Source: Alphaproteobacteria bacterium | GTDB lineage: Bacteria; Pseudomonadota; Alphaproteobacteria; Bin95 | Length of the DNA: 64,000 nucleotides | NCBI GenBank assembly: GCA_963665325.3 | Contig: OZ224045.1 | Location: 416,001 to 480,000, forward strand | Direction: 5' to 3' | Shown here: piece after piece, positions 1 to 64,000 of the stretch | Layout of the letters: every line of letters starts with the position of its first letter | Position numbering within the stretch: position 1 is the first letter of the stretch | Translations under genes and position numbers: made by a program | The notes under the pieces: generated by a model | Database searches by the model: none | What the model saw: only the letters and a program-made list of their open reading frames with translations | What the model was told of the DNA's origin: nothing

Positions 1-522
1 GCATTCTTCGCAATCAGGCTGGAGGTCGTCTGCATCGGCGATTCGAAACCGGCGCCGGTATTCGACGTGCTTGAGCGTCCAAACCGTTGGCAACGTCAAG
101 CGCAGGAGGTCAATCGCAGCGGCGCACTCAGTGAAATCGGCAGGTTTCGGCGAGAGTTTTGGGCGCATTTCGTTTCGCGGATACCGGATGCACCCGGATT
201 GCAGCCCGGCTATGCTGGAAGCAATGTCTGGCACCGGATCGAGGGTGCCGATGTGAGCATTGTCCAGTTCCTCTCCGCTAGTCGGGTAGGTGTTTATCTG
301 AGCGGTCGCTGGGGTGAATCGCGCGAAGCCGCGGGCGACAGAATCGAGCCGTATGCTGCGAAAGTCCGCGAAGCGTTGAGTGACTATGGAATGCAGGACA
401 GCAGATTCGGTCCGTGTCACTCGGCGCTGAGTACGGATACCAGCGACCGGCGCAACTGGGATAGAATGGCAGACTGGCTCGATAGCCGGCGACAAGCTTA
501 TGAGCAGGCCCTCTCCCGATAG
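1..522 (+). CDS. DUF4268-like domain protein, 5'-truncated by window edge
   Basis: Frame 1 is open from base 1 (AFFAIRLEVVCIGDSKPAPVFDVLERPN...REFWAHF...W..MADWL), resembling NucS-like/DUF4268 proteins. Confidence 0.55.
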   Translation, partial: AFFAIRLEVVCIGDSKPAPVFDVLERPNRWQRQAQEVNRSGALSEIGRFRREFWAHFVSRIPDAPGLQPGYAGSNVWHRIEGADVSIVQFLSASRVGVYLSGRWGESREAAGDRIEPYAAKVREALSDYGMQDSRFGPCHSALSTDTSDRRNWDRMADWLDSRRQAYEQALSR

Positions 523-618
523 TCGGTAGCGTAGACCTCTGCCCGGCACGGTAGCCGGTTGTAGTGCGCAATATGCTTTTCAGCCGATAGTATCTTGTCG
601 GCCGGGCGACGCGGCGCG

Positions 619-1413
619 CTACCGCGCGGTCCAGCCGCCGTCGATCACGAGTTCCGCGCCGGTCATGAAGGCGCTGTCGGGCGAGGCGAGAAAGAGGACG
701 CCTGCCGCGATGTCCGTCGGCCCGCCGAGGCGCTTTATCGGATGCAGGTCGGTGACGAACTGGCGCGCGGCATTGTCCGACATGCCCGTGCTGATCCAGC
801 GGTCCAGCACCTGTCCCGCCATGTCGGTGTCGATCAGGCCCGGATGGACCGAGTTCACACGAATGTTGTAGCCAAGTTGCGCGACTTCGAGCGCCGCCGA
901 CTTGGTCAGCAACCGGACCGCGCCCTTGGACGCGCTGTAGATTGCCGAGAGCGGCGAGCCGACCAGCCCGGCAACCGAGGAGATATTGACGATGCTGGCG
1001 GCGTCCGCGCCTGCCGGCGTGTCCTTCATCGCCCGAATGGCGTGCTTTATGCCGAGGAAGACGCCCATGACATTCACGTCCATCAGCCGGCGATAATCCT
1101 CGACCGACATCTCTTCGAGCTTCGCATAGCTGTAGATGCCGGCATTGTTGACCAGGATGTTCGGCGCGCCGAACCGGCTGCCGACTTTTGCAAGCGCGCT
1201 TTCCCAGCCGGCTTCGTCCGTCACGTCCTGGGCGATGAAGTGCGCTTCGCCGCCCGCCGACGCGATTTCCTCGACAATGCGGTGGCCGTTGTCCTCGATG
1301 AGGTCGGACACGGCGACCCTGGCCCCGGCTTCCGCCAGCCGGCGCGCAATTCCGGCTCCGATGCCGCGTCCCGCGCCCGTTACCAGCGCAACCTTTCCGT
1401 CCACCCGGTTCAT
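619..1413 (-). CDS. SDR family oxidoreductase
   Basis: MNRVDGKVALVTGAGRGIG (TGxxxGIG), NNAG, YSASKG (YxxxK), VIDGG; AGGAGAGG-like RBS upstream. Confidence 0.95.
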   Translation of the reverse strand: MNRVDGKVALVTGAGRGIGAGIARRLAEAGARVAVSDLIEDNGHRIVEEIASAGGEAHFIAQDVTDEAGWESALAKVGSRFGAPNILVNNAGIYSYAKLEEMSVEDYRRLMDVNVMGVFLGIKHAIRAMKDTPAGADAASIVNISSVAGLVGSPLSAIYSASKGAVRLLTKSAALEVAQLGYNIRVNSVHPGLIDTDMAGQVLDRWISTGMSDNAARQFVTDLHPIKRLGGPTDIAAGVLFLASPDSAFMTGAELVIDGGWTAR

Positions 1414-1454
1414 ACCTCTTCGCTCCTCGCCTATGGAATGCCGTGTCTTTCCGG

Positions 1455-2144
1455 CTATGACGGCAGCAGGTCCGCCAGTTCGTCCAGCCCCCGGATCTCC
1501 GCCACCGGATGGAACGGCAGCGTCTCCACCGGCGCGCCGGCCCGGTTTATCCACACCGAGCGGAACCCGAAGGCCGCCGCTCCGGCCACGTCCCAACCAT
1601 TGCCGGAGACGAAGCAGACATGTGCCGGCTGCGCGTCGAGCGCATCCACGGCAAACTGGTACACCGACGGATGCGGCTTGAAGACCCCGCACGCCTCCAC
1701 GGAGAAGACCCGGTCCAGAAGCGGCTTCAGCGCATTGGCGTTGACAGCGGCAGTCAGCATTGTCTGGGTACCGTTGGAGAGAACCGCCGTGCGCAGCCGC
1801 CGGCCCTTTATCGTTTCCAGGCAGGCCTGTGCATCCGGGAACGCGTCGAGCGAAAGATAGAGCTGCATCAACTCGGCGCGCAGCGTCGGGTCTTCAAGGT
1901 CGCAGGCGGTCATGGCGTAGTCGAGCGCCTCGCTCGTCACCTGCCAGAAATCCGCATATTTGCCCATCAGCGAGCGCAGCCAGGTGTAGTCGATCTGCTT
2001 CTGCCGCCAGAGCGCCGACAGACGGTCCGCCGCCGGTCCGATGCGCGCTCTCCGCGCCGCCAGCGGGGCGTTGAAATCGAAGAGGGTGCCATAGGCGTCG
2101 AAGACGCAGGCATGGATGTCGTGAAGGTTGCTGTCGCCTGGCAT
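1455..2144 (-). CDS. haloacid dehalogenase type II
   Basis: FDAYGTLFD, WRQKQIDYTW, LSNG, FKPHPSVY, FVSGNGWDVAGA motifs. Confidence 0.92.
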   Translation of the reverse strand: MPGDSNLHDIHACVFDAYGTLFDFNAPLAARRARIGPAADRLSALWRQKQIDYTWLRSLMGKYADFWQVTSEALDYAMTACDLEDPTLRAELMQLYLSLDAFPDAQACLETIKGRRLRTAVLSNGTQTMLTAAVNANALKPLLDRVFSVEACGVFKPHPSVYQFAVDALDAQPAHVCFVSGNGWDVAGAAAFGFRSVWINRAGAPVETLPFHPVAEIRGLDELADLLPS

Positions 2145-2248
2145 CGGTGTCCGGCTTCCGGTTACGGTCGGTGACGGCCCCAGATTAGCTTGCGGCAAGC
2201 CCGCGGTGAAACTATGTTTCGCCCCGACAGGCAGAGGAGGTCTAGGCC

Positions 2249-3124
2249 ATGTTCAAGGGATCGCTGGTGGCGTTGATTACCCCGTTTCGGGAGGGCGGAG
2301 TCGACGAGAAAGCGTTTCAGGACTTCGTCGAGTGGCAGATCTCCGAAGGCACGCACGGGCTGGTGCCCTGCGGCACCACGGGCGAGTCGCCGACATTGAG
2401 CCATGACGAGCACAAGCGCGTGACCGAACTCTGCATCGAGGCCGCTGCAGGCCGTGTGCCGGTCGTGGCGGGTGCGGGCTCCAACTCGACGGCCGAGGCC
2501 ATCGACCTCGCCCACCACGCCAAGCAGGCAGGCGCCGACGGCGTGCTGGTTGTGACGCCCTACTACAACAAACCGAACCAGGACGGCCTCTACGCGCACT
2601 TCAAGGCGATCAACGACGCCGTCGAAATCCCGATTATCATCTACAACATTCCGCCGCGTTCCGTGGTCGACATGACTGTCGAAACCATGGCGGAGCTCGC
2701 CAAGCTGCCGAATGTCGTGGGCGTCAAGGATGCGACCACGGACCTTCAGCGGCCGATCGAGACGCGCGTCGCTGCGGGCCCCGATTTCTGCCAATTGTCG
2801 GGAGAGGACGGCACGGCCCTGCCCTTCTTGATCCAGGGCGGTGTGGGCTGCATTTCGGTGAGCGCCAATGTCGCGCCGAAGCTCTGCTCGATGATGCACG
2901 AGGCCTGGCAGCAGGGCGCGCTGGAAACGGCGATGCAGATCAACGAACGCCTGATACCGCTGCACAAGGCGATGTTCTTCCAGCCTAGTCCGGCCGGCGC
3001 CAAATACGGCGCCCATCTACTTGGGCACTGCACGCCGGATACGCGCCTGCCGTTGACGCCTGCGGCCCCGGAAACGCAGGGCCGTGTGCGCAGCGCGATG
3101 ACCGGCCTCGAACTGATCGGCTAA
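2249..3124 (+). CDS. dapA: 4-hydroxy-tetrahydrodipicolinate synthase
   Basis: GTTGES, TPYYNKP, IYNIP, GVKDAT, LSGED motifs; GAGGAG RBS. Confidence 0.97.
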   Translation: MFKGSLVALITPFREGGVDEKAFQDFVEWQISEGTHGLVPCGTTGESPTLSHDEHKRVTELCIEAAAGRVPVVAGAGSNSTAEAIDLAHHAKQAGADGVLVVTPYYNKPNQDGLYAHFKAINDAVEIPIIIYNIPPRSVVDMTVETMAELAKLPNVVGVKDATTDLQRPIETRVAAGPDFCQLSGEDGTALPFLIQGGVGCISVSANVAPKLCSMMHEAWQQGALETAMQINERLIPLHKAMFFQPSPAGAKYGAHLLGHCTPDTRLPLTPAAPETQGRVRSAMTGLELIG

Positions 3125-3133
3125 CCCTTCCCG

Positions 3134-3589
3134 ATGGCCGTCCGGCTGGTTGCCCAGAACCGCCGGGCGCGCCACGACTACTTCATCGAGAGTGTACTCG
3201 AGGCCGGCATGGAGCTGTCCGGCAGCGAGGTGAAGTCGCTCCGCGCCGGGCATGGGTCGATCGTGGAAGCCTATGCGGTCGAGCGGGCGGGCGAGGTGTT
3301 CCTCGTCAACGCCCATATCCCGGAATACAAGCCGGCGCGGCATTTCGGCCACACGGCGAAGCGCCCCCGCAGGCTTCTTCTCCACAGGCGCGAAATTGAC
3401 CGGCTGGCCGGCGCCGTCCGGCGCGAGGGCGCGACCATCGTGCCGCTCAAGCTCTATTTCAACGAGCGCGGGCGCGCCAAGCTGGAACTCGGCCTCGCCA
3501 GGGGCAAGCGCAAGGTGGACAAGCGCCACGCGATCAAGGAACGCGACTGGAAACGCGACAAGCAGCGCCTGATAAAGGCGCGGGACTGA
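3134..3589 (+). CDS. smpB: SsrA-binding protein
   Basis: QNRRARHDY, EAGMELSGSEVKSLR, RRLLLHRREI, GKRKVDKR; dapA-smpB synteny. Confidence 0.97.
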   Translation: MAVRLVAQNRRARHDYFIESVLEAGMELSGSEVKSLRAGHGSIVEAYAVERAGEVFLVNAHIPEYKPARHFGHTAKRPRRLLLHRREIDRLAGAVRREGATIVPLKLYFNERGRAKLELGLARGKRKVDKRHAIKERDWKRDKQRLIKARD

Positions 3590-3613
3590 AACGCGACAGG
3601 CCGTCGGGGCGCG

Positions 3614-4654
3614 CTACCGGTTCAGCCGGGCGGCCTCTCCGATGATGCGGACGGCTTCCTCGCTGCGGGTCCGCACGGTGATGGCTGTCGCGCCGCTGTC
3701 GGCCCAGGCGCGGAAGCGCTGCTTGATGCGCGCCGGCGGGCCGATGAGCGCTTTCATGTCCACCCATTCGTCCGGCACGGCATCTGCGGCCTCGTCCTTG
3801 CGGCCGGCGAGATAAAGTTCCTGGATGCGATCCGCCGCGTCCTCGAAGCCCCGGCGGCACATCATCTGGTTGTGGAAGTTCTTGTCCCGGTGGCCCATGC
3901 CGCCGACATAGAGCGCCTCGCGCGGCTTAAGCTGCGCCAGGCCGGCCTTCACATCGTCGCCCAGGATGACATGCGGCGAGGCGACGATCTCGAAATTGTG
4001 GAAGCCCTTGCCGTTGCCGGCCCGCGCGAACCCCTGCTCCAGCCAGGGCCGGTATTCGTCGAGCGTGCCGGGCATGAAGCCGAGCGGCAGCCAGCCATCG
4101 GCGATCTCGCCGGTAAGACGCACCGTCGACTCCGCCCCGGTGCCGAGATAGATCGGGATGTCGGGGTTGGGATGCAGGATCATGCGGAGCGGTTTCGCCA
4201 TGCCGGCGGAGCCTTCGCCTTCATAGGGCAGCGAGATTTCGCGGCCATCATGCGTCACCGGCTCGTCGCGCGCGAAAATCTTGCGCATGATCGCAACGTA
4301 ATCCTTGATCCGCCAATAGGGCCGGCCCCAGGGCTGGCCGTACCAGCCCTCGACGATCTGCGGCCCCGAAACGCCAATGCCGACGATCATCCGTCCGCCG
4401 CCTGCGAGCGCATCGATGGTCTGCGCCTGCATGGCGGCATTGGCCGGCGTGCGCGCGGCAAGCTGGATGATGCCGGTGCCGAGCTTGATCCGCTCTGTCA
4501 CGGCGGCCAGATAGGCCAGCGGCGTCATCGCGTCCGTGCCGTAAGCCTCCGCCGTCCACACCGTGTCGTAGCCCAGCTTGTCGGCGAGCTTCACCAGTTC
4601 CGTCGGGAAATCGAGACGTGCGCCCGAGTAACCGATCGATAGGCCGAGTTTCAT
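3614..4654 (-). CDS. LLM-class (probably F420-dependent) oxidoreductase
   Basis: MKLGLSIGY, WTAEAYGTDA, ARTPA, GVSGPQIVEGWYG, YVGGMG..KNFHN. Confidence 0.88.
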   Translation of the reverse strand: MKLGLSIGYSGARLDFPTELVKLADKLGYDTVWTAEAYGTDAMTPLAYLAAVTERIKLGTGIIQLAARTPANAAMQAQTIDALAGGGRMIVGIGVSGPQIVEGWYGQPWGRPYWRIKDYVAIMRKIFARDEPVTHDGREISLPYEGEGSAGMAKPLRMILHPNPDIPIYLGTGAESTVRLTGEIADGWLPLGFMPGTLDEYRPWLEQGFARAGNGKGFHNFEIVASPHVILGDDVKAGLAQLKPREALYVGGMGHRDKNFHNQMMCRRGFEDAADRIQELYLAGRKDEAADAVPDEWVDMKALIGPPARIKQRFRAWADSGATAITVRTRSEEAVRIIGEAARLNR

Positions 4655-4718
4655 GGGAGGAGGTCTCCGGACTTCGGGAAAACGAGTGTGTGGGCCGCAA
4701 GCGGCGGGAGAAACGCGG

Positions 4719-5564
4719 CTACTCTGCCGCCTCCTGCCAGGCCGGCGGCAGGTCGAAGGGACGGTCGCCGGAGAGGGACGGCACGCGGCCGCGTGCTTCC
4801 GCCACGAGGGCCGTGTCGATTTCGGCGGTGACGATGCCCGGCTCCTCGCCGCCATCCGCCAGCACCTCGCCCCAGGGCGCCACGATAAGCGAGTGGCCGT
4901 AGGTGCGCCGGCCCTCGGCATGCTCGCCCACCTGCGCCGGCGCGACGATGAAGCAGCCGGTTTCGATAGCGCGAGAGCGCAACAGCACATGCCAGTGCGC
5001 GCGCCCCGTCGGCACCGTGAAGGCCGACGGCACGGTAATCACCTCGGCCCCGGCTTGTGCGAGCGCGCGGTAGAGCGCCGGAAAGCGCATGTCGTAGCAG
5101 ATCGTGAGGCCCAGTACCGCCAGCGGCGTTCGGGCGGTTACCGCGCTCTCCCCGGGCCGGTAGGTCCGGCTTTCCCGGTAGCGGTCGCCTTCGCCGATAT
5201 CCACGTCGAACATGTGGATCTTGTCATAGGTCGCGGCGACCTCGCCGGCCGGGTCGAGCAGGTATGACCGGTTGGCGAGCCGCTCCTCTTCGGTGCGCGT
5301 CACCATCGAGCCCGCCAGCAGCCAGGCTCCGGTCTCGCACGCCCACTCGCGGAACGCGTCCAGCCCCCGGTGGTCGTCCTGCGACTCCGCTTTCTCCAGC
5401 ACCAGCCGCCGGCGCGGCTCCAGATAGGAGCAAACCTCGGGCGCCGCGATGAACTCCGCGCCCATGTCGCGCGCCCGGCGGACCATGCCGCCAAGCGTTT
5501 CCAAGGTCGGTCCGGTGTCCCGTTCGGCCGTGTTCTGCAGGCAGGCGACCTTGAAGACGCTCAT
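4719..5564 (-). CDS. carbon-nitrogen hydrolase (Nit1-like amidohydrolase)
   Basis: PE, YDKIHMFDV, ICYDMRFP, RSRAIETGC, TYGHS motifs. Confidence 0.93.
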   Translation of the reverse strand: MSVFKVACLQNTAERDTGPTLETLGGMVRRARDMGAEFIAAPEVCSYLEPRRRLVLEKAESQDDHRGLDAFREWACETGAWLLAGSMVTRTEEERLANRSYLLDPAGEVAATYDKIHMFDVDIGEGDRYRESRTYRPGESAVTARTPLAVLGLTICYDMRFPALYRALAQAGAEVITVPSAFTVPTGRAHWHVLLRSRAIETGCFIVAPAQVGEHAEGRRTYGHSLIVAPWGEVLADGGEEPGIVTAEIDTALVAEARGRVPSLSGDRPFDLPPAWQEAAE

Positions 5565-5827
5565 GACGCCTGCCCCTGAAGCATCGGGTCGAGCCGCCCT
5601 GCCCGCTCCAGCGCCGCGAGCTCGTCCGAGCCGCCGACATGCGCGCCGTCGATGAATATCTGCGGCACCGTATGGCGGCCGCCGGCCCGGCGCATCATCT
5701 CGCCGCGCAACGCCGGGTCGCCGTCCACATTGTATTCCGTGAAACCGGCGTCCTTGCTCTTCAGCAACCGCTTGGCGCGGTAGCAGAAGGGGCACCACAT
5801 GCTGGAATAAATCTCTACCCTTGCCAT
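5561..5827 (-). CDS. grxC: glutaredoxin 3
   Basis: CPFC active site, [15 protein letters not shown]; coupled to the nitrilase-family gene. Confidence 0.95.
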
Positions 5828-5934
5828 GGGCCCCACCATATAGCCGCGCCGCCCGGCTCGTCGAGACCTGCGCGCCCTTGACCCTTTGCGCTCCGGTGCG
5901 GATAAACCGCCCGCCGAACGGAGAACCGTCGATC

Positions 5935-6951
5935 ATGAAGCGCATTTTTTCCGGCATTCAGCCGACCGGAAACCTGCATCTGGGAAATTATCTGGGCGCC
6001 ATCCGCAATTGGGTGGATATGCAGCAGGACTTCGACTTCAACTGCATCTTCTGCATCGTCGATCTACACGCGATTACGGTTCCGCAGGACCCGGCCGAGC
6101 TGACCGCCAATACCCGCGAGGTGACTGCGGCCTTTATTGCCTCGGGCATCGACCCCCAGCGCTGCATCGTCTTCAACCAGAGCATGGTGTCTGCCCATGC
6201 CGAGCTTGCCTGGGTACTGAACTGCCACGCGCCGATGGGCTGGCTCAACCGCATGACCCAGTTCAAGGAGAAGGCCGGCAAGCGGCGCGATGCCGCTGCG
6301 GTCGGGTTGTTCGCCTACCCGGTTCTCATGGCCGCCGACATCCTGCTCTATCGCGCGAGCGACGTGCCGGTCGGTGAGGACCAGAAACAGCATCTCGAGC
6401 TTTCCCGCGACATAGCGGGGGCCTTCAACCGCCACTACGACTGCGAAACGTTCGTGCTTCCGGAGCCGCGCATATTCGGCACCGCGACCAGGGTGATGAG
6501 CCTGCGCGACGGCAACGCCAAGATGAGCAAGTCCGATCCCTCGGCCAATTCGCGCATCAACCTTTCGGACGATGCCGACACCATTGCGCAGAAGGTCCGG
6601 CGCGCGAAGACCGATCCCGAGCCGCTGCCGAGCGAACCGGACGGGCTCGAAGGCAGGCCCGAGGCCACGAACCTCGTCGGCATCCATGCCGCGCTTGCGG
6701 GACTGGACGAAGCGGCAGTCTGCCGCGAATTCGGCGGACGCGGCTTCTCCGACTTCAAGGCCGCGCTCTCTGAGCTGGCCGTTGAGGTATTGTCCCCGGT
6801 GACAGCCGAGATGCGCCGGCTTATGGCCGACCCGGCCTATATCGACGGTGTGCTGGCGGACGGGGCATCGCGGGCCGGCGCCATCGCCGGTGAGACGATG
6901 GGCGAAATCAGGGACATTGTCGGCTTCCTGACGCCTCGGCCAAACGCATGA
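5935..6951 (+). CDS. trpS: tryptophan--tRNA ligase
   Basis: [14 protein letters not shown] (HIGH), [15 protein letters not shown]. Confidence 0.98.
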
Positions 6952-7583
6952 AGAAGGCGGAGGTCGAGACCTTCTTCGACCGCCTGGCGGTCGCCCTGCC
7001 GGAGCCGCAGGGCGAGCTGCACTACGTCAACCCCTATACGCTGCTGGTAGCCGTCGTGCTGTCGGCCCAGGCGACCGATACGGGCGTCAACAAGGCGACA
7101 CGCGGCCTCTTCGCGGCCGCCGACACGCCGGAAGCCATGCTCGCGCTCGGCGAGGACGGTGTGCGCCACCACATCCGCACTATCGGGCTGTTCAACGCCA
7201 AGGCGCGCAATGTCATCGGGCTCTCGGAGATTCTCGTCGCTGAGCATGGCGGCGCCGTGCCCGACAGCCGCGAGGCGCTGGAGCGCCTGCCCGGCGTCGG
7301 CCGCAAGACGGCCAATGTCGTCCTCAACACAGCCTTCGGCCAGCCGACCATCGCGGTGGACACCCATATCTTCCGCGTCGGTAACCGCACCGGCCTCGCG
7401 CCCGGCAAGACGCCGCTGGAGGTGGAGAAGAAGCTCGAGCGCCGCGTGCCGGCGCACCGCAAGCTACATGCCCACCACTGGCTGATCCTGCACGGGCGCT
7501 ATGTCTGCAAGGCGAGGAAGCCGGACTGCCTTGCCTGCACCGTCAGCGACCTCTGCCGCTTCAAGGGCAAGACGACGGCCTGA
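6948..7583 (+). CDS. nth: endonuclease III
   Basis: [18 protein letters not shown] HhH, VDTH, C-x6-C-x2-C-x5-C Fe-S motif. Confidence 0.97.
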
Positions 7584-7595
7584 GCGGACGCGCGC

Positions 7596-8537
7596 CTACT
7601 GCAGCTCCACCGCGTAGGTTTCGACGGGCGGCAGGGATTCCACAAGGCCGCGCTCCACAACAAACTTGGCGAAGCGCTCGTAGCGCCGCCGGTCGAGCGC
7701 CGCCGGACGCAACGCAAAACGCGGCAGCGTGTCCCTCCAGGCGCGCCGGTTGAGTTCGTCGTCGAGGTCCTTCCGGTCGCCGGCGATGAACAGCGCCCAG
7801 GCCTCGTCGGGATGGTTGATCATGTATTGGACGCCGCGCTCTACCGCGTCCACGAAGGCGCGGTAGGCGGGTCGGTCGAGCGTGTCCTTGTGGGCCACGA
7901 CGATCAGCTCGTCATAGGGGGGCACGCCCTCTTCCTCCAGATAGAAGGCGCGGCCGGGATGGCCGACGATGTCCATCTGGTTCAGCTCGAAATTGCGGAA
8001 GGCGCCGATCACAGCATCGACCTGCCCGGCAATCAGCGACGGCGAGAGGGACCAGTTGACGTTCACCTTCTCGATATCGTCCATCGTGAGCCCGTGCGGC
8101 TGGAGCACACCTTCGAGCAGGGCGTCTTCCAGCCCCGCCACGGAAAAGCCGACCCGCTTGCCCTTGAGGTCGGCAATCGTGCGGATCGGGCTGTCCTCCA
8201 GCACCACGATGGTGTTGAGCGGCGTTGCGACCAGGGTGGCTATGCGCGCCAGCGGCAGGCCGGCGGCCGCCTGCATGTGCAATTGCGGCTGGTAGGAGAC
8301 GGCGAGGTCCGCCTTGCCGGCAGCGACCAGCTTGGGCGGATCGTTGGGGTCCGCCGGCGGTACGAACTCGACCGTCAGCCCCGCATCGGCGAAGTAGCCG
8401 CGCTCCTGGGCGACATAGAGCGGTCCGTGGTCGGGGTTTATGAACCAGTCGAGCAAGACGGTGAGTTTCTCTTCCGCCGCCGCCGGGAGGGCGACGAGAA
8501 GACAGGCGGCGGCGACTGCCGGGAGACGGAACATCAT
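7596..8537 (-). CDS. ABC transporter substrate-binding protein, NMT1/THI5 (ThiY-like)
   Basis: Signal peptide, LDWFINPDH, SYQPQ, GAFRNFE; downstream of TPP riboswitch. Confidence 0.9.
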   Translation of the reverse strand: MMFRLPAVAAACLLVALPAAAEEKLTVLLDWFINPDHGPLYVAQERGYFADAGLTVEFVPPADPNDPPKLVAAGKADLAVSYQPQLHMQAAAGLPLARIATLVATPLNTIVVLEDSPIRTIADLKGKRVGFSVAGLEDALLEGVLQPHGLTMDDIEKVNVNWSLSPSLIAGQVDAVIGAFRNFELNQMDIVGHPGRAFYLEEEGVPPYDELIVVAHKDTLDRPAYRAFVDAVERGVQYMINHPDEAWALFIAGDRKDLDDELNRRAWRDTLPRFALRPAALDRRRYERFAKFVVERGLVESLPPVETYAVELQ

Positions 8538-9313
8538 GATGCGTTCGGGTCCTTTGCGGGCTCTTGAAGAAGGGTGTCGGCCTGCCACGGCACCGCAAGG
8601 CGGAGCAACCGATCGACGGTGAAGTAGAGGGTGAGCGCCATCGCCGCGAGGACGATCAGTGCGGCGAACATTAGGTCCACCTGCATGCGCGCATTGGCGT
8701 GCAACATCAGGTAGCCGAGCCCCGCCGACGCGCCGACCCACTCGCCGACAATGGCGCCGATGGGCGCGACCGCCGTGGCGACACGCAGGCCGGACGCGCA
8801 GGCCGGCAGGGCCGCGGGAATCCTCAGGTGGAGAAGCTGGCGCCAGCGCGACGCGCCCATGCTGCGGGCCAGATCGAGCCATCCGGGGTCGGTGCGGGAA
8901 AGGCCGTCATAGAAGGCGGCGGTCACCGGGAAGAAGATGATGAGCACGGCCATCGCCACCTTCGAGGCCATGCCGTAGCCGAGCCAGAGCACCAGAAGCG
9001 GCGCGATCGCGAAGACCGGAACCGCCTGGCTCGCCACCAGCACCGGCAGCAGCCAAAGCCGCGCCGGGCGGACATGGGCGATCACCAATGCCGAGAATGC
9101 GCCCAACGCCGCGCCGATGCAGAGACCCAGCAGGATCTCGGCCAGCGTCGTGCCGGCGTGCGGCAGAAGCAGACCGCCATGCCGGGCTAGCGCCGCCGCT
9201 ACGGCCAGCGGCCCCGGAAGGATGAATGGCTGCGCCTCCGTGATCGACACAACCGCTTGCCAGACGACTACCAGCCCGGCCGCGACAACCGCCATACGCA
9301 GCGCCGTCTTCAT
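8534..9313 (-). CDS. ABC transporter permease (ThiX-like)
   Basis: Hydrophobic helices, EAA-type loop (ARSMGASRW), GAIVGEWVG. Confidence 0.92.
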   Translation of the reverse strand: MKTALRMAVVAAGLVVVWQAVVSITEAQPFILPGPLAVAAALARHGGLLLPHAGTTLAEILLGLCIGAALGAFSALVIAHVRPARLWLLPVLVASQAVPVFAIAPLLVLWLGYGMASKVAMAVLIIFFPVTAAFYDGLSRTDPGWLDLARSMGASRWRQLLHLRIPAALPACASGLRVATAVAPIGAIVGEWVGASAGLGYLMLHANARMQVDLMFAALIVLAAMALTLYFTVDRLLRLAVPWQADTLLQEPAKDPNAS

Positions 9314-10026
9314 GCCGCGAGCCTGGCGAGCAGCGCGCCCTGCGCCGCCAGAACGGCCGGATCGCGGACGTCCCGCGGCGGAGCGAGGTCGGGCGCCGGC
9401 AGGGCTTCCAGCGCGGCCGGACGGCCGGTCATGACATAGACGCGGTCCCCGAGGCGCAGCGCCTCCAGCGGGTCGTGGGTTACGAGCAGCACGGTGCGCC
9501 CCGCCAGCAGGCGCGCCGCTAGGTCCTGCGCCGCATGGCGGGTAATGGCATCGAGGCTCCCGAACGGCTCGTCCATCAGCACGACCGGACGGTCCTCCAT
9601 CAGCGTGCGGACCAGCGCGACACGCTGTCGTTCGCCGCCGGAAAGCGTCGCCGGCCTCGCCGAGGTAGAATCCGCCAGACCCACCTGGTCCAGAAGGACG
9701 CGCGCCCGCTCGAAGTCGGGCCGCTCGCCGCGCAGCCGCGCACCCAGCACCGAATTGTCGAGAACGCTTGCCCAGGGAAGCAGCAGGTCGTCCTGGCTCA
9801 TATAGGCCACCGGCACAGCCCGGACACGGCCCGCAGCCCCGCCCCGCAGCCCCGCTATCAGCCTGAGCAGGCTCGACTTGCCGACGCCGCTCGGCCCCAG
9901 CAGGCAGGTCCAGAGGCCGGCTTCCAGGCGCACGTCCAGCCCGTCGAACAAAGGGGCGCCGCCGAAGGACAGCGATGCCCCGCGAATATCGACGGCAAAC
10001 TCTATTTCCGGCGCAATTCCGCCCAC
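9310..10026 (-). CDS. ABC transporter ATP-binding protein (ThiZ-like)
   Basis: GPSGVGKS Walker A, LSGGERQR, LMDEPF, VTHD. Confidence 0.93.
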   Translation of the reverse strand: MGGIAPEIEFAVDIRGASLSFGGAPLFDGLDVRLEAGLWTCLLGPSGVGKSSLLRLIAGLRGGAAGRVRAVPVAYMSQDDLLLPWASVLDNSVLGARLRGERPDFERARVLLDQVGLADSTSARPATLSGGERQRVALVRTLMEDRPVVLMDEPFGSLDAITRHAAQDLAARLLAGRTVLLVTHDPLEALRLGDRVYVMTGRPAALEALPAPDLAPPRDVRDPAVLAAQGALLARLAA

Positions 10027-10121
10027 ACGCTCCCTCCGCCGGTACTAACCGGATCAGGTTCCTGGGGTCGTCCCGTGTGCAGGACCTCTCAGCCGCGGGC
10101 AGGCGGCTCCCCCGAGTGGAA
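10027..10121 (-). ncRNA. TPP riboswitch
   Basis: Minus strand reads GGGGAGCC...GGCTGAGA...GACCC..GAACCTGATCCGGTTAGTACCGGCGGAGGGA, the THI-box consensus, directly before the ABC operon start. Confidence 0.95.
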
Positions 10122-10188
10122 CGGGCAACATGGGCGGCGGCCGCTGCTTTGGCAAGGCCCCGCGAGGCGAGGCTGTTGTCGTGCTCGC

Positions 10189-10611
10189 TTAAAGCGCGGC
10201 TTCGTCGAGCGACTGGATGAACTGGATACCGCGGATGTTCTTTCGGCTAAGGCGCCTGTCATTGGTGATGAACAGGTCCGTGCCCGCCGCGGCGGCGCAG
10301 GCGAGCTGGATCGCATCGGGAGCGCGAATCGAACGATCCCTGCGAATTTCGGCGAAGCTCGGGACAGCGCGCCGGTCGAACGGCAGCACCGTCGTTCCCG
10401 CCTCGATCAACTCTTCATAGCGACGCCCCAGCTCCCGGTTCCCGGTGCTCTTGGGTTTGACGAGGAGTTCGCCGAGCGTGAGCGTCGAGGTGACCAACTC
10501 GTCGTTACGCTCGATCATTCGCCGGCGTAACGCCGTGACACGTTCGGCCAGGCCCCCCTTGTGCTCGACCAGATACACAAAAAGGTTCGTGTCCCAGAAT
10601 ATCCGGCTCAA
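10189..10611 (-). CDS. PIN-domain (VapC-like) protein
   Basis: IFWDTNLFVY, TLGELLVKP, PDAIQLACA, FITNDRRL; TTG start inferred. Confidence 0.88.
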   Translation of the reverse strand: MSRIFWDTNLFVYLVEHKGGLAERVTALRRRMIERNDELVTSTLTLGELLVKPKSTGNRELGRRYEELIEAGTTVLPFDRRAVPSFAEIRRDRSIRAPDAIQLACAAAAGTDLFITNDRRLSRKNIRGIQFIQSLDEAAL

Positions 10612-10836
10612 TCCCAACCTTCGCGAACCATCGAACGGTCCACCGCCCGCCAGATCAGCAGTCCGACAAGCCATACGACGACGGCGATAAGGAACCAGGT
10701 TTCCTTTTCGTCAAATTGCGGCGCGATATAGCCGGGCGTTTCGTCATTGCCCTTCGGCGTGGGTGTGAAGCCGAGCGAGTCACGGGGACTTTGCGCTTGC
10801 GCCCGGCCCGATTTTGCCTATGTTGCGCAGCCTGAT

Positions 10837-10911
10837 GCGGGAGTAGCTCAGAGGTAGAGCATCACGTTGCCAACGTGAGGGTCGCGAGTTCAAATCTCGT
10901 CTCCCGCTCCA
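10837..10911 (+). tRNA. tRNA-Gly(GCC)
   Basis: GCGGGAG acceptor pairing with CTCCCGC, TAGCTCAG D arm, anticodon loop TTGCCAA, GTTCAAATC T loop, CCA end. Confidence 0.97.
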
Positions 10912-10930
10912 GACCCTCCCCGAAATTGCC

Positions 10931-11845
10931 TCAATGCCGCTCGGGCAGGATCTCCCCGAGGGCCTGCTCGAAGGCCTCCGGCTGCTCGTACATGGCCCAA
11001 TGCCCGGCGCGCGGCACCATGGCGATGCGGGCCGTCGGTCGAATCGCTCGCACAGCGGCAACGCGCTCCCGGAAGAACGGCCATGCAGTCCAGTCCCATT
11101 CGCCCCAGATCGCGGCAAGCGGCGCCTCGATCAACGGCAGACGGTCACGCAAGGCCGGCGTGGCGCTCACCCAGCGGCTCTTGGTCACGGCACGCATCGT
11201 GTTGGTAACCTGCATGTGAATCGCGAAGTCATCGACGGCGCGCGGGTCGGCCAGCATCAGGATCTCAAGATTGCGCCGCGCGAGGCTCTTCAGCTGCGCC
11301 GGGGTCATGTCCCGCCTGAACCGCTCAAGCGCCGGCCCCCGCGCCCGGCGCAGCCCCATCGCGCCGACGCCGACCATGGTGAAGCTGTGCAGCAGGTCCG
11401 GCAGGTAGGGAGCCGCGTGGCCGCCAACGATCCCGCCGAACGAGAACCCGACCAGATCGACCCTTCGGTCCCGCTCCTCCAGAACGGAGCGCAGGCCTTC
11501 GGCGACGATCCGCCCTATCGAATCGATGTCGCGGCGGTCCGGCGGCGGCGCCGACTCGCCAAGGCCTGGCGTATCGCAGACATAGACACGGCGCTCGCGC
11601 GCGAGCGAACGGACATTGCGGAACCAGTGCCACCAGGAGCCGTAGCCACCATGCATCAGCATGAGCGGCGGCGCCCCCGGCTCACCGAAGACCCGCCAGA
11701 CCATCTTGCCATCTCCGCATGGCGAGGTCTTGATCGTCGCCCCGGCTTCGACCGCGCGAATGGCCGCCTCGACCGCAGGCGGGGGCAGGACCGGCGGCCG
11801 CGTACTTCTGCGGAGGCCTGCAGCCACCTTGCCGTCGCCCGTCAC
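10931..11845 (-). CDS. alpha/beta fold hydrolase
   Basis: HGGYGSW, DTPGLGES, GFSFGG nucleophile elbow, WGEWD, AGHW; GTG start overlapping upstream stop. Confidence 0.9.
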   Translation of the reverse strand: MTGDGKVAAGLRRSTRPPVLPPPAVEAAIRAVEAGATIKTSPCGDGKMVWRVFGEPGAPPLMLMHGGYGSWWHWFRNVRSLARERRVYVCDTPGLGESAPPPDRRDIDSIGRIVAEGLRSVLEERDRRVDLVGFSFGGIVGGHAAPYLPDLLHSFTMVGVGAMGLRRARGPALERFRRDMTPAQLKSLARRNLEILMLADPRAVDDFAIHMQVTNTMRAVTKSRWVSATPALRDRLPLIEAPLAAIWGEWDWTAWPFFRERVAAVRAIRPTARIAMVPRAGHWAMYEQPEAFEQALGEILPERH

Positions 11846-13335
11846 GCCCGCGCTCTGCGTCCCGTACGGTGAAGAAAGACGAGACAATCGCGCTTCTTGC
11901 GCCGCAGGTCGGCGCAGGCCCGTCTGGCGGCGCCTTCCTCAAACCCGGCCAAGCGCGCGCGGTACAGCTTCCGTCCGCTGGACGCCTTCATCGGCCAGGC
12001 GCCGGCATAAACCCCGCTGGGTAACGCCCGCAAAAGCTCCGCAGCAGTCTGTGCCTGTCTTCGCGCCGTTTTGCGGTTGGCATAGACCCCCACCTGCACG
12101 GCGTAGTCGCCAATGTCGGCCACCAGGACCGCCGGCGGCAATTTCGGCACGGCCGCCATCGCCGGCAGTTTCCCTGTTGCCGGCGCCGGCGGAGCCGCTG
12201 GCGCCGATGCAGCCGGAGGCGCCGCCGCAACCCGGGGCGCCGGTACCGGAGGTGGAGCCGTGGCCGGAACGGCGCCATGCCGAACGACAAAGCAATCCAT
12301 TCGCCGCTGCTTGAGCTTGTGGCAGGCCCGGGAGGCACCCGACTTGCTGTACCCCACCAGTCGGGCGCGGTGCAACTGACCGCCCTTGCGGCTCGCCTTG
12401 GACCATGCGCCCCAAGCGCCTCCGTTCGGAAGCCCCACCTTTTTCGCCGCCGCGCGGGCCAGACTCCGGGCAGCGGCCTTGTCGCGCACCGCACCCACCT
12501 GAACGGCCCAGACAAGCCCCGCGTCGTTGACGGCCGGGCGCGGCGTCAAGCGGGCGAAGATGCGGTCCGTCAATTTTGCGACATGGCGGTCGCGAGATCG
12601 GGCCGTGCGGCCTCCCATGACAATGGTAATCAGGCGGCGGCCCTTGCGGACTGCGGAGAAGGCCAGATTGAAACCGGATTTGGAAATGTAGCCGGTCTTC
12701 AACCCGTCGGCGCCCGAATAGCGCCGCAACAGGCGGTTGTGCGAACGATAGGTGCGTCCCCGGAACTTGAACCTCTTCAAGGAGAAATAGTCGTAATATT
12801 GCGGGAAGTTCCTGATGAGAGCGCGCGCCAGCCGGGCCATGTCGCGAGCTGTGGTCCACTGCTGCGAATGCCAGAGTCCCGAGGCATTGCGGAACGAAGT
12901 ATGACGCATGCCGAGCTGCTGTGCCTTGCGGTTCATCACTTTCGCGAACTTCCGCTCGCTGCCGGCGATGAAATAGGCAACCGTTGTCGCCACATCGTTG
13001 GCCGACTTGACCAACAGCGCCCTTATGGCTTCGCCGACGGTGATAGTGGAACCCCGTTTGAGGCCGAGCCTGGAAGGCGGCTGCAATGTCGCGCGGCGCG
13101 GCACCTTAATGCGCGTCGAAAGCTTGTACTTCCCGCTCCGCAGCCGCTCGAAGAGGAGATACACGGTCATCATCTTGGTGAGCGACGCCGGATAACGGCG
13201 CGCCGTCGACCGTTCCCCGTGCAACACGGCGCCGGTCTCGGCGTCGATAACGACCGCGGCGTAGCGTGCCGCCGGCGCGGGGCCGGCCGCCAGAACGGCT
13301 GCAGCCAGAAGCAAGACAGCAAGAATCGCCTTCAT
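11842..13335 (-). CDS. D-alanyl-D-alanine carboxypeptidase (peptidase S11) with two C-terminal SPOR-like domains
   Basis: PASLTK (SxxK), SAN (SxN), KTG; two 'AVQVG...YRARL.G...A.RAC..LK' repeats. Confidence 0.92.
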   Translation of the reverse strand: MKAILAVLLLAAAVLAAGPAPAARYAAVVIDAETGAVLHGERSTARRYPASLTKMMTVYLLFERLRSGKYKLSTRIKVPRRATLQPPSRLGLKRGSTITVGEAIRALLVKSANDVATTVAYFIAGSERKFAKVMNRKAQQLGMRHTSFRNASGLWHSQQWTTARDMARLARALIRNFPQYYDYFSLKRFKFRGRTYRSHNRLLRRYSGADGLKTGYISKSGFNLAFSAVRKGRRLITIVMGGRTARSRDRHVAKLTDRIFARLTPRPAVNDAGLVWAVQVGAVRDKAAARSLARAAAKKVGLPNGGAWGAWSKASRKGGQLHRARLVGYSKSGASRACHKLKQRRMDCFVVRHGAVPATAPPPVPAPRVAAAPPAASAPAAPPAPATGKLPAMAAVPKLPPAVLVADIGDYAVQVGVYANRKTARRQAQTAAELLRALPSGVYAGAWPMKASSGRKLYRARLAGFEEGAARRACADLRRKKRDCLVFLHRTGRRARA

Positions 13336-13503
13336 GGGCCCTCCTCGGCCGACATAGAGTCAATCCGGTCCCACCGCAATGCCGAACAGTGTTTTTCGCC
13401 TGCCTAATGGCTCGCAGCCGCCCTTGAACGGCTGCGGCTTACTCCTACTTCGGTACCGGTTATGCTAGGCTCGCAGATGCGGTCCCGGTACGGGAGAAGG
13501 TGG

Positions 13504-13830
13504 ATGAGCGACGAGCGGCGAGGAGGAGACGGCAACCCGGCGACGGGTCTGCTCGTCAAGACCAAGCCGGAGACCAAGAAGCCTTCGCTGTACAAAGTCA
13601 TCATGCTCAATGACGACTACACCCCGATGGAGTTCGTCGTCCACATCTTGCAGGCCTTCTTTCATAAAAGCAGTGAGGAAGCGACGAAGATCATGCTGTT
13701 GGTCCATCAACGGGGAATCGGGGTCTGCGGTGTCTATACCTATGAGGTCGCCGAGACCAAAGTGACGCAGGTGGTGGACTTCGCGCGGCGACACGAACAT
13801 CCGCTGCAACTGACGCTAGAGAAGGAGTAG
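13504..13830 (+). CDS. clpS: ATP-dependent Clp protease adaptor
   Basis: [30 protein letters not shown]. Confidence 0.97.
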
Positions 13831-13837
13831 CCGGTCG

Positions 13838-16144
13838 ATGCTGTCGCGCACACTCGAACAGACGCTGCACCGGGCGCTCTCCTATGCCAAGGAACGCAGG
13901 CACGAATATGCGACGCTGGAGCACCTGCTGCTGGCGCTTACCGAGGACCGGGACTGCGTTGCCGTCCTGCGCGCATGTTCGGTCCATGTCGACAATCTCA
14001 GGTCCGCGGTTTCCGGCTACCTGGACGAGGAACTCGACAACCTCGTGGTGGAGCGCGAGGACGACCCGAAGCCGACGGCCGGCTTCCAGCGCGTCCTGCA
14101 GCGCGCCGCGATCCATGTGCAGTCGTCGGGGCGCGAGGAAGTAACGGGGGCCAACGTGCTCGTGGCGATCTTTTCCGAGCGGGAAAGCCACGCCGTGTTC
14201 TTCCTGCAAGGCCAGGAAATGACGCGCCTCGATGCGGTCAACTATATCAGCCACGGCATCGCAAAGAGCGCCGGCCATTCGGAGCCCCGGCGGGTGCGGG
14301 GCGCGGACGAGCGCCAGGAGAACGACAACGGCGAGTCCGGCAAGGCCAAGCCTGCAGAAGCGCTGGAGGCCTATTGCGTCAACCTCAACGAAAAGGCGGA
14401 CGCCGGCAAGATCGACCCGCTGATCGGGCGCGAGCTGGAAGTCGAGCGGACGATCCAGATCCTGTGCCGGAGGACGAAGAACAACCCGCTCTATGTAGGG
14501 GAGCCCGGGGTCGGAAAGACGGCGATCGCCGAGGGCCTTGCCCGCAAGATCGTGGAGAGCGCGGTGCCCGAGGTGCTGGCCGCCGCAACGATCTATGCGC
14601 TCGACATGGGCTCCCTGCTTGCAGGCACACGCTACCGGGGCGACTTCGAGGAACGGCTGAAACAGGTGCTGACCGAACTCGATTCGCTCGAGGGCGCGAT
14701 CCTGTTCATCGACGAGATCCACACCGTCATCGGGGCCGGCGCCACCAGCGGCGGCTCGATGGACGCCTCCAACATCCTGAAGCCCGCGCTCGCGAGCGGC
14801 ACGCTGCGCTGCATCGGCTCGACCACATACAAGGAATACCGCAACTATTTCGAGAAGGACCGCGCCCTGGTGCGCCGCTTCCAGAAGATCGACGTGCACG
14901 AGCCCTCGGTGCCGGACGCCATCAAGATCATGATGGGGCTGAAACCCTATTACGAGGAGCATCACGGCGTCCGCTACACGACCGAGGCCATCCGCACGGC
15001 GGTCAGCCTGTCGGCGCGCTACATCAACGACCGCAAGCTGCCGGACAAGGCCATCGACGTCATCGACGAGGTCGGCGCCGCGCAGCTTCTTCTGCCACCG
15101 AGCCGGCGCAAGAAGACGGTCGGCGTCCGCGATGTCGAGGGCATCGTCGCCAAGATTGCGCGCATCCCGCCGAAGAGCGTGAGCCGGGACGACCGCGAAG
15201 CCCTGCAGACGCTGGAACGCGACCTGAAGACGGTGGTGTTCGGGCAGGACCCGGCCATCGAGGCGCTCGCAAGCGCGGTCAAGCTTGCGCGGGCCGGGCT
15301 CAGGGAGCCCGAGAAGCCTATCGGCAGCTATCTGTTCTCGGGCCCCACCGGCGTCGGCAAGACCGAGGCCGCCCGCCAGCTTGCGCGCTGCCTCGGCGTC
15401 GAGCTGGTGCGGTTCGACATGTCGGAATATATGGAGCGGCACAGCGTCTCGCGGCTGATCGGCGCTCCTCCCGGCTATGTCGGCTTCGACCAGGGCGGAC
15501 TGCTGACCGATGCGGTGGACAAGAACCCGCATGTGGTGCTGCTGCTCGACGAGATCGAGAAAGCGCACCCCGACGTCTTCAACGTGCTGCTCCAGATCAT
15601 GGACTACGGCAAGCTGACCGACCACAGCGGCAAGCAGATCGATTTCCGCAATGTCATCGTGATCATGACGACCAATGCCGGGGCGTCGGACCTCGCCAAA
15701 GCGGCGATCGGGTTCGGGCGCAATGTCCGCGAGGGCGACGACAAGGAGGCCATCGACCGGCTCTTCACGCCGGAGTTCCGCAACCGTCTGGATGCGATCA
15801 TTTCCTTCAGCAATCTGCCGATCGAGGTGGTGCATCGGGTGGTGGACAAATTCGTCGCCGAACTGGAAGGCCAGCTCGACGACCGCCAGGTGGAAATCCT
15901 CCTGACCGAGGCAGCCCGCGGGTGGCTCGTCGAAAAGGGCTACAGCACGGAATACGGCGCACGCCCGCTCGCGCGCGTGATTCAGGAGCACATCAAGAAG
16001 CCGCTTGCCGAGGAGTTGCTTTTCGGCCGCCTGGCCAAGGGCGGCTCGGTGGAGGTGGATGCCGGCGAAGAGGGGCTGACCTTCGCCTATCCCGAACCCG
16101 CCGCGCCGGCGAAACCGAAAAAGAAGGAGCCGGCGGCCCTGTAG
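13838..16144 (+). CDS. clpA: ATP-dependent Clp protease ATP-binding subunit
   Basis: Two AAA+ modules ([16 protein letters not shown]), [11 protein letters not shown] loop, follows clpS. Confidence 0.98.
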
Positions 16145-16265
16145 TGCCGTGCTTCCGAAGTTCGTATCGCTTTGTTCGGAGCGCCTGACCGCTCCCGCGT
16201 CATGCCCGGACATGGCGGAGAGGGGCGTTCATGCATGACGGACGACGCACCTTCGGGATTGCAGA

Positions 16266-17420
16266 ATGACTGACGAACGCCGCCCTCAGCGGCGGATATG
16301 GGTTGGCGCGATTGCTGTCCTGTTTTGCCTGGGCGCAAGTTCGGACGGTGTTGCGGACGCCCCCGGGCCGCGCGAATACCGCTCCGAGAAGCACGCCTTC
16401 CGCCTGGTTCCGGTCGGCGGTCCGTTCGACCAGGCGTGGGGCATGGCGTTCCTCCCCGACGGGCGCATGCTGGTGACGGAACTGGACGGCAATCTCCGCA
16501 TCCTGGAGGCCGGCGGGAAGCCGTCGGACCCGCTTCGGGGGCTGCCGCGCATCGAGGCATATGGCCAGGGCGGGCTGATGGATGTCGCTCTCGACCCGGA
16601 CTTTGCGACGAATGGGCGGATTTATCTGAGCCACATCCTGGACGGCGCGGGAGGCAGGACGACGGCGGTCAGCACGGCACGACTTAAAGGCGACCGGCTC
16701 CACGGGTTCGAGACCGTTTTTGTCGGGCGCGCGGCAAGCCGCACGGGCCGGCATTTCGGCTCGCGGCTGCGGTTCGCGCCGGACGGAACGTTGTTTGTCA
16801 CCATCGGAGACCGCGGCTACCGACCCAGCGCGCAGGACCTGGGCAACCACGCCGGCACGACCCTGAGACTGGGTCCCCACGGCGCGGCGCCGCCCGACAA
16901 TCCCTTTGTCGGACGAGCCAGGGCGCTGCCGGAAATATGGTCCTACGGGCACCGCAACCCGCAGGGCCTCGCTTTCGATCCCGCCACCGGCCGGCTATGG
17001 TCGCAGGAGCACGGGCCGCGCGGCGGCGACGAAGTCAACCTGATCGAACGCGGGCGGAACTACGGCTGGCCGGTCATCACCCACGGCCGCAACTACAGCG
17101 GCACGAAGATCACGGACGAGACGGCCCGCGCCGGCATGGAACAGCCTGCCGCTTACTGGACGCCCTCCATCGCGCCTTCGGGGCTGACCGTCTATCGCGG
17201 CCGCAGGTTTCCCCGCTGGGACGGCAACCTCTTCGTCGGCGCGCTGCGCGCCCAACTCCTCGTCAGGCTGGAACTCGACGGAGACAGGGTGGTCCACGAA
17301 GAGCGCCTGTTGGCCGATTTCGGCAACAGGATACGCGACGTGCGCACCGGCCCCGACGGCCTGATCTACCTGGCTCTGGACGAGAACGACGCCCATATAT
17401 GGCGCCTGGAGCCGCTTTAG
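16266..17420 (+). CDS. PQQ-dependent sugar dehydrogenase (YliI/GSDH family)
   Basis: GQGGLMDV, HFGSRL, YGHRNPQG, EHGPRGGDE, NYGWP, SIAPSG, RIRDV. Confidence 0.93.
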   Translation: MTDERRPQRRIWVGAIAVLFCLGASSDGVADAPGPREYRSEKHAFRLVPVGGPFDQAWGMAFLPDGRMLVTELDGNLRILEAGGKPSDPLRGLPRIEAYGQGGLMDVALDPDFATNGRIYLSHILDGAGGRTTAVSTARLKGDRLHGFETVFVGRAASRTGRHFGSRLRFAPDGTLFVTIGDRGYRPSAQDLGNHAGTTLRLGPHGAAPPDNPFVGRARALPEIWSYGHRNPQGLAFDPATGRLWSQEHGPRGGDEVNLIERGRNYGWPVITHGRNYSGTKITDETARAGMEQPAAYWTPSIAPSGLTVYRGRRFPRWDGNLFVGALRAQLLVRLELDGDRVVHEERLLADFGNRIRDVRTGPDGLIYLALDENDAHIWRLEPL

Positions 17421-17873
17421 CGCGGCGCTCCTTCGGCAGGCTCCTCCGTCATGCCCGGATTTGTTCCATTGCTTTCCGGTCTGGATTTGGCGGACAGAGC
17501 GCATGGCCCGGCTTCAATCGGATTTTGAGAGCTTCGGTGGAAACGGGACCCGGATCGACGCTCGGCGTCCCGACCCTCTATCCCCTTGTATCTCTCTGGA
17601 TAGCCATGGTTGCTATTGTTGCAGTGGCGGAAGCGGACGGGAGACAGGAAACCACTCAAATATCGGGCTGAACGGACTCTCCAGCGAAAATTTTCTGCAA
17701 CTGACGAGAAGATTCCACGTGAGCTCGGCTACAGTGACGACGAGCCTCGCTGTCTGCCCAAGTGCGGCGTTCCGGGTGGTGAACCCGACCGGGCCGGCGG
17801 TGTCGCCGCACGCCACCGAATCATCGCAGGGGTGTTGAAATCTGGAGCAGAACCCCAAAGGAGGAATATCCCA

Positions 17874-18368
17874 GTGACAACGACCAATCCGGCAGACGCT
17901 GCCCCCGAAAGCGCGGACAACGAATATCACGAAGGAGGCTGCGTTTGCGGCGCGATCCGCTACCGCACCACCGGGCAACCCGCCAACGTCATCGTGTGCC
18001 ACTGCTCCTGGTGCCAGCGTCGGACCGGCAGCGGCTTCGCGGTAATCCCGAAGTTCACCAAGGCACAGTTCGAGCTCCTCTCCGGCGACCTCAACCGTTA
18101 TCGGTCCATTTCCGACGAATCCGGCCGATGGCTCGATCTGGAGTTCTGCCCCAACTGCGGCACGAACATCGGCTTCCTCCAGGAGCTGCGCCCCGACGCC
18201 CATGCCATCGATGCCGGCACGTTCGACGACCCGAGCTGGCTGGCGCCCGACCGGCAGTGGTTCCGGTACATCTTCGTGCGCTCGTCCCAGGCGTGGTCGG
18301 CGTTGCCCGAGGGCGTCGAGCACCATCACGGGCACTTTCTGGAAAAGGAAGGCCCCGGCAAGCCTTGA
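17874..18368 (+). CDS. GFA family (CENP-V-like) protein
   Basis: GGCVCG, CHCSWCQR, FCPNCG zinc ligands; AAGGAGG RBS before GTG. Confidence 0.9.
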   Translation: MTTTNPADAAPESADNEYHEGGCVCGAIRYRTTGQPANVIVCHCSWCQRRTGSGFAVIPKFTKAQFELLSGDLNRYRSISDESGRWLDLEFCPNCGTNIGFLQELRPDAHAIDAGTFDDPSWLAPDRQWFRYIFVRSSQAWSALPEGVEHHHGHFLEKEGPGKP

Positions 18369-18511
18369 GGCCGGTCAGCCCTGAGGAATTCGCTGTCCGA
18401 ACCCCGGTCCCGCGCGATTCCCGTCGCGCGTTGGCGCCGCTGCCTGCAACGTCCCGGGTGTCAGGCGGCGACGGGAGCCGGTCTCGCCCCTGAACCCATC
18501 GACCGCCGGTA

Positions 18512-19843
18512 ATGCCAGTGACGACCAAACGACGAATGCATCTCGGCGCCTTCATGCGCCCGGTCAGCATCCACACCGCGTGGTGGCGCTACCCGGGGGG
18601 CTACCCGGATGCGAACTTCAGCCTCGAGCACCTCGCCTCGTTCGCGAAGACCTTGGAGCGCGGCTGCTTCGATGCCTTCTTCATGGCCGATCACCTCGCG
18701 GTGCTCAACATGCCGATGGACGCGCTGAAGCGTAGCGCCACCGTCACCTCGTTCGACCCGCTCACCCTGCTCCCGGCCCTGTCGATGGTCACGAAGCACC
18801 TCGGGCTGATCGCCACCGCCTCCACCACGTTCGAGCCGCCCTATCTCATCGCCCGCCGCTTCGCCTCTCTCGACCACATCAGCGCCGGCCGCGCCGGCTG
18901 GAACGTGGTCACCACCTCCAATCCGGAGGCCGCCCTCAACTTCGGGATGAGCGACGAGATGGAGCACGGGGAGCGTTATCGCCGGGCGCGCGAGTTCGTC
19001 GACGTGGTCACCGGGCTGTGGGACAGCTGGGCCGACGACGCCTTCATTCGCGACGTGGAGAGCGGCGACTTCTTCGATCCCGCGAAGATGCACGTCCTAG
19101 ATCACGAGGGCGAGTTCTTCTCGGTGCGCGGGCCGCTGAACATCGCCCGCCCCGTGCAGGGCTGGCCGGTCGTGGTCCAGACCGGCTCATCGGACGCTGG
19201 CCGGCAGCTCGCGGCGGAGACCGCGGAGTTGATCTTCACCGTCGCGGTGACGCGCGAGGCGGGCCAGGCGTTCCGTTCCGACATTCACGCTCGAATGGAG
19301 CGGTACGGCCGCAATCCGGCGCACATGAAGATCCTGCCGGCGGCTCTCGTGGTGGTCGCCGACAGCGTCGAGGAGGCGCGCGAGCGTCGCGCCCATCTCG
19401 ACAGCCTCGTCAATTCGGACAGTGCGATCGCGGCCCTGTCCATCGCGCTCGGCCACGACGCGTCGAAGTTGGACCCGGACGGACCCCTGCCCGAGGTGCC
19501 GGAGAGCAACCAGAGCCGAAGCGGCCGCGAGCGCGCCTACGCGCTTGCGCGGCGCGAGAACCTGACCGTGCGCCAGGTGGCGCAGCGTCTGGGCGGATTC
19601 GGCGGCCCTTCCATTCTCGGCACTCCGGAAACGATTGCGGACGAGATGGAGGACTGGCTGACCAGCGGAGCCTGCGACGGTTTCATCGTGATGTTCCCCT
19701 ACCTGCCGTCGGGTCTCGAAGACTTCGTCGACCGGGTCGTCCCGGAGCTGCAGCGCCGCGGCATCCTGCGTCGCGCGTACGAAGGGTGCACATTGCGGGA
19801 GAACCTGGGCCTTCCGCGGCCTGCGAACCGGTTCTTTTCCTAG
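18512..19843 (+). CDS. LLM-class flavin-dependent monooxygenase (NtaA/SnaA/DszA type)
   Basis: FDAFFMAD, ARRFASLDHIS.GRAGWNVVT, SVRGPLN, VPELQRRG, TLRENLGL. Confidence 0.92.
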   Translation: MPVTTKRRMHLGAFMRPVSIHTAWWRYPGGYPDANFSLEHLASFAKTLERGCFDAFFMADHLAVLNMPMDALKRSATVTSFDPLTLLPALSMVTKHLGLIATASTTFEPPYLIARRFASLDHISAGRAGWNVVTTSNPEAALNFGMSDEMEHGERYRRAREFVDVVTGLWDSWADDAFIRDVESGDFFDPAKMHVLDHEGEFFSVRGPLNIARPVQGWPVVVQTGSSDAGRQLAAETAELIFTVAVTREAGQAFRSDIHARMERYGRNPAHMKILPAALVVVADSVEEARERRAHLDSLVNSDSAIAALSIALGHDASKLDPDGPLPEVPESNQSRSGRERAYALARRENLTVRQVAQRLGGFGGPSILGTPETIADEMEDWLTSGACDGFIVMFPYLPSGLEDFVDRVVPELQRRGILRRAYEGCTLRENLGLPRPANRFFS

Positions 19844-20077
19844 TACCTCTGCATAGAGGTAATGATCGTTTGCAAATCAATCACATAGGCGTGTCAACGG
19901 CGGACCAACAATGTACCGGCGTTGGAGTGGGCCCTTGATCTCTGCCAGGCCGGCTTCGACCGCCCGCAGCCGCTCTTCCAGGCCGTCGATGCGCTTGTCC
20001 AGCTAGCAAAGGGGGCGGAAACTGTCTCCGGCGCCGGCGCGCGCGCCGAATCCTCCCGCCGCACGCCCGCCGCGCCC

Positions 20078-20920
20078 TCAAGGGAAGCTCGCCTGGAAGG
20101 CCGTTGGCATGAGGGAGACGTGCCGTTCGAGCGGCGGGGCGAGTTCGAACGCCTTGGGCTCGCGCGAGAAGTTCCAGAGGCGGAACAGGCGCCATTCATC
20201 GCCCCTTTCCCTGGATACGGCCAGTTCGTTCCGCGAGATATGGAAGGGCGTGCGCTCCCATCCGTTGGTGGTCTTCACCTCGATGAGCCGGGGGCGGCCG
20301 TCGGGCGCAAAGCTGGCGATGTCGTAGCCGGCGCCGTCGCCCTCCTCCTCGGACACCCAGCGCACTCTGCCGGCAAGGTCGCTGCGGCCCGCGCCCGCCA
20401 GCGCCATGCGTTCATGCGCCAGCGCGAGGGCCTCGCCGGCGCGGCCGAGCGCGCGGTTGCGCTCGTCCCGGCCCGCCGCGTCGAACCGGGCGGCGATGCC
20501 CGACATCTGCCCGAGCTCCTCCGGCGGCGGCCGGTTGGAGAGCGTCGGCGGCGGACCCACCCAGAGCTGCGCCGCCTCGGCCATGCCCGCCCCACCGACA
20601 TGGCGTTCGCCCGGCACGCGGTCCAGCCATGCCGGGTTGAGCGCCAGCCACCGGGCGACGGCGTCCACAAGCGCCGCCTGGAAATTGAAGGCGGGCCTGT
20701 AGCCCTCAATCCAGCCCTCGCCCAGGCCCTTGAGGACGGCGCTGACGTTCCGGCGTTTGAACTCGATCGCCCCTTCCGACCGGTCGCGGAGGCGGGGCAT
20801 CAGGGCGCGTCGGCGTTCCGTCTTGTTGTAGTCCCGTCCGGCGAGGTCGTCAGGCAGCATCGCGAAATAGTCCGCGACGAGCAGGTCGTTCTCCTCATCG
20901 GTCCAAGGCCCGTTCGCCAT
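20078..20920 (-). CDS. DUF3883 (NO VEIN C-terminal, PD-(D/E)XK-like) domain protein
   Basis: LGRAGE, GDGAGYDIASF, IEVKTT, FHISRNE; N-terminal W+DEE...YF.ML helix module. Confidence 0.85.
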   Translation of the reverse strand: MANGPWTDEENDLLVADYFAMLPDDLAGRDYNKTERRRALMPRLRDRSEGAIEFKRRNVSAVLKGLGEGWIEGYRPAFNFQAALVDAVARWLALNPAWLDRVPGERHVGGAGMAEAAQLWVGPPPTLSNRPPPEELGQMSGIAARFDAAGRDERNRALGRAGEALALAHERMALAGAGRSDLAGRVRWVSEEEGDGAGYDIASFAPDGRPRLIEVKTTNGWERTPFHISRNELAVSRERGDEWRLFRLWNFSREPKAFELAPPLERHVSLMPTAFQASFP

Positions 20921-21024
20921 GGCCCCAGGCTACGAGCGCGGGCCCCGCTTGTCACCGGAGGCTAGGTGACCCGGCCCTTTCTCCGCCGACTGCGGTCGAA
21001 ACCGGACGGGGACAGGCAAACACC

Positions 21025-21155
21025 GTCACCCCGGACTTGATCCGGGGTCCAGCGCGGATCGCCTGCGCTCACCGCAGCCGTTCGAAACAAGACTGGACTG
21101 CCTGCGCCCGCCGGGAAAGCCGGAGTTGGACCCCGGATCAAAGCCGGAGCATGTC
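21025..21155. repeat. REP/RPE-like palindromic element
   Basis: GTCACCCCGGACTTGATCCGGGGTCCA (21025-21051) with an inverted partner TGGACCCCGGATCAA (21127-21141). Confidence 0.65.
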
Positions 21156-21411
21156 GTGATCGAATCTCGTAACTGACTAGACTCATTGAAGAATTCACCC
21201 TTGAATTGATGGTGTGGAAGCCATAATCCTAAATCAGTCATCAAGTCGAAAGCAGAATTTTTCAATATCAGGTCGGCCGTCGGCAGCGTCTGGCAACGCA
21301 TTACCATTTTCGAGCGTCGAGGCCAGTAACCGTTCGGGTCCCGGGGGATGAGGAGGAGGTTATCCGCTTGTTGGCATGCTTACCCGCACCTGGTCGCGAC
21401 CGGGTGTGATT

Positions 21412-22293
21412 CTACCGATTGAGGGTGCGTTGCCAATCTTTTCGGAGGGGGCGGAGCCAGATGTCCTTTTTCGGCTGAGCTCGTTTGGTATGCCTGTCGT
21501 AGCGGCCACGGCCCTGGGTGGTCCCGACGCGGGTCCAGCCCGACGCCTTGTAGACGGCGCCGGTGTATCGCGGGGTCTCGACGAAGGTTTCGATCAGCAC
21601 GGGGGTGGTGCCGTAGCGCTCGGTCCAGTCGGTGGGCAGGCGCCGGCGCACGATGGCGAGGATGTGCGATCCGAGGTTGGGGATCTGGATCCACGGCAAT
21701 ATCAGGAAGCGCGGGTTGTCGACCACGAGCGGGAGGTTCTTCTCGCGCTTTTCGGGCGACCATCCGATGAAGTTGTCGCGCGGGGCGAGCTTCCAGGCGG
21801 CGGTGGAGAAGCCGAGCATGGCGACGGGCCAGCCGTTTCGGTCGTGGACGGCGTAGCGCATCTGGGCGCCGACCAGGGTCTTGTATCCGAGATAATGGTA
21901 GCGGGCGACGAACTCGTTCCAGAGCCTGCCTTCCCGGGTGCTGTGCACGACGGCGCGGAAGTCGAGCGGACGGACCTCGTCGAGGGTCGTGGGCGCGGGG
22001 AACAGCGGCGGCTCGGTGTCGGGTCCGAAGACGATGGGCCTGGGCCGTCCCCGCTGCCACCTGGGCGGCGGCAGTTCGATGAGGCCGTCGCGGTGCATGG
22101 CGAGCATGGTGACGCGGGCCATCATATCCTTGAGCCCGCCGTCGGGCTTGATCCAGCCGATGCGCCGGCAGAACTCGATCGACAGGGCGCGGCGGGAGAG
22201 CGATGCGGGACCGGCGATGAGCGCGCGCAGCAGCGCCATTTCCTCGGCGGTGAAGTCTCGGCCGTGGTAGCGGCACTCGACCGCGCCGGTCAT
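21412..22293 (-). CDS. DUF4338 / Druantia DruA-like protein
   Basis: HYLGY, LGFSTAAWKLAPRDNFIGW, NPRFLILPW..IPNLGSHIL, IETFV, YKASGW..G.TQGRG; ATGA overlap with tnpC stop. Confidence 0.85.
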   Translation of the reverse strand: MTGAVECRYHGRDFTAEEMALLRALIAGPASLSRRALSIEFCRRIGWIKPDGGLKDMMARVTMLAMHRDGLIELPPPRWQRGRPRPIVFGPDTEPPLFPAPTTLDEVRPLDFRAVVHSTREGRLWNEFVARYHYLGYKTLVGAQMRYAVHDRNGWPVAMLGFSTAAWKLAPRDNFIGWSPEKREKNLPLVVDNPRFLILPWIQIPNLGSHILAIVRRRLPTDWTERYGTTPVLIETFVETPRYTGAVYKASGWTRVGTTQGRGRYDRHTKRAQPKKDIWLRPLRKDWQRTLNR

Positions 22294-24455
22294 CCCGACG
22301 CCGTGAGTTCGCGCCGGCGCTCCTCGCTCATCGACCACGGCAGCCAGGGCGAGAGGTCGTCCGGCGGATTGCCGCCGTTTTCCGCGCACGCGGTCAGCCA
22401 TTCCCTGAGCCAGCGCCGGACGTCGATGCCGTTGATCGCCAGCGTGCCAGCCACCGAGTACATCGTCGCCGTGAACCCGGCGCCTTTCTCGCTGTCGGAG
22501 CCGAACGAGAGCCGTCGTCCGATAACCGCGAAGCGCAACGAGAGCTCGCCGCGGTTGTTGTCCATGGGCACGAACGGCTTGTCGACGAAGACGCACAGCC
22601 CCCCGCGGTGGTTGAGAAGCGAGCGCAGCGGCTTGGCCCTGCGCGCCCTGTCCGTCAGCCCGGCCAGTTCCGCTTCGGCGGCTGCGAACAGCTCGTCGAC
22701 CTCCTTCTTCAGCTTGGCGTGCGCGATATCGAACGCCGGCGACTGTCGTTCGAGGGGGTGAGCGGGGTCGTAATGCTCCAGCCGATCGTCGTTCAGCCGG
22801 TAGATCAGCGCGATCCGCTCGATCCATCTCTGGCACCAGCGCCTGAGCCGCACATGACCGGCGGCACGGTCGATGAACGAGCGCCTTTGATGTGCCCAGC
22901 ACCATTGCAGGATCACCTTGCCGGCGAGTTCGCGAGCCAGCTTCCTGTAGGCGCTGAACCGGTCGCAGACCAGGACCACGGTATCCTTGACCGAACCGAA
23001 CAGCTTCATCGCGACCTCGGCGCTGCGCGAGGGGTCGATGTGGAAGTAGACGGCATCGTTGCTGACCGAGATCCACAACCAGGCGCGGCTCGACCGGCCT
23101 TTCTCGCGATACGCCTGAACGCGCCAGGATGTTTCGTCGGCGTGGCGCAGCGCGGCCTCGTTCTGGTGCGCGAGGATCGCCTCGGCCAACGGTTCGAACA
23201 GCGGCACGAAGCGCTTGATGCTGTCGGCCAGGGTCCCCGGCGAGATCGCCAGCCCCATGTCGGCCAGCCAGGCCGCGACCCGATGCAGGGGACGGCAGCA
23301 GACGAAGCGCTCGTAGAGCATGCACGTCCATACGCTGATCCCGTAGGGCGTGGTCTCGAACAGCCGCGTCACCGGCGGCGCGGTCACCTCCCGCGGCGCG
23401 GAGGCGCAGTCGCAACTGTGGCGCCAGCGCGACCGCACGATGGTGTTCTCGTAGGCCTCGACATCGATCTCGAAGAGAGTGGTGCAGCGCTCGCCGTTGG
23501 CGGCGTAGGGCTTGCCGCAACGCGGACACACACGCGCTTCCTCAGGCGGGTCGCGCGGTTCCTTCTTCTGCCCGAGCCCGGGGCGCTGGGTGCGGCCGTG
23601 CCCGGCGGCGCCGCGCTGCTGGCCGCGCTTGCGCCCGGTGCCCGGCCTCTTCTGCTGCTCGCTCCTGCTGCCGTAGAGCGCCTTCGACAGGACGCTCCGG
23701 GTCGAGCGCAGCTTGTCGAGCTGGGCTTGCAGCGTCTCGACCTGCGAGGCCAGCGCCGCGTTCTCGTCCTTCAGATCCCGCACCTCGGCGCGCAGCCGGG
23801 TATTCTTCTCCCGCAGCGAGGCGATCAGCTCCGTGGCCCGCACGATCGCCGCCCGCATCCGGGCGTTGCGTTCGCGCAGCCATGCGATCGTGCCCTCCCG
23901 GGTCTCCACCAGCCGCCTGGCCGCCGCGAGCTGCCGGTCGAACTGCTTGCGCAGCGACCCGGCCACGCGCTCGCCCTTGCGGTACACCTTCGCGATCCGC
24001 GAGCGCTCCCGGTCGATGTCCTGCTTCAGCCAGTTGATCTCGTCCTGGTGGCGTTTTTCGATCCGCTCCTGGCGCTCGTGAGACCTGCGCAGCGTGAGGC
24101 GAAGATCGGCGATTTCGTCGTCCTGGGACTCGACCCTGCGCTCCAACCCCTTCGCGGCCCGCGACGCGGTCTTCGAGGTCGCCGTCTTGAGCTTGAACCG
24201 GCAGGTGTCGAGCTGCCTCGTCAGCGAGTCCGCAAGCGCTCGGGCATCGCTCTCCGACCGGCGCAGTTCCTCGCGGCGCAACTCCGCCACAGCCGCGCGG
24301 CCCCGTTCCTCCTTGACGCGCGCCTCCGCCTCTTCAAGCAGAGACGCCCAGTCGAGCGGCTCGCGCGCCGGCGCCACGACGGGAAGCGACCACAGCATGT
24401 CGCCGCCCTCGGCCGGCGTCAGGTCGGTGACGAAATCCGCCTCGAGAACCGCCAT
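22290..24455 (-). CDS. IS66 family transposase TnpC with long N-terminal coiled coil
   Basis: LYGSRSE, CPRCG zinc finger, HADETSW, CDRFSAY, CWAHQRR, DNNRGE, WLPW. Confidence 0.93.
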   Translation of the reverse strand: MAVLEADFVTDLTPAEGGDMLWSLPVVAPAREPLDWASLLEEAEARVKEERGRAAVAELRREELRRSESDARALADSLTRQLDTCRFKLKTATSKTASRAAKGLERRVESQDDEIADLRLTLRRSHERQERIEKRHQDEINWLKQDIDRERSRIAKVYRKGERVAGSLRKQFDRQLAAARRLVETREGTIAWLRERNARMRAAIVRATELIASLREKNTRLRAEVRDLKDENAALASQVETLQAQLDKLRSTRSVLSKALYGSRSEQQKRPGTGRKRGQQRGAAGHGRTQRPGLGQKKEPRDPPEEARVCPRCGKPYAANGERCTTLFEIDVEAYENTIVRSRWRHSCDCASAPREVTAPPVTRLFETTPYGISVWTCMLYERFVCCRPLHRVAAWLADMGLAISPGTLADSIKRFVPLFEPLAEAILAHQNEAALRHADETSWRVQAYREKGRSSRAWLWISVSNDAVYFHIDPSRSAEVAMKLFGSVKDTVVLVCDRFSAYRKLARELAGKVILQWCWAHQRRSFIDRAAGHVRLRRWCQRWIERIALIYRLNDDRLEHYDPAHPLERQSPAFDIAHAKLKKEVDELFAAAEAELAGLTDRARRAKPLRSLLNHRGGLCVFVDKPFVPMDNNRGELSLRFAVIGRRLSFGSDSEKGAGFTATMYSVAGTLAINGIDVRRWLREWLTACAENGGNPPDDLSPWLPWSMSEERRRELTASG

Positions 24456-24541
24456 GCGCGAGACGGTAGCGCATGCGCGACTTAGTTACCAGTGAGAAAA
24501 ATCAGTGGGAGGCTACGATCCCCCGGGACCCGAACGGTTAC

Positions 24542-25130
24542 CGTCGATGTCGAGCGTGATCGCCGCCGGCGGGGACGCGAAGGAGCGGCAGAAGATGTCG
24601 ACCAGGGCGGCCGTCAGGCGCCCCGTCTCGCTACTGGACGGCGCGTTCTCCAGCCGGCTCATGGTAGGCTGCGAACAGAGATCGCGGCCGCTCTCCGGCG
24701 CCCGGCCGACCGCCAGCTTGAACAGCGGATCGGCGCGCAGGTCGTCGCAATCGTCGGCGTCCTCATACCCGCAGGCGATCGCGAACATGCGGAACCGAAG
24801 CATCGCCGGCAGGCTGTGGACGACCCGGTCGGGGTCGCGCCATTCCCGGATGCAGCCGGCCAGCGTCTCGGCCAGGCCGAGCCGGCGCTCCGCCCCGCGC
24901 AGCAGGACCAGCCCACCGTCCGACGAGATCGAACCGCCGGCGAAATCGGCAGTCACCTTCTTGCGGCTTACGGCTGGAAGATCGAACGGGAGAAGGGTAT
25001 CATCGGTCATGGCGGGCGTGGCGCTTTCGTTGCTTCGGCAGAAATGCGCTGGGAAACGAATTTCTACCCGAATCCAACGGGTTACGCCACGTTCGCCACC
25101 ATGCCTTCAGACCCTGATGAATACATCAGG
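24542..25130 (-). pseudogene. IS1380-family element 5' fragment (transposase N-terminus 25010-24542) cut by IS66
   Basis: FAGGSISSDGGLVLL, IACGYEDADD, SQPTMSRLEN, ITLDID then IS66 IR; CC-starting end CCTGATGTATTCATCAGG at 25130. Confidence 0.85.
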
Positions 25131-25335
25131 TTAGACCGGTTGCCGGGGCAGGTCAATGGCGAGTACTCGACATGGCGAGTACTCGGCTGTATTCCGTCTG
25201 ACACTTCTGTCCGACGCCCAGCAAGAGGATTATCTCGACGATGTTTGGCAGGTCTCGCATATTTCTGCCATCGTTGAAAACCGTATTAGAAGGCTAATGA
25301 CAACTGGGCTCCGAACAACAAAGGACTAATGGTAA

Positions 25336-25989
25336 ATGCCATCAAGCGCACTAAGGAAGTTCGAAGGCCCAATGATGCGGGATGTTGAGCGCATTATTGC
25401 GACGCATGCGGATATGCAGGCAGGGAGCCCTGGGAACATGGGACTTGGGCATCTGACAAGAGCAGGCGTTCTTTTCCTATGCGCCGCATGGGAATTATAC
25501 ATTGAGGAAGTGCTGAATGAAAGTATCAAACACTGCATCCAGAAGAGTTCGTCACCTGAAGATCTCCCAAAAACGGTAAAGAAGACAATTTCCCAATACG
25601 TACGTGATTCCAAACATCAACTCAAGCCAATCGGTATGGCAGGAGACGGCTGGAAAACGATTTACTCTGAAATCGCTAGCGAATGGGTCGTCGGACTCAA
25701 TACACCCAAATCTCACAATATCGATCAAGGTTTTCGTACACTCGTGGGTATTGAAAAATTATCTGAAAACTGGTCTTTAGGGGCCGCCGTAGTGAATAGC
25801 TTCGTCGAAGTTAGAGGGGATATAGCGCACCGTGGATCGGATGCAGGCAACGTTCATATGAGTACGTTGAAGAATGCCTATAAAGAACAAATTACAAAAT
25901 GTGTCCTTGAAACAGATAATGCTTTATCGAATTACATCAGGAATGCGTTTTCTCCTACAAGCTATCCATGGAACCGGCGTCAAATATAG
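25336..25989 (+). CDS. HEPN-domain protein (RiboL-PSP-HEPN / MAE_28990-like)
   Basis: AAWELYIE, NTP, RGDIAH (RxxxxH); visibly lower GC than flanks. Confidence 0.75.
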   Translation: MPSSALRKFEGPMMRDVERIIATHADMQAGSPGNMGLGHLTRAGVLFLCAAWELYIEEVLNESIKHCIQKSSSPEDLPKTVKKTISQYVRDSKHQLKPIGMAGDGWKTIYSEIASEWVVGLNTPKSHNIDQGFRTLVGIEKLSENWSLGAAVVNSFVEVRGDIAHRGSDAGNVHMSTLKNAYKEQITKCVLETDNALSNYIRNAFSPTSYPWNRRQI

Positions 25990-26279
25990 TCTTCGTATTC
26001 GTTACTTGGGCAGATCGGCTAATTGCAGTCTGCGGTCGGGTTCTGTAGTCAAGCAGCATACTAAGATCCACGCTGGGGCAGGATCATGCTTCTGTATACG
26101 GTTAGCCCGGTGGCCGCCGGTAGCTTGGGTCAAGCGCGGGGGGGCGGGTCAATCCAGCGGTCGGGCTCACGAGGTGGCTCAGCAATTTTCTCGACCTCAC
26201 CCATTTCGGTTTTCCCTGGCCTCGGGACATCTGCTACGCGGGTTCTTCTAAGTGATCGCTCGCAGCTGCCTTTTGCTCG

Positions 26280-26420
26280 CCGGGGGGCGGCGGAAGACGT
26301 GATGGCCCGTCCATATCCTGTGAAGCATGATCGCCAGCTTCGTGGTGACCGCGAATACGGCTCTCTTCTGTCGCCGGCGCCGCGCTACGCGAATTCCGCA
26401 GCTCTTGTGGACCGATGGCC
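26280..26420 (-). pseudogene. IS110-family transposase C-terminal remnant
   Basis: Minus strand translates CGIRVARRRRQKRAVFAVTTKLAIMLHRIW, matching the IS110 'A.VA.ARKLA..LH.MW' tail. Confidence 0.6.
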
Positions 26421-26947
26421 TGGCGCGGTGCCCGGAACCACCCCAAGCTTGTGTCCCGGCCGCAAAGCGGGAGCGGTCGCTGTCTCGGATCGGTGCACCC
26501 CGCGCCCCCTACGGGCGCGCGGGGTGGCCGCAGTTCGTCTCCCGGCCCCAAAGCCGGGGCGGTTGACGTCCGCAGTCTCACGGCGGATCGCAATGGCCGG
26601 ACGAAATTCCCGGTTCTTCGGGCGTCTCGGCGGTTCGTGGACTGCTTCGGTTCAGCGGGCACCCGAGGAATGAATGCGGGCCGGGTCATCAAGTCGAATG
26701 TCGAATTTTTCAATAGCGGGACTTGGGCAGGCGGCACATGGCGCCGAAACACCGTTGAGGTATGCCGAGGCGTAAACATTCCGTTTGGCCGTGGAGGTAG
26801 TTTTCTACAGTGTGGGCCGGCGTGGGTGCGGGCCGTCCGTCCAATCTCTCCTCGTTACAGCCATCACCTGCCTCGAACCCCTCCAGGCTTGCAGCCGCCC
26901 CGCGAGTCCCCCGCCTTCGCACAAGCAGATCGAGTTGGCCGAGCTGC

Positions 26948-27301
26948 TCACTTCTTCGTGCAAGTGCCTTGTATCGTCACGGTCGTCTTTCCGGCGATCT
27001 CCTTCACAGCGCTGAAGATAGCAGAAAAATCAGACTGTGGTTCGACAACGGAGCCTGATCCGCTACTTACTTTCTTACGGACAAGATCATCCAGAACGAC
27101 AACATCGCCACCCTGCCCCACACATAGGGCCTCCATCCTCTCCGTAGCCTCGTCAAAAGCCTTCTCAACGCCGGCTTGTATGTGTGGCGTCTCGTAAGTC
27201 ATCGTCATCTTGCCGCCATCAAGCCACGTGAGGCTGGCGCTCGTGCACGCAGCGAGCATCGGGACTGCGAGCAACGCGGGCAAGGCTGAGCGCATCTTCA
27301 T
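26948..27301 (-). CDS. small lipoprotein, unknown function
   Basis: GGAGGAGG RBS, signal peptide with lipobox LAAC. Confidence 0.7.
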   Translation of the reverse strand: MKMRSALPALLAVPMLAACTSASLTWLDGGKMTMTYETPHIQAGVEKAFDEATERMEALCVGQGGDVVVLDDLVRKKVSSGSGSVVEPQSDFSAIFSAVKEIAGKTTVTIQGTCTKK

Positions 27302-27672
27302 CGATCCTCCTCCTGATGTACATTCAAGCATGACGGGTTCGTCGCGGTCGAATCAGCAAGGCGATGATACAGGCGCAGATGTCCATAGCCACCGCTTTTC
27401 CCAAGCCGACCAAACCGGCCGCTGATCGCCAGCAAATATGCGCTCTTCCTGACCGTCATCTACACCACGCCCAAACGGAACGGTTACGCCGAGGCTGTTT
27501 CGAGGCCGCCATGGACAGCATCTATGTGCAGAGGTATCCGGGCGGGAACGAAGTGCCCCAAACCCTCAGACCCACAAGCAGCCCGCGTCCTCCCGCTGCC
27601 GCGGCACGCGAGGCTCTGCGGGGCTCCAGAGATCGCGCCCTGTTCGGGCGGCGGCGCGCTCCGGTCGGCCGC

Positions 27673-28182
27673 TTATCCCTGCATGTGCCTGTAGGCGAGA
27701 AGCCCGGTCAGGAATGCGTCGGCCTGAAGGCTGCCCCGCACCCGGCGCCAGTCCCGAAACGCCTGTTCCGCCAGATCGGCGAGATCGAGCGCTTCCCGCC
27801 GGGTAAAGCGGAGCGCGCGGTTGTAGTCCGCGTCGTGGCGGGCTTCCTGAAGCTGGACGAAGGCGGTGGCGACGTCGATCAGCGGCTGTTGAACCTGCTG
27901 GCGGTCCAGGCCCGACGCGAGCCTGGGCGGTATCGACCTCCGGGTGAACGCAACGGCGGTCTGTTTCATTGCGGAGTGGCGAAAGGCGCGAGCGAGACTG
28001 TCACGCAGAGGGCCGCGAACGTTGCCCGCCAGCATGAGTTTCGTCGCTTCGTCGACCAGAAGGTGAAAGAGGGCGTAATAGGAAGCCGATACCGAGCGGC
28101 GAAGGCTGGCCTGGGTCGGTTTCTTGGGCTCCTTGCGGGCCAGGAAATGCGCTTGCTTCAACAACTCCGCATGAAGGCTCAT
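27673..28182 (-). CDS. HEPN-domain protein (toxin-like)
   Basis: LRRSVSASYYALFH and LQEARHDADY, typical of HEPN/UPF0332-like proteins. Confidence 0.8.
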   Translation of the reverse strand: MSLHAELLKQAHFLARKEPKKPTQASLRRSVSASYYALFHLLVDEATKLMLAGNVRGPLRDSLARAFRHSAMKQTAVAFTRRSIPPRLASGLDRQQVQQPLIDVATAFVQLQEARHDADYNRALRFTRREALDLADLAEQAFRDWRRVRGSLQADAFLTGLLAYRHMQG

Positions 28183-28460
28183 GCCGAATGCTCGACCTCG
28201 GATGCGCCGCGGAAACGGACGTAGACGAGCATGGAGGAATCGGTCTTCTCCTCGACGAGATCGCGAATGATCGAGCGCAGTCGCGACCGCTTGGCGAATT
28301 CGACGTCATCGTCCTTCAGCATCGCCCACACCCAGACGGCGGGATCGTCGGTCGAGTCGGGGCCGGTTTCGACATGCCAGCTGCTGACAGGGGTGGGCAG
28401 TTCGGGAAGCTGGCGAAGCGCGGCTTCCAGGGTGCTTGCGGCGATGTCCATGTCGGTCAC
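28179..28460 (-). CDS. small protein coupled to HEPN gene (putative antitoxin / degenerate MNT)
   Basis: ATGA overlap with HEPN; 'GPDSTDDPAVWVW...VYVRFR' motif. Confidence 0.6.
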   Translation of the reverse strand: MTDMDIAASTLEAALRQLPELPTPVSSWHVETGPDSTDDPAVWVWAMLKDDDVEFAKRSRLRSIIRDLVEEKTDSSMLVYVRFRGASEVEHSA

Positions 28461-29347
28461 CCTCTTGGTCTGTCAGCGGCAGTGCCGTGTACATATGTGT
28501 CCTGAGGGCGAGTATGGTAGCGGCGGCGACTGCCTGCAACCTGAACGGTGGCTGGGAATCACGTCGCGCTGCGGAGTGCGGTTGACGATCGAGGCGCATG
28601 GCGGCCTCGCTCGGCATCGGGATGCAAATGCCTCGGATCGGTATCGAATCCGGCATTTCGTGGGAGCCAATTCGCTGCCGGCAGGCGGCCTCTGGATGTT
28701 TGGCGTTTCCGCTACCATGCGCCAGGACCTTCAGACCCAGAATCCGAAGGTCCAAGAACTCGGTGACGGCCCGAGATCGTGACGAACGCCTACGAACAGC
28801 GGTGTTTTCAGCGACTTGCCGATATTGGCGACGAGCGCGGTGGGAACCGCATGGGAATCGCACCGTTTGCAGCGCCGGGCGGTGGTTGGCGGCATCCGGC
28901 CATGGAACGGTCGCAGTTGTGTTGTCGGCGGTGGCCGAGGACCGTCATCGCCGGTCCCCCCCGCGCGGCCGGCTGCGTTCCCACCAAGGCCCGCCGCGGC
29001 CCGTCAGCGCCGACGCACCCGCAGCCACGGCCAGCGGACGCCGCTGACGCCGCCCGCGGCCATCCCGGCGTAGCCGAACAGCGCCTTGACCAGGGTGAAG
29101 GCCGCCGCCAGCGCGGCCGTCTCAAGTCTCCGGCGCTGCAATTCGCACCGGGAACCCCCGGGGCGCAAGATACAAGACCGTGCGCATCCTGCCGGCCTGC
29201 CGGGCGGCGTTCGTGGCGCGCTCCTGCCCGCCAGCCGTCTTTCCGGGCGGCGCCTGCGGATTGAGCGATGTGACGCGGCCGCGCGTTGACCCCGGACCGG
29301 GGGCGGAGCACCATTCGAGTTCGTCGGGATACGCGGAGGAATGGACA

Positions 29348-30295
29348 ATGCGCCCCATGATCGGGTTGTTCGCGATCCTCGTCGCCCTGGCCCTCTCCGG
29401 GTGCGGCGGACACCGGGAGGACATGGCGGCGATGGCCGCCGGATCCGGCGCGGGCGCGGAATCCGGCCCGCCGGACTGGCTGCTGGACGCCGGGACCGCA
29501 TCGGGGAACATTGCCGGAAGCAATGCGTACGCCATGACCTCGGACGAGCTTTCGGCGCTCGACGAGAGGATCGTCACCAGCGCCGACACCTGGATGCTCG
29601 GCGGCGTCTACCGCTCCCCCGGAGAGTTCCCCGGCTACGCCTGGGGGGCGGCGTGCACGGGCGGCGCCTGCAGGTACGGCGCGAGCGGGGAAGGGAACCT
29701 GGACGGTTTCTTTTTCGATGCGGAATACCAGCCGGTCATGGAACGCGGGGGCATCCGGCTCGGCCAGGCCTTCTACGACGCGACATCCAATCCCGACGCT
29801 CCCCAGGAGCTCACCGGCTACGGCGCCTGGATGCATTACAACACCTTTCTCGTGCAGATCAGCTTCCATCCCGACAAGGGCGCACCCGACTCGGTCCAGG
29901 CCGCGCCCTATTCGGTCGGCCGTGCTTCCGGCACGAATCCGGTATCGGGATCGGCGTCGTGGACCGGCGTCGCGGTGGGCACGGACCTGAACCGGCTGTT
30001 TCCCATTCCCGACATGCTGCAGGGGGATGCCGGGATCGTCTACGACTTCGGCGACTCCTCGGTCGATGTCACGCTCGACAATTTCGTCAATCTGAGGACC
30101 GGCGCCGCCGCGGGCCACAGGATGGCGTGGACCGGCGTCGCGGTGAATGACGGGGCGTTCTCGAAGGGCACGCACTGGGACAGCGGGCATGTCGCGGGGA
30201 CGTTCTACGGCGGCTACCACGAGGAGGCCGGCGGCGTGTTCAGGTCGGGGTCGATCGCCGGGTCGTTCGGTGCGTTCCGGTCGGACCGCCAGTGA
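29348..30295 (+). CDS. surface lipoprotein with transferrin-binding-protein-like beta-barrel
   Basis: Lipobox LSGC; SASWTG..VG, GDA...F..SSVDVTL, GTFYG..HEEAGGVF, GSFGA. Confidence 0.75.
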   Translation: MRPMIGLFAILVALALSGCGGHREDMAAMAAGSGAGAESGPPDWLLDAGTASGNIAGSNAYAMTSDELSALDERIVTSADTWMLGGVYRSPGEFPGYAWGAACTGGACRYGASGEGNLDGFFFDAEYQPVMERGGIRLGQAFYDATSNPDAPQELTGYGAWMHYNTFLVQISFHPDKGAPDSVQAAPYSVGRASGTNPVSGSASWTGVAVGTDLNRLFPIPDMLQGDAGIVYDFGDSSVDVTLDNFVNLRTGAAAGHRMAWTGVAVNDGAFSKGTHWDSGHVAGTFYGGYHEEAGGVFRSGSIAGSFGAFRSDRQ

Positions 30296-30700
30296 GTTGA
30301 GCGTGCGCGCGCTCGCCACGCAGGCGACGACGCCACGCGCCGGGTCGCCCATCGCTCCACCGCCGATCGGCCCGAAATCGCCGTTGAAAGCCTGCGCCCT
30401 CTCAAGGCGCTGCACAAGCTCATCCGCGAGGGACGCGTCGAGCGCGTTCCCGAGGGGGGATACCGCATCGCCGCTGCCGTCAATGGCAGGGGCTGCCGGG
30501 AGCCGTTACCGAAAACCGTTACCGCATCGAACCCCTAGGGAGGCAGGGGTAGAGTCGAGGACTGGCGCGCCAGCTTTAGGGTCCGGTGCCTGTTCCGTCG
30601 CTTTCGCTCCGGGCCGCAGTCCGGCTCCCATGACCGCGTTTCCAGTCCCCGCTCATCAAACCGTGCGTGCGATTTTCTCGCACACGGCTTTCGGACGAGA

Positions 30701-31312
30701 TCATGCCTTCGCGCTCGGAAGGCCCATAGCCGTCCGCGTAAGGCGCATGAGGCCGTATTCATCGTGTAGCCTCTCGTCCGGGAAGCGCACGAACGTCCCG
30801 AACTTCACCTTGTGCTTTCGACAGAGCCACCGGCGCAGCCGTTGAACAGCGTGTCGGTTGACCGCGCTATAGGCTGGGCTGACGTGCCCGAGGCTGAAGT
30901 AGTTCGCCCATCCGGTCATTGTCCGGTTCAGACGTTCCACAACCACCTCCGGCGATTGCCAGCAGTGCCGTCGCGTCGTCATTGCGCTGATCCTGCGGCA
31001 GATGCCCCGGACGCTCGCCTTGGTGGGTCGGGTTCCCGTGTAGGAGCCTTTGCCGGTCGGGCGATGGATGCGTCCAATACGGTATCCCAGAAACTCAAAC
31101 GCGTCCTCCGGACACCGCAGGCACCGGGTTTTCCGTTCGTTGATCGGGAGCTTCAAACCAGCCATGAGCCGCTCGACCGCCGCCAGCATGTCCGCCGCCG
31201 GGGCTTTGCCGACCACACAGAGATCGTCAGCGTAGTTCACGATTTCCGAACGGAAGCGCCGGGCAAAGCCCAGCGCCTTCCAGCCCAGCACGAAGCGCCG
31301 CATGTAGAGGTT
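30701..31312 (-). pseudogene. ltrA: group II intron RT/maturase, 3' half
   Basis: NLYMRRF, YADD, FEFLGY, maturase X domain GWANYF; no HNH domain. Confidence 0.92.
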
Positions 31313-31322
31313 ACTGGCCAGT

Positions 31323-31413
31323 GGATATGGGAACCTTATGATTCTGGGAACCTGAGCCGCTGCGGGCGTTGATTATCAAGGGATTGGACGCGACTCAGGT
31401 TCCCATAAGAATG
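31323..31413 (+). repeat. RIT left inverted repeat (91 bp)
   Basis: Exact reverse complement of 34928-35018; internal GGGAACC/GGTTCCC sub-repeats. Confidence 0.95.
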
Positions 31414-31456
31414 TGCTCTTCTCCTGCTGGTTTTGACCCTGGACAGGAGAATCAGC

Positions 31457-33013
31457 ATGCCTTCCATGATCGCCAACGCGGCGTCGCCCGACGCGAGCGG
31501 TGACCCGGACCCGGGCATCGTCGAGGACTACAAGGCACGTTTGCGGGCCCTGGGATATTCCTCCGGCCTGACGGGCAAGTGCATCCGAACGATCCTGCAC
31601 CTCATCGCGTGGCTGTCAGCGAACGGGACCGGGATCGAGACGCTCGACATTCGCGTCCTGCATCGATTCCTGGAGCACGACTGTGCCTGTCCCGGTCCGC
31701 GCGGTTACCGCAAGAACCTCGCACGCGCCCGATGGCATCTGCACCGGTTTCTCGGCTTCCTCATGGAGACGGGACGCGTGCGGATGCCCGCGGAGATCGA
31801 GAGCGGCGGCGGCGTGGTGGAGTCGTTCCTTCAAACGCTCGCGGCACAGGGATATGTGCCCGAGTCGATCGCCGCCTACCGCAAGCGCTGTCGACACTTC
31901 ATCGTCTGGCTCTACCTGCACGATATCGCGCTCGCCGAGGTCGACGACGATGTCTTCTCCCGGTTCCTTGCCCACCACTGCACCTGTACCCACCCCCACT
32001 TCTTCATCAGAACCGGCCGGTTCGCGGGTCGCAACAACAGCCGATCAAAGATCGGGTTGTTCATTGAGTACCTGATCGACATGGGCATCGCCGCGCCGCG
32101 CCCGACGCCGGCGTGCGAGGAACCGGGCCGCCATGTGGCGCGATTCCTAGTCTGGCTGCGACGCTATCGCGGCATCGGGGAGGGGACCATACAGAGCTAC
32201 CACAAGGCCATGCGGGTGCTGCTTCCCCATCTTGGCGACGATCCCGATCGATACCGTGCGACGCTGATCAGGAACACGGTGCAGCACCGCCTTGAGACAG
32301 CGTCGCGCGATCTTGTCCGACGCGAGACGTCGGCGCTTCGGTTGTATCTGCGCTTCCTCGTGCTGGACGGCCTTTGCCGGCCCGGGCTTGTCGGTGCGGT
32401 GCCGACGGTTCCCCTGCAGAGGTTCTCGACATTGCCCCGTCATCTGCCGCGGGACGATATCGAACGCATCATCGCCTCGTGCGACCGGGCGACGCCCATG
32501 GGACTGCGGGACCACGCCATCCTGCTGCTCCTCGCCCGGCTCGCCCTGCGTGCCGGCGACGTCGCCAATCTTCGCTTGAACGATATCGACTGGGACAATG
32601 CGGTCGTTCGGGTCAGCGGCAAATCGCGACGCGCTGCGGTCTTGCCGTTACCGCAGGATGTAGGGGCCGCGGTCAAGGATTACATCCTCCATGCGCGGCC
32701 TGTCGTGGAGGCCGAGAAGGTGTTCCTGCGCATGATGCCGCCGCGCCATCGGTCCCTGGCCAGCGGTGGTGTGTCGGCGGTCGCGCAGGCTGCAATCAAG
32801 CGGTCCGGTGTCGAGGCCGAGGGACTGCCGGCGGGGCATGTCTTCCGGCATTCCGCGGCGACGAACATGCTGCGCGACAACACCCCGCTGGAGGTCATTG
32901 GCACCCTGCTGCGTCATCAATCCACGCAGACAACGGCGATTTATGCGCGGGTCGATGTGCGAATGCTCCGGGAAGTGGCCCAGCCCTGGCCGGTCGCCGG
33001 AGACGAGAGATGA
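31457..33013 (+). CDS. tyrosine recombinase RitA-type
   Basis: LALRAGDV (R), GK, HVFRHS, LRH, T.IYA; repeated N-terminal 'F..H.C.C' modules. Confidence 0.92.
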   Translation: MPSMIANAASPDASGDPDPGIVEDYKARLRALGYSSGLTGKCIRTILHLIAWLSANGTGIETLDIRVLHRFLEHDCACPGPRGYRKNLARARWHLHRFLGFLMETGRVRMPAEIESGGGVVESFLQTLAAQGYVPESIAAYRKRCRHFIVWLYLHDIALAEVDDDVFSRFLAHHCTCTHPHFFIRTGRFAGRNNSRSKIGLFIEYLIDMGIAAPRPTPACEEPGRHVARFLVWLRRYRGIGEGTIQSYHKAMRVLLPHLGDDPDRYRATLIRNTVQHRLETASRDLVRRETSALRLYLRFLVLDGLCRPGLVGAVPTVPLQRFSTLPRHLPRDDIERIIASCDRATPMGLRDHAILLLLARLALRAGDVANLRLNDIDWDNAVVRVSGKSRRAAVLPLPQDVGAAVKDYILHARPVVEAEKVFLRMMPPRHRSLASGGVSAVAQAAIKRSGVEAEGLPAGHVFRHSAATNMLRDNTPLEVIGTLLRHQSTQTTAIYARVDVRMLREVAQPWPVAGDER

Positions 33014-33936
33014 CGCTGGCCGAGCACGTGGAACGCTACGTCACCTTCCGCAGGGCCCTGGGTCATGCCTATGTGGAACCGGCGCGGTGCCTGCACGACT
33101 ACGCGGCCTATGCCGAGGCCCGTGGCGACAGCTTCGTGCGCACCAGCACGGTCTTCGATTGGGCGTCGACGACGCCATCTCCCCGACAGGCGCAAGTCAA
33201 ACTGCGCTACGTGTGCGACCTTGCCAGCGTCCTGCACGCCGACGACGAACGTCACGAGGTGCCGAACCGCGACGCCCTGGGCAAGGCAAGATCGCGGCGG
33301 CCAACGCCTCATCTGCTGTCCCTGACCGAGATCCGGCGGATCATGGATGCGGCGCTGGAGCTGCCGCCGGTCGGTTCGATCACGCCCCTGACGTTCCATT
33401 ACATCCTGGGGCTGATCGCCGCGACCGGCTTGCGGCGCTCGGAAGCGACCGGCCTGCTGCTGACGGACCTGACGGCGGATGGCTTGCTGATCAGGAAGGC
33501 GAAGTTCGGCAAGCGCCGCCTCGTCCCGCTGGAGGGCGGCGTCCATCGGGCCATGGAGGCGTATCTCCGGGAGAGGAAGCGCCGCGGCGGGCCCGACGAC
33601 CACCTGTTCGTGCTCTCGACGGGCCGGCCCATGCATCCGGTCTATCTCGCGACCGTCTTCGTCAAGCTGGCCCGGCGGGTCGGGCTTCGAGCCGGGCCAG
33701 GCGAGCCGGGCCCGCGGCTTCATGACCTTCGACATTCCTTCGCCGTTCGCGCGCTCGAAAACATGCTCTCGACCGAGCGACGGGATGTCGGCCGCCACAT
33801 GCTGACGCTATCGACCTATCTCGGCCATGCCACCACCGCCGACACGTACTGGTACCTCGAAGCGACGCCGGTGTTGCTCAGGCAGGTGTCGCGGGCCACC
33901 GAGAGGCTGCATGAGGGGAGCAGGAACGATGGCTGA
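33010..33936 (+). CDS. tyrosine recombinase RitB-type
   Basis: TGLRRSEA, KFGKRRLVP, HDLRHSFAV, LSTYLGH, TYWYL. Confidence 0.93.
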   Translation: MTLAEHVERYVTFRRALGHAYVEPARCLHDYAAYAEARGDSFVRTSTVFDWASTTPSPRQAQVKLRYVCDLASVLHADDERHEVPNRDALGKARSRRPTPHLLSLTEIRRIMDAALELPPVGSITPLTFHYILGLIAATGLRRSEATGLLLTDLTADGLLIRKAKFGKRRLVPLEGGVHRAMEAYLRERKRRGGPDDHLFVLSTGRPMHPVYLATVFVKLARRVGLRAGPGEPGPRLHDLRHSFAVRALENMLSTERRDVGRHMLTLSTYLGHATTADTYWYLEATPVLLRQVSRATERLHEGSRNDG

Positions 33937-34921
33937 ACTCGCTCCTCCCCTGGCGATGTTCCTGCGGGAGTATCTTCCACGCGACAAGGGCACGAGCCGG
34001 CATACCGTTGAAAGCTATGCCCTGTGCTTCAAGCTGCTGGTTGTCTTCGCGGCGGACAAACATGGCATCCGGCCCTGCACGCTTGAGATCGGTCATCTCG
34101 ACATAGCGACCCTTCTCGAGTTCCTCGAACATCTCGAACGGGATCGGGGAAACGGAGTGCGCACACGCAATGCCCGGCTCGCGGCCATCAAGGCCTTCTT
34201 CCGCTTCCTCGAGTTCCGGCACCCGAGATATCTCGACCTCGCCGCGCAAGTGCGTCAGATCCCGGCGAAAAAGGGCGAGGTGCCCCTCATCGGCTCTCTC
34301 GACCGGGCCGAAACGCGGGCCCTGCTCGACGCGCCGGATCCGGACACGGTGGCGGGAATACGGGACCGCGCGATGCTGTGCCTCACCTACAACGCCGGCC
34401 TGCGGGTCTCGGAACTGGTCGGGCTTGCCCTCGACGATCTGAAGATGCCAGCCCTCGACGAGGTGCACATCATCGGCAAGGGCCGGCGCGAGCGCATCCT
34501 GCCGCTGTGGAAGGAAACCTGCAGGGCCCTACGGGACTGGTTGGCTCTCCGGCCGGAGAGTGCCGACCGCCATCTCTTCCTCAACGCCATGGGCACCGGC
34601 ATGACCCGGCGCGGCTTCGCCAAACGGCTTGTCCTCCATGCGCAAACCGCTGCGCGCAGCGTGCCGTCGATCACCAACAAGACCGTATCCCCCCACCTGC
34701 TGCGTCACGCTTGCGCGATCCACACGCTCGAGGCGACCGGTGACGTCAGGAAGGTCTCGCTCTGGCTCGGGCATGCAAGCCTTCAGACCACCGAGATGTA
34801 TCTGCAGGCCGATCCGACCGACAAGCTCGATACGCTCGATAAGTGGCGCCCTCCCAGCCTCAAGAAAGGAAAGTTCAAGGGCGTGAAGGACGAATTGCTC
34901 GCGATGCTCGCAGGCACCTGA
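33929..34921 (+). CDS. tyrosine recombinase RitC-type
   Basis: TRNARLAAI, GLRVSEL, GKGRRER, SPHLLRH, WLGHAS..TT..Y. Confidence 0.93.
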   Translation: MAELAPPLAMFLREYLPRDKGTSRHTVESYALCFKLLVVFAADKHGIRPCTLEIGHLDIATLLEFLEHLERDRGNGVRTRNARLAAIKAFFRFLEFRHPRYLDLAAQVRQIPAKKGEVPLIGSLDRAETRALLDAPDPDTVAGIRDRAMLCLTYNAGLRVSELVGLALDDLKMPALDEVHIIGKGRRERILPLWKETCRALRDWLALRPESADRHLFLNAMGTGMTRRGFAKRLVLHAQTAARSVPSITNKTVSPHLLRHACAIHTLEATGDVRKVSLWLGHASLQTTEMYLQADPTDKLDTLDKWRPPSLKKGKFKGVKDELLAMLAGT

Positions 34922-34927
34922 ACCCGC

Positions 34928-35018
34928 CATTCTTATGGGAACCTGAGTCGCGTCCAATCCCTTGATAATCAACGCCCGCAGCGGCTCAGGTTCCCAGAAT
35001 CATAAGGTTCCCATATCC
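34928..35018 (-). repeat. RIT right inverted repeat (91 bp)
   Basis: Exact reverse complement of 31323-31413. Confidence 0.95.
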
Positions 35019-35036
35019 GCTGTTATCGGAACCTTC

Positions 35037-35765
35037 CGATAACAGCGGGCTTATCGGCGCCCCTTGCGGGGTTCCTTTCCGCTCCTTGCGCGCCCGGTTC
35101 GTGCGGCGCTTGCCGCCCTTGCCGTCGTCCTCCTCCACCGGCATTTCCAGCCATGCCTTGATGAGCTTGAGCATCCGCCCGTCGCTGATGCGTCGGGCGA
35201 AGCTCTTCAGAAGCTCGGCATGCGGGATTTCGCCGAAGTAGTTGGACAGGTCGCAATCGACCACCTCGTTGTGCCCTCCGTATAGGAGGCGAACGACGCG
35301 CTTCACCGCGTCGTGGGCGCTCCGCTCCGGCCTGTAGGCGTACTGCTCCGGTTGCAGGTCCGCTTCGAATATCGGCTCAAGAACAAGCAGAGCCGATGTC
35401 TGCGCCACCCGGTCCCGTATGCAGGGGATGCCCAAGGGCCGGAACTTGCCGGGCTGTTTCTTCGGGATGAGCACCTGTCGCACCGGCTTCGGTGTGTACG
35501 TCCCATCCCTCAGTTCCCGCGCCAGTTCCCCAAGCCAGCGCCCCACGCCATCCGACTCGATGTCCGCGAAGGTCTCTCCGTCCACCCCGGCGGCCCCGCC
35601 ATTTCGGCGAACTCGCTTCCAGGCTTCCGCGAGAAAGTCCTCGCGCCACACCTTGTCGATCAGCGCGTGGAAGCGCCGGTCGGGTTCTTCCTTAGCTTTC
35701 ACATGTAACACGGTCTGGAGTCGCCGGACCTTGTCTGACCCTGGTAGGCTTTCGCCAGTGGTCAT
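35037..35765 (-). pseudogene. ltrA: group II intron RT/maturase, 5' half
   Basis: AAGVDG, RQVLIPK, RPLGIP.IRDRV.Q, DCDLSNYF, GTPQGAPISPLLS; joins the 3' half in frame once the RIT is removed. Confidence 0.92.
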
Positions 35766-36757
35766 GCCTTTCTCCCTTTCCGCATCGCTCTCGAACCAGG
35801 GCTCCTTCCCTCCACCGGCATTACCCGGCATCCACGGTAATACGAGCCCATCCGCCACCCTGCCGGCCCGGCCTGCCCCTCGCGGGGTTCCGGTTGGTGC
35901 GTGCCACACCACCGACAGGGCTTCCCGTGTTGCTCCCATCCCCCTCTTCCATGCGTGCCGCCGCCACTACCCCGGCGGAACTGCCCGGTGCGCATGTCGC
36001 TCGCTTCCCGGACGGTGGCAGCCTTCCCCAACCGTTAGACGGGTCGGCTTCCGCATCACCCTTTTCGAGGCCTGCTCGGCGTTCACTCGCGTTGCGGCCC
36101 GCATGGTCGCCTGAACCGCCCAAGGCGGTCCTTTGTCGGAGTGCTTCAGACGATGTCGTTACCTCCATCATCCGCTCCGATTGCTACCGGCTGGAGCGAC
36201 AGTTGCCGGGCGGGATTCGCACCCGCTGAGGGATGGTGCCTTTCCACGGCACACTAACGGTAACGGGTAACACGCCCGTCCCAATCCGCGTCAAGCTCTC
36301 GGCCCGTGGCCGGAAGCTTGCTTACAGCCATGGATGCACTTCGTCCGACACTCCCGCCCGGCTTTGCCGTGACCGGCAGTCGATCCCCATCAGATAACGC
36401 GAAACCCGCACCATCAAATACCGTGCGCACGCTCAGCGTCTCCTCATGCAGGACGCGGCGGCCCATGTCCCACGGCCCCGTCCGTGTCATCTGCGCCCTC
36501 TCACCCGGACCGGTCGTGCGTTGAGCGGCGACAATGACGGGGATCGCCATGCGGCGCCGGGGACGGACAGCGGCGCACTCGATGGCTTCCCTTCCGCCCG
36601 CGAGGTTGGTACAAGGCCAATGAAGGATATCGTGCGAGTTCCGGCGGCGCCGCGTTGCGGCATTGTCGGGTTCGCCTTTGACGAGGGTGATTTGGCAATG
36701 ATCGGAATCATGCAGAAGATCGTGGCGGCGCTTGCGTCGGCTGCCGGGAAAATCCGC

Positions 36758-36789
36758 TTGACAAGCCGGTTTGGCGTTCCCGGTATAAT
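36758..36789 (+). promoter_or_regulatory. candidate promoter with perfect TTGACA and TATAAT boxes, 20-bp spacer
   Basis: TTGACA 36758-36763, TATAAT 36784-36789; -35 lies inside the dyad GCTTGACAAGC. Confidence 0.45.
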
Positions 36790-37050
36790 CGCCGGATCGC
36801 CGGATCGCCGGATCGCCGGATCGCCGGATCGCCGGATCGCCGGATCGCCGGATCGCCGGATCGCCGGATCGCCGGATCGCCGGATCGCCGGATCGCCGGA
36901 TCGCCGGATCGCCGGATCGCCGGATCGCCGGATCGCCGGATCGCCGGATCGCCGGATCGCCGGATCGCCGGATCGCCGGATCGCCGGATCGCCGGATCGC
37001 CGGATCGCCGGATCGCCGGATCGCCGGATCGCCGGATCGCCGGATCGCCG
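36788..37050. repeat. perfect 8-bp tandem repeat (GCCGGATC) x ~33
   Basis: 32 full units from 36791 to 37046 plus partial units at both ends. Confidence 0.97.
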
Positions 37051-37062
37051 ACCTGCGTCCGC

Positions 37063-37328
37063 GTGACGGCCATGAGCGCGTTCGCATGGCTGCGCCGGCG
37101 GGGCCGTCCGTCCTCACCGCCTGAGTCTCTCTCCTCCGCCGGACGGCATTCCGCTTCCCGCCGTCCCGCTCCTTCCTCCGACGGTTCCAGTCCCGCATCG
37201 GCGCAGCGCGTCCTTGCCGCGTGTGCGTCCGGCGCCGCCCGCCGCCTGCGGCGCGGCCTGCGCCCCGTCCTTGCCTCCGCGCTGCTTGCCCTTCCCCTGC
37301 TCGCCGGCCTGCCGACCGGGGCGCAGGC
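37063..37328 (+). pseudogene. N-terminus (extended signal peptide) of a secreted host protein cut by prophage insertion
   Basis: ...RRLRRGLRPVLASALLALPLLAGLPTGAQA, ending exactly at the prophage TG terminus. Confidence 0.6.
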
Positions 37329-37442
37329 TGTAGCCGTCGAAAATGTTCTGACTCGGCGTGCAGAATGACTGACTCCTAGCGCGATTCGAACGAATCGGAG
37401 TCAAGGGATGTCTATTAACGTGCAGAATCTTCTGACTCCGTT
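37329..37442. repeat. Mu-like prophage end with putative transposase-binding repeats
   Basis: TGTAGCC start; AATGTTCTGACTC (~37342), CAGAATGACTGACTCC (37361), inverted GGAGTCA (37397), CAGAATCTTCTGACTCC (37423). Confidence 0.7.
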
Positions 37443-37484
37443 GAGCGGCGCTTAAACGGCCATTCAACGCGCGTTCACGCGCGG

Positions 37485-38495
37485 TCACTCCCGGGGCTCG
37501 GCGGTGACCCTGGTGGTGTAGCCGCGCCCCTTCGACAGGTTGTGATCGGCGCGCAGGATGGTCCACTGGCCGATGCCCGGTTCCGGCCAGTCCTCCAGCT
37601 CCAGCACGGCCTCCGACACCAGGCGCGGATCGCCTGGCACGGTCAGATCCAGTTCCTTGGTCTGGCGGGCGAACCGGCCCAGACGCGCAGCTGCGGCTGC
37701 CTCGGCTTGTGCGCGGTCGGGCAGCGGCTCGCGTATCTCGTAGACAGGCTCGCCCGCGCCGGCCTTCACGTGGACGAACGAGGCGCTGGCGACGTCCTGG
37801 TAGCCCGCGACCACGGCACCGAAGCGAGGGCGGCCCTTCACCGCGTAGCGGGCGGACAGGACGCTTCTTTCGCCGGCTCTGCGCGCTCCGGGCGCCAGCC
37901 GGACCGTAGGCATTGTCTGCCCCGACAGAGCGGTGCGCCCGCTGCCGCGCGGGGCGAAGACCAGAGAGCCGCCCACCGCCTTGAACGTGGCGTCATATTG
38001 CCGGGACAGGCGGCGCAGCAGGTGCAGATCGCTCTCCGCTGTCTGGTCGATGTGGGGAATGACGATCCCGGACAGGCTGGGCGGCACGGCACCCCTGTAA
38101 TCGTGCTCGGCGGCGATCGTGGCGACCAGATCGCCGAGCGAGACATTGTCCCAGGCGCGCCGCTTCGGCGCCTTGAGCGTCGACCGGCGGCGGAAGTCGG
38201 CGGCGGTGGCCCGCACGACCAGGCGCCGGGGCTCCAGGTCGATCTCGGACTCGTCGTGGTAATACACACCCATGCCGACCAGCCCGGCATCCTCGTAACC
38301 GATCGACACCCTCATCTCCCGCTCCGCCGCCGGCAGCGCCAGCTTGGCGTCGGCGTCCGATAGCTCGATCTCCAGCGTGTCGCTGGTCCGGTCAGAGGTG
38401 ATCGCAAGCCGGAGATTGAGCAGGCTGTCACGGACGAGCCGGGTGACATCGGCCCCGCCCGCAATCACCTCGAACGCCGGTGTTCTCACTCCCAT
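37485..38495 (-). CDS. phage late control D family (GPD) tail protein
   Basis: SDTLEIEL.D, IGY....LVGMG.Y, HIDQTAESD..LL.RL, PGDPRL..E. Confidence 0.9.
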   Translation of the reverse strand: MGVRTPAFEVIAGGADVTRLVRDSLLNLRLAITSDRTSDTLEIELSDADAKLALPAAEREMRVSIGYEDAGLVGMGVYYHDESEIDLEPRRLVVRATAADFRRRSTLKAPKRRAWDNVSLGDLVATIAAEHDYRGAVPPSLSGIVIPHIDQTAESDLHLLRRLSRQYDATFKAVGGSLVFAPRGSGRTALSGQTMPTVRLAPGARRAGERSVLSARYAVKGRPRFGAVVAGYQDVASASFVHVKAGAGEPVYEIREPLPDRAQAEAAAAARLGRFARQTKELDLTVPGDPRLVSEAVLELEDWPEPGIGQWTILRADHNLSKGRGYTTRVTAEPRE

Positions 38496-38836
38496 AGCTG
38501 GACAATCCGCGCCTCGTCGACCGGCGCCACCTCGATGTCAGGCAGCCGCACCTTCGTGCCGGCCGGCAGCCGCGGGCCGAGCGCCTGGAGTTCGGGGTTT
38601 GCGGCCTGGACGTGCCGCACGGCGGCAGTGGTGCCATACCGACGATAGGCGATCAGGTCGAGCGTATCGCCGCCGAGCGCGGTATAGACAAAATCGCCCT
38701 CCGGCGTCTCGAGCTCGAGCGTGCCCGCAGCACCCTCCAGGCGCGCGGCAGCGGCAAGCCCTGCAGCGTAGATTTCCGCCGGCGTGCGGTCCGGATCGGC
38801 CGTGATGGCGGCGAGGACTGCCGTGCGCCCCGCCAT
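38486..38836 (-). CDS. tail protein X (LysM-like) with N-terminal extension
   Basis: GDTLDLIAYRRYG...ANP.L...GP.LPAG..V.LP...VQLWE. Confidence 0.85.
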   Translation of the reverse strand: MAGRTAVLAAITADPDRTPAEIYAAGLAAAARLEGAAGTLELETPEGDFVYTALGGDTLDLIAYRRYGTTAAVRHVQAANPELQALGPRLPAGTKVRLPDIEVAPVDEARIVQLWE

Positions 38837-38864
38837 GGCTACGGCGCACCCCTGGCGGCGGCGA

Positions 38865-39365
38865 TCACGCCGGCCGAGTTCTGGCCCGCGGCCACCGCAC
38901 CCCGCGTGGCGGCGAGCACCGCGTCGGCGTTGCCGACGGTGCCCGAGGACTGCCGCAGCTGCGCCGTCTCGCCGGCCGCGCATCGTCGTCGCGCATCAGC
39001 GACAGGGTAAATGCGATCTTGCGCGCCTGACCGTTGTCGAACAGCGCCGAGCGCTCATCGGTCAGCTGCGACATGATCCAGCGGCCGAAGACTTCGCCGG
39101 TTCCGCCGGTGAGCGGGTGCGCCTCGCCTTCGGCGCCGAGCGCGCGCAGGTCGTCGAGCACAGCCGGACGTCCGCGATAGGTGGGCATGATGACGCCCGA
39201 GAGCGTGATGCTGTCCTCGCCGGGGCCCGTGAACTGGTAGCCGGGACGGTCGCCGACCCTGTCGTGCGCCGGCACGCGGTACCGCGTCGAACGGCGGAGC
39301 GCCTGGTAGGCCGCCTGCGCCACCGAAAAGGAGACGCTTCCGTAGGTCAGCATCACTTCGCTCAC
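38865..39365 (-). CDS. phage tail protein (P2 gpU-like), probable frameshift near 38980
   Basis: F...AYQ.L.R, QFTGPGEDSITLSG, G.V.GRW, F..G.ARKI.FTLSL. Confidence 0.85.
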   Translation of the reverse strand: MSEVMLTYGSVSFSVAQAAYQALRRSTRYRVPAHDRVGDRPGYQFTGPGEDSITLSGVIMPTYRGRPAVLDDLRALGAEGEAHPLTGGTGEVFGRWIMSQLTDERSALFDNGQARKIAFTLSLMRDDDARPARRRSCGSPRAPSATPTRCSPPRGVRWPRARTRPA

Positions 39366-39377
39366 GGCCGCCTCCGG

Positions 39378-41738
39378 TCAGAACACATCTTCATTCTCCG
39401 CCAGGCCCGCCTCGACACTGGCGCGGCGCATGACGCGCTCAAGGCGGCGGGTTAACTCGTCTTCGTCGTCCAACGCGGCCCCCTCGATGTGGATTGTCGT
39501 GTGAAAGACGATACTCGCGCCCCGTCCGGCCTCCGTCCGCGTGGAAACCGGCCCAGCGCCAGCGCGCCCCGCCGCCTCATCCTCGTCGCGGCCTGGCGGC
39601 GCGGGCGCTGCCGGCGCCCGCGTGGTCTCGAAATGCTCGGTCAGCGCCTGCACGTCGCCGCGCAGTGCCTTGAGGTCGATCTCGGCGACATCCTCGGGCG
39701 GCGTGGCGGCGCCGGCGCGCGCGTCCTCGAACGTCCTGCCTATCCGGGCCGCCTCCTCCTGCATGGCCGCGTAATCGGACGCGGGGGCCGTCGTCGTAGC
39801 CATATCGCCTGCTTGCGGCGCAGGCGCAGCTGCTACGGCGAGCGGGGCCGCCACGACGCCGGCGGCGAGCGTCCGGCCTACCGCGCCTCTTCCGCGCCTG
39901 CGGCGGCCCGGTCGCCCGGCTGCCGGCGGCGCGTCATCGGCAGTCTCATCCGCGCTGCCGTCGCCGAACCGCCTTCCGATCCATCGCCCGAGCGCCGAGC
40001 CCTTGATGGCGTCGCCGACCTTCTTGATCCATTCCCAGAGCTTCTTGATCTTCTCCCACACCCAGCCGACCGCGTCGCCGATCGGCTCCCAGAGCGCGTA
40101 GATGATCGCGCCGGCGGCGACAAATCCCGCCACGACCAGCCCGACAGGATTGGCCAGCATCGCGGCGTTCACGACCCAGATGCCGGCCGCCAGGGCCGTC
40201 GCGCCGACGGTGAGCAGCCCGAAGCCCAGCGCCAGCGCGCCGATGAGGCGCCCGGCCCAGGGATAGCGCTCGATCAGCTCGGAGACCCGGCCCGCCTGGC
40301 GGGCGAGCCACCCCGTGGTGGCGGTGATCTGCGGCAGCAGCGTGTTGGCGAATATCTCCCCGACCTGCCGCACGTTCTGGCCGAGCATCGTCCACTGCGC
40401 AGCGCCGCCCTTCAGGAACCGTTGATACTCCTCGTCGACCAGGTTGGACTTGCCGGCCTCGACCAGATCGCGTTTGGCGATCGCCATCTTGGAGATCGCC
40501 GGCAGCAGCAGGCTGAAGCCGCGCGACCCTTCCTCGCCGACCGCCTCCTGGATCATCTGCACCAGCGCGTCCTGCTCGCTGATACGGCCGTCGGACGCGT
40601 CCACGAGCTCTTCCAGGCGCATGCGCACGTCGTCGGAGTCGATCGAGTTCTTGAAGTTCTCCAGCGTCCCGACAAGGTCCATCGCGCCGTCTTTCGTGCG
40701 CACGATCCGAAACCCGAACTCTTCGCTCGCCTTGCCCATCGTGCGCAGCATCGCGCGGAAGGCTTCGCCCGCCACCGAGCCCTGCAAGCCTGCGGAGTTG
40801 AGCTGTCCGACCACCGCCGCCATGTCTTCGAGCGGCACCTTCGCGGCGACGGCGGACGCAGAAGCGTATTTCAGTCCCTCGCCGAGCTGGCCGAAATCCC
40901 GGATCTGGTACTGGAATTGCGTCTTGGCCAGCACGTTGCCGATGCGATTCATCTTCTGCTCGACCGTGCCGGCCATGCCCTCGGCCATATTGTTGAAGGT
41001 GATGGCGAATATCTCGCCCACCTGGCCGGCGGCGCCCTTGGTGACCTTCGCAAGCCTGTGCACGCGCTCCTCGGCCGCGTCGACCGCGCCCTCGTTGAAG
41101 CCGGCCGAGTGCAGCGCGTACTGGATGTTGAGCACCTCCTCGTCGCTCGCGAGCGACGTGCGCGAGTACTCGCGGGCGCGGCCCACGGCGCGGCCCACGG
41201 CGGCGTCGCGGTCCGGTCCGGTGACGACGGTGCGGAGATACTGCGCCTGCTCCTCGCGCTCCATCGCCCCGCCGACCATGCGGGCAACGCCGTATCCGGC
41301 GCCGGCGACGCCGAGCATGCGCGCGCGCATGGAACGCAGGACGCCGCCGGCGTGGTCCCGGCGATCCATGCGCCTTTTCTGGGTGGCGATCCGCGCCTCG
41401 GTGCGCCGGAGCTCGGCCTGGAGATCGCGCTGCCGGTCGATGACGTTCCCGACGTTGATGCCGTATTTCTGTGCCGCCTTGCTTGCGCCGGCATAGGCGG
41501 CCTTCGCCTCGGCCAGCATCTTGTCGGCGGAGGCGCCGACCTTTCTATGATGCTCCCGGACCTCGGCGAGCTTGCGCTGGTGCTTGATAAGCCCGCCGGC
41601 GACGCGGAACTCCTGGTCCGTCCGCTTGAAGGTGTCGCCGAGCTGGCGGAGCCGGCCCGTCGCGTCCCTGACGGAGCGGCGGTAGGCCGAGTCTACCCGC
41701 GCGCCGATCCGGAGGCCTACCTCGAGGTCGGCGGCCAT
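39378..41738 (-). CDS. phage tail tape measure protein
   Basis: Ala/Gly-rich helical protein; LG....Y, GLQGS.AG, ANPVGLVV motifs; follows gpE. Confidence 0.9.
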   Translation of the reverse strand: MAADLEVGLRIGARVDSAYRRSVRDATGRLRQLGDTFKRTDQEFRVAGGLIKHQRKLAEVREHHRKVGASADKMLAEAKAAYAGASKAAQKYGINVGNVIDRQRDLQAELRRTEARIATQKRRMDRRDHAGGVLRSMRARMLGVAGAGYGVARMVGGAMEREEQAQYLRTVVTGPDRDAAVGRAVGRAREYSRTSLASDEEVLNIQYALHSAGFNEGAVDAAEERVHRLAKVTKGAAGQVGEIFAITFNNMAEGMAGTVEQKMNRIGNVLAKTQFQYQIRDFGQLGEGLKYASASAVAAKVPLEDMAAVVGQLNSAGLQGSVAGEAFRAMLRTMGKASEEFGFRIVRTKDGAMDLVGTLENFKNSIDSDDVRMRLEELVDASDGRISEQDALVQMIQEAVGEEGSRGFSLLLPAISKMAIAKRDLVEAGKSNLVDEEYQRFLKGGAAQWTMLGQNVRQVGEIFANTLLPQITATTGWLARQAGRVSELIERYPWAGRLIGALALGFGLLTVGATALAAGIWVVNAAMLANPVGLVVAGFVAAGAIIYALWEPIGDAVGWVWEKIKKLWEWIKKVGDAIKGSALGRWIGRRFGDGSADETADDAPPAAGRPGRRRRGRGAVGRTLAAGVVAAPLAVAAAPAPQAGDMATTTAPASDYAAMQEEAARIGRTFEDARAGAATPPEDVAEIDLKALRGDVQALTEHFETTRAPAAPAPPGRDEDEAAGRAGAGPVSTRTEAGRGASIVFHTTIHIEGAALDDEDELTRRLERVMRRASVEAGLAENEDVF

Positions 41739-41741
41739 GCG

Positions 41742-41897
41742 CTAACGCCTCGGGTAGAGCGCCTTCGCCAGACGCCCCGCCTCATCCGTCCACAGCAGAA
41801 GCTCTTCCATGTCCATATCGTCGAGATCCCCGACCGGGATGTGCAGCATGTGCGCGACGAGCGCCATCGCGCGGCGCGTCTCGGAAGGGCTCAGGAC
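41742..41897 (-). CDS. gpE' (GpE family) extension expressed via -1 frameshift
   Basis: MALVAHMLH.P..DLDDM.MEELL.W...A in the -1 frame after TTTTTTG. Confidence 0.75.
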   Translation of the reverse strand, partial: VLSPSETRRAMALVAHMLHIPVGDLDDMDMEELLLWTDEAGRLAKALYPRR

Positions 41898-42136
41898 AAA
41901 AAACGCTGATACACGTCCTGGAGCCGCACATAGTCGGCCATGTCGAGCTCCTCGATCACGTCCGGCGGGACCTCGCACAGGTTCGAGAACATCCGGAACT
42001 CGCTGTCGGCCGCGGAGCCGCCGCCGCGCTGCGCATCGCGCGAGTCCCGCGCCTTCGGGCGGCGCATGGACAGCTCGCTGTATTCCACGCCCTGATGCGT
42101 GACGGGACGCTGGAGCGTGACCGTTTCCTTCTCCAT
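41891..42136 (-). CDS. tail assembly chaperone (gpE/gp41-like)
   Basis: L.MRRPK.RD, NLC, ELDMADY..LQ..Y..FL; GGAGGAAG RBS. Confidence 0.9.
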   Translation of the reverse strand: MEKETVTLQRPVTHQGVEYSELSMRRPKARDSRDAQRGGGSAADSEFRMFSNLCEVPPDVIEELDMADYVRLQDVYQRFLS

Positions 42137-42151
42137 GGGACTTCCTCCTCC

Positions 42152-42655
42152 CTAGATGCCGAGCGCGGCGCGCTGTTCGGCGAGCCGGTCCGTGCCGTTG
42201 ACCATGCGGATCATGTTGTCGACGTCGATCTCGATGAGCGCCTGGCCGTCATGCTCATACTTGTAATAGCGCACGGCCATGGAGCATTTGAGCGGGACCT
42301 TCTCGCCGGTCTTCCAGGTGCCGTAATCGACCTCCTTCAGCTGCCCGCGCAACTGCGCGACGACGGGCGTGACGGCGCCGTCCTCGCTCTCCAGCGCGCC
42401 CCGGACAGTGAGCGGCACCAGATTGCCCGGCGCCAGGCCCCAGGACCGCATCAGCTCGGCGTCGATGTTCGAGGTCGAGAAGTCGGCCTCGAGCTTCTCG
42501 AGGCCCATGTCGATCTCCGCCGGCGCGTCCATGCCGCCGTCCCGGTGCTCCTCCATCTTCACGGTGAGCTTGGGCAAGTTGACCTCCATCACCTGGCCGG
42601 CGTAGCCGCGCCCGTCGACGAACAGGTTCACGTTCTTCAGGACGTTGACGATCAT
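42152..42655 (-). CDS. major tail tube protein (FII)
   Basis: LKN.NLFVDG.GYAG, LPKL, GGMD, EID..N.IR.V.G.D.L. Confidence 0.93.
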   Translation of the reverse strand: MIVNVLKNVNLFVDGRGYAGQVMEVNLPKLTVKMEEHRDGGMDAPAEIDMGLEKLEADFSTSNIDAELMRSWGLAPGNLVPLTVRGALESEDGAVTPVVAQLRGQLKEVDYGTWKTGEKVPLKCSMAVRYYKYEHDGQALIEIDVDNMIRMVNGTDRLAEQRAALGI

Positions 42656-44334
42656 GCCGCTTCCTCCTCATCGGTGTCTTCATCCTCCTCGGCCGCGCCG
42701 AGGATGGTGTCAAGATAGTCGTTGGTGAGCCGCGAGCGGAACGTGACGCGCTCGGCAGGCGGCGGCGGGGTGAAGTCGATATCGAAATACACCCGGCCCG
42801 CCGCGAGCGTATCCGCCGTGTTGAGCTCGGGCGAGGGGATGCAGCTGCCGCCCAGCAGCGCGCCGAGGCCGACGAGCTCGCGGATATAGGCGTTCACGCC
42901 TTCCGCCACATCGTCGAAATAGGTCTTCGTGATGTTGCGGTCGACGGCCCAGAGATGCGAGCGCAGCAGGCTCTCGTTCAGGATGTCGGCAGTGCGCACA
43001 ACCGACAGGAACGCCCACTTGGCGTCGGACGAGCAGGTGCGGTTGCCCCAGAGCCGGTAGCCGCGCTCCCGGATGATGGTCGCGACCTCGCTCTCGTTGA
43101 GTAGGTTCGCGCGCGCGTTCGGATCGCCGAGCGCGAAGTCGATGGGCCTGGCCGTCCCGACGATGCCCCTGATCTGCCGGTTCGACGGGCTCCACCAGAA
43201 GCCCCGCTCGGCATCGCTGCGCGCGATGACGCCGGCGACATAGGCCGAGTTCGGCGCGGAGACCGGATCGCCGCCATCGGGGTCGGCGACCTGGACGTCG
43301 GGGTCAACGAGGTAGGCGCGACGGCTGCCGAACTCCCCGCGATAGCTTATCGCCTGCGAGTCCGTGACGCTGGGTCCCTCGATCGGCGTGACCGCGCGCA
43401 GCCGGTCCGCCGCCGCGATCAGCGCGGCAGCCACGCTCTCCGTGTCGGAGTAGCCGGGCGCGATCAGGATTTTCGGGGTCTGCCCCACGGCGCTCTGGGA
43501 GCCGAGCAACGCGCTCACGCCGGTGTAGGCGTCGGTGCCGGAGTCGACCCCGCCCACGATGTCCGGCGCCGTGATCGCTGCCGCGTCAGGCCGGTCGTAG
43601 GAGATGTTGAGCCACTCGTCGGAGTCGATATCGGCGCCGACTCGCGACAACACGCCGGTGTCGGCATTATACGCGTACTGGCCCGCCGCGCGGGTGACCT
43701 CATCGGCCTCCGGATCGGCGACGCCAGACGCCCAGACGCCGTAAACGACGATGCCGCCCGTGCGGTGCTGAACTTCGGCGTAGGAGTTGGCCCCCGGGGT
43801 GATCGCGACCTTCTCGCGATAGCGCGTGGCGCCGTTCGAGTATTCGACGACGGCGGCATCGGTGAGCGCCGTCCAGACCGTGCTGGCGCTCACCCTCGAA
43901 AGACGGCCCTCGTTGGTTGTGCCCGCGGCGGCGAGCGTATAGTCCGTCGTCTCTACCGCCGCGCCCGAGGCCGGCTCGGATTTCACGACGAGGCTTGCGG
44001 CGTATTTGTGCGCGAGCGTCACGCTGCCGTTCTGCAGCTCGTAGAGCCGCGCGGGTACTGCCGCCTTGTCGACGTCCGGGTCGAGCACGTTGACAACGAC
44101 CACCGCCGCGCCCGTCTGCGCGAAGATCGCCTCGAGCGCGTCCGGGATCGTGCCGACGCCGGCGCCGAAGACCTCGGTGCCCTTGGTGCGCGAGCCCGAG
44201 ATCAGCGTCGGCGTGTTGATCGGCCCCTTCGGCGCCGAGCCGACGAGGCCGATGACGGCGCTCTTGACGGTACGGATCGGGCGCAGGCCCGACTGGATTT
44301 CTACGACTTCAACGCCGTGGAGAAAGTCTGTCAT
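42652..44334 (-). CDS. tail sheath protein (FI) with internal insertion
   Basis: FLHGVEVVE, PKILIAPG, GFWWSPSN, GYRLWGNRT, F.SV.RT.D. Confidence 0.94.
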   Translation of the reverse strand: MTDFLHGVEVVEIQSGLRPIRTVKSAVIGLVGSAPKGPINTPTLISGSRTKGTEVFGAGVGTIPDALEAIFAQTGAAVVVVNVLDPDVDKAAVPARLYELQNGSVTLAHKYAASLVVKSEPASGAAVETTDYTLAAAGTTNEGRLSRVSASTVWTALTDAAVVEYSNGATRYREKVAITPGANSYAEVQHRTGGIVVYGVWASGVADPEADEVTRAAGQYAYNADTGVLSRVGADIDSDEWLNISYDRPDAAAITAPDIVGGVDSGTDAYTGVSALLGSQSAVGQTPKILIAPGYSDTESVAAALIAAADRLRAVTPIEGPSVTDSQAISYRGEFGSRRAYLVDPDVQVADPDGGDPVSAPNSAYVAGVIARSDAERGFWWSPSNRQIRGIVGTARPIDFALGDPNARANLLNESEVATIIRERGYRLWGNRTCSSDAKWAFLSVVRTADILNESLLRSHLWAVDRNITKTYFDDVAEGVNAYIRELVGLGALLGGSCIPSPELNTADTLAAGRVYFDIDFTPPPPAERVTFRSRLTNDYLDTILGAAEEDEDTDEEEAA

Positions 44335-44387
44335 TTGGTGCCTCCTTTGTTTGCCTTAAGCGGACGCCGCTGGTGGCCATCGAGTTC

Positions 44388-46319
44388 CTAGCCTAACGGG
44401 GCGGCCATCAGGTAAGAGCCCTTGCGCAGAGTCAGGGAAACTGGAGCGTTGATGGTTTCAACAGAGTATGTGACTTCCTCCAGCGTGTTCGGCTTGTCGA
44501 CCCAATCCTCGAAGTTTGAGGGGTAGGCACTTCCTTCCCCGAACAGAATGCCGGATGCCGGGTCAATCAGCGTTGTGGAGTTTCGTTTCAATCGGAGGCT
44601 GCCGCCGTGGCTTCCGGTAAACATTGCAAGTACATTCAACTTGATTGCCGAGTCCATTCTCGGCGGCGTGATGGATACCGACAAAACGGTTCCAATCGCG
44701 GTCACCGCCTCGTCGGCGGCCTTGATATCGGCCTTTACCGAGTCCGGCATAACAAACGCCGTTATCGACGAACCGGGGAGAATTTGCCGGTCATACCGTG
44801 CGTCCGTCTCCTTCGCCTGCATCTTGTAAGTCGGCGTTCCCGCGCCCGGCTTGTCCAGCAGCAGTTGGCGGCGCCAAGCAACCCCGTCCTCGTGATCCCA
44901 GCGGAATTCAGGGGCGATGTCTGTATTTCCCCGCCGGAAGCGAACCACCGCAGGATAAGGCGGCGCAGTGCGACGGCTGGCCCCAATACTCGTCAGCAAC
45001 CCCACGATTTGATCGGCCTTTACAGCGCCGGACATCTGGCCGCTGATTGCATCCGCCCATCCCAGCGTAAGGTTCAGGGCAGCGGTGCGGCTAAAAAAAG
45101 AAATGCTCCCTACCCCCCCTGCCGCGATGGCCGCTTTCATCCCCGCCGGCGTCACTGCCCTTTCGCTGTCGGTTCCGGTGATCACCTCGGCATTTGTCGC
45201 CAGCTCGACGATGCCGCGCACCGATGTCGACGCGTTCGGGACCCGCGCCGCCAGCCCGGCCGGCGTCACGGCGCGCTCGGTATCGGTGCCGGTCTTTGCC
45301 TCGGTAGTGGTGGCGAGCTCGACGAGCCCGCGTACCGACGCCGACGCGTTCGGGGTGCGCCCTGCCAGCCCCGCCGGCGTGACGGCCCGCGCGCTGTCGG
45401 TGCCGGTCTTTGCCTCGGTCGCGGTCGCCAACTCGACGACGCCCTTCCGGCTCGTGGTCGCCGTGCGCGAGGCGAGCCCGGCCGGCGTCACGGCCCGCTC
45501 GGTATCGGTGCCGGTCTGAACCTCCGTGTTGGTGGCAAGCTCCACCAGGCCGCGCCGCGTGGTCGTGGCATTGGGCGGGGCGGCAGAGGCGGGGATCTGG
45601 CCGATCCGCGCCTCCAGCCCGGCCGGCGTCACGGCGCGCTCGGTATCGGTGCCGGTCTGAACCTCCGTGTTGGTGGCAAGCTCCACCAGGCCGCGCCGCG
45701 TGGTCGTGGCATTGGGCGGGGCGGCAGAGGCGGGGATCTGGCCGATCCGCGCCTCCAGCCCGGCCGGCGTCACGGCGCGCTCGGTATCGGTGCCGGTACG
45801 CGCCTCGGTAGTGGTGGCGAGCTCGACTATGCCGCGCGCTTCCGTCGTCGCGTGATCCGTTTTCAGCACCACATTGTCCGGCACGCCGACGGAGATGTTG
45901 ACCGCCGGCGTGACGGTGATGGCGGCGCTCGAGGCCTCGATCGCGATGAGGCCGGCGACGATGAGCGCCGTGTCTGCAGCCGCGCTGGCGAGCGCGCCGT
46001 TCGCGTCCTCCGCGACCCAATAGGCCGCGAGGAACTCGGCGCCGGCGCCGATCCGCGCGAACAGGCCGGCCTCGGTAACGATGAAGTTCTCGGTCGGGCT
46101 GTAGTCGGCGCGGATGGCGATGCGCGTGTCTCCGCTCGCCTGGCCGGTGACGTCCGCGATCGCCTTCTGGTCGATCAGCGCGGTCCGCGCCGACTGGTCG
46201 CCCGTTCCGGTGCCGGCGCCGACGGCGAGCTTCGTGAACCGGACCGCCGACGTGCCGATATTGGAGGCGTCCGCGATCGCGGCGAGGCCGGCGGCCGTCA
46301 TGGCGAGATGCATGGTCAT
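44388..46319 (-). CDS. tail fibre protein
   Basis: P2 gpH-like N-terminus (T.AG...., E.GLF), repeated 'ATT..RG.VELAT..E..TGTD..RAVTPAGL' units, divergent C-terminal domain. Confidence 0.88.
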   Translation of the reverse strand: MTMHLAMTAAGLAAIADASNIGTSAVRFTKLAVGAGTGTGDQSARTALIDQKAIADVTGQASGDTRIAIRADYSPTENFIVTEAGLFARIGAGAEFLAAYWVAEDANGALASAAADTALIVAGLIAIEASSAAITVTPAVNISVGVPDNVVLKTDHATTEARGIVELATTTEARTGTDTERAVTPAGLEARIGQIPASAAPPNATTTRRGLVELATNTEVQTGTDTERAVTPAGLEARIGQIPASAAPPNATTTRRGLVELATNTEVQTGTDTERAVTPAGLASRTATTSRKGVVELATATEAKTGTDSARAVTPAGLAGRTPNASASVRGLVELATTTEAKTGTDTERAVTPAGLAARVPNASTSVRGIVELATNAEVITGTDSERAVTPAGMKAAIAAGGVGSISFFSRTAALNLTLGWADAISGQMSGAVKADQIVGLLTSIGASRRTAPPYPAVVRFRRGNTDIAPEFRWDHEDGVAWRRQLLLDKPGAGTPTYKMQAKETDARYDRQILPGSSITAFVMPDSVKADIKAADEAVTAIGTVLSVSITPPRMDSAIKLNVLAMFTGSHGGSLRLKRNSTTLIDPASGILFGEGSAYPSNFEDWVDKPNTLEEVTYSVETINAPVSLTLRKGSYLMAAPLG

Positions 46320-46864
46320 GCTGCACCCTCGTTGATCGTGAGCGCGATGTCGGCGACCTGGACGCCCGCGGAAGCCACTCCGACGCCGATGACCGTAGTG
46401 CCGAGCGAGGAAGCCACGGACAGCAGGTAGTGCGTCGAGAACCGCTTGGCGTCGTCGATATATTCCTTGATGGCGGCGGTGTCGGTCGTGCCGAGCAGCG
46501 TGTTGGAGTTCAGTATCGAGACGGCGATCGTGTGCGCGGCCCCTTCCGGGCGCTCGCTCAGATCGTAGACCGCACCGATATCGTCGAGCGCGCGGCGAAC
46601 CGCAGCGAGCGTGCCGCGCCGGCGGTGCGTTTCGAGCGCCCGGCGCACCACGCCGCGCTGCACCGCTTCGGGCCATGTCGGGTCCCAGCGTTTCACGCCG
46701 AGCCCCCAGGCCAGCCAGGGCAGCGCTTGGACAGGGCACTCACCGGGCCGCCATAGCTTGTCGACCGGCACCTCGCGTTCATCGACGTCGCCGTACCGCG
46801 CCATCGACTGCTCAAGCGCGCCCTCGATCGGCGAGGCATTGGGCGGAAGGAGCGCTACCGCCAT
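46316..46864 (-). CDS. phage tail protein I
   Basis: LLPPNA, LW.P..CP...LPWLAW, W...WPE, H.R.GT...VR. Confidence 0.92.
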   Translation of the reverse strand: MAVALLPPNASPIEGALEQSMARYGDVDEREVPVDKLWRPGECPVQALPWLAWGLGVKRWDPTWPEAVQRGVVRRALETHRRRGTLAAVRRALDDIGAVYDLSERPEGAAHTIAVSILNSNTLLGTTDTAAIKEYIDDAKRFSTHYLLSVASSLGTTVIGVGVASAGVQVADIALTINEGAA

Positions 46865-46865
46865 G

Positions 46866-47840
46866 TCAGCCCACCGTCACGGCAAGGCCGTCCGCCGGCG
46901 CGGTGGCCGGGTTCCGGTAGCCGTGCATTCCGCCCGAGAGATCCTCCGCGCCGGCGCCGCCCGCTATCGAGTCGACCTGCGCCGGCCAGAGCGCCGCCAC
47001 GTTCCGCCAGGCCGTCGGCGCCGCCGCGATCTCGGTCGGGCCGAGCTTGTCGTGCGCCAGCTTCGTCGATCCCCAGTAGAAGTCGGCAGTCGCGCTTATC
47101 ACGCCGGGGACATGGGCGGCGCCCAGGACGGCGCTCTTGTAGATCGTGGCGCCGACCCGGTGCCGGTCGAGCAGGTAGGCGAGGATGGCGCGCTCGGCGG
47201 CGGCCTGGACCAGCGTCCTGTCCGGGCCGTCGCCAACGGTGAGCGCGACCTGCAGCTGGTAGACGATGTTCCGCGCCGCGAGCACCGTCACCGCATCGGT
47301 GAGCGGGCGGACGCTGGCGCTGGAAAGCGCGGCAAGGACCCTGGCGACCAGCGCCGCGCCCGGAAGCCCGTCGGCATTGTCGCCGCCGATCAGGACGAGC
47401 TGGACCGTGCCGGCCGTGTCGGAGGTGATATCGACGCTCTTGACGCGCGGATCGGCCGAGAGCGCGTGGAACTCGTAGCCGCCCCTCGGCCCGGCGACGG
47501 AGAGCGCCTCGAGCGACAGCCGGAAGCGCTGCAACAGGCGCTCGTCGCTCTCTGCCGCCTGGCGCACCACGCCATTCAGCGCGACCAGATGCTCGAGGTC
47601 CGCGCCGCGGGCGAAGGCGAGAATGTTCGCCTTGGCCGCCTCGTTGATGCGGTTGCGCAGCAGCAGCTCGCGGTAGGCGGCGACCTCCAGCAGCTTCAGC
47701 GCCGGGTCGCTCTCGACCCAGGCCGTATAGTCCGTGTAGCGGCCCCGGAAGTCCGCCACGATCTCCGCCAGGATCGTCTCGAAATCCAGCGGCTCGACGA
47801 CGGTCGGCGCGGGCAGCTGCGAGAGGTCGATCTCGGGCAT
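46866..47840 (-). CDS. baseplate J protein
   Basis: IDLSQLPAP.VVE.LDFE, ESDP..KLLE..AYRE, SVAGP...Y..HALSAD, RPLTD.V. Confidence 0.94.
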   Translation of the reverse strand: MPEIDLSQLPAPTVVEPLDFETILAEIVADFRGRYTDYTAWVESDPALKLLEVAAYRELLLRNRINEAAKANILAFARGADLEHLVALNGVVRQAAESDERLLQRFRLSLEALSVAGPRGGYEFHALSADPRVKSVDITSDTAGTVQLVLIGGDNADGLPGAALVARVLAALSSASVRPLTDAVTVLAARNIVYQLQVALTVGDGPDRTLVQAAAERAILAYLLDRHRVGATIYKSAVLGAAHVPGVISATADFYWGSTKLAHDKLGPTEIAAAPTAWRNVAALWPAQVDSIAGGAGAEDLSGGMHGYRNPATAPADGLAVTVG

Positions 47841-48178
47841 CAGACGGTGACTCCATCGACGGTGACCGGGGTGCCCTCCGGCAGGCGCTCGCCGTCGAGG
47901 TCGAGCGAGACCTGCCCGCCGGCAGTGGCGGCGGCGACCCGGACCCGGAGCAGGCGGAACCGCGGCTCCCAGCGGTCGAGCGCCTCCGCCGAGGCCGCCA
48001 CGATCGCGGCGATCGTTTCGGCGTTCAGCGGCGCGTCGACGAGCTCGAACAGGCGCGAGCCGTAGGTGCGGCGCATCACCCGCGAGCCGAGCGGCGTGGT
48101 GAGGACGTCGCGCACGGACTGGCGCAGATGCGCCTCGCCGCTCGTCCTCAGCCCCGTCTGTGCGTCGATGCCCCGCAT
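47840..48178 (-). CDS. baseplate wedge protein gpW/gp25
   Basis: HLRQSV.D.LTTP.GSRVMRR.YGS, WEPR. Confidence 0.94.
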   Translation of the reverse strand: MRGIDAQTGLRTSGEAHLRQSVRDVLTTPLGSRVMRRTYGSRLFELVDAPLNAETIAAIVAASAEALDRWEPRFRLLRVRVAAATAGGQVSLDLDGERLPEGTPVTVDGVTV

Positions 48179-48184
48179 GGCGCG

Positions 48185-48367
48185 TTATCCCTTCTTCCGC
48201 CGCGTGCGCGCAGGCGGGGCTTCTTCGGTTTCCTCGCGCCCGATCCAGCCCCGGATGAGCGGGTATTTCGCGGCCCGCGCGCTGAGCGTCAGCCGGTCGC
48301 CCTCGCGCAAGGGGCGCGGGTGGCCGGTGATCACACAGTCTTTAAGCACGATGTAATCATTCTTCAT
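48185..48367 (-). CDS. small hypothetical phage protein
   Basis: MKNDYIVLKD...GD.L.L....AKY; AAGGA RBS; fills the gap in the operon. Confidence 0.6.
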   Translation of the reverse strand: MKNDYIVLKDCVITGHPRPLREGDRLTLSARAAKYPLIRGWIGREETEEAPPARTRRKKG

Positions 48368-48380
48368 AAACGGGTTCCTT

Positions 48381-49337
48381 TCAGCCGCGGGTGAAGGTGA
48401 ATGTGGCCGCGACGTTGCGGCGCGAGGAGATGGCGTTGAAGAATGTCTGCAGCGCCGCCGAGTTGTCCGGGACCCACGAATAAGGCTCCGAGGTATCGGC
48501 GCCGCCGATGCCGGACACGGTGACGCTGCCGAACTCGGTGGCGATGGTGAGCGAGATCTCGCCGCGCACGTCGGCGAGGAGGTCGTTCCGCCCTCTGCCG
48601 ATGTCGATCTGCAGCGCCCCGCCGAGCACGGCCGCATCGATCCGCACACTGAGCAGGCGCAGGTCGGCCCCAGGGGCGCCCCACGCGGGCGGGAGCGCGC
48701 CGAATGTGCCATTCCACGACACCAGGAACCCCGGCGCGGCGACGTAGGCTGAGCCGGGCGCGGTGAGGATGGCCTCGTCGGCCCGCGGCGTGCCCGTCAC
48801 GGCCGCCGACGGCGCCCCGTCGCCGGCGGTTGCCCGGGTGGCGATCACGCGCACCGTGTATTCGGTGCCGATGACCAGGTCCGGGATCGTCCAGGACGTC
48901 CCGGTCACCACGGCCTGACGGGCCGCATCCCAGTCCTGGTCGCCGGACTTCCACTGCACCTTGTAGCTGTCGGCGAGCTGCACGGCGTCCCACGACACCG
49001 CGAGCGCGCCCGTCACGGGCGTCACCGTTGGCGCGGACACCCGGCCCGGAGGCACATCCGGGTCGACCGGCGTAACGGTGATGGTGACGCCGGTACTCGA
49101 TACCGCTCCGTGCCCGCAGGTGGCGGAATCGCCCTGGATGACGATCGGCACGCCGTTGATATTCGTGCTCGGCGACGCGGTCATGCTTGCGGAGCAGTGC
49201 ACGGGCACGCGGGGGCAGGGCGGGTGCGATGCGACGGCGTCGCCGCGCAGCGCCACCGGGACGCCGCCGATCGTCGTCGCCGCGCTTGCCATGATCGCGC
49301 CGCCCGCGACATCGCCCCTGACGCATACCTGGCTCAC
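48381..49337 (-). CDS. PAAR-like spike-tip protein fused to a fibronectin type III domain and an unknown C-terminal domain
   Basis: V.VRGD.AGG, G.PVA..GD.V.SH..C..H, INGVP....GD.ATCGH; then VSW.AV..A.SYKVQWKSG...TIPDL..GTEYTVRVIA; GTG overlaps gpV stop. Confidence 0.82.
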   Translation of the reverse strand: MSQVCVRGDVAGGAIMASAATTIGGVPVALRGDAVASHPPCPRVPVHCSASMTASPSTNINGVPIVIQGDSATCGHGAVSSTGVTITVTPVDPDVPPGRVSAPTVTPVTGALAVSWDAVQLADSYKVQWKSGDQDWDAARQAVVTGTSWTIPDLVIGTEYTVRVIATRATAGDGAPSAAVTGTPRADEAILTAPGSAYVAAPGFLVSWNGTFGALPPAWGAPGADLRLLSVRIDAAVLGGALQIDIGRGRNDLLADVRGEISLTIATEFGSVTVSGIGGADTSEPYSWVPDNSAALQTFFNAISSRRNVAATFTFTRG

Positions 49338-49816
49338 GGGATCGTCACCGTCTCGGACGCACCGGAGAGCACGATGGTCCCGGCGGAGATCCGCACGGCG
49401 CTGCCGGCGGGCAGCGCGATCCTGTAGACATGGTTCTCCCGGTCGTACTCGAACAGCGCGCCGTCGGCGTGCCTGGTCACTCGCTTGTCCGGGTCGCTCG
49501 CGGGCGCGGCGTGCGCGTCGCTGTAGAGCGCCGGCAGCGCGAGCGCCTGGTTGAGCTCGCCGGACGGCGCCAGCAGCACGACCTGCTCGCCGATGTCGGG
49601 CGCCCACCAGTTCCGGTCGTCGCCGGCGCGGGCGACCACCCACGGAATCGGGGCGGTGAGGACGGGCGCCCCCGCCTCGTCGACGTCGTAGCAAACGCGT
49701 ATCCGGTAGCCCTCGGCGTCGAGCTCGGCGACGGTGCCGCTCCGGACCACGTTGGCCAGCCGCCGCGCCAGCTCCACCAGGTCGAAGCCCTCCTCGGTGC
49801 GGCGGCGGTCATACAT
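49334..49816 (-). CDS. baseplate assembly protein V (spike)
   Basis: N.VR.GTV, PW...RAG....W.P..GEQV.LL.PSG, DGA..EYD. Confidence 0.9.
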   Translation of the reverse strand: MYDRRRTEEGFDLVELARRLANVVRSGTVAELDAEGYRIRVCYDVDEAGAPVLTAPIPWVVARAGDDRNWWAPDIGEQVVLLAPSGELNQALALPALYSDAHAAPASDPDKRVTRHADGALFEYDRENHVYRIALPAGSAVRISAGTIVLSGASETVTIP

Positions 49817-50472
49817 CAGCCGGCCCTCCGCAGCGGCAACGGCCCCTCGTCGTTGACATCGACGCAGAGCACGTCGGGCGTCTCCGCCGGGCACGGCTCG
49901 GGCTCGACGCCCCGCACCAGGCGGCCGGTCCGGTATTCGTCCTGCCACCAGGCCCGTCCGGAGCCGTCGTCGATCGCGACCATGCGCCCGCGTGCGAGCA
50001 CCAGCGGCCGCCACCGCGCGGCATCGGTGGCGCGCTCGTCCGGACCCGGCCCCAGCAGCCGTATCGTCGTGGCGTCGGCGCGCACCAGCGTGCGGCCGAC
50101 ATTCTCGCCCTCGGGCGACCAGCCGAGCAGCGCGCCGCGCACATCGCCGATCAGCTGCTGCAGCAAATCAAGGGTCTCGCCGCTGCGGTCACCCTTGCGC
50201 CCGCCCGGATCGTTCACCGCGTCGACGCCGCAGGCCACCGCGACGGTCGTGGCGTGGCGCTGCACCACCCGCTCGTCATCGTCCGTATCGAGCGGCGCCT
50301 CGAACTCGTCGGCCAGCACCAGCACGCCGACGGCCGGCCCGCGCGGCATGGTCCGCCGCGCGCCGGACAGATCCAGTATGCTGTAAACGCAGCGCAGGCC
50401 GAGCGGCGGCGCGGCAAGGCGCGCCCGGACAAGATTGGCCAGGCCCAGCGAGGATCGCGGCGCGGTCGTCAC
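49816..50472 (-). CDS. Mu gp37-like tail terminator/neck protein
   Basis: VR.ALLGW.P, WW.D.Y motifs; position between gp36 and gpV. Confidence 0.65.
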   Translation of the reverse strand: MTTAPRSSLGLANLVRARLAAPPLGLRCVYSILDLSGARRTMPRGPAVGVLVLADEFEAPLDTDDDERVVQRHATTVAVACGVDAVNDPGGRKGDRSGETLDLLQQLIGDVRGALLGWSPEGENVGRTLVRADATTIRLLGPGPDERATDAARWRPLVLARGRMVAIDDGSGRAWWQDEYRTGRLVRGVEPEPCPAETPDVLCVDVNDEGPLPLRRAG

Positions 50473-50473
50473 G

Positions 50474-50914
50474 TCAGAATCCCTCCAGCTCTCTGTCGCC
50501 GAATAGGCGCGTCGGGCTGACAACGCTGCCGAGCGCGCGCCTTTGCACGACGTCGCCGGCGGAACTCACCAGAACGCGATTTCCTCCGGCTATGGCGTCC
50601 AGCCTTTCGAGCGCCATCTTCGTGCGCTTGGCGACCGCATCCGACTCGTCATCGTCCCAAAGGCGGGCACGCGCCAGGTCGACGACTATTGCGGTCAGCG
50701 CCGGGAAGGTTCCGGACAGCGGCAGGTCAAAGGTGAATGCGAGGCAGCTGTCGATCATCGCCGAGACGTCCTCCAGCGCCGTCGCGACGCCCGGATAGTC
50801 CTCGGCAACCGGGGGTTCGGCGTCCGGCATCGGCTCGACATACGAATGGTCGAGCCTCTGCATCTCGCTGGCGCCGAAGCGGTCGACCATGTCCTGCCAG
50901 ACCGCATAGGCCAT
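50474..50914 (-). CDS. Mu gp36-like (DUF1320) head-tail adaptor
   Basis: MAYA...DM..RFG..E, ID..L...LPL, D.AR..L, A...L..IA.G. Confidence 0.85.
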   Translation of the reverse strand: MAYAVWQDMVDRFGASEMQRLDHSYVEPMPDAEPPVAEDYPGVATALEDVSAMIDSCLAFTFDLPLSGTFPALTAIVVDLARARLWDDDESDAVAKRTKMALERLDAIAGGNRVLVSSAGDVVQRRALGSVVSPTRLFGDRELEGF

Positions 50915-50998
50915 CTACAGCGCCCCCCGGTTCGCCCAGCCGCACAGGCCGCCGGCCACCGCCAGCGTGAGCAGGATTATGACGGCCCACTGCAGCAT
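50915..50998 (-). CDS. 27-aa hydrophobic peptide
   Basis: [27 protein letters not shown] exactly fills the gap between overlapping neighbours. Confidence 0.4.
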   Translation of the reverse strand: MLQWAVIILLTLAVAGGLCGWANRGAL

Positions 50999-52026
50999 CA
51001 GATGATAGTCACCACGACCGGATCGACAGGGCCGCCGTCGGCCGGGACCCAGTGAGTGCCGGCAACCGGCTGCCACTCGACGGTCAGCTGCCGGTTCAAA
51101 GGCGCCCGTTTCTCCCATTCGACCACGACATTGCCATCCTCGATCGAGACGCTCAGTCCGGCGAACCGGCCCCGGTCGAGGGCCTTGTGCCCGCCGGCGA
51201 TCTGCACCTTGCCCTTGCCGGCCCACGTCTCGGGCCGCAGGAACTCGACCTGCCCGTCTTCGACCGCGCCCTTGAGCACGAGCTCGCCCTTCTCGGGGTC
51301 ATCCGCCGTCGTCTGCCGCACTGGCGCTGCGCCAGCATCCGGCTCCCCGTAGGGCCATTGGAACCTGCTGCCGCCGCCGGAGCCGTGGTCGTCCCGCCAG
51401 CGCACCCAGAAGACCAGGCCGGGAGCCGGCTCGATGCCGTGATCGCGGAGGTCGAGCGTTCCCTTGCCGCCATCGACGGAAATGAACTTGACGATCCCCT
51501 GCCGGTATGTGTCCAGCCAGCCGTCAACGCTCCGGTCGAACCAGTTGCAGACGACAATCGTAAAGCGCGTGTAGAGGCAGTCGAGGAACGGGTGGTGCGT
51601 CTCCCAGGAGACGATCGGGCCGTCGGCAGAGATCGTCCCTTCCGTGCGTATCCACGCGATCATGGGGTTGTATTTCGACCGGGGCCTCCGCTGCCCCAGC
51701 CCGTCGCAAAGGTCCATGACCCTGCCCCGCAGAGGCTCCGGCAGTCCCCTGATCTGCGAACGGACATGCGCCCAGCCCGACGGCCGGGTCATGCTGTTGT
51801 AGGCCCCGCGCAGGCAGATACCGCCCTTGCCTGCCTTCTGGAAGATGGAGGTGATCCCGCCGTCGTAGCCGCCGCCAGAGCCTTCGCCGCTCATGCGCAT
51901 GTCCGCGACCTGGTAGTGGAACGCCTCCCAGCAGGTCTCTTCGAGCTGGATTTGCCAGGGATCGGCCAGCCCGTCGATATAGGCGCGCCAGTCGGCGACG
52001 GGCTGCATGTGCATCAGGTCGATCAT
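50998..52026 (-). CDS. hypothetical protein
   Basis: 342 aa, host-like codon usage, ATGA overlap with rubredoxin-fusion gene. Confidence 0.7.
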
Positions 52027-52652
52027 TCCACTTCCTCCATCGCGAAGGACGACTTGGCCGCGCCGCAATCGGGGCACTTCCAGTCGTCCGGCACGTCCTT
52101 CCAGCGGGTGAACGGCGGGATGCCCTCGTCCGGCCAGCCCCTGGTCTCGTCGTATACGAGGCCGCAGGCCGCGCACTTCCAGCGCTTGAAGACGATCTCG
52201 CCGCCCGTCAGTTCAGGCGTCCGGTGCACGAAGTTGGCCAGCCCGGCGATGTTGCCGTTCTGGTCGACCTGGAATGCGACCTCCATCGGGAGATCGGAAT
52301 CGCTCCCGAGGTAGAACCAGCGGCGGTTCTTCGCCTCGACCGGGACCAGCAGCGGGATCGTCGTGCCGGGCTCCGGTCCGATCTGCATGTCGAGGACGTG
52401 GCGGGCCACGTCGTCCCTGTCGAGTACGACCAGGACCGGCTGTTGCTCGTGCAGCGCCCGGATCAGTGACACGTCGCCCCGCTTGAACTGCGCCAGGAAC
52501 GCCTCGGCCTGGACATGCGACCGGATGGCTCCGGCCGCCGTGTTCGCGGGCTCGCCGAGCGCCTTGCGGCACTTATCGGCAGTGTCCGTGCCGACGTGGG
52601 CGACGCCTTGCAGCTTGGGCAGGTCTTGATCGGTGAGGTTGAGGATGCGCAT
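52023..52652 (-). CDS. hypothetical protein with C-terminal rubredoxin domain
   Basis: [48 protein letters not shown], a complete rubredoxin signature; AGGAG RBS. Confidence 0.88.
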
Positions 52653-52683
52653 TCCGTCTCCTATCGAGCGCTGTAAACCGTCA

Positions 52684-55272
52684 TTATGGATTGACCACTC
52701 GTTGCACCAGTGCGCCGAACGCATTGCGCCGGCGCGAGAAAGCCATCGCATACGACTGAATGCCGGGGTGGAAGAAGTTGTCGGTTGCAGGAACGTTTAC
52801 TGCCGGGCTGCTGTTCAGCCGATCGAACCGAGCATCTGTCGCGTTCCAACGATACAAGTGACCGTCGGTGCCAAGGCCGAGCAGGACATTCCAGACGCCG
52901 GACCAGGCGAGCCTGTAAATCGGCGCGCCTGCGTTGGCTGTCAATTCGCTGACGCTGTCGTCTGCAAGATCGATTTCAAACAACTGGCCGCCCTGCGCGA
53001 CGGCCCAAAGTCGCTCCGAAGAGGCGGCAAGACCAGAAATCCAATCCGTGTCGGTGTAGGAGCGGTCCAGCACCAGCCGCCCGATCGCTCCGGTTTCCAG
53101 ATTGAGTTCGTGGATGGTGTTATTGCTTGCTATGGACGACAGGTAAGCCGCCGAGCCGTCGTTGGCGATGGTGAAACTTTCCGGCGTAAGGTTGCCCCAT
53201 CCCGCGCCGACGCGCTCCGCCACTCCTGTGTCGCTGTCGAACCTGAACAGGCCGCTCAGCGCCCCCGGAGTGGTTCTTGCGGCAGCGACAATATAAGCCT
53301 GCCCCGTGATCGGGTGCCAGGCCAGCCCGGTGATGTAGACGTTCGCCTGGAGCACAAAGGAGTCGTTGCGATACGGCAACCGCCGCAGTTCGTTATTGCC
53401 GTTGAAATCCCGGTAACGGAACCCCTTTATTCGACGGTTCCAGAACCCGAACTCGGCCCCTGCCAGGTGCAGCGCCTCGCTCAACTCCGTCTCGGCCAGG
53501 TCAAGCGTGTCTTCCCGGTCTTCGCGGGAATCGAAGTCGAACGGAACTGTGGTCTCCGGCTCCTCGGGCAGTTGCGTGCCGTCTGTGCCAGGGATGAGGC
53601 TGAGAGTGACCAAAGCGGTCGACGCCGAGACCAGGTGGTTCAGGGTGTGGAAGTCCGCGAAGGCGACTTCGATTTCCTTCGTGACGTCATCCAGTGTGAC
53701 GGTGACGTGCTCTACCGTGCCCCCGGCGAAGTCCGTCCTGACCGCCGCTCCGACCGTTGCGCCGATGGCATTGGTCGGCAGAATGTCATTCTCGTTGCCC
53801 GTCAGCGTCACATGGCCGGCAAAGGGCCGCTCTCCATTGTGGTCCCATGCCTCAATCACCGCCGCGATACTGGCGAGCGGGTCCGCTGCAATCACCGTGA
53901 GCGAGAACGTGTTCGTTGCCGGATCGTAACCGAACGACAGCGGTTCCCGCGCGCTGGTCGTTGCCGCCGAACCGCCGCTGAAAGCGTAGTTGCCGTGGCG
54001 CAACCAGCCGATGGCTTCATTTCCGCTTGAGTTCCACCGTCTCGCGGTGATCAGCTGGTTGCCGTTATGCCGCGCACGGTTAATTGCGGCGACGAGGTTG
54101 TCCACGGTGTAGTTCAGCGACGTGGTCAGGGTCGCGGAAAAGCCGCTCGTGTAGGTCAGCGCTGGAGGTGTATCGCGCTCTACGGTCTGGACGTCTATCC
54201 GAAAGGCATTCCCAGGCTCGCCTGCGGAGTCCACGCCTATTTCGATACCCGCACCCTGACCGCTCGCCTGAATACGCACGCTCGCATTTTGCGCGGCACG
54301 GCTGGTCGCCGGGTTTCCTCGGACTACAGCCAGATCGTAGATGTTCGGGTCGATCCCGTGGCCGGCGAAGGCTGGCGGAAGAGTGAGCCGCAGCCTATTG
54401 GCCGCGTTCCTGCCTGCCAGCGTGACGGTGGAGGGAGTGTAGCTGGGGAGCGATTTTGTCAGCAGCTTCCAGGCGTGATCCGCTTGCCCGGAATGGACAC
54501 GGACGCCGCGATTTACGTTCTCGCGGGAACGGATGTATGCCACTCCTCCGCGTGACAGTTCGGACTGAATCCGTTCGGAGAACCTGCCGTCGAATTCACC
54601 GCGAAAGACCGACTGCCCGATGTGCACGGCGGATGAGGTGAGCTGCAACAGCAGCAGGGTCACATCTCCGAGCGTGTCAGGGTCCCAGTAATAGTCCCAC
54701 ACCTCATCCACGCTGGCGCCCAGATATTGGAAATTCGTCAGCAGGTCGTAGTAGGACTGTCCGGGCGCGCCCTGGATGTCGACGCGCGCCTGCCTGGGGT
54801 CCACACCGGCCCGGACCCGCACGGCGATCCGTCCATCCAGGCCGGAATCCAGGCTGACCGCATACGAGGCGGCTCGGGCCTGTGCCAGGTTCCAGTTGCC
54901 GGTCCGAAGCGCAATCCCACCCTCGGAACCGTCGACGAGCGCATCCGTCCAGCCCGTTGCCGGCGGGGGCGCGTGCAGGTCGGAGGTGCGGTTCTGGAGG
55001 CTGGAAATCTGCTTTTCAACGGCCTCCGCGTCCCCGCTGTAGGGCAGGTCTCTGGCCTCGTAGCCATCGCCATCCGCATTGCCGACGAGCGGCTTGCCCG
55101 CGTTCCGGGTTGTCGGTTGAGGTATTTCCTGGCGCAGCACGTCCGCACGGTCGAGCGTGTTCCGCACGCCCCCGTCGAGCTGGGTCTTCGCAAGTTCCCC
55201 GTCAATCGCGGGCGCGTCGATCAGCTTGCCGTCTGCACGGGTCGATCTGATCTTGTCGGGAAAGTCCGTCAT
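52684..55272 (-). CDS. large hypothetical virion-associated protein, possible C-terminal beta-propeller
   Basis: 862 aa; repeated 'I.GLA/PESF...Y....LF..D..TG' blade-like units; lower GC. Confidence 0.65.
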
Positions 55273-57521
55273 GACGCGGCCCCGTAGGTGATCGTGTAGA
55301 CGTAGGAGCCGGTGCCGACGATGGCGGCGTTCTGCGCGGCGTTGGAGCGGTAGACGTAGTGCGAGACGCCGTTGAAGTTCCGGTCGTTGAGCCTGGTGAA
55401 GGCGTCCAGCACGTTCGTCGGGTTGCCCGGCACGGTCAGGCCGGTCGGCAGGCCCTGATTCTTGGGCACAGCCCACCAAACCCAGCCGTTATCCGACTCC
55501 GCCGGCACGGTGAGCGTGTCGTCGGTCTGGGGCTGTGCCGCGTTGAACTCCGCATTTGTCGGCTGTGCGGCGGCCGACCAGCCGATGTAGCGATTGTGCG
55601 TGGCCGGAGCGCGCGCCGGCGAGCCGACGCCGTGGTCGATCTGGTAGCTCCTCGTTTGGACGTTGTCCCAGGACAGGCTCTGGAGGGTCCAGGGATCGAA
55701 GTTGCCGCGATTGTCGCGGCCCCTGATCTTGATCTTGTAGGTGATGGCGACCGGGCCGAGCAGGTCGGCCTCCGTAATCTCCACGTCGTCGGAGCCGTCG
55801 GCGTTCCCGCCGGGCGGGCGGTAGGTGCCGACGGAAATGCCGGAGACCGAGCTGAAGCCGCCGAGGGAGAACGTCGTGTCGACGTTTTTCGTCCACGGGG
55901 TCGGGACCATCCGCGTATGCACGATCTCCTTCCCGTTGAAGGTATGCGTCGTCTCCAGCTCAACCAGCATGATGTGGATCGCGTTCGTCCCCGAGCCCGA
56001 CCAGTTTCCGTTGATGATGAAATTCCCGAACCACTCGGTCGCGAAATCCACCCCGCTCCAGACGCGCCCGGCGATGCTCGTCGAGTCCATCAGCGTGAAC
56101 TCGATGCCCGCAGCGGTCACCGCCTGGTCGGCCGAGATCGTGGCCGGCGTCGTCAAGGCCGGGCGCGCGTAGAAGAGATAGCCGCCGGTCGGCAGATTGA
56201 AGTTCCGGGGGCCGATCTTGAGGCGGTTGAGCAGCCCGCCGTCGGCGCCGTCCGGGTTCGCCTCGACCGGCGTGCCGCCGGCGACCGGCCGGTAAGCCTC
56301 GACCCACCCGTCGGACCCGGCGTGGTCGGGCCCGGCGATCAGCAGCTCGCCCGACGCCGTCTTCTGGACGCTTACCTTGCCGGCCGTGGTCGCGAAGTCG
56401 CGCGCCCAGCGCGTGCCGCTTACCGCGTCGCCGACGCTCGCTTCCGTCAGCCCGTTGTACTCCGCTCCGCGCATCGCGAAGTAGTGCGGAGCGTCGTCAT
56501 CGCCCGGGATCGCGATGCGCAGATAGATCACGTCGTCGGCCTGCATCGCCGGCGGGGTGATACCGGTGGCTTTCAGCGTCGCCGCGAACGTGACGTCGCC
56601 GCGTGCCCCGATCTGGCGGAGCTGGAACGAACCGCCGATCCCGGCGACCGGGATGTCGACCGGGTCGGTTCCGCTCCGCCGCGTGAAGGTGAGCTCGCCG
56701 CCTTCCGCCGAAACGCCGACCACCGCGTCGCCGTCCCGGTTGGCGAGGATGGTCTGGATGACGCGCTCCAGCGTCCAGACGCGCCGCTGCCGCGCCGTGG
56801 GGGCGTCGATAGCCGCCTCGGCCTCGGGCTGGGTTACGGTCGGCAGGAACCGCGCCGCGATCGCCGCGAACGCCTCCACATCGTCGACCAGCCAGACCTT
56901 CACCTCGCGAGAGGTGTTGTCGGGCTGCCTGATGAGCAGATGGCGGCTCGCGTTCGAGTAGATCGTCACGCCGTCGAGCGTGTGCCCGTCCGCCTCCCGC
57001 AGCGCCGATATATCGTCGCCGGAGAAGAACTCCAGGCCCGCCGCCACAGTAATGAGATAGACGACGTTGCCGTCGTTGAGCAGCGTGAAATCGCCGATCC
57101 GCTGCTCGGTCGATACCGCAGACGACACGCCGTCGTGCAGCAGCTCCATCAGGCTATCGCGGATATCGGACGCCGCCGCCGCGCCGATGGCGGCGCGAAC
57201 CGCTGCCTCCTGCCGCCCGGTAAGCGTGCCGGGCGGGTTCACGAACGCCTCTTCGCCCCTTTCCGCTGCCGTGCCGGGGATGTTGCCGAGCTTCGTCTTT
57301 TCAGCCGCCGTGAATGGCCTGGTGAACAGGCCGACCAGGGCCAGGATGCGCGCCGCCGCCCAGCCCAGAACTGTCGTGCCGCCGACGTCGCCCGCCTGGC
57401 CCGCCGTCGCCGCGCGCACGCCGCCGAGCCTCGTCTGTGTGGCTTGCGGGAGCGTATAGTCGGAGGTGCCGCCGGGCGCCGTTCCGGTGCCGGCTCCGCC
57501 GCCACGACGCCTGGCCGGCAT
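55269..57521 (-). CDS. large hypothetical fibre/decoration-like protein
   Basis: 750 aa; N-terminal YTLPQAT.TRLGGV motif typical of phage fibres; beta-rich C-terminus. Confidence 0.65.
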   Translation of the reverse strand: MPARRRGGGAGTGTAPGGTSDYTLPQATQTRLGGVRAATAGQAGDVGGTTVLGWAAARILALVGLFTRPFTAAEKTKLGNIPGTAAERGEEAFVNPPGTLTGRQEAAVRAAIGAAAASDIRDSLMELLHDGVSSAVSTEQRIGDFTLLNDGNVVYLITVAAGLEFFSGDDISALREADGHTLDGVTIYSNASRHLLIRQPDNTSREVKVWLVDDVEAFAAIAARFLPTVTQPEAEAAIDAPTARQRRVWTLERVIQTILANRDGDAVVGVSAEGGELTFTRRSGTDPVDIPVAGIGGSFQLRQIGARGDVTFAATLKATGITPPAMQADDVIYLRIAIPGDDDAPHYFAMRGAEYNGLTEASVGDAVSGTRWARDFATTAGKVSVQKTASGELLIAGPDHAGSDGWVEAYRPVAGGTPVEANPDGADGGLLNRLKIGPRNFNLPTGGYLFYARPALTTPATISADQAVTAAGIEFTLMDSTSIAGRVWSGVDFATEWFGNFIINGNWSGSGTNAIHIMLVELETTHTFNGKEIVHTRMVPTPWTKNVDTTFSLGGFSSVSGISVGTYRPPGGNADGSDDVEITEADLLGPVAITYKIKIRGRDNRGNFDPWTLQSLSWDNVQTRSYQIDHGVGSPARAPATHNRYIGWSAAAQPTNAEFNAAQPQTDDTLTVPAESDNGWVWWAVPKNQGLPTGLTVPGNPTNVLDAFTRLNDRNFNGVSHYVYRSNAAQNAAIVGTGSYVYTITYGAAS

Positions 57522-57522
57522 G

Positions 57523-57837
57523 TCAGGCCCCGATCTTGGCGGCGACGAGGCGCGAGGCGCCGCCGTCGGTCTTCAGCCACCAGGTCCAGCCTGAGCGCGC
57601 CTCGAACTCCAGCGGCTCCTGGACACGGGGGTTCTCGTCGCGGTTGTAGTGGACCAGAGCGTCCTCGTCCGAAGTCGGCGGCCCGGCGCCTTCGACGTCG
57701 AGGGCGCGGACGATGGTCGAGACCGGCCCGTGGAACTCCACGACGTAGCTCTCGCCGTCGGCCATCGAGAGGCCAGCCTTGGCCTCCTGCCACTCGCCGG
57801 TGAGGTTCATGCCCGGCATCGTCAGAAACGCCCGCAC
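57523..57837 (-). CDS. hypothetical phage protein
   Basis: ORF with high-GC codon bias, stop adjacent to next start; start uncertain. Confidence 0.6.
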   Translation of the reverse strand: MRAFLTMPGMNLTGEWQEAKAGLSMADGESYVVEFHGPVSTIVRALDVEGAGPPTSDEDALVHYNRDENPRVQEPLEFEARSGWTWWLKTDGGASRLVAAKIGA

Positions 57838-57951
57838 AGCGCCGTCAGGGGTCCCGCCGGCGTTCCGGGTCGCGGAAGGCTTGTGACCTGTTTAAATTCG
57901 CAGGAAACCCCGTTTAAACTCGAAATCACGGGCAGAGCCTCCTCCGGGATA

Positions 57952-58293
57952 TCAGGCGCGGTCGGGAAACGTCGCCGCGACGCCGTTCACGGCGAACATC
58001 TTGCCGCTCTCGATCTGCGTCAGCGCGGTCGCGAAGTTGCGCATCGCGTCCTGATGACGCTCGACCTGCCCGGCGTCCGGGTTCTCCATCTGGCCGTAGC
58101 GAAACTACTCGATACCGCGCGCGTTGATCACGGCCTGCATGGCGCTGGCCGCGAACGCCTTCACGCAAGCGATCGCGGGATCGCCCGCCGGGTTGAAGTC
58201 GAGCCCGGCGCGACGGCCGGCCTCGCCGTCATGCGCGGCGGAGACCGAGTGGTGGTTGCCGTCGCCGGCGTTGAACGATGCTGAGAAACTCAA
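57952..58293 (-). pseudogene. Acb2/Tad1-like protein with internal amber codon
   Basis: GLDFNPAGDPAIACVK...*...MRNFATALTQIESGKMFAVNG; TAG at 58105-58107; TTG start overlapping upstream stop. Confidence 0.6.
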
Positions 58294-58964
58294 GAGCCTT
58301 CTCCCTGTTGTGCCGCACAGGCGGCGTTGCGCTGGTCGGCGGATACGTCGAAGCCGACAGCGGCCTCGATCGCCGCGACCGTCGGAATCCCGGCGGCCGT
58401 CCAGGACGCCGGGTCCTTGCCGATCTTCAGCACCGCGACGGCGCCGGCGATCGCGTCCTCGGCCTTCGCCTCGAAACCGAGCGCCCGGTAGAACGCTCCG
58501 GCCTCTTCCGGCGTTGCCCGCTTGACCGCTTCGATCGCCGTGTCGAGCGCGGCCTTGACCGTCGACGGCGTGGCGAGCGCCGGGCCGATGATCGAGTGCG
58601 AGCGCAGCCGCCCGATAAACGCGGTCCGCTCCTCCGGAGTGCCGCGCGCCCAGGCGTTCCACGCCGCGTCCAGCTGTTCCTGGCACGTCGGCGTCGAAGG
58701 CGGCGCCAGGGCCGCGTCGAGCTCCTCGGGCGTCAGCTCGCGCAGACGCGCGATCTGCGCGCTCGTGAGCGTCGGCGGATCGAGCTCGTCGACGGCCTCG
58801 TCGCCCTGGACGATGACGACGAGCTGCGGGTCGGCGCGGAGCCGCTCCAGCTGCGCCTCCGGCCAGTGGCCGGGCGGCCAGTCCACCGGCGTCGGCGTGT
58901 GCTCGACGCCGCACCGCCAGCGGGAGTCCTGGAGCGCGGAGATCGTGACGGCGGGAGTGGTCAT
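58290..58964 (-). CDS. HI1506-related Mu-like prophage protein
   Basis: RWRCG..H...P.......W...QLE.L.ADP.L.V; immediately after gpT. Confidence 0.75.
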   Translation of the reverse strand: MTTPAVTISALQDSRWRCGVEHTPTPVDWPPGHWPEAQLERLRADPQLVVIVQGDEAVDELDPPTLTSAQIARLRELTPEELDAALAPPSTPTCQEQLDAAWNAWARGTPEERTAFIGRLRSHSIIGPALATPSTVKAALDTAIEAVKRATPEEAGAFYRALGFEAKAEDAIAGAVAVLKIGKDPASWTAAGIPTVAAIEAAVGFDVSADQRNAACAAQQGEGS

Positions 58965-58975
58965 GACGGTCCTCG

Positions 58976-59899
58976 TTACGCAAGCCACCGCGAGACCCGG
59001 AGTTCGGCCGTCCCGCGATAGACGTTGGTCGCGCCGGCGGCGTTGCGCTCGGCATTCAGGATTTCGAGCCCGTCCCGCTCCAGCGACGGCGGCACGACAA
59101 GGTGCGTCGGCTTGAGGCCGAGCGGGCGCCCGTAGTCGCCCTTCATCTCCAGCAGGGCCACGCGCGCCTTCTCATAGTTGTCCGCGTTGAGCGGCGCGTT
59201 GGAGCCGTATGCGCCCTGCCACAGCCCGAACCCGACATTGTCGCGGCAGTCGACGCCGTAGATGAACTCCTTGCGCATGAAGACGTTGTCGTCCTCTTCG
59301 CGGTCGAGGCGGATGAGATTGGAGGGCCGCTTGCGGATCTGCAGCACGACCGGCTTCATCATCTGGCCGAGGTCGAGCAGGAACCACGGCACGCCGCCCG
59401 TTGCGCCGGAGCGGGCGGCGTCATAGTCGGCGTTGGAGATCGTGGTCCCGCCGCCGGCCTTGTCGAGCACCGGGTGGTCGGTGTCGAAGAAGAACTGCCC
59501 GTCGTAGCAGGCCGTCGAGAACCCGGCCTTGAGCAGCGGCCAGACCAGCTCGTCATAGTGCTTCATCGCCGCGATGCCCATCGCGCGCATGAACGGCGAA
59601 TAGACGCCGTACTGGTCGTCCTCGATGGTGTTCCTCGGCACCCCGATCGTCTGCTCCCAGTCGCGGTTGCGGATCGTGAAATCGTGCTGGCGCAGATTCT
59701 CGACCACGCGCTCGCCGAGCCACTCCTTCATGCCCGGCAGCTGGCCGAGCCAGGGATAGACCTCCTGCGAGGTCATGGAGTTGGTGATCATGGCGACGAG
59801 CGCATATTCGCTCATCGCTTCCTGATCGATGATCCCCTGGCGGAACGAGGCGTTGTAAGCCTTGAACAGCGTGTCGAGATTGGTGCGGTTGATAATCAT
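58976..59899 (-). CDS. Mu-like major head subunit gpT
   Basis: Y.WLG..P.MKEW.GER, IEDD..G.Y, CYDGQ.FFDTDHP, YGVD.R.N.GFG.WQ, LVVPP.LE. Confidence 0.95.
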   Translation of the reverse strand: MIINRTNLDTLFKAYNASFRQGIIDQEAMSEYALVAMITNSMTSQEVYPWLGQLPGMKEWLGERVVENLRQHDFTIRNRDWEQTIGVPRNTIEDDQYGVYSPFMRAMGIAAMKHYDELVWPLLKAGFSTACYDGQFFFDTDHPVLDKAGGGTTISNADYDAARSGATGGVPWFLLDLGQMMKPVVLQIRKRPSNLIRLDREEDDNVFMRKEFIYGVDCRDNVGFGLWQGAYGSNAPLNADNYEKARVALLEMKGDYGRPLGLKPTHLVVPPSLERDGLEILNAERNAAGATNVYRGTAELRVSRWLA

Positions 59900-59913
59900 C
59901 GCTGCAGCTCTCC

Positions 59914-60324
59914 TCAGCCGAACAGGTGGCCGGTCGCGACCCAGGCGCCCTCGTCGTCGACATCGACGACGCGGCCGACGATGACGCCACTCGAATTCGA
60001 GTCCGTGCGAACCGTCTCGTCGTCCTCGACATAGGCGGGATCGCCGATCTGGGCGCGGGCGAATGCCTTGCCGGACACGTCATTGTTCCAGCGGAAGATG
60101 CCCATGCGGACCCGGATGAAGGTGTCGCCGGTGGCGCCGGCGGTCGCCGACTCCTCGGCGCGGCCCACCGAAACATGGTTCGCGGCCTTGGTGCCCTCGA
60201 CCGCCAGGCCGCTGGCGTCGAGAAGCACCATCTTGCCGGCCTCGATCGTCGTGGACGCCTTCACCTTGTAGGCGCCCATATACTCGAAGCCGCCCGTGCG
60301 GCGCGGGGTGTTGCGTTCCGCCAT
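59914..60324 (-). CDS. putative capsid decoration/cement protein
   Basis: R.TP.R, I..G..V, G.A.E, G.F...N, IG...Y..DD.TV, G....VD..G.WV; between protease and gpT. Confidence 0.7.
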   Translation of the reverse strand: MAERNTPRRTGGFEYMGAYKVKASTTIEAGKMVLLDASGLAVEGTKAANHVSVGRAEESATAGATGDTFIRVRMGIFRWNNDVSGKAFARAQIGDPAYVEDDETVRTDSNSSGVIVGRVVDVDDEGAWVATGHLFG

Positions 60325-60327
60325 GGC

Positions 60328-61464
60328 TCAGTCCTCCGCCTCGCCCGCGGCAGCGAGCTCTTTCCTCGACTTGATGAAGTCTTCCTCGGAAACGCCCGTG
60401 GCGCGGCAGACCGCCTTCTCCTCGACCGTCAGCACGTCGCTGTCCGGGGCGGCCGTCGCCGGCGCGACGCGCCCGTTCGGCAGGATCGCCGGCGCGTCCT
60501 TCACGAACTCGGCGAAGCCCGCCGGGTCCTTCGAGGCATAGCCGAGCGCCCAGTCGCGCGAGGCCGGCGCGACCTTGCCGGCCTCGATCGCCTTGTCGAC
60601 CGCCGTCGAGGCCGTCGCCTTCGCGCCGTTGGCCTGCAGCGTCGCCAGGTCCGTCTTGACCCGGTCGAACTCGGCCCTCGGCACAAACTCGCCGGGGTTC
60701 CCGGCGCCCGCCGTCGCGGTCTTCACCGCCGTCGCGATCTGGGCGAGCGTCGCCCCGTCCTCGAGCCCGGCGGCCGTGCGGATCGCGCCGAGGCCGGCCT
60801 GCTGCGCGGTGAGCGCCGCCGTGGCCGTCTCGCCGGTCACCTCGCCGTCGAGGCCGAGCGCCTTGCCGACCGCAGCCAGGCCCGCCGCGCCCGCAGCCGC
60901 AAGCTCGGCGGCGGCGAGAATCTCCGCCTCGGTGGCGGTTGCGGCCAGGCCGAGGGCCTTCCGCAGCTTCGCAAGGTCCATTTCGACCTCCTCGTCTTCG
61001 GGTTGCGCGCCGGCTATGGCGCTCATGTAAAGGGCCGGGTCGTTCACCAGGGCCGCGCCCGTGATGCGCATGACCTGCCGGTTGTCCCGGCGATACTGGA
61101 AGGTGGCGCTCGTGAAGCGGTACTCGCGGGCGCGGATCATCGCCGCCGCCCGCTCGTTCCACTCGACCGCGCCCCAGATCGCGCCGTCCCGCGCGAATAC
61201 CCGCCTGATCCACCCCGCCGCCGGCGCGGGCTGGCCGTTTACCTTCGCGCGCTCCGCCTGGTGCTCATAGTCGACCGGCAGGTCCAGGCGCATGTCGCGC
61301 GTCGCGGCAACCACCGCGTCCGCATCCGGGTTCTGCCAGGGCAGGCGGCCGTCATGCGGCCGGGTCCGCACCTCGCCGGCGGGCAGCAGCAGGATTTCGG
61401 CCGGGGGCTCATTGCCACCCGGAAGCTCCGCCGCCGTCGCCGCATGGAGATATCGAACCGTCAT
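60328..61464 (-). CDS. Mu-like prohead protease gpI with embedded scaffold gpZ (internal start 60981)
   Basis: LLP.G, DGR, PVDYEH, APAAGWI, VEW...A...I...EYR, ALVN.P; internal GAGGAGG-ATG MDLAKL. Confidence 0.93.
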   Translation of the reverse strand: MTVRYLHAATAAELPGGNEPPAEILLLPAGEVRTRPHDGRLPWQNPDADAVVAATRDMRLDLPVDYEHQAERAKVNGQPAPAAGWIRRVFARDGAIWGAVEWNERAAAMIRAREYRFTSATFQYRRDNRQVMRITGAALVNDPALYMSAIAGAQPEDEEVEMDLAKLRKALGLAATATEAEILAAAELAAAGAAGLAAVGKALGLDGEVTGETATAALTAQQAGLGAIRTAAGLEDGATLAQIATAVKTATAGAGNPGEFVPRAEFDRVKTDLATLQANGAKATASTAVDKAIEAGKVAPASRDWALGYASKDPAGFAEFVKDAPAILPNGRVAPATAAPDSDVLTVEEKAVCRATGVSEEDFIKSRKELAAAGEAED

Positions 61465-61495
61465 GGCGTGGATTATGGGGAGCGCCGATATCAGT

Positions 61496-61521
61496 GTTCA
61501 GGGGAACATGTTCCCCTGAAC
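61496..61521. promoter_or_regulatory. perfect 26-bp palindrome upstream of head operon
   Basis: GTTCAGGGGAACATGTTCCCCTGAAC is its own reverse complement. Confidence 0.6.
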
Positions 61522-61624
61522 GGGCGGCCCGACATGCGCTCGAATCCGCCCCGGTCGCTGCCGGTAATGGCCGGCGGGGGCCGCACTGCGACAACAGTGC
61601 GAACCGGGAGATAGCGCTCCCACG

Positions 61625-62512
61625 ATGCAAGCTGGCCTGGCCGGCACCGTCCCGCCACCCCGCACGGGGCAGGGCGGATTATCGTGGGAGCGCCTCTCTT
61701 TGTCGAATCACGCCCTCGAACCCGTCGACCCCGCGCTGCCGATCGCGCCCTGGTTCGGCGGCAAGAAATACCTGGCCGCCCGCATCGCAGAGCGGATCGA
61801 GGCTGTCCCGCACCGCTGCTATGCCGAGCCGTTCTGCGGCATGGCCGGCGTGTTCTTCCGCCGGACAAGCAGGCCGAAGAGCGAGGCGCTGAACGACATC
61901 AATGGCGAGATCGTCAACCTCTACCGCATCGTCCGCGAGCATCCCGAAGAGCTCCTCCGGCAGTTTGACTGGGCGCTGACCGCGCGGGCCGAGTTCATAC
62001 GCCTCGTCGAGACGCCGCCGGATATCCTGACCGACGTCCAGCGCGCCGCCCGCTTCGCCTATTGCCAGACGCTGATGTTCGGCGGCAAGCCCGCCACCCT
62101 CGGCAGCCGGGGCACGATATCGACCGGCCCTTACCACCCGGCGAAGATCACGACAGAGCGCCTGCAGCGCTTGGTCGGCGGCGCTCACGCCCGGCTCCAG
62201 GGCGTCCATGTCGAGAGCCTCGACTGGCGCGTCTTCATCTCCCGCTACGACAAGCCGTTCACGCTGTTCTACATCGACCCGCCCTACTGGGGCCACGAGG
62301 CGGACTACGGCAAGGGGATCTTCGCGCGGGAGGATTTCGCCGCCATGGCGGACCTGCTGCGCGGCCTCAAGGGCCGGTTCATCTTGAGCCTCAACGACCG
62401 GCCCGAGGTCCGGGAGACCTTCGCCGGGTTCGAGTTCGAGGAGGTAACGACCCGCTACTCGGCCAACGCGAAGAGCACCAGGCGCGCGGCGGAGCTGCTG
62501 ATCTCGAATTAG
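61625..62512 (+). CDS. DNA adenine methyltransferase (D12/Dam class); true start may be TTG at ~61700
   Basis: WFGGK, YAEPFCG..GV, E.LND, FYIDPPY, LSLND, ELLISN. Confidence 0.92.
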   Translation: MQAGLAGTVPPPRTGQGGLSWERLSLSNHALEPVDPALPIAPWFGGKKYLAARIAERIEAVPHRCYAEPFCGMAGVFFRRTSRPKSEALNDINGEIVNLYRIVREHPEELLRQFDWALTARAEFIRLVETPPDILTDVQRAARFAYCQTLMFGGKPATLGSRGTISTGPYHPAKITTERLQRLVGGAHARLQGVHVESLDWRVFISRYDKPFTLFYIDPPYWGHEADYGKGIFAREDFAAMADLLRGLKGRFILSLNDRPEVRETFAGFEFEEVTTRYSANAKSTRRAAELLISN

Positions 62513-62994
62513 AGCTTCGACAGCAGGTAGTCCGCGACGAGGTCCTCGATCTCGCCGGCGTCGGCGTCCGACAGGCCGAGGAACTCGCGCGCCGGGATGT
62601 CGCCCCACGGAATCGGCGACCCCTTCGACGTCGTGCCGAACGAGCCCTTTTCCGCCCCGAACTGGTGCGTGCCGGCATAGACGAGCGGGCTCCCGACCAG
62701 AACCTCCGCCGGCCCCGCCTGAAACGGGATTTGACCGCCGAGGAATCCGTCGCGTGTCAGGATGCGGCTCTTGTTCCGGCGCTTGCGCTTCCGGGTCGCC
62801 TCGGAAAGCGGCTGCCATGGCGTGCCGTCCGGGCCCCGCTCGTCGGCAAACCGGTCCTTCGTGACGCGGACCAGGTATTCGCCGATGTCGCGCATGACGG
62901 GCGTCAGGTCTTGCCCCGCGGCGGCCAGCGCGCCGAGCCGCTTCGTGGCCGTGTCGATACCGACGACGTCGATTGAAATGCGGGCGCCGGCCAT
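62509..62994 (-). CDS. phage virion morphogenesis protein (Mu gpG)
   Basis: IG..L....RF....PDG.PW.PLS, VG....YA..HQFG, IPAR.FLGLS. Confidence 0.92.
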   Translation of the reverse strand: MAGARISIDVVGIDTATKRLGALAAAGQDLTPVMRDIGEYLVRVTKDRFADERGPDGTPWQPLSEATRKRKRRNKSRILTRDGFLGGQIPFQAGPAEVLVGSPLVYAGTHQFGAEKGSFGTTSKGSPIPWGDIPAREFLGLSDADAGEIEDLVADYLLSKL

Positions 62995-62996
62995 GG

Positions 62997-63203
62997 CTAC
63001 TCGTCGGTGTGTCCGGCGCAGATGTTCTGTCGGATTGTCGCCGCCCTTGCGGAAGCGGTGCATGCGAGCTTCTCGAACAGCTCGGCCTGCTCCGTCGCGG
63101 TCGTCAGGCTCTCGACCGTCCCCTCGACAGCGATCCGCAGCGCCCATCCCGTATCGGTCTTGCGGCCCGTGACCGCGCAGATCTGTGAAAAGTCACCGCT
63201 CAT
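62997..63203 (-). CDS. small hypothetical protein
   Basis: 68-aa ORF overlapping upstream gene, stop 2 nt before gpG start. Confidence 0.5.
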   Translation of the reverse strand: MSGDFSQICAVTGRKTDTGWALRIAVEGTVESLTTATEQAELFEKLACTASARAATIRQNICAGHTDE

Positions 63204-63591
63204 GTCGCTCCCCCTGCTCGCGGGCCTTCCGCGCCTCATAGTCCGCCGCCGCGCCCTCGTCGTCATATTCCTGCGGGACCAGGCCGTCGAGCGGGATCGA
63301 CTTGTCGTCGTCCCAGCTCGGCAGGTCGAAGATCGACGCGACGCCGGCGCGGGCCGCAGCAGCGTTCACGCCGTGCTCGGCCTGCATCCTGTTGGCAAGC
63401 ATCTGCTCGCCTTCGGTCATCTCGGACTCCGGCGTGATGGGCGCGTTAAGGGTTCCCCACCGGTCCTCGGCCAGCTTGCGGCCTTCTTCTTCGCCATGGC
63501 GCGCGATGCACTCGGCAAATATCCGCTCGCGGGCTTCCTCGGCCGTTTCTTCGGTCCAGGTGCCGTCGGCATTCAATCGCTCATATGCCAT
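63193..63591 (-). CDS. acidic hypothetical protein (candidate immunity protein)
   Basis: MAYERLNADG..., overlaps the ART gene end; GAGGAAG RBS. Confidence 0.6.
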   Translation of the reverse strand: MAYERLNADGTWTEETAEEARERIFAECIARHGEEEGRKLAEDRWGTLNAPITPESEMTEGEQMLANRMQAEHGVNAAAARAGVASIFDLPSWDDDKSIPLDGLVPQEYDDEGAAADYEARKAREQGERHER

Positions 63592-64000
63592 CGTCAACTT
63601 CCTCGACTTCGATCTCGACCACCCCGCGAGAGACCCTGCTTGGAGTGCCCACCACCCGCATCCTGGTTCCGGCCTTGAACAGCACCTCATCCTCGGTCGC
63701 ATATTGCGAGTAAGGCTTGATGTCCTTTCCATGCCGGCCCTTGATGACGAACCGCGTGTTGCCCCGGAACGCCTTCTCCTTCTTGCGCGACGAGCTGGAG
63801 AACGCCGCCCAAGTATGGGTGCTCCCCGGTATATAGGAAGCCTGCTCCTGCGCCGAAAGGGTCACGCCACGCCAGAACGTGCCGGCCTGGTCGGGTATGC
63901 GGTCGAGCGCGTCGTTCAGGGTGAGCATGTAGTCCTCGATCCGCTGCGCCGGCGCGCGGCCCTCGGCGAACGAATCCCGCAGCTCGTCGTTCAGCCGGCG
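63581..64000 (-). CDS. C-terminal ADP-ribosyltransferase domain, probably of a MuF head protein (5' part outside window)
   Basis: R-S-E motif: FWRG, FSSSS, EDEVLF; LN..LR helix; lies at the gpF position upstream of gpG. Confidence 0.78.
   Translation of the reverse strand, partial: RRLNDELRDSFAEGRAPAQRIEDYMLTLNDALDRIPDQAGTFWRGVTLSAQEQASYIPGSTHTWAAFSSSSRKKEKAFRGNTRFVIKGRHGKDIKPYSQYATEDEVLFKAGTRMRVVGTPSRVSRGVVEIEVEEVDDGI

What the first reader, a model, noticed from the sequence alone, without database searches (positions are those of the whole stretch)
31309..35048. RIT element carries an inverted copy of its own target site: candidate DNA-homology-guided integration
Seen: removing 31313-35036 restores the intron RT frame ISPLLS|NLYM (+ strand GTAGAGGTT|CGATAACAGC; junction ambiguous by ~3 nt). 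The 18 nt just outside the right 91-bp IR (35019-35036, GCTGTTATCGGAACCTTC) match the reverse complement of that pre-insertion site across BOTH sides of the junction (GCTGTTATCG-g-AACCT). This produces a 15-bp-arm hairpin at 35017-35048. The left end has a separate 10-bp palindrome, ACTGGCCAGT (31313-31322). There is no target duplication. Established: RITs are three-tyrosine-recombinase elements whose target choice is poorly understood. Inference: the element end holds a short, exchangeable 'guide' DNA complementary to a highly conserved gene motif (here the RT PQG..SPLL.N segment). That would allow homology-directed, possibly reprogrammable insertion. Alternatively the copy is a footprint of a hairpin or strand-exchange intermediate.
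Basis: partly seen in the sequence, partly recalled or inferred. Interest (0 to 1): 0.82.

Follow-up and report, generated by a model that had tools for sequence, protein, structure and literature searches.

The report
RIT transposon end palindrome explained
The "mirror copy of the target" at one end of this three-recombinase transposon is really the tip of the element's own opposite inverted repeat, left there by an off-centre crossover, so it points to how these poorly understood elements insert and not to a programmable DNA guide.

Summary
The RIT element, its long inverted repeats, the split group II intron RT gene and the 15-bp-arm palindrome at 35017-35048 are all real. ACTGGCCAGT (31313-31322) is native RT sequence: intact 98%-identical homologs read ISPLASNLYM, and one metagenome contig joins 31322 to 35047. 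With correct borders, the mirror across both sides of the target disappears.

The palindrome is made only of element parts: a 6-bp crossover hexamer, a 10-nt IR tip, then the tip of the opposite IR. Five RIT lineages, down to 35% protein identity, show the same layout, with one palindromic end and one plain end. In three lineages with two copies in one genome, the palindrome sits next to ritA in one copy and next to ritC in the other. The two palindromes are exact reverse complements, including the asymmetric bases.

Best model: the two full IRs abut in a joined (circular) form as a perfect palindrome holding two mirror-image core sites. Integration crosses over in one hexamer, off-centre. Hexamers vary between elements and look like earlier targets, as with Tn916/Tn554 coupling sequences. 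A programmable DNA guide is not supported. It is a known kind of element, with a testable mechanism.

The parts
30549..30692 (-). 3' end of the host group II intron (domains V/VI); context only
   Evidence: Rfam RF00029, 45.9 bits
30701..31324 (-).
   Evidence: Pfam GIIM plus RVT_1 end. Intact homologs read ISPLASNLYM. tblastn of P0001/P0002 on G000.
31319..31324 (.). Crossover hexamer at the plain (P) end: CAGTGG on the + strand, CCACTG in RT sense. It is the native form of the target hexamer.
   Evidence: The X16 contig joint 31322->35047 keeps this form. It holds the single mismatch of the 95-nt IR.
31325..31413 (.). Body of the ritA-side inverted repeat (89 nt) with three GGGAAC/GTTCCC motifs
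31433..33013 (+). ritA (526 aa from the TTG at 31433; an ATG at 31457 is an alternative start)
   Evidence: Pfam Phage_integrase plus SAM-like domain. Aligns to XerD with R, HxxR, H and Y present.
33010..33936 (+). ritB (308 aa)
   Evidence: Pfam Phage_integrase. Aligns to XerC-like 4a8e with R, HxxR and H aligned; the Tyr position is inferred.
33827..34921 (+). ritC (364 aa from the ATG at 33827; the start is uncertain)
   Evidence: Pfam Phage_integrase plus SAM-like domain. Aligns to XerD at E 4e-27.
34928..35016 (.). Body of the ritC-side inverted repeat (89 nt)
35017..35022 (.). Inner hexamer (CCGCTG on the + strand). It is the unused crossover region of the second, intact core site.
   Evidence: Position and variability among relatives
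35023..35032 (.). Inner palindrome arm, the tip of the ritC-side IR (TTATCGGAAC)
35033..35042 (.). Outer palindrome arm, the tip of the ritA-side IR displaced to this end (CTTCCGATAA; relatives have G as the first base)
   Evidence: By analogy with two-copy lineages in which the outer arm carries the SNPs of the opposite IR tip
35043..35048 (.). Crossover hexamer at the palindromic (H) end: CAGCGG on the + strand, CCGCTG in RT sense. It is identical to the inner hexamer, so it is the element-type form.
35049..35765 (-). N-terminal part of the intron RT, ending ...PQGAPIS-P
   Evidence: Pfam RVT_1. tblastn of P0002 residues 1-244 on G000:C1 451765-451034.
36087..36228 (-). 5' part of the host group II intron (domains I-IV); context only
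   Evidence: Rfam RF02003, 94.1 bits

Best explanation
This is an ordinary RIT (recombinase-in-trio) transposon inserted into the RT gene of a group II intron, right after the Ser-Pro codons of the conserved SPxxxN motif.

Each full terminal inverted repeat is about 105 nt long. It consists of an 89-nt body, a 6-bp hexamer and a 10-nt tip (TTATCGGAAC type). In the form that inserts, the two ends are joined. This is most likely a circle.

The two IRs then abut tip to tip and form a perfect palindrome. This palindrome holds two mirror-image core sites. Each core site is a pair of inverted ~10-bp arms of the TTATSGGAAC type around a 6-bp spacer, the classic layout of a tyrosine-recombinase site.

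Integration crosses over in one of the two hexamers, 10 nt off the centre. One end of the integrated element therefore keeps a whole IR plus the tip of the other IR. That is the palindromic H end, here at 35017-35048. The other end lacks its tip. That is the plain P end, here at 31319.

Because the junction is symmetric, either core can be used, so the element enters in either orientation. The palindrome nevertheless always lands on the same side of the target.

The hexamer is the exchanged region. After insertion, one junction carries the element's hexamer and the other carries the target's. The unused inner hexamer preserves the sequence of an earlier target. These behave like the coupling sequences of Tn916 and the 6-bp carry-over of Tn554 and SE elements.

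SHOWN: the anatomy, the displacement of the IR tip, both orientations, the variability of the hexamer, and the empty site.
INFERRED: the circle, the 6-bp staggered exchange, and which protein binds which arm.
For: (1) True empty site. Intact RTs that are 98% identical read ISPLASNLYM. P0001 is an intact RT 99.5% and 97.6% identical to the two halves. An X16 contig joins 31322 to 35047.

(2) Same layout in close relatives. One search lists 11 distinct H ends with this IR type. Of these, 8 lie in RT genes at ...PQGxxxSP, 2 lie in an IS transposase gene, and 1 belongs to a mini-element. L102 adds a ninth RT case. All carry the same 20-nt core followed by a hexamer and the IR body. The 5 RT P ends read P-x-L-(A/S)-N straight after the IR body.

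(3) Orientation. Among RT insertions, the H end lies next to ritC in 4 (window, L113, L102, L131). It lies next to ritA in 4 (L107, L132/L149, L175, L122/L189). It is always on the upstream side of the RT.

(4) Displaced tip, tested in lineages with two copies per genome.
- Own genome, contig C2: two 100% identical 3398-nt copies have the H end at opposite sides, and the two 30-nt palindromes are exact reverse complements including one asymmetric base.
- G016: two 100% identical 3713-nt copies give the same result.
- L105 versus L109: centre CA versus TG.
- In the JAJ-type element, the two differing IR ends E1 and E2 of L106 each appear once as a P end and once as the inner arm of an H end.

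(5) Hexamers. The inner hexamers of RT-targeting elements differ between elements. The six seen are CCGCTG, CCCACT, CCTACA, CCCTGT, CCTCTC and CCAATT. All read as Pro-X codons like the targets. In the JAJ-type element, both the first and the sixth base of the hexamer follow the target, while the bases on either side do not.

(6) Distant lineages show the same layout.
- Own C2 RIT, 35% protein identity, inserted in IS66 transposase genes.
- A Sphingopyxis plasmid RIT with a 90-nt IR, a perfect 19+19 palindrome at one end, and hexamers GAATAC and GAATAT.
- A metagenomic RIT lineage with the same 20-nt core.

(7) All three Rit proteins align to Xer recombinases with catalytic residues in place.
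Against: No circle junction was seen. None of the 80 metagenome loci listed (of 115 found) has IR bodies on both sides of the palindrome. Only assembled contigs, not raw reads, could be laid. Nielsen et al. 2017 also failed to find RIT circle junctions by read mapping (passages read).

The 6-bp stagger is bounded on both sides only in the JAJ-type element. There, the pairing of ends is my inference, because the contigs break inside the element.

In most complete cases a blunt junction at the hexamer border would fit as well.

The window's element is single-copy in its genome. The displacement of the tip is therefore inferred for it by analogy.

One locus, L122, has H-type ends on both sides. 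This needs an extra rearrangement.

What makes the element pick its targets is not explained.
Confidence: 0.75

Rival explanations
1. The 18 nt outside the IR are a DNA guide copied from, or complementary to, both sides of the target. They direct homology-guided insertion and could be swapped to retarget the element.
For: A palindrome including the flank exists. The hexamer part does vary between elements. It is often identical or near-identical to the target hexamer: 5 of 6 in the window, 5 of 6 in G016, 6 of 6 in L105/L109.
Against: The reconstruction behind it was wrong.

The 10-nt arm is constant across unrelated targets. It does not match their downstream flanks: 0 of 6 for TTATCG in the window, and the IS transposase targets share 2-3 of its 10 bases.

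The outer arm tracks the SNPs of the opposite IR, not the target.

Insertions occur with hexamer identity of 2 of 6 (C2 copy B) and 3 of 6 (L113/L099).
Confidence: 0.04
2. Weaker form of the guide idea. Only the 6-bp hexamer matters. It is inherited from the last target and, through the overlap-homology preference usual for tyrosine recombinases, biases the next insertion towards sites with a similar hexamer. This is compatible with the best explanation as an added feature.
For: Inner hexamers look like RT Pro-X codons. In the JAJ-type element, each of the two different hexamers sits next to a target with the identical hexamer. Where both are known, identity is mostly 4-6 of 6.
Against: The targets are homologous conserved codons, so similarity is expected without any guiding. 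Identities of 2 of 6 and 3 of 6 are tolerated.
Confidence: 0.2
3. The palindrome is a repair footprint of a hairpin intermediate. The mirrored bases would be P-nucleotide-like copies of the flank made when a hairpin on the target end is opened off-centre.
For: The outermost 6 nt of the palindrome are shared with the flank.
Against: The arms next to the centre are element sequence, identical in unrelated targets. The palindrome is read in reverse complement when the element is flipped. Flank-derived copies would differ with every target.
Confidence: 0.02
4. Assembly or fold-back artefact at the right junction.
For: None beyond the general risk at palindromes. Raw reads of the window's own assembly could not be examined.
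Against: The same structure recurs in independent assemblies. These include complete chromosomes, metagenome contigs and a finished plasmid of a cultured strain.
Confidence: 0.01

Closest known systems
RIT (recombinase in trio) elements (Van Houdt et al. 2009/2012; Ricker et al. 2013)
   Same: The ritA-ritB-ritC trio, flanking inverted repeats, insertion into genes of other mobile elements, and multiple identical copies per genome. Van Houdt 2012 (section 11 read) already noted variable ends and a palindromic sequence overlapping the inverted repeat next to ritC.
   Different: Nothing places this element outside the family. What appears to be new is the reading of the ends. Idola et al. 2023 (passages) list RIT movement and target specificity as not tested. 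I could not read Ricker 2013 (not held), and it may already describe the ends.
Tn916/Tn1545 coupling sequences, and the 6-bp carry-over of Tn554 and of SE elements
   Same: Tyrosine-recombinase transposons with no true target duplication. About 6 bp at the junction are exchanged and can be carried from the old site to the new one. Strict homology is not needed. Tn554/SE is from passages of Idola 2023; the Tn916 details are recalled.
   Different: Those elements have no long terminal inverted repeats. They have no palindromic joint with two mirror-image cores. They are not described as inserting in both orientations through a symmetric joint. They use one or two recombinases plus accessory proteins, not three.
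Xer/dif-type and Cre/loxP-type core sites
   Same: Two inverted ~10-11-bp arms around a 6-8-bp spacer (recalled for Xer and Cre). RitA, RitB and RitC are Xer-like by sequence. Smyshlyaev 2021 places them among simple Xer-related recombinases (passages).
   Different: Here two such cores share the centre of a 52-bp palindrome. The partner site in the target resembles the core only weakly.
Integron attC and CTX-phage folded hairpin substrates
   Same: A tyrosine recombinase and a DNA palindrome able to fold, -17 kcal/mol here.
   Different: Nothing here calls for a single-stranded folded substrate. The palindrome is explained by two abutting inverted repeats. Its position depends on the side of the target, not on the strand of the element.

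Membership tests
RIT element | Three adjacent, same-strand tyrosine recombinase genes (ritA, ritB, ritC) with short overlaps | tested here: met
   Pfam Phage_integrase in all three ORFs. ritA and ritB overlap by 4 nt (33010-33013). The ritB/ritC overlap depends on the ritC start chosen: up to 110 nt with the ATG at 33827.
RIT element | Catalytic R...HxxR...H...Y in each of the three proteins | tested here: met
   Alignments to XerD (1a0p) and XerC-like (4a8e) show R, HxxR and H aligned in all three. Tyr is aligned in RitA and RitC. In RitB a Tyr lies in the matching C-terminal stretch.
RIT element | RitA with two successive core-binding domains and RitC with an extra C-terminal helix (Smyshlyaev 2021, passages) | tested here: inconclusive
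   RitA has 526 aa with one Pfam SAM-like domain at 236-310 and an unassigned 235-aa N-terminus. No structure was predicted.
RIT element | Flanking inverted repeats | tested here: met
   95 nt, 99% complementary. By my reading the repeat is 105 nt to the palindrome centre.
Coupling-sequence type tyrosine transposition (Tn916/Tn554/SE-like) | About 6 bp at the junctions are exchanged, or carried over from the previous site, and no true target duplication is made | tested here: met
   Comparative only. Hexamers differ between otherwise near-identical ends and read like target codons. The window has CAGTGG and CAGCGG at its two junctions.
Coupling-sequence type tyrosine transposition (Tn916/Tn554/SE-like) | Circular (joined-end) intermediate | not testable with these tools
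   Only Logan contigs were available. No junction contig occurs among the 80 loci listed of 115.
DNA-homology-guided (programmable) integration | The end sequence co-varies with, and mirrors, the target on both sides of the insertion point | tested here: not met
   The arm is constant in RT and IS transposase targets. The outer arm follows the opposite IR tip. The window's mirror vanishes with the true empty site.
Group II intron (host of the insertion) | Ribozyme domains plus an RT/maturase ORF in domain IV | tested here: met
   Rfam RF02003 at 36087-36228 and RF00029 at 30549-30692, both minus strand. RVT_1 and GIIM.

The most novel reading that the evidence does not exclude
The 6-bp crossover hexamer is a heritable, self-updating target memory. 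Each transposition stores the hexamer of the site just left in the element's second core. Through overlap homology this biases the next insertion to the same conserved codons of other mobile elements' genes (RT Ser-Pro-X, IS66 DNN-x-AER, IS5/IS1182-like transposase). RIT lineages would thus stay locked on other mobile elements as hyperparasites, and changing six bases would shift their target preference.
Probability: 0.2. Interest if true: 0.7.

Novelty: new member of a known kind. Interest (0 to 1): 0.45.

Why it matters
RITs are common. RitC-like genes occur in 582 of 72,556 plasmid records at E <= 1e-30. Yet in the papers I could read, their movement has never been reproduced, and their target choice is listed as untested (Idola 2023, passages; Van Houdt 2012, section 11).

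The comparative data here give exact element borders. They also give a candidate 26-bp core site (arm, hexamer, arm), the predicted joined-end junction, and the rule that the palindrome marks one side of the target. Each of these can be tested directly with PCR and plasmid assays.

The data also show several RIT lineages living inside conserved catalytic-motif codons of other mobile elements: a group II intron RT and IS transposases. That is a tidy case of one mobile element parasitising another.

For the scan itself, the exciting reading, a programmable DNA guide, is set aside.

Tried and rejected
1. A second copy of this RIT in the window's own genome. Only one copy exists, so borders could not be set by copy comparison there.

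2. An intact copy of the host intron in the own genome or in 36 genomes of the order. None was found with the protein query. There was only a broken relative in G001, whose contig starts 32 nt before the match.

3. A circle junction. None of the 80 listed metagenome loci (115 found) has IR bodies on both sides of the palindrome. Read laying offered only Logan contigs, which cannot show rare forms. Gaps in their cover are not used as evidence.

4. A shared DNA signal in targets beyond the coding motif. I saw CARGG 11 nt upstream of the hexamer in RT targets and in one IS target. In the RTs this is the PQG codons, and the IS sites are two paralogs. I draw no conclusion.

5. Similarity of target arms to element arms. 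It is good in L098 (10 of 13 with one gap, by eye) but poor in the window and in the IS targets. It is not a general rule.

6. Plasmid hits H5 and H6 are rearranged RITs with other IS elements inside. They were not used.

7. In the Sphingopyxis locus, a first short-word BLAST of the wrong stretches found no IR. The repeat finder then found it further out.

8. Pfam on the two large ORFs beside the intron (28808-30415 and 36254-37198, minus strand) gave nothing. The 140-aa piece of the G016 target gene also gave nothing.

9. Ricker et al. 2013 is not held. For it I saw nothing but reference-list entries. Supplementary tables of Van Houdt 2012 (RIT lists) were not opened. Both may bear on what is already described about RIT ends.

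PAPERS SEEN.
- PMC3414803: passages and section 11 in full.
- PMC10214605, PMC5737581, PMC8138268 and bioRxiv 10.1101/2024.06.12.598671: passages only.
- PMC5385486: a reference-list hit only.
- The claim that the mechanism is not in print rests on searches of the held library only.

Full report
WHAT IS IN THE WINDOW

Between 31319 and 35048 lies a three-gene tyrosine-recombinase element. Its genes are ritA (31433-33013), ritB (33010-33936) and ritC (33827-34921). All three match Pfam Phage_integrase. All three align to Xer recombinases with the catalytic R, HxxR, H and Y in place.

The element interrupts the RT/maturase gene of a group II intron on the minus strand. RVT_1 lies in the upstream ORF; the end of RVT_1 plus GIIM lie in the downstream ORF. 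The intron's ribozyme parts lie at 36087-36228 and 30549-30692.

The repeat finder gives inverted arms 31319-31413 and 34928-35022, 95 nt and 99% complementary. It also gives a palindrome with 15-nt arms at 35017-35031 and 35034-35048. As single-stranded DNA the palindrome folds at -17.1 kcal/mol, z = -5.2 against shuffles.

THE EMPTY SITE WAS MIS-RECONSTRUCTED

However, the minus-strand frame continues open from the downstream RT part through ACTGGCCAGT and reads P-L-A-S-N-L-Y-M.

A protein search with that part returned 120 listed full-length RTs. The six closest (P0002-P0007, 446 aa, 98% identical) read PQGAPISPLASNLYMR. Among the 98 of the 120 in which my pattern found the motif, 41 read ISPLASNLYMR and 15 read ISPLLSNLYMR.

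P0001 is an intact 408-aa RT that is 99.5% and 97.6% identical to the two halves. An uninterrupted allele therefore exists in something very close to this genome.

I laid Logan contigs of four runs on 31000-35400.
- One X16 contig joins 31322 to 35047, skipping 3724 nt with a 2-nt ambiguity.
- Other contigs join 31318 to 35044 with one letter between (X1), and 31320 to 35053 with eight letters between (X15, X16).
- These are contigs from mixed samples. They show that intact relatives exist, not how frequent they are.

The insert is therefore 3724 nt, at 31325-35048 or equally at 31319-35042. It is bounded by an imperfect 6-bp direct repeat: CAGTGG at 31319-31324 and CAGCGG at 35043-35048. ACTGGCCAGT is RT sequence.

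Against this true site the mirror shrinks to the hexamer and an out-of-register AACCT.

WHAT THE PALINDROME IS MADE OF

Read in RT sense, the right junction has these parts in order:
- the upstream RT flank;
- the hexamer CCGCTG;
- TTATCGGAAG, then GTTCCGATAA;
- the hexamer CAGCGG;
- the IR body, starting ATATGGGAACC.

The left junction has the IR body, then the hexamer (CCACTG in RT sense), then the downstream RT.

A scan of one genome per species for a 24-nt IR pattern gave 16 stretches. A metagenome scan for the palindrome core gave 115 stretches, of which 80 were listed. I put every end in register.

Every related element has one palindromic end (H). Reading inward it consists of flank, hexamer, a 20-nt core (TTATCGGAAC followed by GTTCCGATAA), hexamer and IR body. 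Every related element also has one plain end (P), which consists of IR body, hexamer and flank.

One search lists 11 distinct H ends.
- 8 lie in RT genes, always after ...PQGxxxSP. L102, is a ninth.
- 2 lie in a DUF772/DDE_Tnp_1 transposase gene.
- 1 belongs to a 600-bp mini-element.

The 5 RT P ends all continue P-x-L-(A/S)-N. The 10-nt arms are thus the same in unrelated targets. Only the hexamers differ.

THE OUTER ARM IS THE TIP OF THE OTHER INVERTED REPEAT

tblastn with the three Rit proteins places the H end next to ritC in 4 RT insertions: the window, L113, L102 and L131. It places the H end next to ritA in 4 others: L107, L132/L149, L175 and L122/L189. In all of them the H end is on the upstream side of the RT.

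Three lineages with two copies in one genome allow a sharper test.
- Own-genome contig C2 carries two 100% identical 3398-nt copies of a distant RIT (about 35% protein identity). They lie in IS66-family transposase genes at the DNN|xAER motif. Copy A has its H end at the ritC side and copy B at the ritA side. Their 30-nt palindromes are exact reverse complements of each other, including the one asymmetric base.
- G016 has two 100% identical 3713-nt copies with the same behaviour.
- L105 and L109, from one chromosome, differ in the centre dinucleotide, CA versus TG, as expected for one junction read on either strand.

In the 88%-identical JAJ-type element the two IR ends differ. They are E1 and E2, as seen on the collapsed contig L106. 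Each of them occurs once as a P end and once as the inner arm of an H end. The pairing of those ends is my inference, because the contigs stop inside the element.

The simplest account is a form in which both full IRs are joined tip to tip and are then opened 10 nt off-centre, on either side.

THE HEXAMER

Inner hexamers of the RT-targeting elements differ between elements. The six seen are CCGCTG, CCCACT, CCTACA, CCCTGT, CCTCTC and CCAATT. All read as Pro-X, like the target position. SPC also occurs among the RTs.

In the JAJ-type element the first and sixth bases of the hexamer follow the target, while the neighbouring bases do not. This bounds the exchanged stretch at 6 bp.

In complete elements the H hexamer equals the inner one and the P hexamer is the target's. 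This holds for the window, L113/L099, both C2 copies and both G016 copies. L102 may show the converse.

Both patterns are expected if cuts 6 bp apart leave a mismatched joint that replication resolves, as described for Tn916. Idola 2023 describes a 6-bp carry-over for Tn554 and SE elements (passages). A blunt junction with pick-up of six target bases at excision would fit most cases too.

Identity between the element and target hexamers ranges from 2 of 6 (C2 copy B) to 6 of 6.

CORE-SITE READING

Around each hexamer the arms are inverted copies of one motif: GTTCCCATAT and TTATCGGAAC in the window's family. This gives arm, 6-bp spacer, arm, the usual layout of a tyrosine-recombinase core (recalled for Xer and Cre). 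The joined form would hold two such cores back to back. The IR body holds three more copies of the motif, possibly accessory sites. Which Rit protein binds which arm is not known.

GENERALITY, AND THE LOOSE ENDS

The layout recurs in further lineages.
- A Sphingopyxis macrogoltabida plasmid RIT carries an extra ORF and sits in a strawberry-notch-like gene. It has a 90-nt IR, a perfect 19+19 palindrome at one end, and hexamers GAATAC and GAATAT.
- A metagenomic RIT lineage of 25-35% protein identity shares the 20-nt core. Only its H ends were looked at.

Several results do not fit cleanly.
- L122 has H-type ends with RT 5' parts on both sides. I take this as a rearrangement between two copies.
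- G001 keeps only the last 184 nt of a RIT, with the inner arm deleted.
- No joined-end junction was found. Nielsen 2017 did not find one by read mapping either.
- In G016 the target ORF enters from the P side. The upstream-side rule therefore holds within a lineage, not across all of them.

WHAT IS KNOWN

Van Houdt 2012 (section 11) noted variable ends and a 28-29-bp inverted repeat with an overlapping palindrome next to ritA and ritC, and found this hard to reconcile with usual sites. Idola 2023 states that RIT transposition has not been reproduced and lists target specificity and movement as not tested. Four searches of the held library found no paper that explains the ends. Ricker 2013 could not be read.

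VERDICT

The feature is real and explained. It is the displaced tip of the element's own inverted repeat plus a 6-bp crossover region. It is not an inverted copy of the target and not a programmable guide.

The element is a new member of a known kind. The by-product is a concrete, testable model of RIT insertion, together with the finding that several RIT lineages sit in conserved codons of other mobile elements' genes. This gives the finding moderate interest.

Noticed in passing
window 30405-30549 and 36255-36348; G000 contigs C1-C5: The group II intron sits in an 81-83% diverged relative of the end of a mobile element at least 3.4 kb long. That element is present in about 24 copies, nearly all 100% identical, across all five contigs of the genome. 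The two large ORFs beside the intron have no Pfam match.
   Followed up: partly
G000:C2 about 130450-133890 (+) and 138490-141890 (-): Two 100% identical copies of a distant RIT (about 35% protein identity to the window's) lie in inverted orientation about 4.6 kb apart. Each lies in an IS66-family transposase gene at the DNN|xAER motif.
   Followed up: yes
L122:600-830 and 4290-4480: A RIT with palindromic ends on both sides, each abutting the 5' part of a different RT gene. One of the two lacks the inner hexamer and has a TTACCGGAAC variant arm. It looks like an inversion or exchange between two inserted copies.
   Followed up: no
L103:2227-2900: A miniature derivative of about 600 bp, made of two IRs around the last 137 codons of ritC, with the TTATGATTATGGGAACC motif tandemly triplicated at one end.
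   Followed up: no
L054/L112 (G001:C49) and L230 (G001:C97): A RIT remnant in an RT gene. Only the last 184 nt remain. The flank TTATCG is joined directly to the GAACC motif of the IR body, as if the palindrome's inner arm and hexamer had been deleted between two motif copies.
   Followed up: partly
L118, L119, L148; L129, L133, L162, L166, L170, L181: The same 18-20-nt palindrome core occurs in other metagenomes next to a conserved ...GCTTGCC flank. In some it is followed by a divergent RIT with ATCGGAAC motifs. In others it is followed by a different sequence starting TAGCGAATTA, possibly another element type using the same core.
   Followed up: partly
window 35032-35033; L132/L149: The centre of the palindrome is GG in target-sense reading, instead of the CG seen in relatives. 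This holds in both the window and L132/L149, although the palindromic end is at the ritC side in one and at the ritA side in the other. The variant base is therefore on the outer arm in both. It may be chance.
   Followed up: no
L233 (Sphingopyxis macrogoltabida plasmid), 5513-6817: This RIT carries a 434-aa hypothetical ORF between ritC and the right IR, so RITs can hold cargo. It interrupts a strawberry-notch-like helicase gene.
   Followed up: partly
runs X1-X12: Most runs sharing words with the stretch are labelled sponge or coral-reef metagenomes. Laid contigs show many related introns at 90-99% identity. No habitat claim is made from these small shares.
   Followed up: no

Follow-up and report, generated by a model that had tools for sequence, protein, structure and literature searches.

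Phage PAAR tips are usually seen as bare sharpening cones, and host recognition is assigned to fibres and tailspikes. The locus described here raises the question of what a spike tip may do when its PAAR domain continues into an FN3 domain and a further C-terminal beta domain (CTD). We analysed a window of 64,000 nucleotides, which is the whole stretch of DNA under consideration, and located the spike-tip gene and its neighbours (Table 1). The initial annotation had placed the gene at 48381..49337, and these limits proved exact for a single 318-aa gene. Its GTG start at 49337 shares a GTGA overlap with the gpV stop and is supported by the 11 homologues, whose alignment to the protein begins at residue 1, and by the invariant C5. 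The gene order was gpV, the PAAR-FN3-CTD tip gene, then gpW, gpJ and gpI. For the 60-aa ORF downstream of the tip gene, searches returned no Pfam or NCBIfam family and a weak match to phrog_13870.

Table 1. Features of the spike-tip locus, in positions of the window
Feature	Position	Strand	Evidence or remark
PAAR-FN3-CTD gene, whole	48381..49337	-	318 codons + TGA stop; 11 full-length homologues
gpV central spike, 160 aa, OB-fold + short beta-helix	49334..49816	-	Phage_base_V, TIGR01644
PAAR cap domain, residues 1-90	49068..49337	-	Pfam PAAR_motif; PDB profile matches
FN3 domain, residues 96-186	48780..49052	-	Pfam fn3; pLDDT >90; 3f7q_A
C-terminal beta domain (CTD), residues 187-318	48384..48779	-	Own profile; predicted model
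60-aa ORF, possibly baseplate protein, between tip gene and gpW	48185..48367	-	phrog_13870 'baseplate protein', E 7.3e-5
gpW/gp25 baseplate wedge	47840..48178	-	Pfam GPW_gp25, 64.4 bits
gpJ baseplate protein	46866..47840	-	Pfam Baseplate_J, 95.7 bits
gpI tail protein	46316..46864	-	Pfam Tail_P2_I, 114.9 bits

The element around the tip gene was characterised by its gene content. We identified transposition and packaging genes (Mu-transpos_C and rve for MuA, Phage-MuB_C for MuB, GemA, Portal_Mu and terminase), head genes (Mu gpT, protease I and gp36) and tail genes (gpV, W, J, I, sheath, tube, tape measure, X and D), together with a conventional tail fibre. This gene complement makes the element a complete, transposable prophage of the Mu-like kind whose contractile tail is of P2 type; it is classed as temperate, in agreement with the initial annotation. 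Genome-wide, a single PAAR match and a single Phage_base_V match were obtained, the latter being the prophage's own gpV, and no VipB/TssC match for a T6SS sheath gene was found in the genome, which is rated 100% complete. A reverse-transcriptase gene was also observed at 34986-35939 within the window. A diversity-generating retroelement was considered and rejected, as no template/variable repeat pair of at least 40 nt was present within 33000-50000.

To characterise the N-terminal part of the tip protein, we combined profile searches with structure prediction. Residues 12-75 matched PAAR_motif (PF05488; 33.2 bits against a Pfam cut-off of 27), and the match reached 36.1 bits in the genome-wide search. 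A profile of the family searched against the PDB recovered phiKZ gp163.1 (6p1z_D, E 2.3e-7, query 3-85), the T6SS PAAR tips 4jiv_D (1.8e-6) and 4jiw_D (2e-5), and P1 UpfC (9vyi_A, E 2.2e-4). C5, H38, C41, H47 and C74 were invariant in all 12 aligned family sequences and are candidate ligands for a metal (Zn) site close to the PAAR apex. The neighbouring gpV matched Phage_base_V (Pfam, 51.2 bits) and phage_P2_V (NCBIfam TIGR01644, 112.8 bits), the latter over profile positions 1-141 of 192 only, so that gpV lacks an apex of its own. The P2 gpV and Mu gp45 spikes come with the same P2-type baseplate module V-W-J-I but have a built-in apex, whereas here a separate PAAR gene would supply the tip.

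When PAAR residues 1-95 were modelled together with three copies of gpV, the predicted complex scored 0.87 in three runs, compared with 0.03 for the best of three controls. The runs shared at least 87% of their contacts, with a pLDDT of 86-93 for the PAAR partner, and the predicted contacts involved PAAR residues 19-25, 56-62 and 82-92, each segment pairing with the C-terminal strand (residues 151-160) of a different gpV chain. The mark applied to such predictions was reached by 116 of 157 solved complexes compared with 2 of 215 mismatched pairs. As an AlphaFold2 monomer, the PAAR part had a pLDDT of about 30, and a confident fold appeared only on the gpV trimer. The prediction indicates that a PAAR cone would cap the trimeric gpV spike at its blunt end via three pseudo-symmetric strands; it may reflect memory, since the pairing is a standard one and related complexes such as VgrG-PAAR have been solved. 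Modelling with a gpV trimer, which the initial annotation had proposed as a check, is consistent with its reading of the gene that follows gpV as one for a PAAR spike-tip protein.

The FN3 module named in the same annotation was likewise recovered. Pfam placed fn3 (PF00041; 34.6 bits, cut-off 25) at residues 96-182, and the model of this part (pLDDT >90) superimposed on 3f7q_A with a Z of 14.7 and an rmsd of 1.6 Å over 90 residues. The FN3 part also matched phrog_4971, 7440 and 31, which are PHROGs for major tail proteins and for the central tail fibre J. Giant ORFs of the host that bear Calx-beta, cadherin-like, LRR and SWM repeats contain six FN3s with 48-55% identity to it, and three further matches in its own genome are weaker (31-37%). 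Its identity to FN3 arrays in many MAGs was 41-63%. By sequence comparison, the tip FN3 belongs to the same subfamily as the FN3s of such giant Calx-beta/cadherin-like/LRR proteins in the host and in many MAGs, and the resemblance to adhesin-type FN3s that the initial annotation had pointed to is borne out. In a quick FN3 tree, a phylogeny against host adhesins having also been proposed there, the backbone was not resolved, so the donor lineage cannot be named. Profile searches matched 63 loci in genome contigs and 4 in metagenome contigs, in every case by the FN3 region only.

The remaining C-terminal sequence had been described as about 110 aa of beta-rich protein; it is beta-rich, but its length is about 130 aa (residues 187-318) and it appears as a distinct modular family. 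Because a fold search with the whole protein was swamped by FN3 matches, we modelled the CTD alone and obtained a beta-sandwich-like domain with a pLDDT of about 90 (89.7). The alignment of 15 CTDs (A2) revealed a G-x-D-x-x-E-P-Y-x-W-x-P-x-N loop, and W23, G55, G94, D96, E99, Y101, W103, P105, N107 and T127 were invariant in all 15. A phmmer search of 1.84 billion representative sequences returned 54 proteins with E ≤ 1e-3, and the A2-based profile confirmed the domain in 50 of the 53 other representatives, at 1-5 copies each (2-5 copies in 27 of the 50); stand-alone CTD proteins of 120-180 aa also occur. Four proteins carried the CTD fused to DUF1833/phrog_396 'minor tail protein' (siphophage), and one had it joined to phrog_2048 'tail protein'; 8 of 13 scanned CTD proteins had no PHROG match at all. 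He_PIG Ig-like domains accompanied the CTD in 3 of 33 scanned proteins, and SWM_repeat in 1 of 33. No Pfam, PHROG or NCBIfam family covers the CTD, and its conservation and distribution mark it as a separate unnamed homology family and not as filler.

Structural comparisons of the CTD gave no significant relative. Against the PDB, VIA-align returned a best Z of 5.1 (DUF371) and TRAF/MATH-like matches at Z of about 4, all below noise level, and Foldseek found none at E ≤ 0.001. BFVD gave at best E 0.053, for uncharacterised proteins encoded by Vibrio phage River4, Burkholderia phage BcepIL02 and Ralstonia phage RSF1; this was not significant and was discarded, and the ESM Atlas gave no usable match. 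In further searches, no CTD was found in cultured phages (tblastn, E ≤ 1, 50,697 records) or in the 60 relatives searched, a sample of 400 genomes of the class yielded a single genome with a CTD, at a marginal E of 9e-4, the back-translated motif had 0 matches in IMG/VR, and IMG/VR scanned with the CTD-DUF1833 proteins P0038 and P0030 gave none. In its domain architecture the CTD resembles modules for binding or adhesion rather than an enzyme, and it is from this architecture that its putative binding role is read.

The three-domain protein is rare. We found 11 full-length PAAR-FN3-CTD relatives (46-74% identity) among 5.8 billion protein clusters, whereas neither IMG/VR nor the 50,697 records of cultured phages contained one, and the literature searched did not describe a PAAR tip that bears an FN3; the search of PAAR+FN3 architectures that the initial annotation had called for thus returned a rare combination. 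In the ESM Atlas, the whole protein retrieved FN3 clusters only (score 0.80) and no PAAR+FN3 cluster. Across the 12 family members, 63 alignment columns were invariant and were spread over all three domains. The gpV relatives, some of them longer at 167-235 aa, numbered 74 compared with 12 proteins with an extended tip, which makes the FN3-CTD extension look accessory; tip homologues may occur together with gpV relatives in five cases, as judged from contigs of equal size. Stand-alone PAARs, which the initial annotation had considered usual for phages, were found in a related 86-aa gene at the same position in an IMG/VR element (L065) and in Pseudomonas phage HPP-Temi. The domain identities, the gene context and this rarity come directly from sequence and profile tools.

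These results point most probably to a single-copy spike-tip adhesion or receptor module, and the evidence tips somewhat in favour of a putative spike tip whose CTD, as a portable module, binds a component of the bacterial envelope. In such a virion, a single tip protein would be seated on the blunt end of gpV by its N-terminal PAAR cone, which would stand in for the apex usually carried by P2-type gpV itself. The chain would exit at the cone base, where a short Pro-rich linker leads to a single FN3, probably acting as a rigid spacer, and from there to the CTD. Held beside the needle point, the CTD would bind a glycan or protein on the cell surface or, once the envelope is punctured, some component of the periplasm, so that recognition or anchoring would take place at the exact site of spike penetration. 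Precedents are the T4 spike-tip complex, which is reported to contact PpiD in the periplasm (PMC7600766), and the P1 PAAR tip with its extra protein (PMC12810830). Against this reading, a receptor-binding protein present as one copy beneath the baseplate would be in an unusual location, and the phage already has a conventional tail fibre.

The arrangement resembles that of T4 gp5.4, phiKZ gp163.1 (PDB 6p1z) and P1 UpfC (PDB 9vyi), in which a PAAR cone sits on a trimeric spike and the gene adjoins the spike gene; those proteins, however, are about 86-97 aa long and unextended, whereas here 230 aa (FN3 plus CTD) follow C-terminally. FN3 domains on virion proteins are also found in the Ig-like/FN3 decorations of major tail proteins, lambda J-type central fibres and Hoc, but those are many-copy decorations of capsids, tail tubes or fibres, in contrast to an FN3 on a PAAR tip. 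The P1 PAAR tip is described as bearing an extra 'tripod' protein of unproven function (PMC12810830), and the UpfC-UpfB pair is, in that account, likewise an extra protein mass on a PAAR-type tip at the distal tail end of a temperate myophage. The P1 decoration is reported there as a separate protein forming three trimeric, non-covalent tripods, whereas here a single chain carries FN3 and a beta domain covalently, and we saw no sequence relation between the tip extension and UpfB.

A possible but unlikely explanation is that FN3-CTD has an internal structural role, folding onto the baseplate hub, plug or wedge to stabilise or gauge the pre-contraction state and having no binding partner outside the virion. 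FN3 and Ig-like domains of phage tails are often structural, and the presumed single copy, the position of the gene beside baseplate genes and the possible small baseplate ORF (phrog_13870) directly after it are compatible with this, as is the tripod of the P1 tip with its unproven function (PMC12810830). The CTD, however, also occurs in tandem, in proteins without PHROG matches and on unrelated siphophage tail proteins, and such a spread would hardly be expected of a domain shaped to fit this one baseplate. The accessory look of the extension among the gpV relatives also argues against it.

Adhesion directed at an animal, one of the roles considered in the initial annotation, is quite improbable. 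Here FN3-CTD would tie the virion to mucus or extracellular matrix of the animal in which the host bacterium lives, much as phages adhere to mucus. Capsid and tail-tube decorations are present at tens to hundreds of copies per virion, whereas one copy at a partly hidden site would provide little avidity and would suit a mucus or matrix role poorly. The fusion of CTDs to siphophage tail-tip proteins points to bacterial contact instead. What speaks for the animal is the FN3 subfamily, shared with the giant Calx-beta/cadherin-like/LRR/SWM proteins of the host and with many MAGs; such domain classes are counted as eukaryotic-like, and cadherin, LRR, fn3 and Calx-beta domains are reported in PMC11706023 as enriched in sponge-symbiotic Actinobacteriota. 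In addition, one run labelled 'sponge metagenome' contained a contig of 230 nt that matches the FN3-CTD junction identically, so that the habitat evidence amounts to one short contig from one study.

It also seems very doubtful that the extension is injected cargo, driven into the target cell to act on peptidoglycan or on an inner-membrane factor for DNA entry. C-terminally extended PAARs are described as the rule in T6SS effector delivery (PMC8651086), and the specialised T6SS/eCIS PAARs surveyed there resemble the present protein in combining PAAR with a C-terminal extension and using the tip as a carrier; the main text of that survey uses neither 'fibronectin' nor 'fn3'. The tip would also enter the periplasm first, where the T4 spike-tip complex is reported to contact PpiD (PMC7600766). 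Unlike the T6SS/eCIS systems, however, this genome contains no sheath gene of that kind and the locus consists of phage head, portal and transposition genes; the T6SS PAAR model NF033420 scored 29.5 bits against a cut-off of 124. The extension, in contrast to PAAR effectors, is not a toxin: it had no enzyme or toxin family match in Pfam, PHROG or NCBIfam, the 2-5 tandem CTDs in 27 proteins are typical of structural or adhesive modules, and the downstream 60-aa ORF, with its weak baseplate match, is unlike an immunity gene. The T6SS-style cargo envisaged in the initial annotation is therefore not upheld.

A decaying fusion or mis-called ORF is barely credible, for although GC-rich DNA produces many long spurious ORFs here, the 11 homologues of the same length are conserved over all three domains, the frame is intact, the start is translationally coupled to gpV, the remainder of the prophage is complete, and identical pieces of the tip gene occur in contigs of other runs (no RNA was listed among the sequencing runs with tip gene sequence).

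A spike tip with a putative envelope-binding CTD, if true, would mean that phages, like the T6SS, exploit PAAR as a carrier, and that a recognition or anchoring function is located at the puncture point. Common to the tail tips of a myophage and siphophages and to multi-copy proteins, the CTD is a candidate for a new class of phage adhesion or receptor-binding domains. The FN3 connects phage structural genes with the 'eukaryotic-like' adhesin-domain pool of host-associated bacteria. On a more speculative and improbable reading, a phage of an animal-associated (probably sponge-associated) bacterium took a 'eukaryotic-like' FN3 from the adhesin pool of symbionts and displays it, along with a new binding domain, at the point of its injection needle, and this tip engages animal matrix or cells as well as the bacterium, or in its place. 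Phages of sponge symbionts that carry ankyrins are known, and an animal-engaging tip, if true, would be their structural-protein counterpart.

The spike-tip gene is one uninterrupted minus-strand frame of 318 codons followed by TGA, at exactly the coordinates proposed in the initial annotation, and its GTG start overlaps, as GTGA, the TGA that ends the gene upstream. Eleven homologues of 316–326 aa could be aligned from their first residues (reading M..CVRGDLAGGAI, with C5 invariant), which favours the GTG start over an internal ATG. The Pfam search revealed a PAAR_motif at residues 12–75 (33.2 bits, curated cut-off 27) and an fn3 domain at residues 96–182 (34.6 bits, curated cut-off 25), so that both domains called earlier were right. 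The profile of the 12-member family matched the "PAAR-repeat central spike tip protein" gp163.1 of phiKZ (6p1z_D; E 2.3e-7, query 3–85), the T6SS PAAR structures 4jiv_D and 4jiw_D, and UpfC of phage P1 (9vyi_A). The N-terminal part is thus a genuine PAAR domain, predicted to cap the phage's own spike. Scans of the host genome (5.58 Mb, rated 100% complete) found PAAR and the gpV-type OB domain once each and gave no match to the T6SS sheath (VipB).

The spike-tip gene belongs to a tail module of P2 type encoded entirely on the minus strand, with head genes of Mu type (gpT, protease I and gp36) on the higher-coordinate side and a Mu portal, terminase, lysozyme, GemA, MT-A70 methylase, MuB and MuA just outside the window. 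The tail, head and MuA/MuB gene set therefore indicates a Mu-like transposable prophage that looks complete and has a P2-like tail. The MT-A70-type methyltransferase gene adjoins GemA in the early region. Repeats in the tail fibre gene gave multiple matches to fibre and collar-fibre PHROGs and a weak one to the middle domain of T4 gp12. Four large ORFs without a Pfam or PHROG family separate the Mu-type head genes from the tail module, an unusual cargo for such a position; a rubredoxin domain (69.7 bits) stands at the end of the 242-aa ORF. A reverse-transcriptase gene immediately follows the tail module at its gpD end; no template/variable repeat pair of at least 40 nt was found in window 33000–50000, and hence nothing points to a diversity-generating retroelement directed at the tail genes. 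Between this gene and gpD, a family-less ORF contains a perfect 8-nt tandem array, in which a change of copy number would shift the frame because the unit is not a whole number of codons.

Features of the prophage and of the host genome (window positions unless a contig or locus is named)
Feature	Position	Strand	Content
Tail module, first part		minus	order: tail terminator, gpV, spike-tip gene, 60-aa ORF, gpW, gpJ, gpI
Tail module, after gpI		minus	order: tail fibre, sheath, tube, tape measure, gpX, gpD
Spike-tip gene	48381–49337	minus	PAAR 1–90, FN3 96–186, C-terminal domain 187–318
gpV	49334–49816	minus	160 aa
60-aa ORF	between spike-tip gene and gpW	minus	weak phrog_13870 "baseplate protein"
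Tail fibre gene	44388–46739	minus	5–6 tandem repeats of 108–141 nt at 45138–45888
Four large ORFs	50998–57521	minus	392, 242, 931, 750 aa
Family-less ORF	36254–37198		8-nt array
8-nt array	36788–37050		32.9 copies of ATCGCCGG, 100% matches
Reverse-transcriptase gene	34986–35939	minus	RVT_1 72.9 bits; phrog_1423 E 8.4e-59
MT-A70-type methyltransferase gene	L092 8897–9940 (G000:C1:488897–489940)	minus
Giant host frames L093–L095	C4:217158–227627, C4:910384–927105, C5:162475–169929		2485–5574 aa; Calx-beta, cadherin-like, LRR, SWM_repeat, fn3

The gpV directly upstream matched Phage_base_V and, at 112.8 bits, TIGR01644 phage_P2_V. The latter match covers only profile positions 1–141 of 192, so that this spike is without the apex of a P2-type gpV. 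The gpV relatives in the protein database span 155–235 aa, and our results suggest that apex-bearing and PAAR-capped spikes alternate in this phage group. We then predicted the complex of three gpV copies (gpV alignment A3) with PAAR residues 1–95 (spike-tip family alignment A1). Three runs scored 0.87, 0.87 and 0.88 versus 0.03, 0.00 and 0.00 for the controls, a pass that, for so well-known a pair with relatives of solved structure, indicates likeness rather than proof; the runs shared at least 87% of their contacts, with partner pLDDT of at least 85. PAAR residues 19–25, 56–62 and 82–92 were each placed on the last strand (151–160) of a separate gpV copy, contacts which in the model have the canonical capping geometry. 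The PAAR part was poor in the AlphaFold2 monomer model (pLDDT about 30).

The C-terminal domain (CTD, residues 187–318) matched no Pfam, PHROG or NCBIfam model. Modelled alone with its own alignment (A2), it gave a mainly beta structure of ten strands and two helices (pLDDT 89.7, pTM 0.85). The best PDB match reached Z 5.1, under the level the tool calls common for unrelated folds, Foldseek found nothing in the PDB at E ≤ 0.001, and the best BFVD match (E 0.053) was not significant. A phmmer search of 1.84 billion representative proteins retrieved 54 at E ≤ 1e-3, the spike-tip protein included, and the CTD profile confirmed 50 of the 53 others (P0029, P0031 and P0057 failed). These carry either one copy (23 proteins, including stand-alone forms of 120–180 aa) or two to five (27 proteins). 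Their signature is a conserved loop, G-x-D-x-x-E-P-Y-x-W-x-P-x-N, and the CTD constitutes a separate domain family, so far without a name. Pfam scanning of 33 matches placed the CTD N-terminal to DUF1833 in four, and found He_PIG Ig-like domains in three and an SWM_repeat in one. Among 13 CTD proteins scanned with PHROGs, the four with DUF1833 matched phrog_396 "minor tail protein", one further protein matched phrog_2048 "tail protein", and eight had no match. The DUF1833 part of P0030, one of these database proteins, matched annotated minor tail proteins of Xanthomonas, Stenotrophomonas and Vibrio phages; no cultured phage matched the CTD at E ≤ 1, and the domain's only copy in the host genome is that of the spike-tip gene. 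Occurring singly, as tandem arrays and on the tips of two different tail types, the CTD appears to behave like a binding or adhesion domain, not an enzyme.

The FN3 domain (residues 96–186) was modelled at pLDDT >90 and superposed on FN3 domains at Z 12–14.7 and rmsd 1.5–2 Å (3f7q_A: Z 14.7, rmsd 1.6 Å over 90 residues). The host genome contains 62 fn3 matches, all of which, besides the spike-tip gene's own, lie within frames of 1072–5574 aa. Six of them, which share 48–55% identity with the phage FN3, belong to three giant frames of contigs C4 and C5 that also bear other repeat domains (see table); three weaker matches on C1 share 31–37%. PMC11706023 places fn3, cadherin, LRR and Calx-beta among the eukaryotic-like domains and reports their enrichment in sponge-symbiotic Actinobacteriota. 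The search of species genomes returned 219 stretches that encode relatives; the 63 loci retained show 41–63% identity over the FN3 region and come from MAGs titled Latescibacterota, Binatia, Azotimanducaceae, Rariloculaceae, Foliamicus and Thermodesulfobacteriota, among others. A quick maximum-likelihood tree was built from 126 pieces (12 phage family, 11 host genome, 103 other loci), using matches spanning at least 80 profile positions, at most two best pieces per foreign locus and six per host locus, with duplicates removed. The results showed that 11 of the 12 phage-family FN3s form one clade (SH-aLRT 97), the twelfth, from homologue P0013, sitting outside it on a long branch with weak support. 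The host's own nearest FN3s occupy a separate subclade, and the backbone of this 126-piece tree lacked the resolution to name a donor. As judged from these comparisons, the PAAR-FN3 fusion would be old within the phage family, and its FN3 probably derives from an adhesin-type pool.

The architecture is rare. Among 5.8 billion protein clusters, 25 proteins matched the spike-tip protein at E ≤ 1e-3, 12 full-length (itself included) and 13 FN3-only, and the PAAR part alone retrieved only eight proteins (174–557 aa), every one in the same family. The 50,697 cultured-phage records gave one match, via a PAAR gene that stands alone in a Pseudomonas jumbo phage; IMG/VR gave one locus, with an 86-aa stand-alone PAAR between a spike gene and gpW, and JGI metagenome contigs gave FN3-only matches. 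Relatives of gpV were more numerous (74 at E ≤ 1e-10), and the longest contigs of five equal in size those of PAAR-FN3-CTD homologues (856610, 10709, 7302, 7249732 and 35375), which suggests, without proving, that the adjacency of the two genes is conserved. Sequencing runs X1, X4 and X5, coded "organism A" and drawn from two studies, contain contigs with the spike-tip stretch or identical pieces, and the window may derive from X1. In X4, a 1763-nt contig (record 10), more deeply covered than the exact copy, is about 84% identical to window 48457–48641, part of the CTD (29 differences in 185 nt), so that a diverged CTD-bearing gene coexists there with the window's gene. Evidence for a sponge habitat is thin, being one 230-nt contig from one study, identical to 48657–48886, in run X6, labelled "sponge metagenome".

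Judging by abstracts, the literature on phage PAAR tips, extensions and Ig-like domains describes no phage protein of the PAAR-FN3 type. In passages of PMC4310352, FN3 and PAAR occur as unrelated mentions, and the words "fibronectin" and "fn3" are absent from the main text of a PAAR survey (PMC8651086), whose supplements could list such architectures. The protein joins two known kinds, extended PAAR proteins and the Ig-like decorations of phage tails, and is no member of the T6SS effector class. In T4, the gp5C-gp5.4 tip is reported to bind PpiD in the periplasm (PMC7600766), and the P1 UpfC tip bears the UpfB "tripod" (PMC12810830), precedents that make a functional spike tip plausible.

These results indicate that the 318-aa protein is very probably a structural spike-tip protein of the Mu-like prophage, in which the PAAR cap would carry a covalent FN3 spacer and then the new modular beta domain. 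Binding of the FN3-CTD extension to a component of the bacterial envelope is put forward tentatively. The extension is most likely a single-copy adhesion or receptor module, which would place this action at the puncture site.
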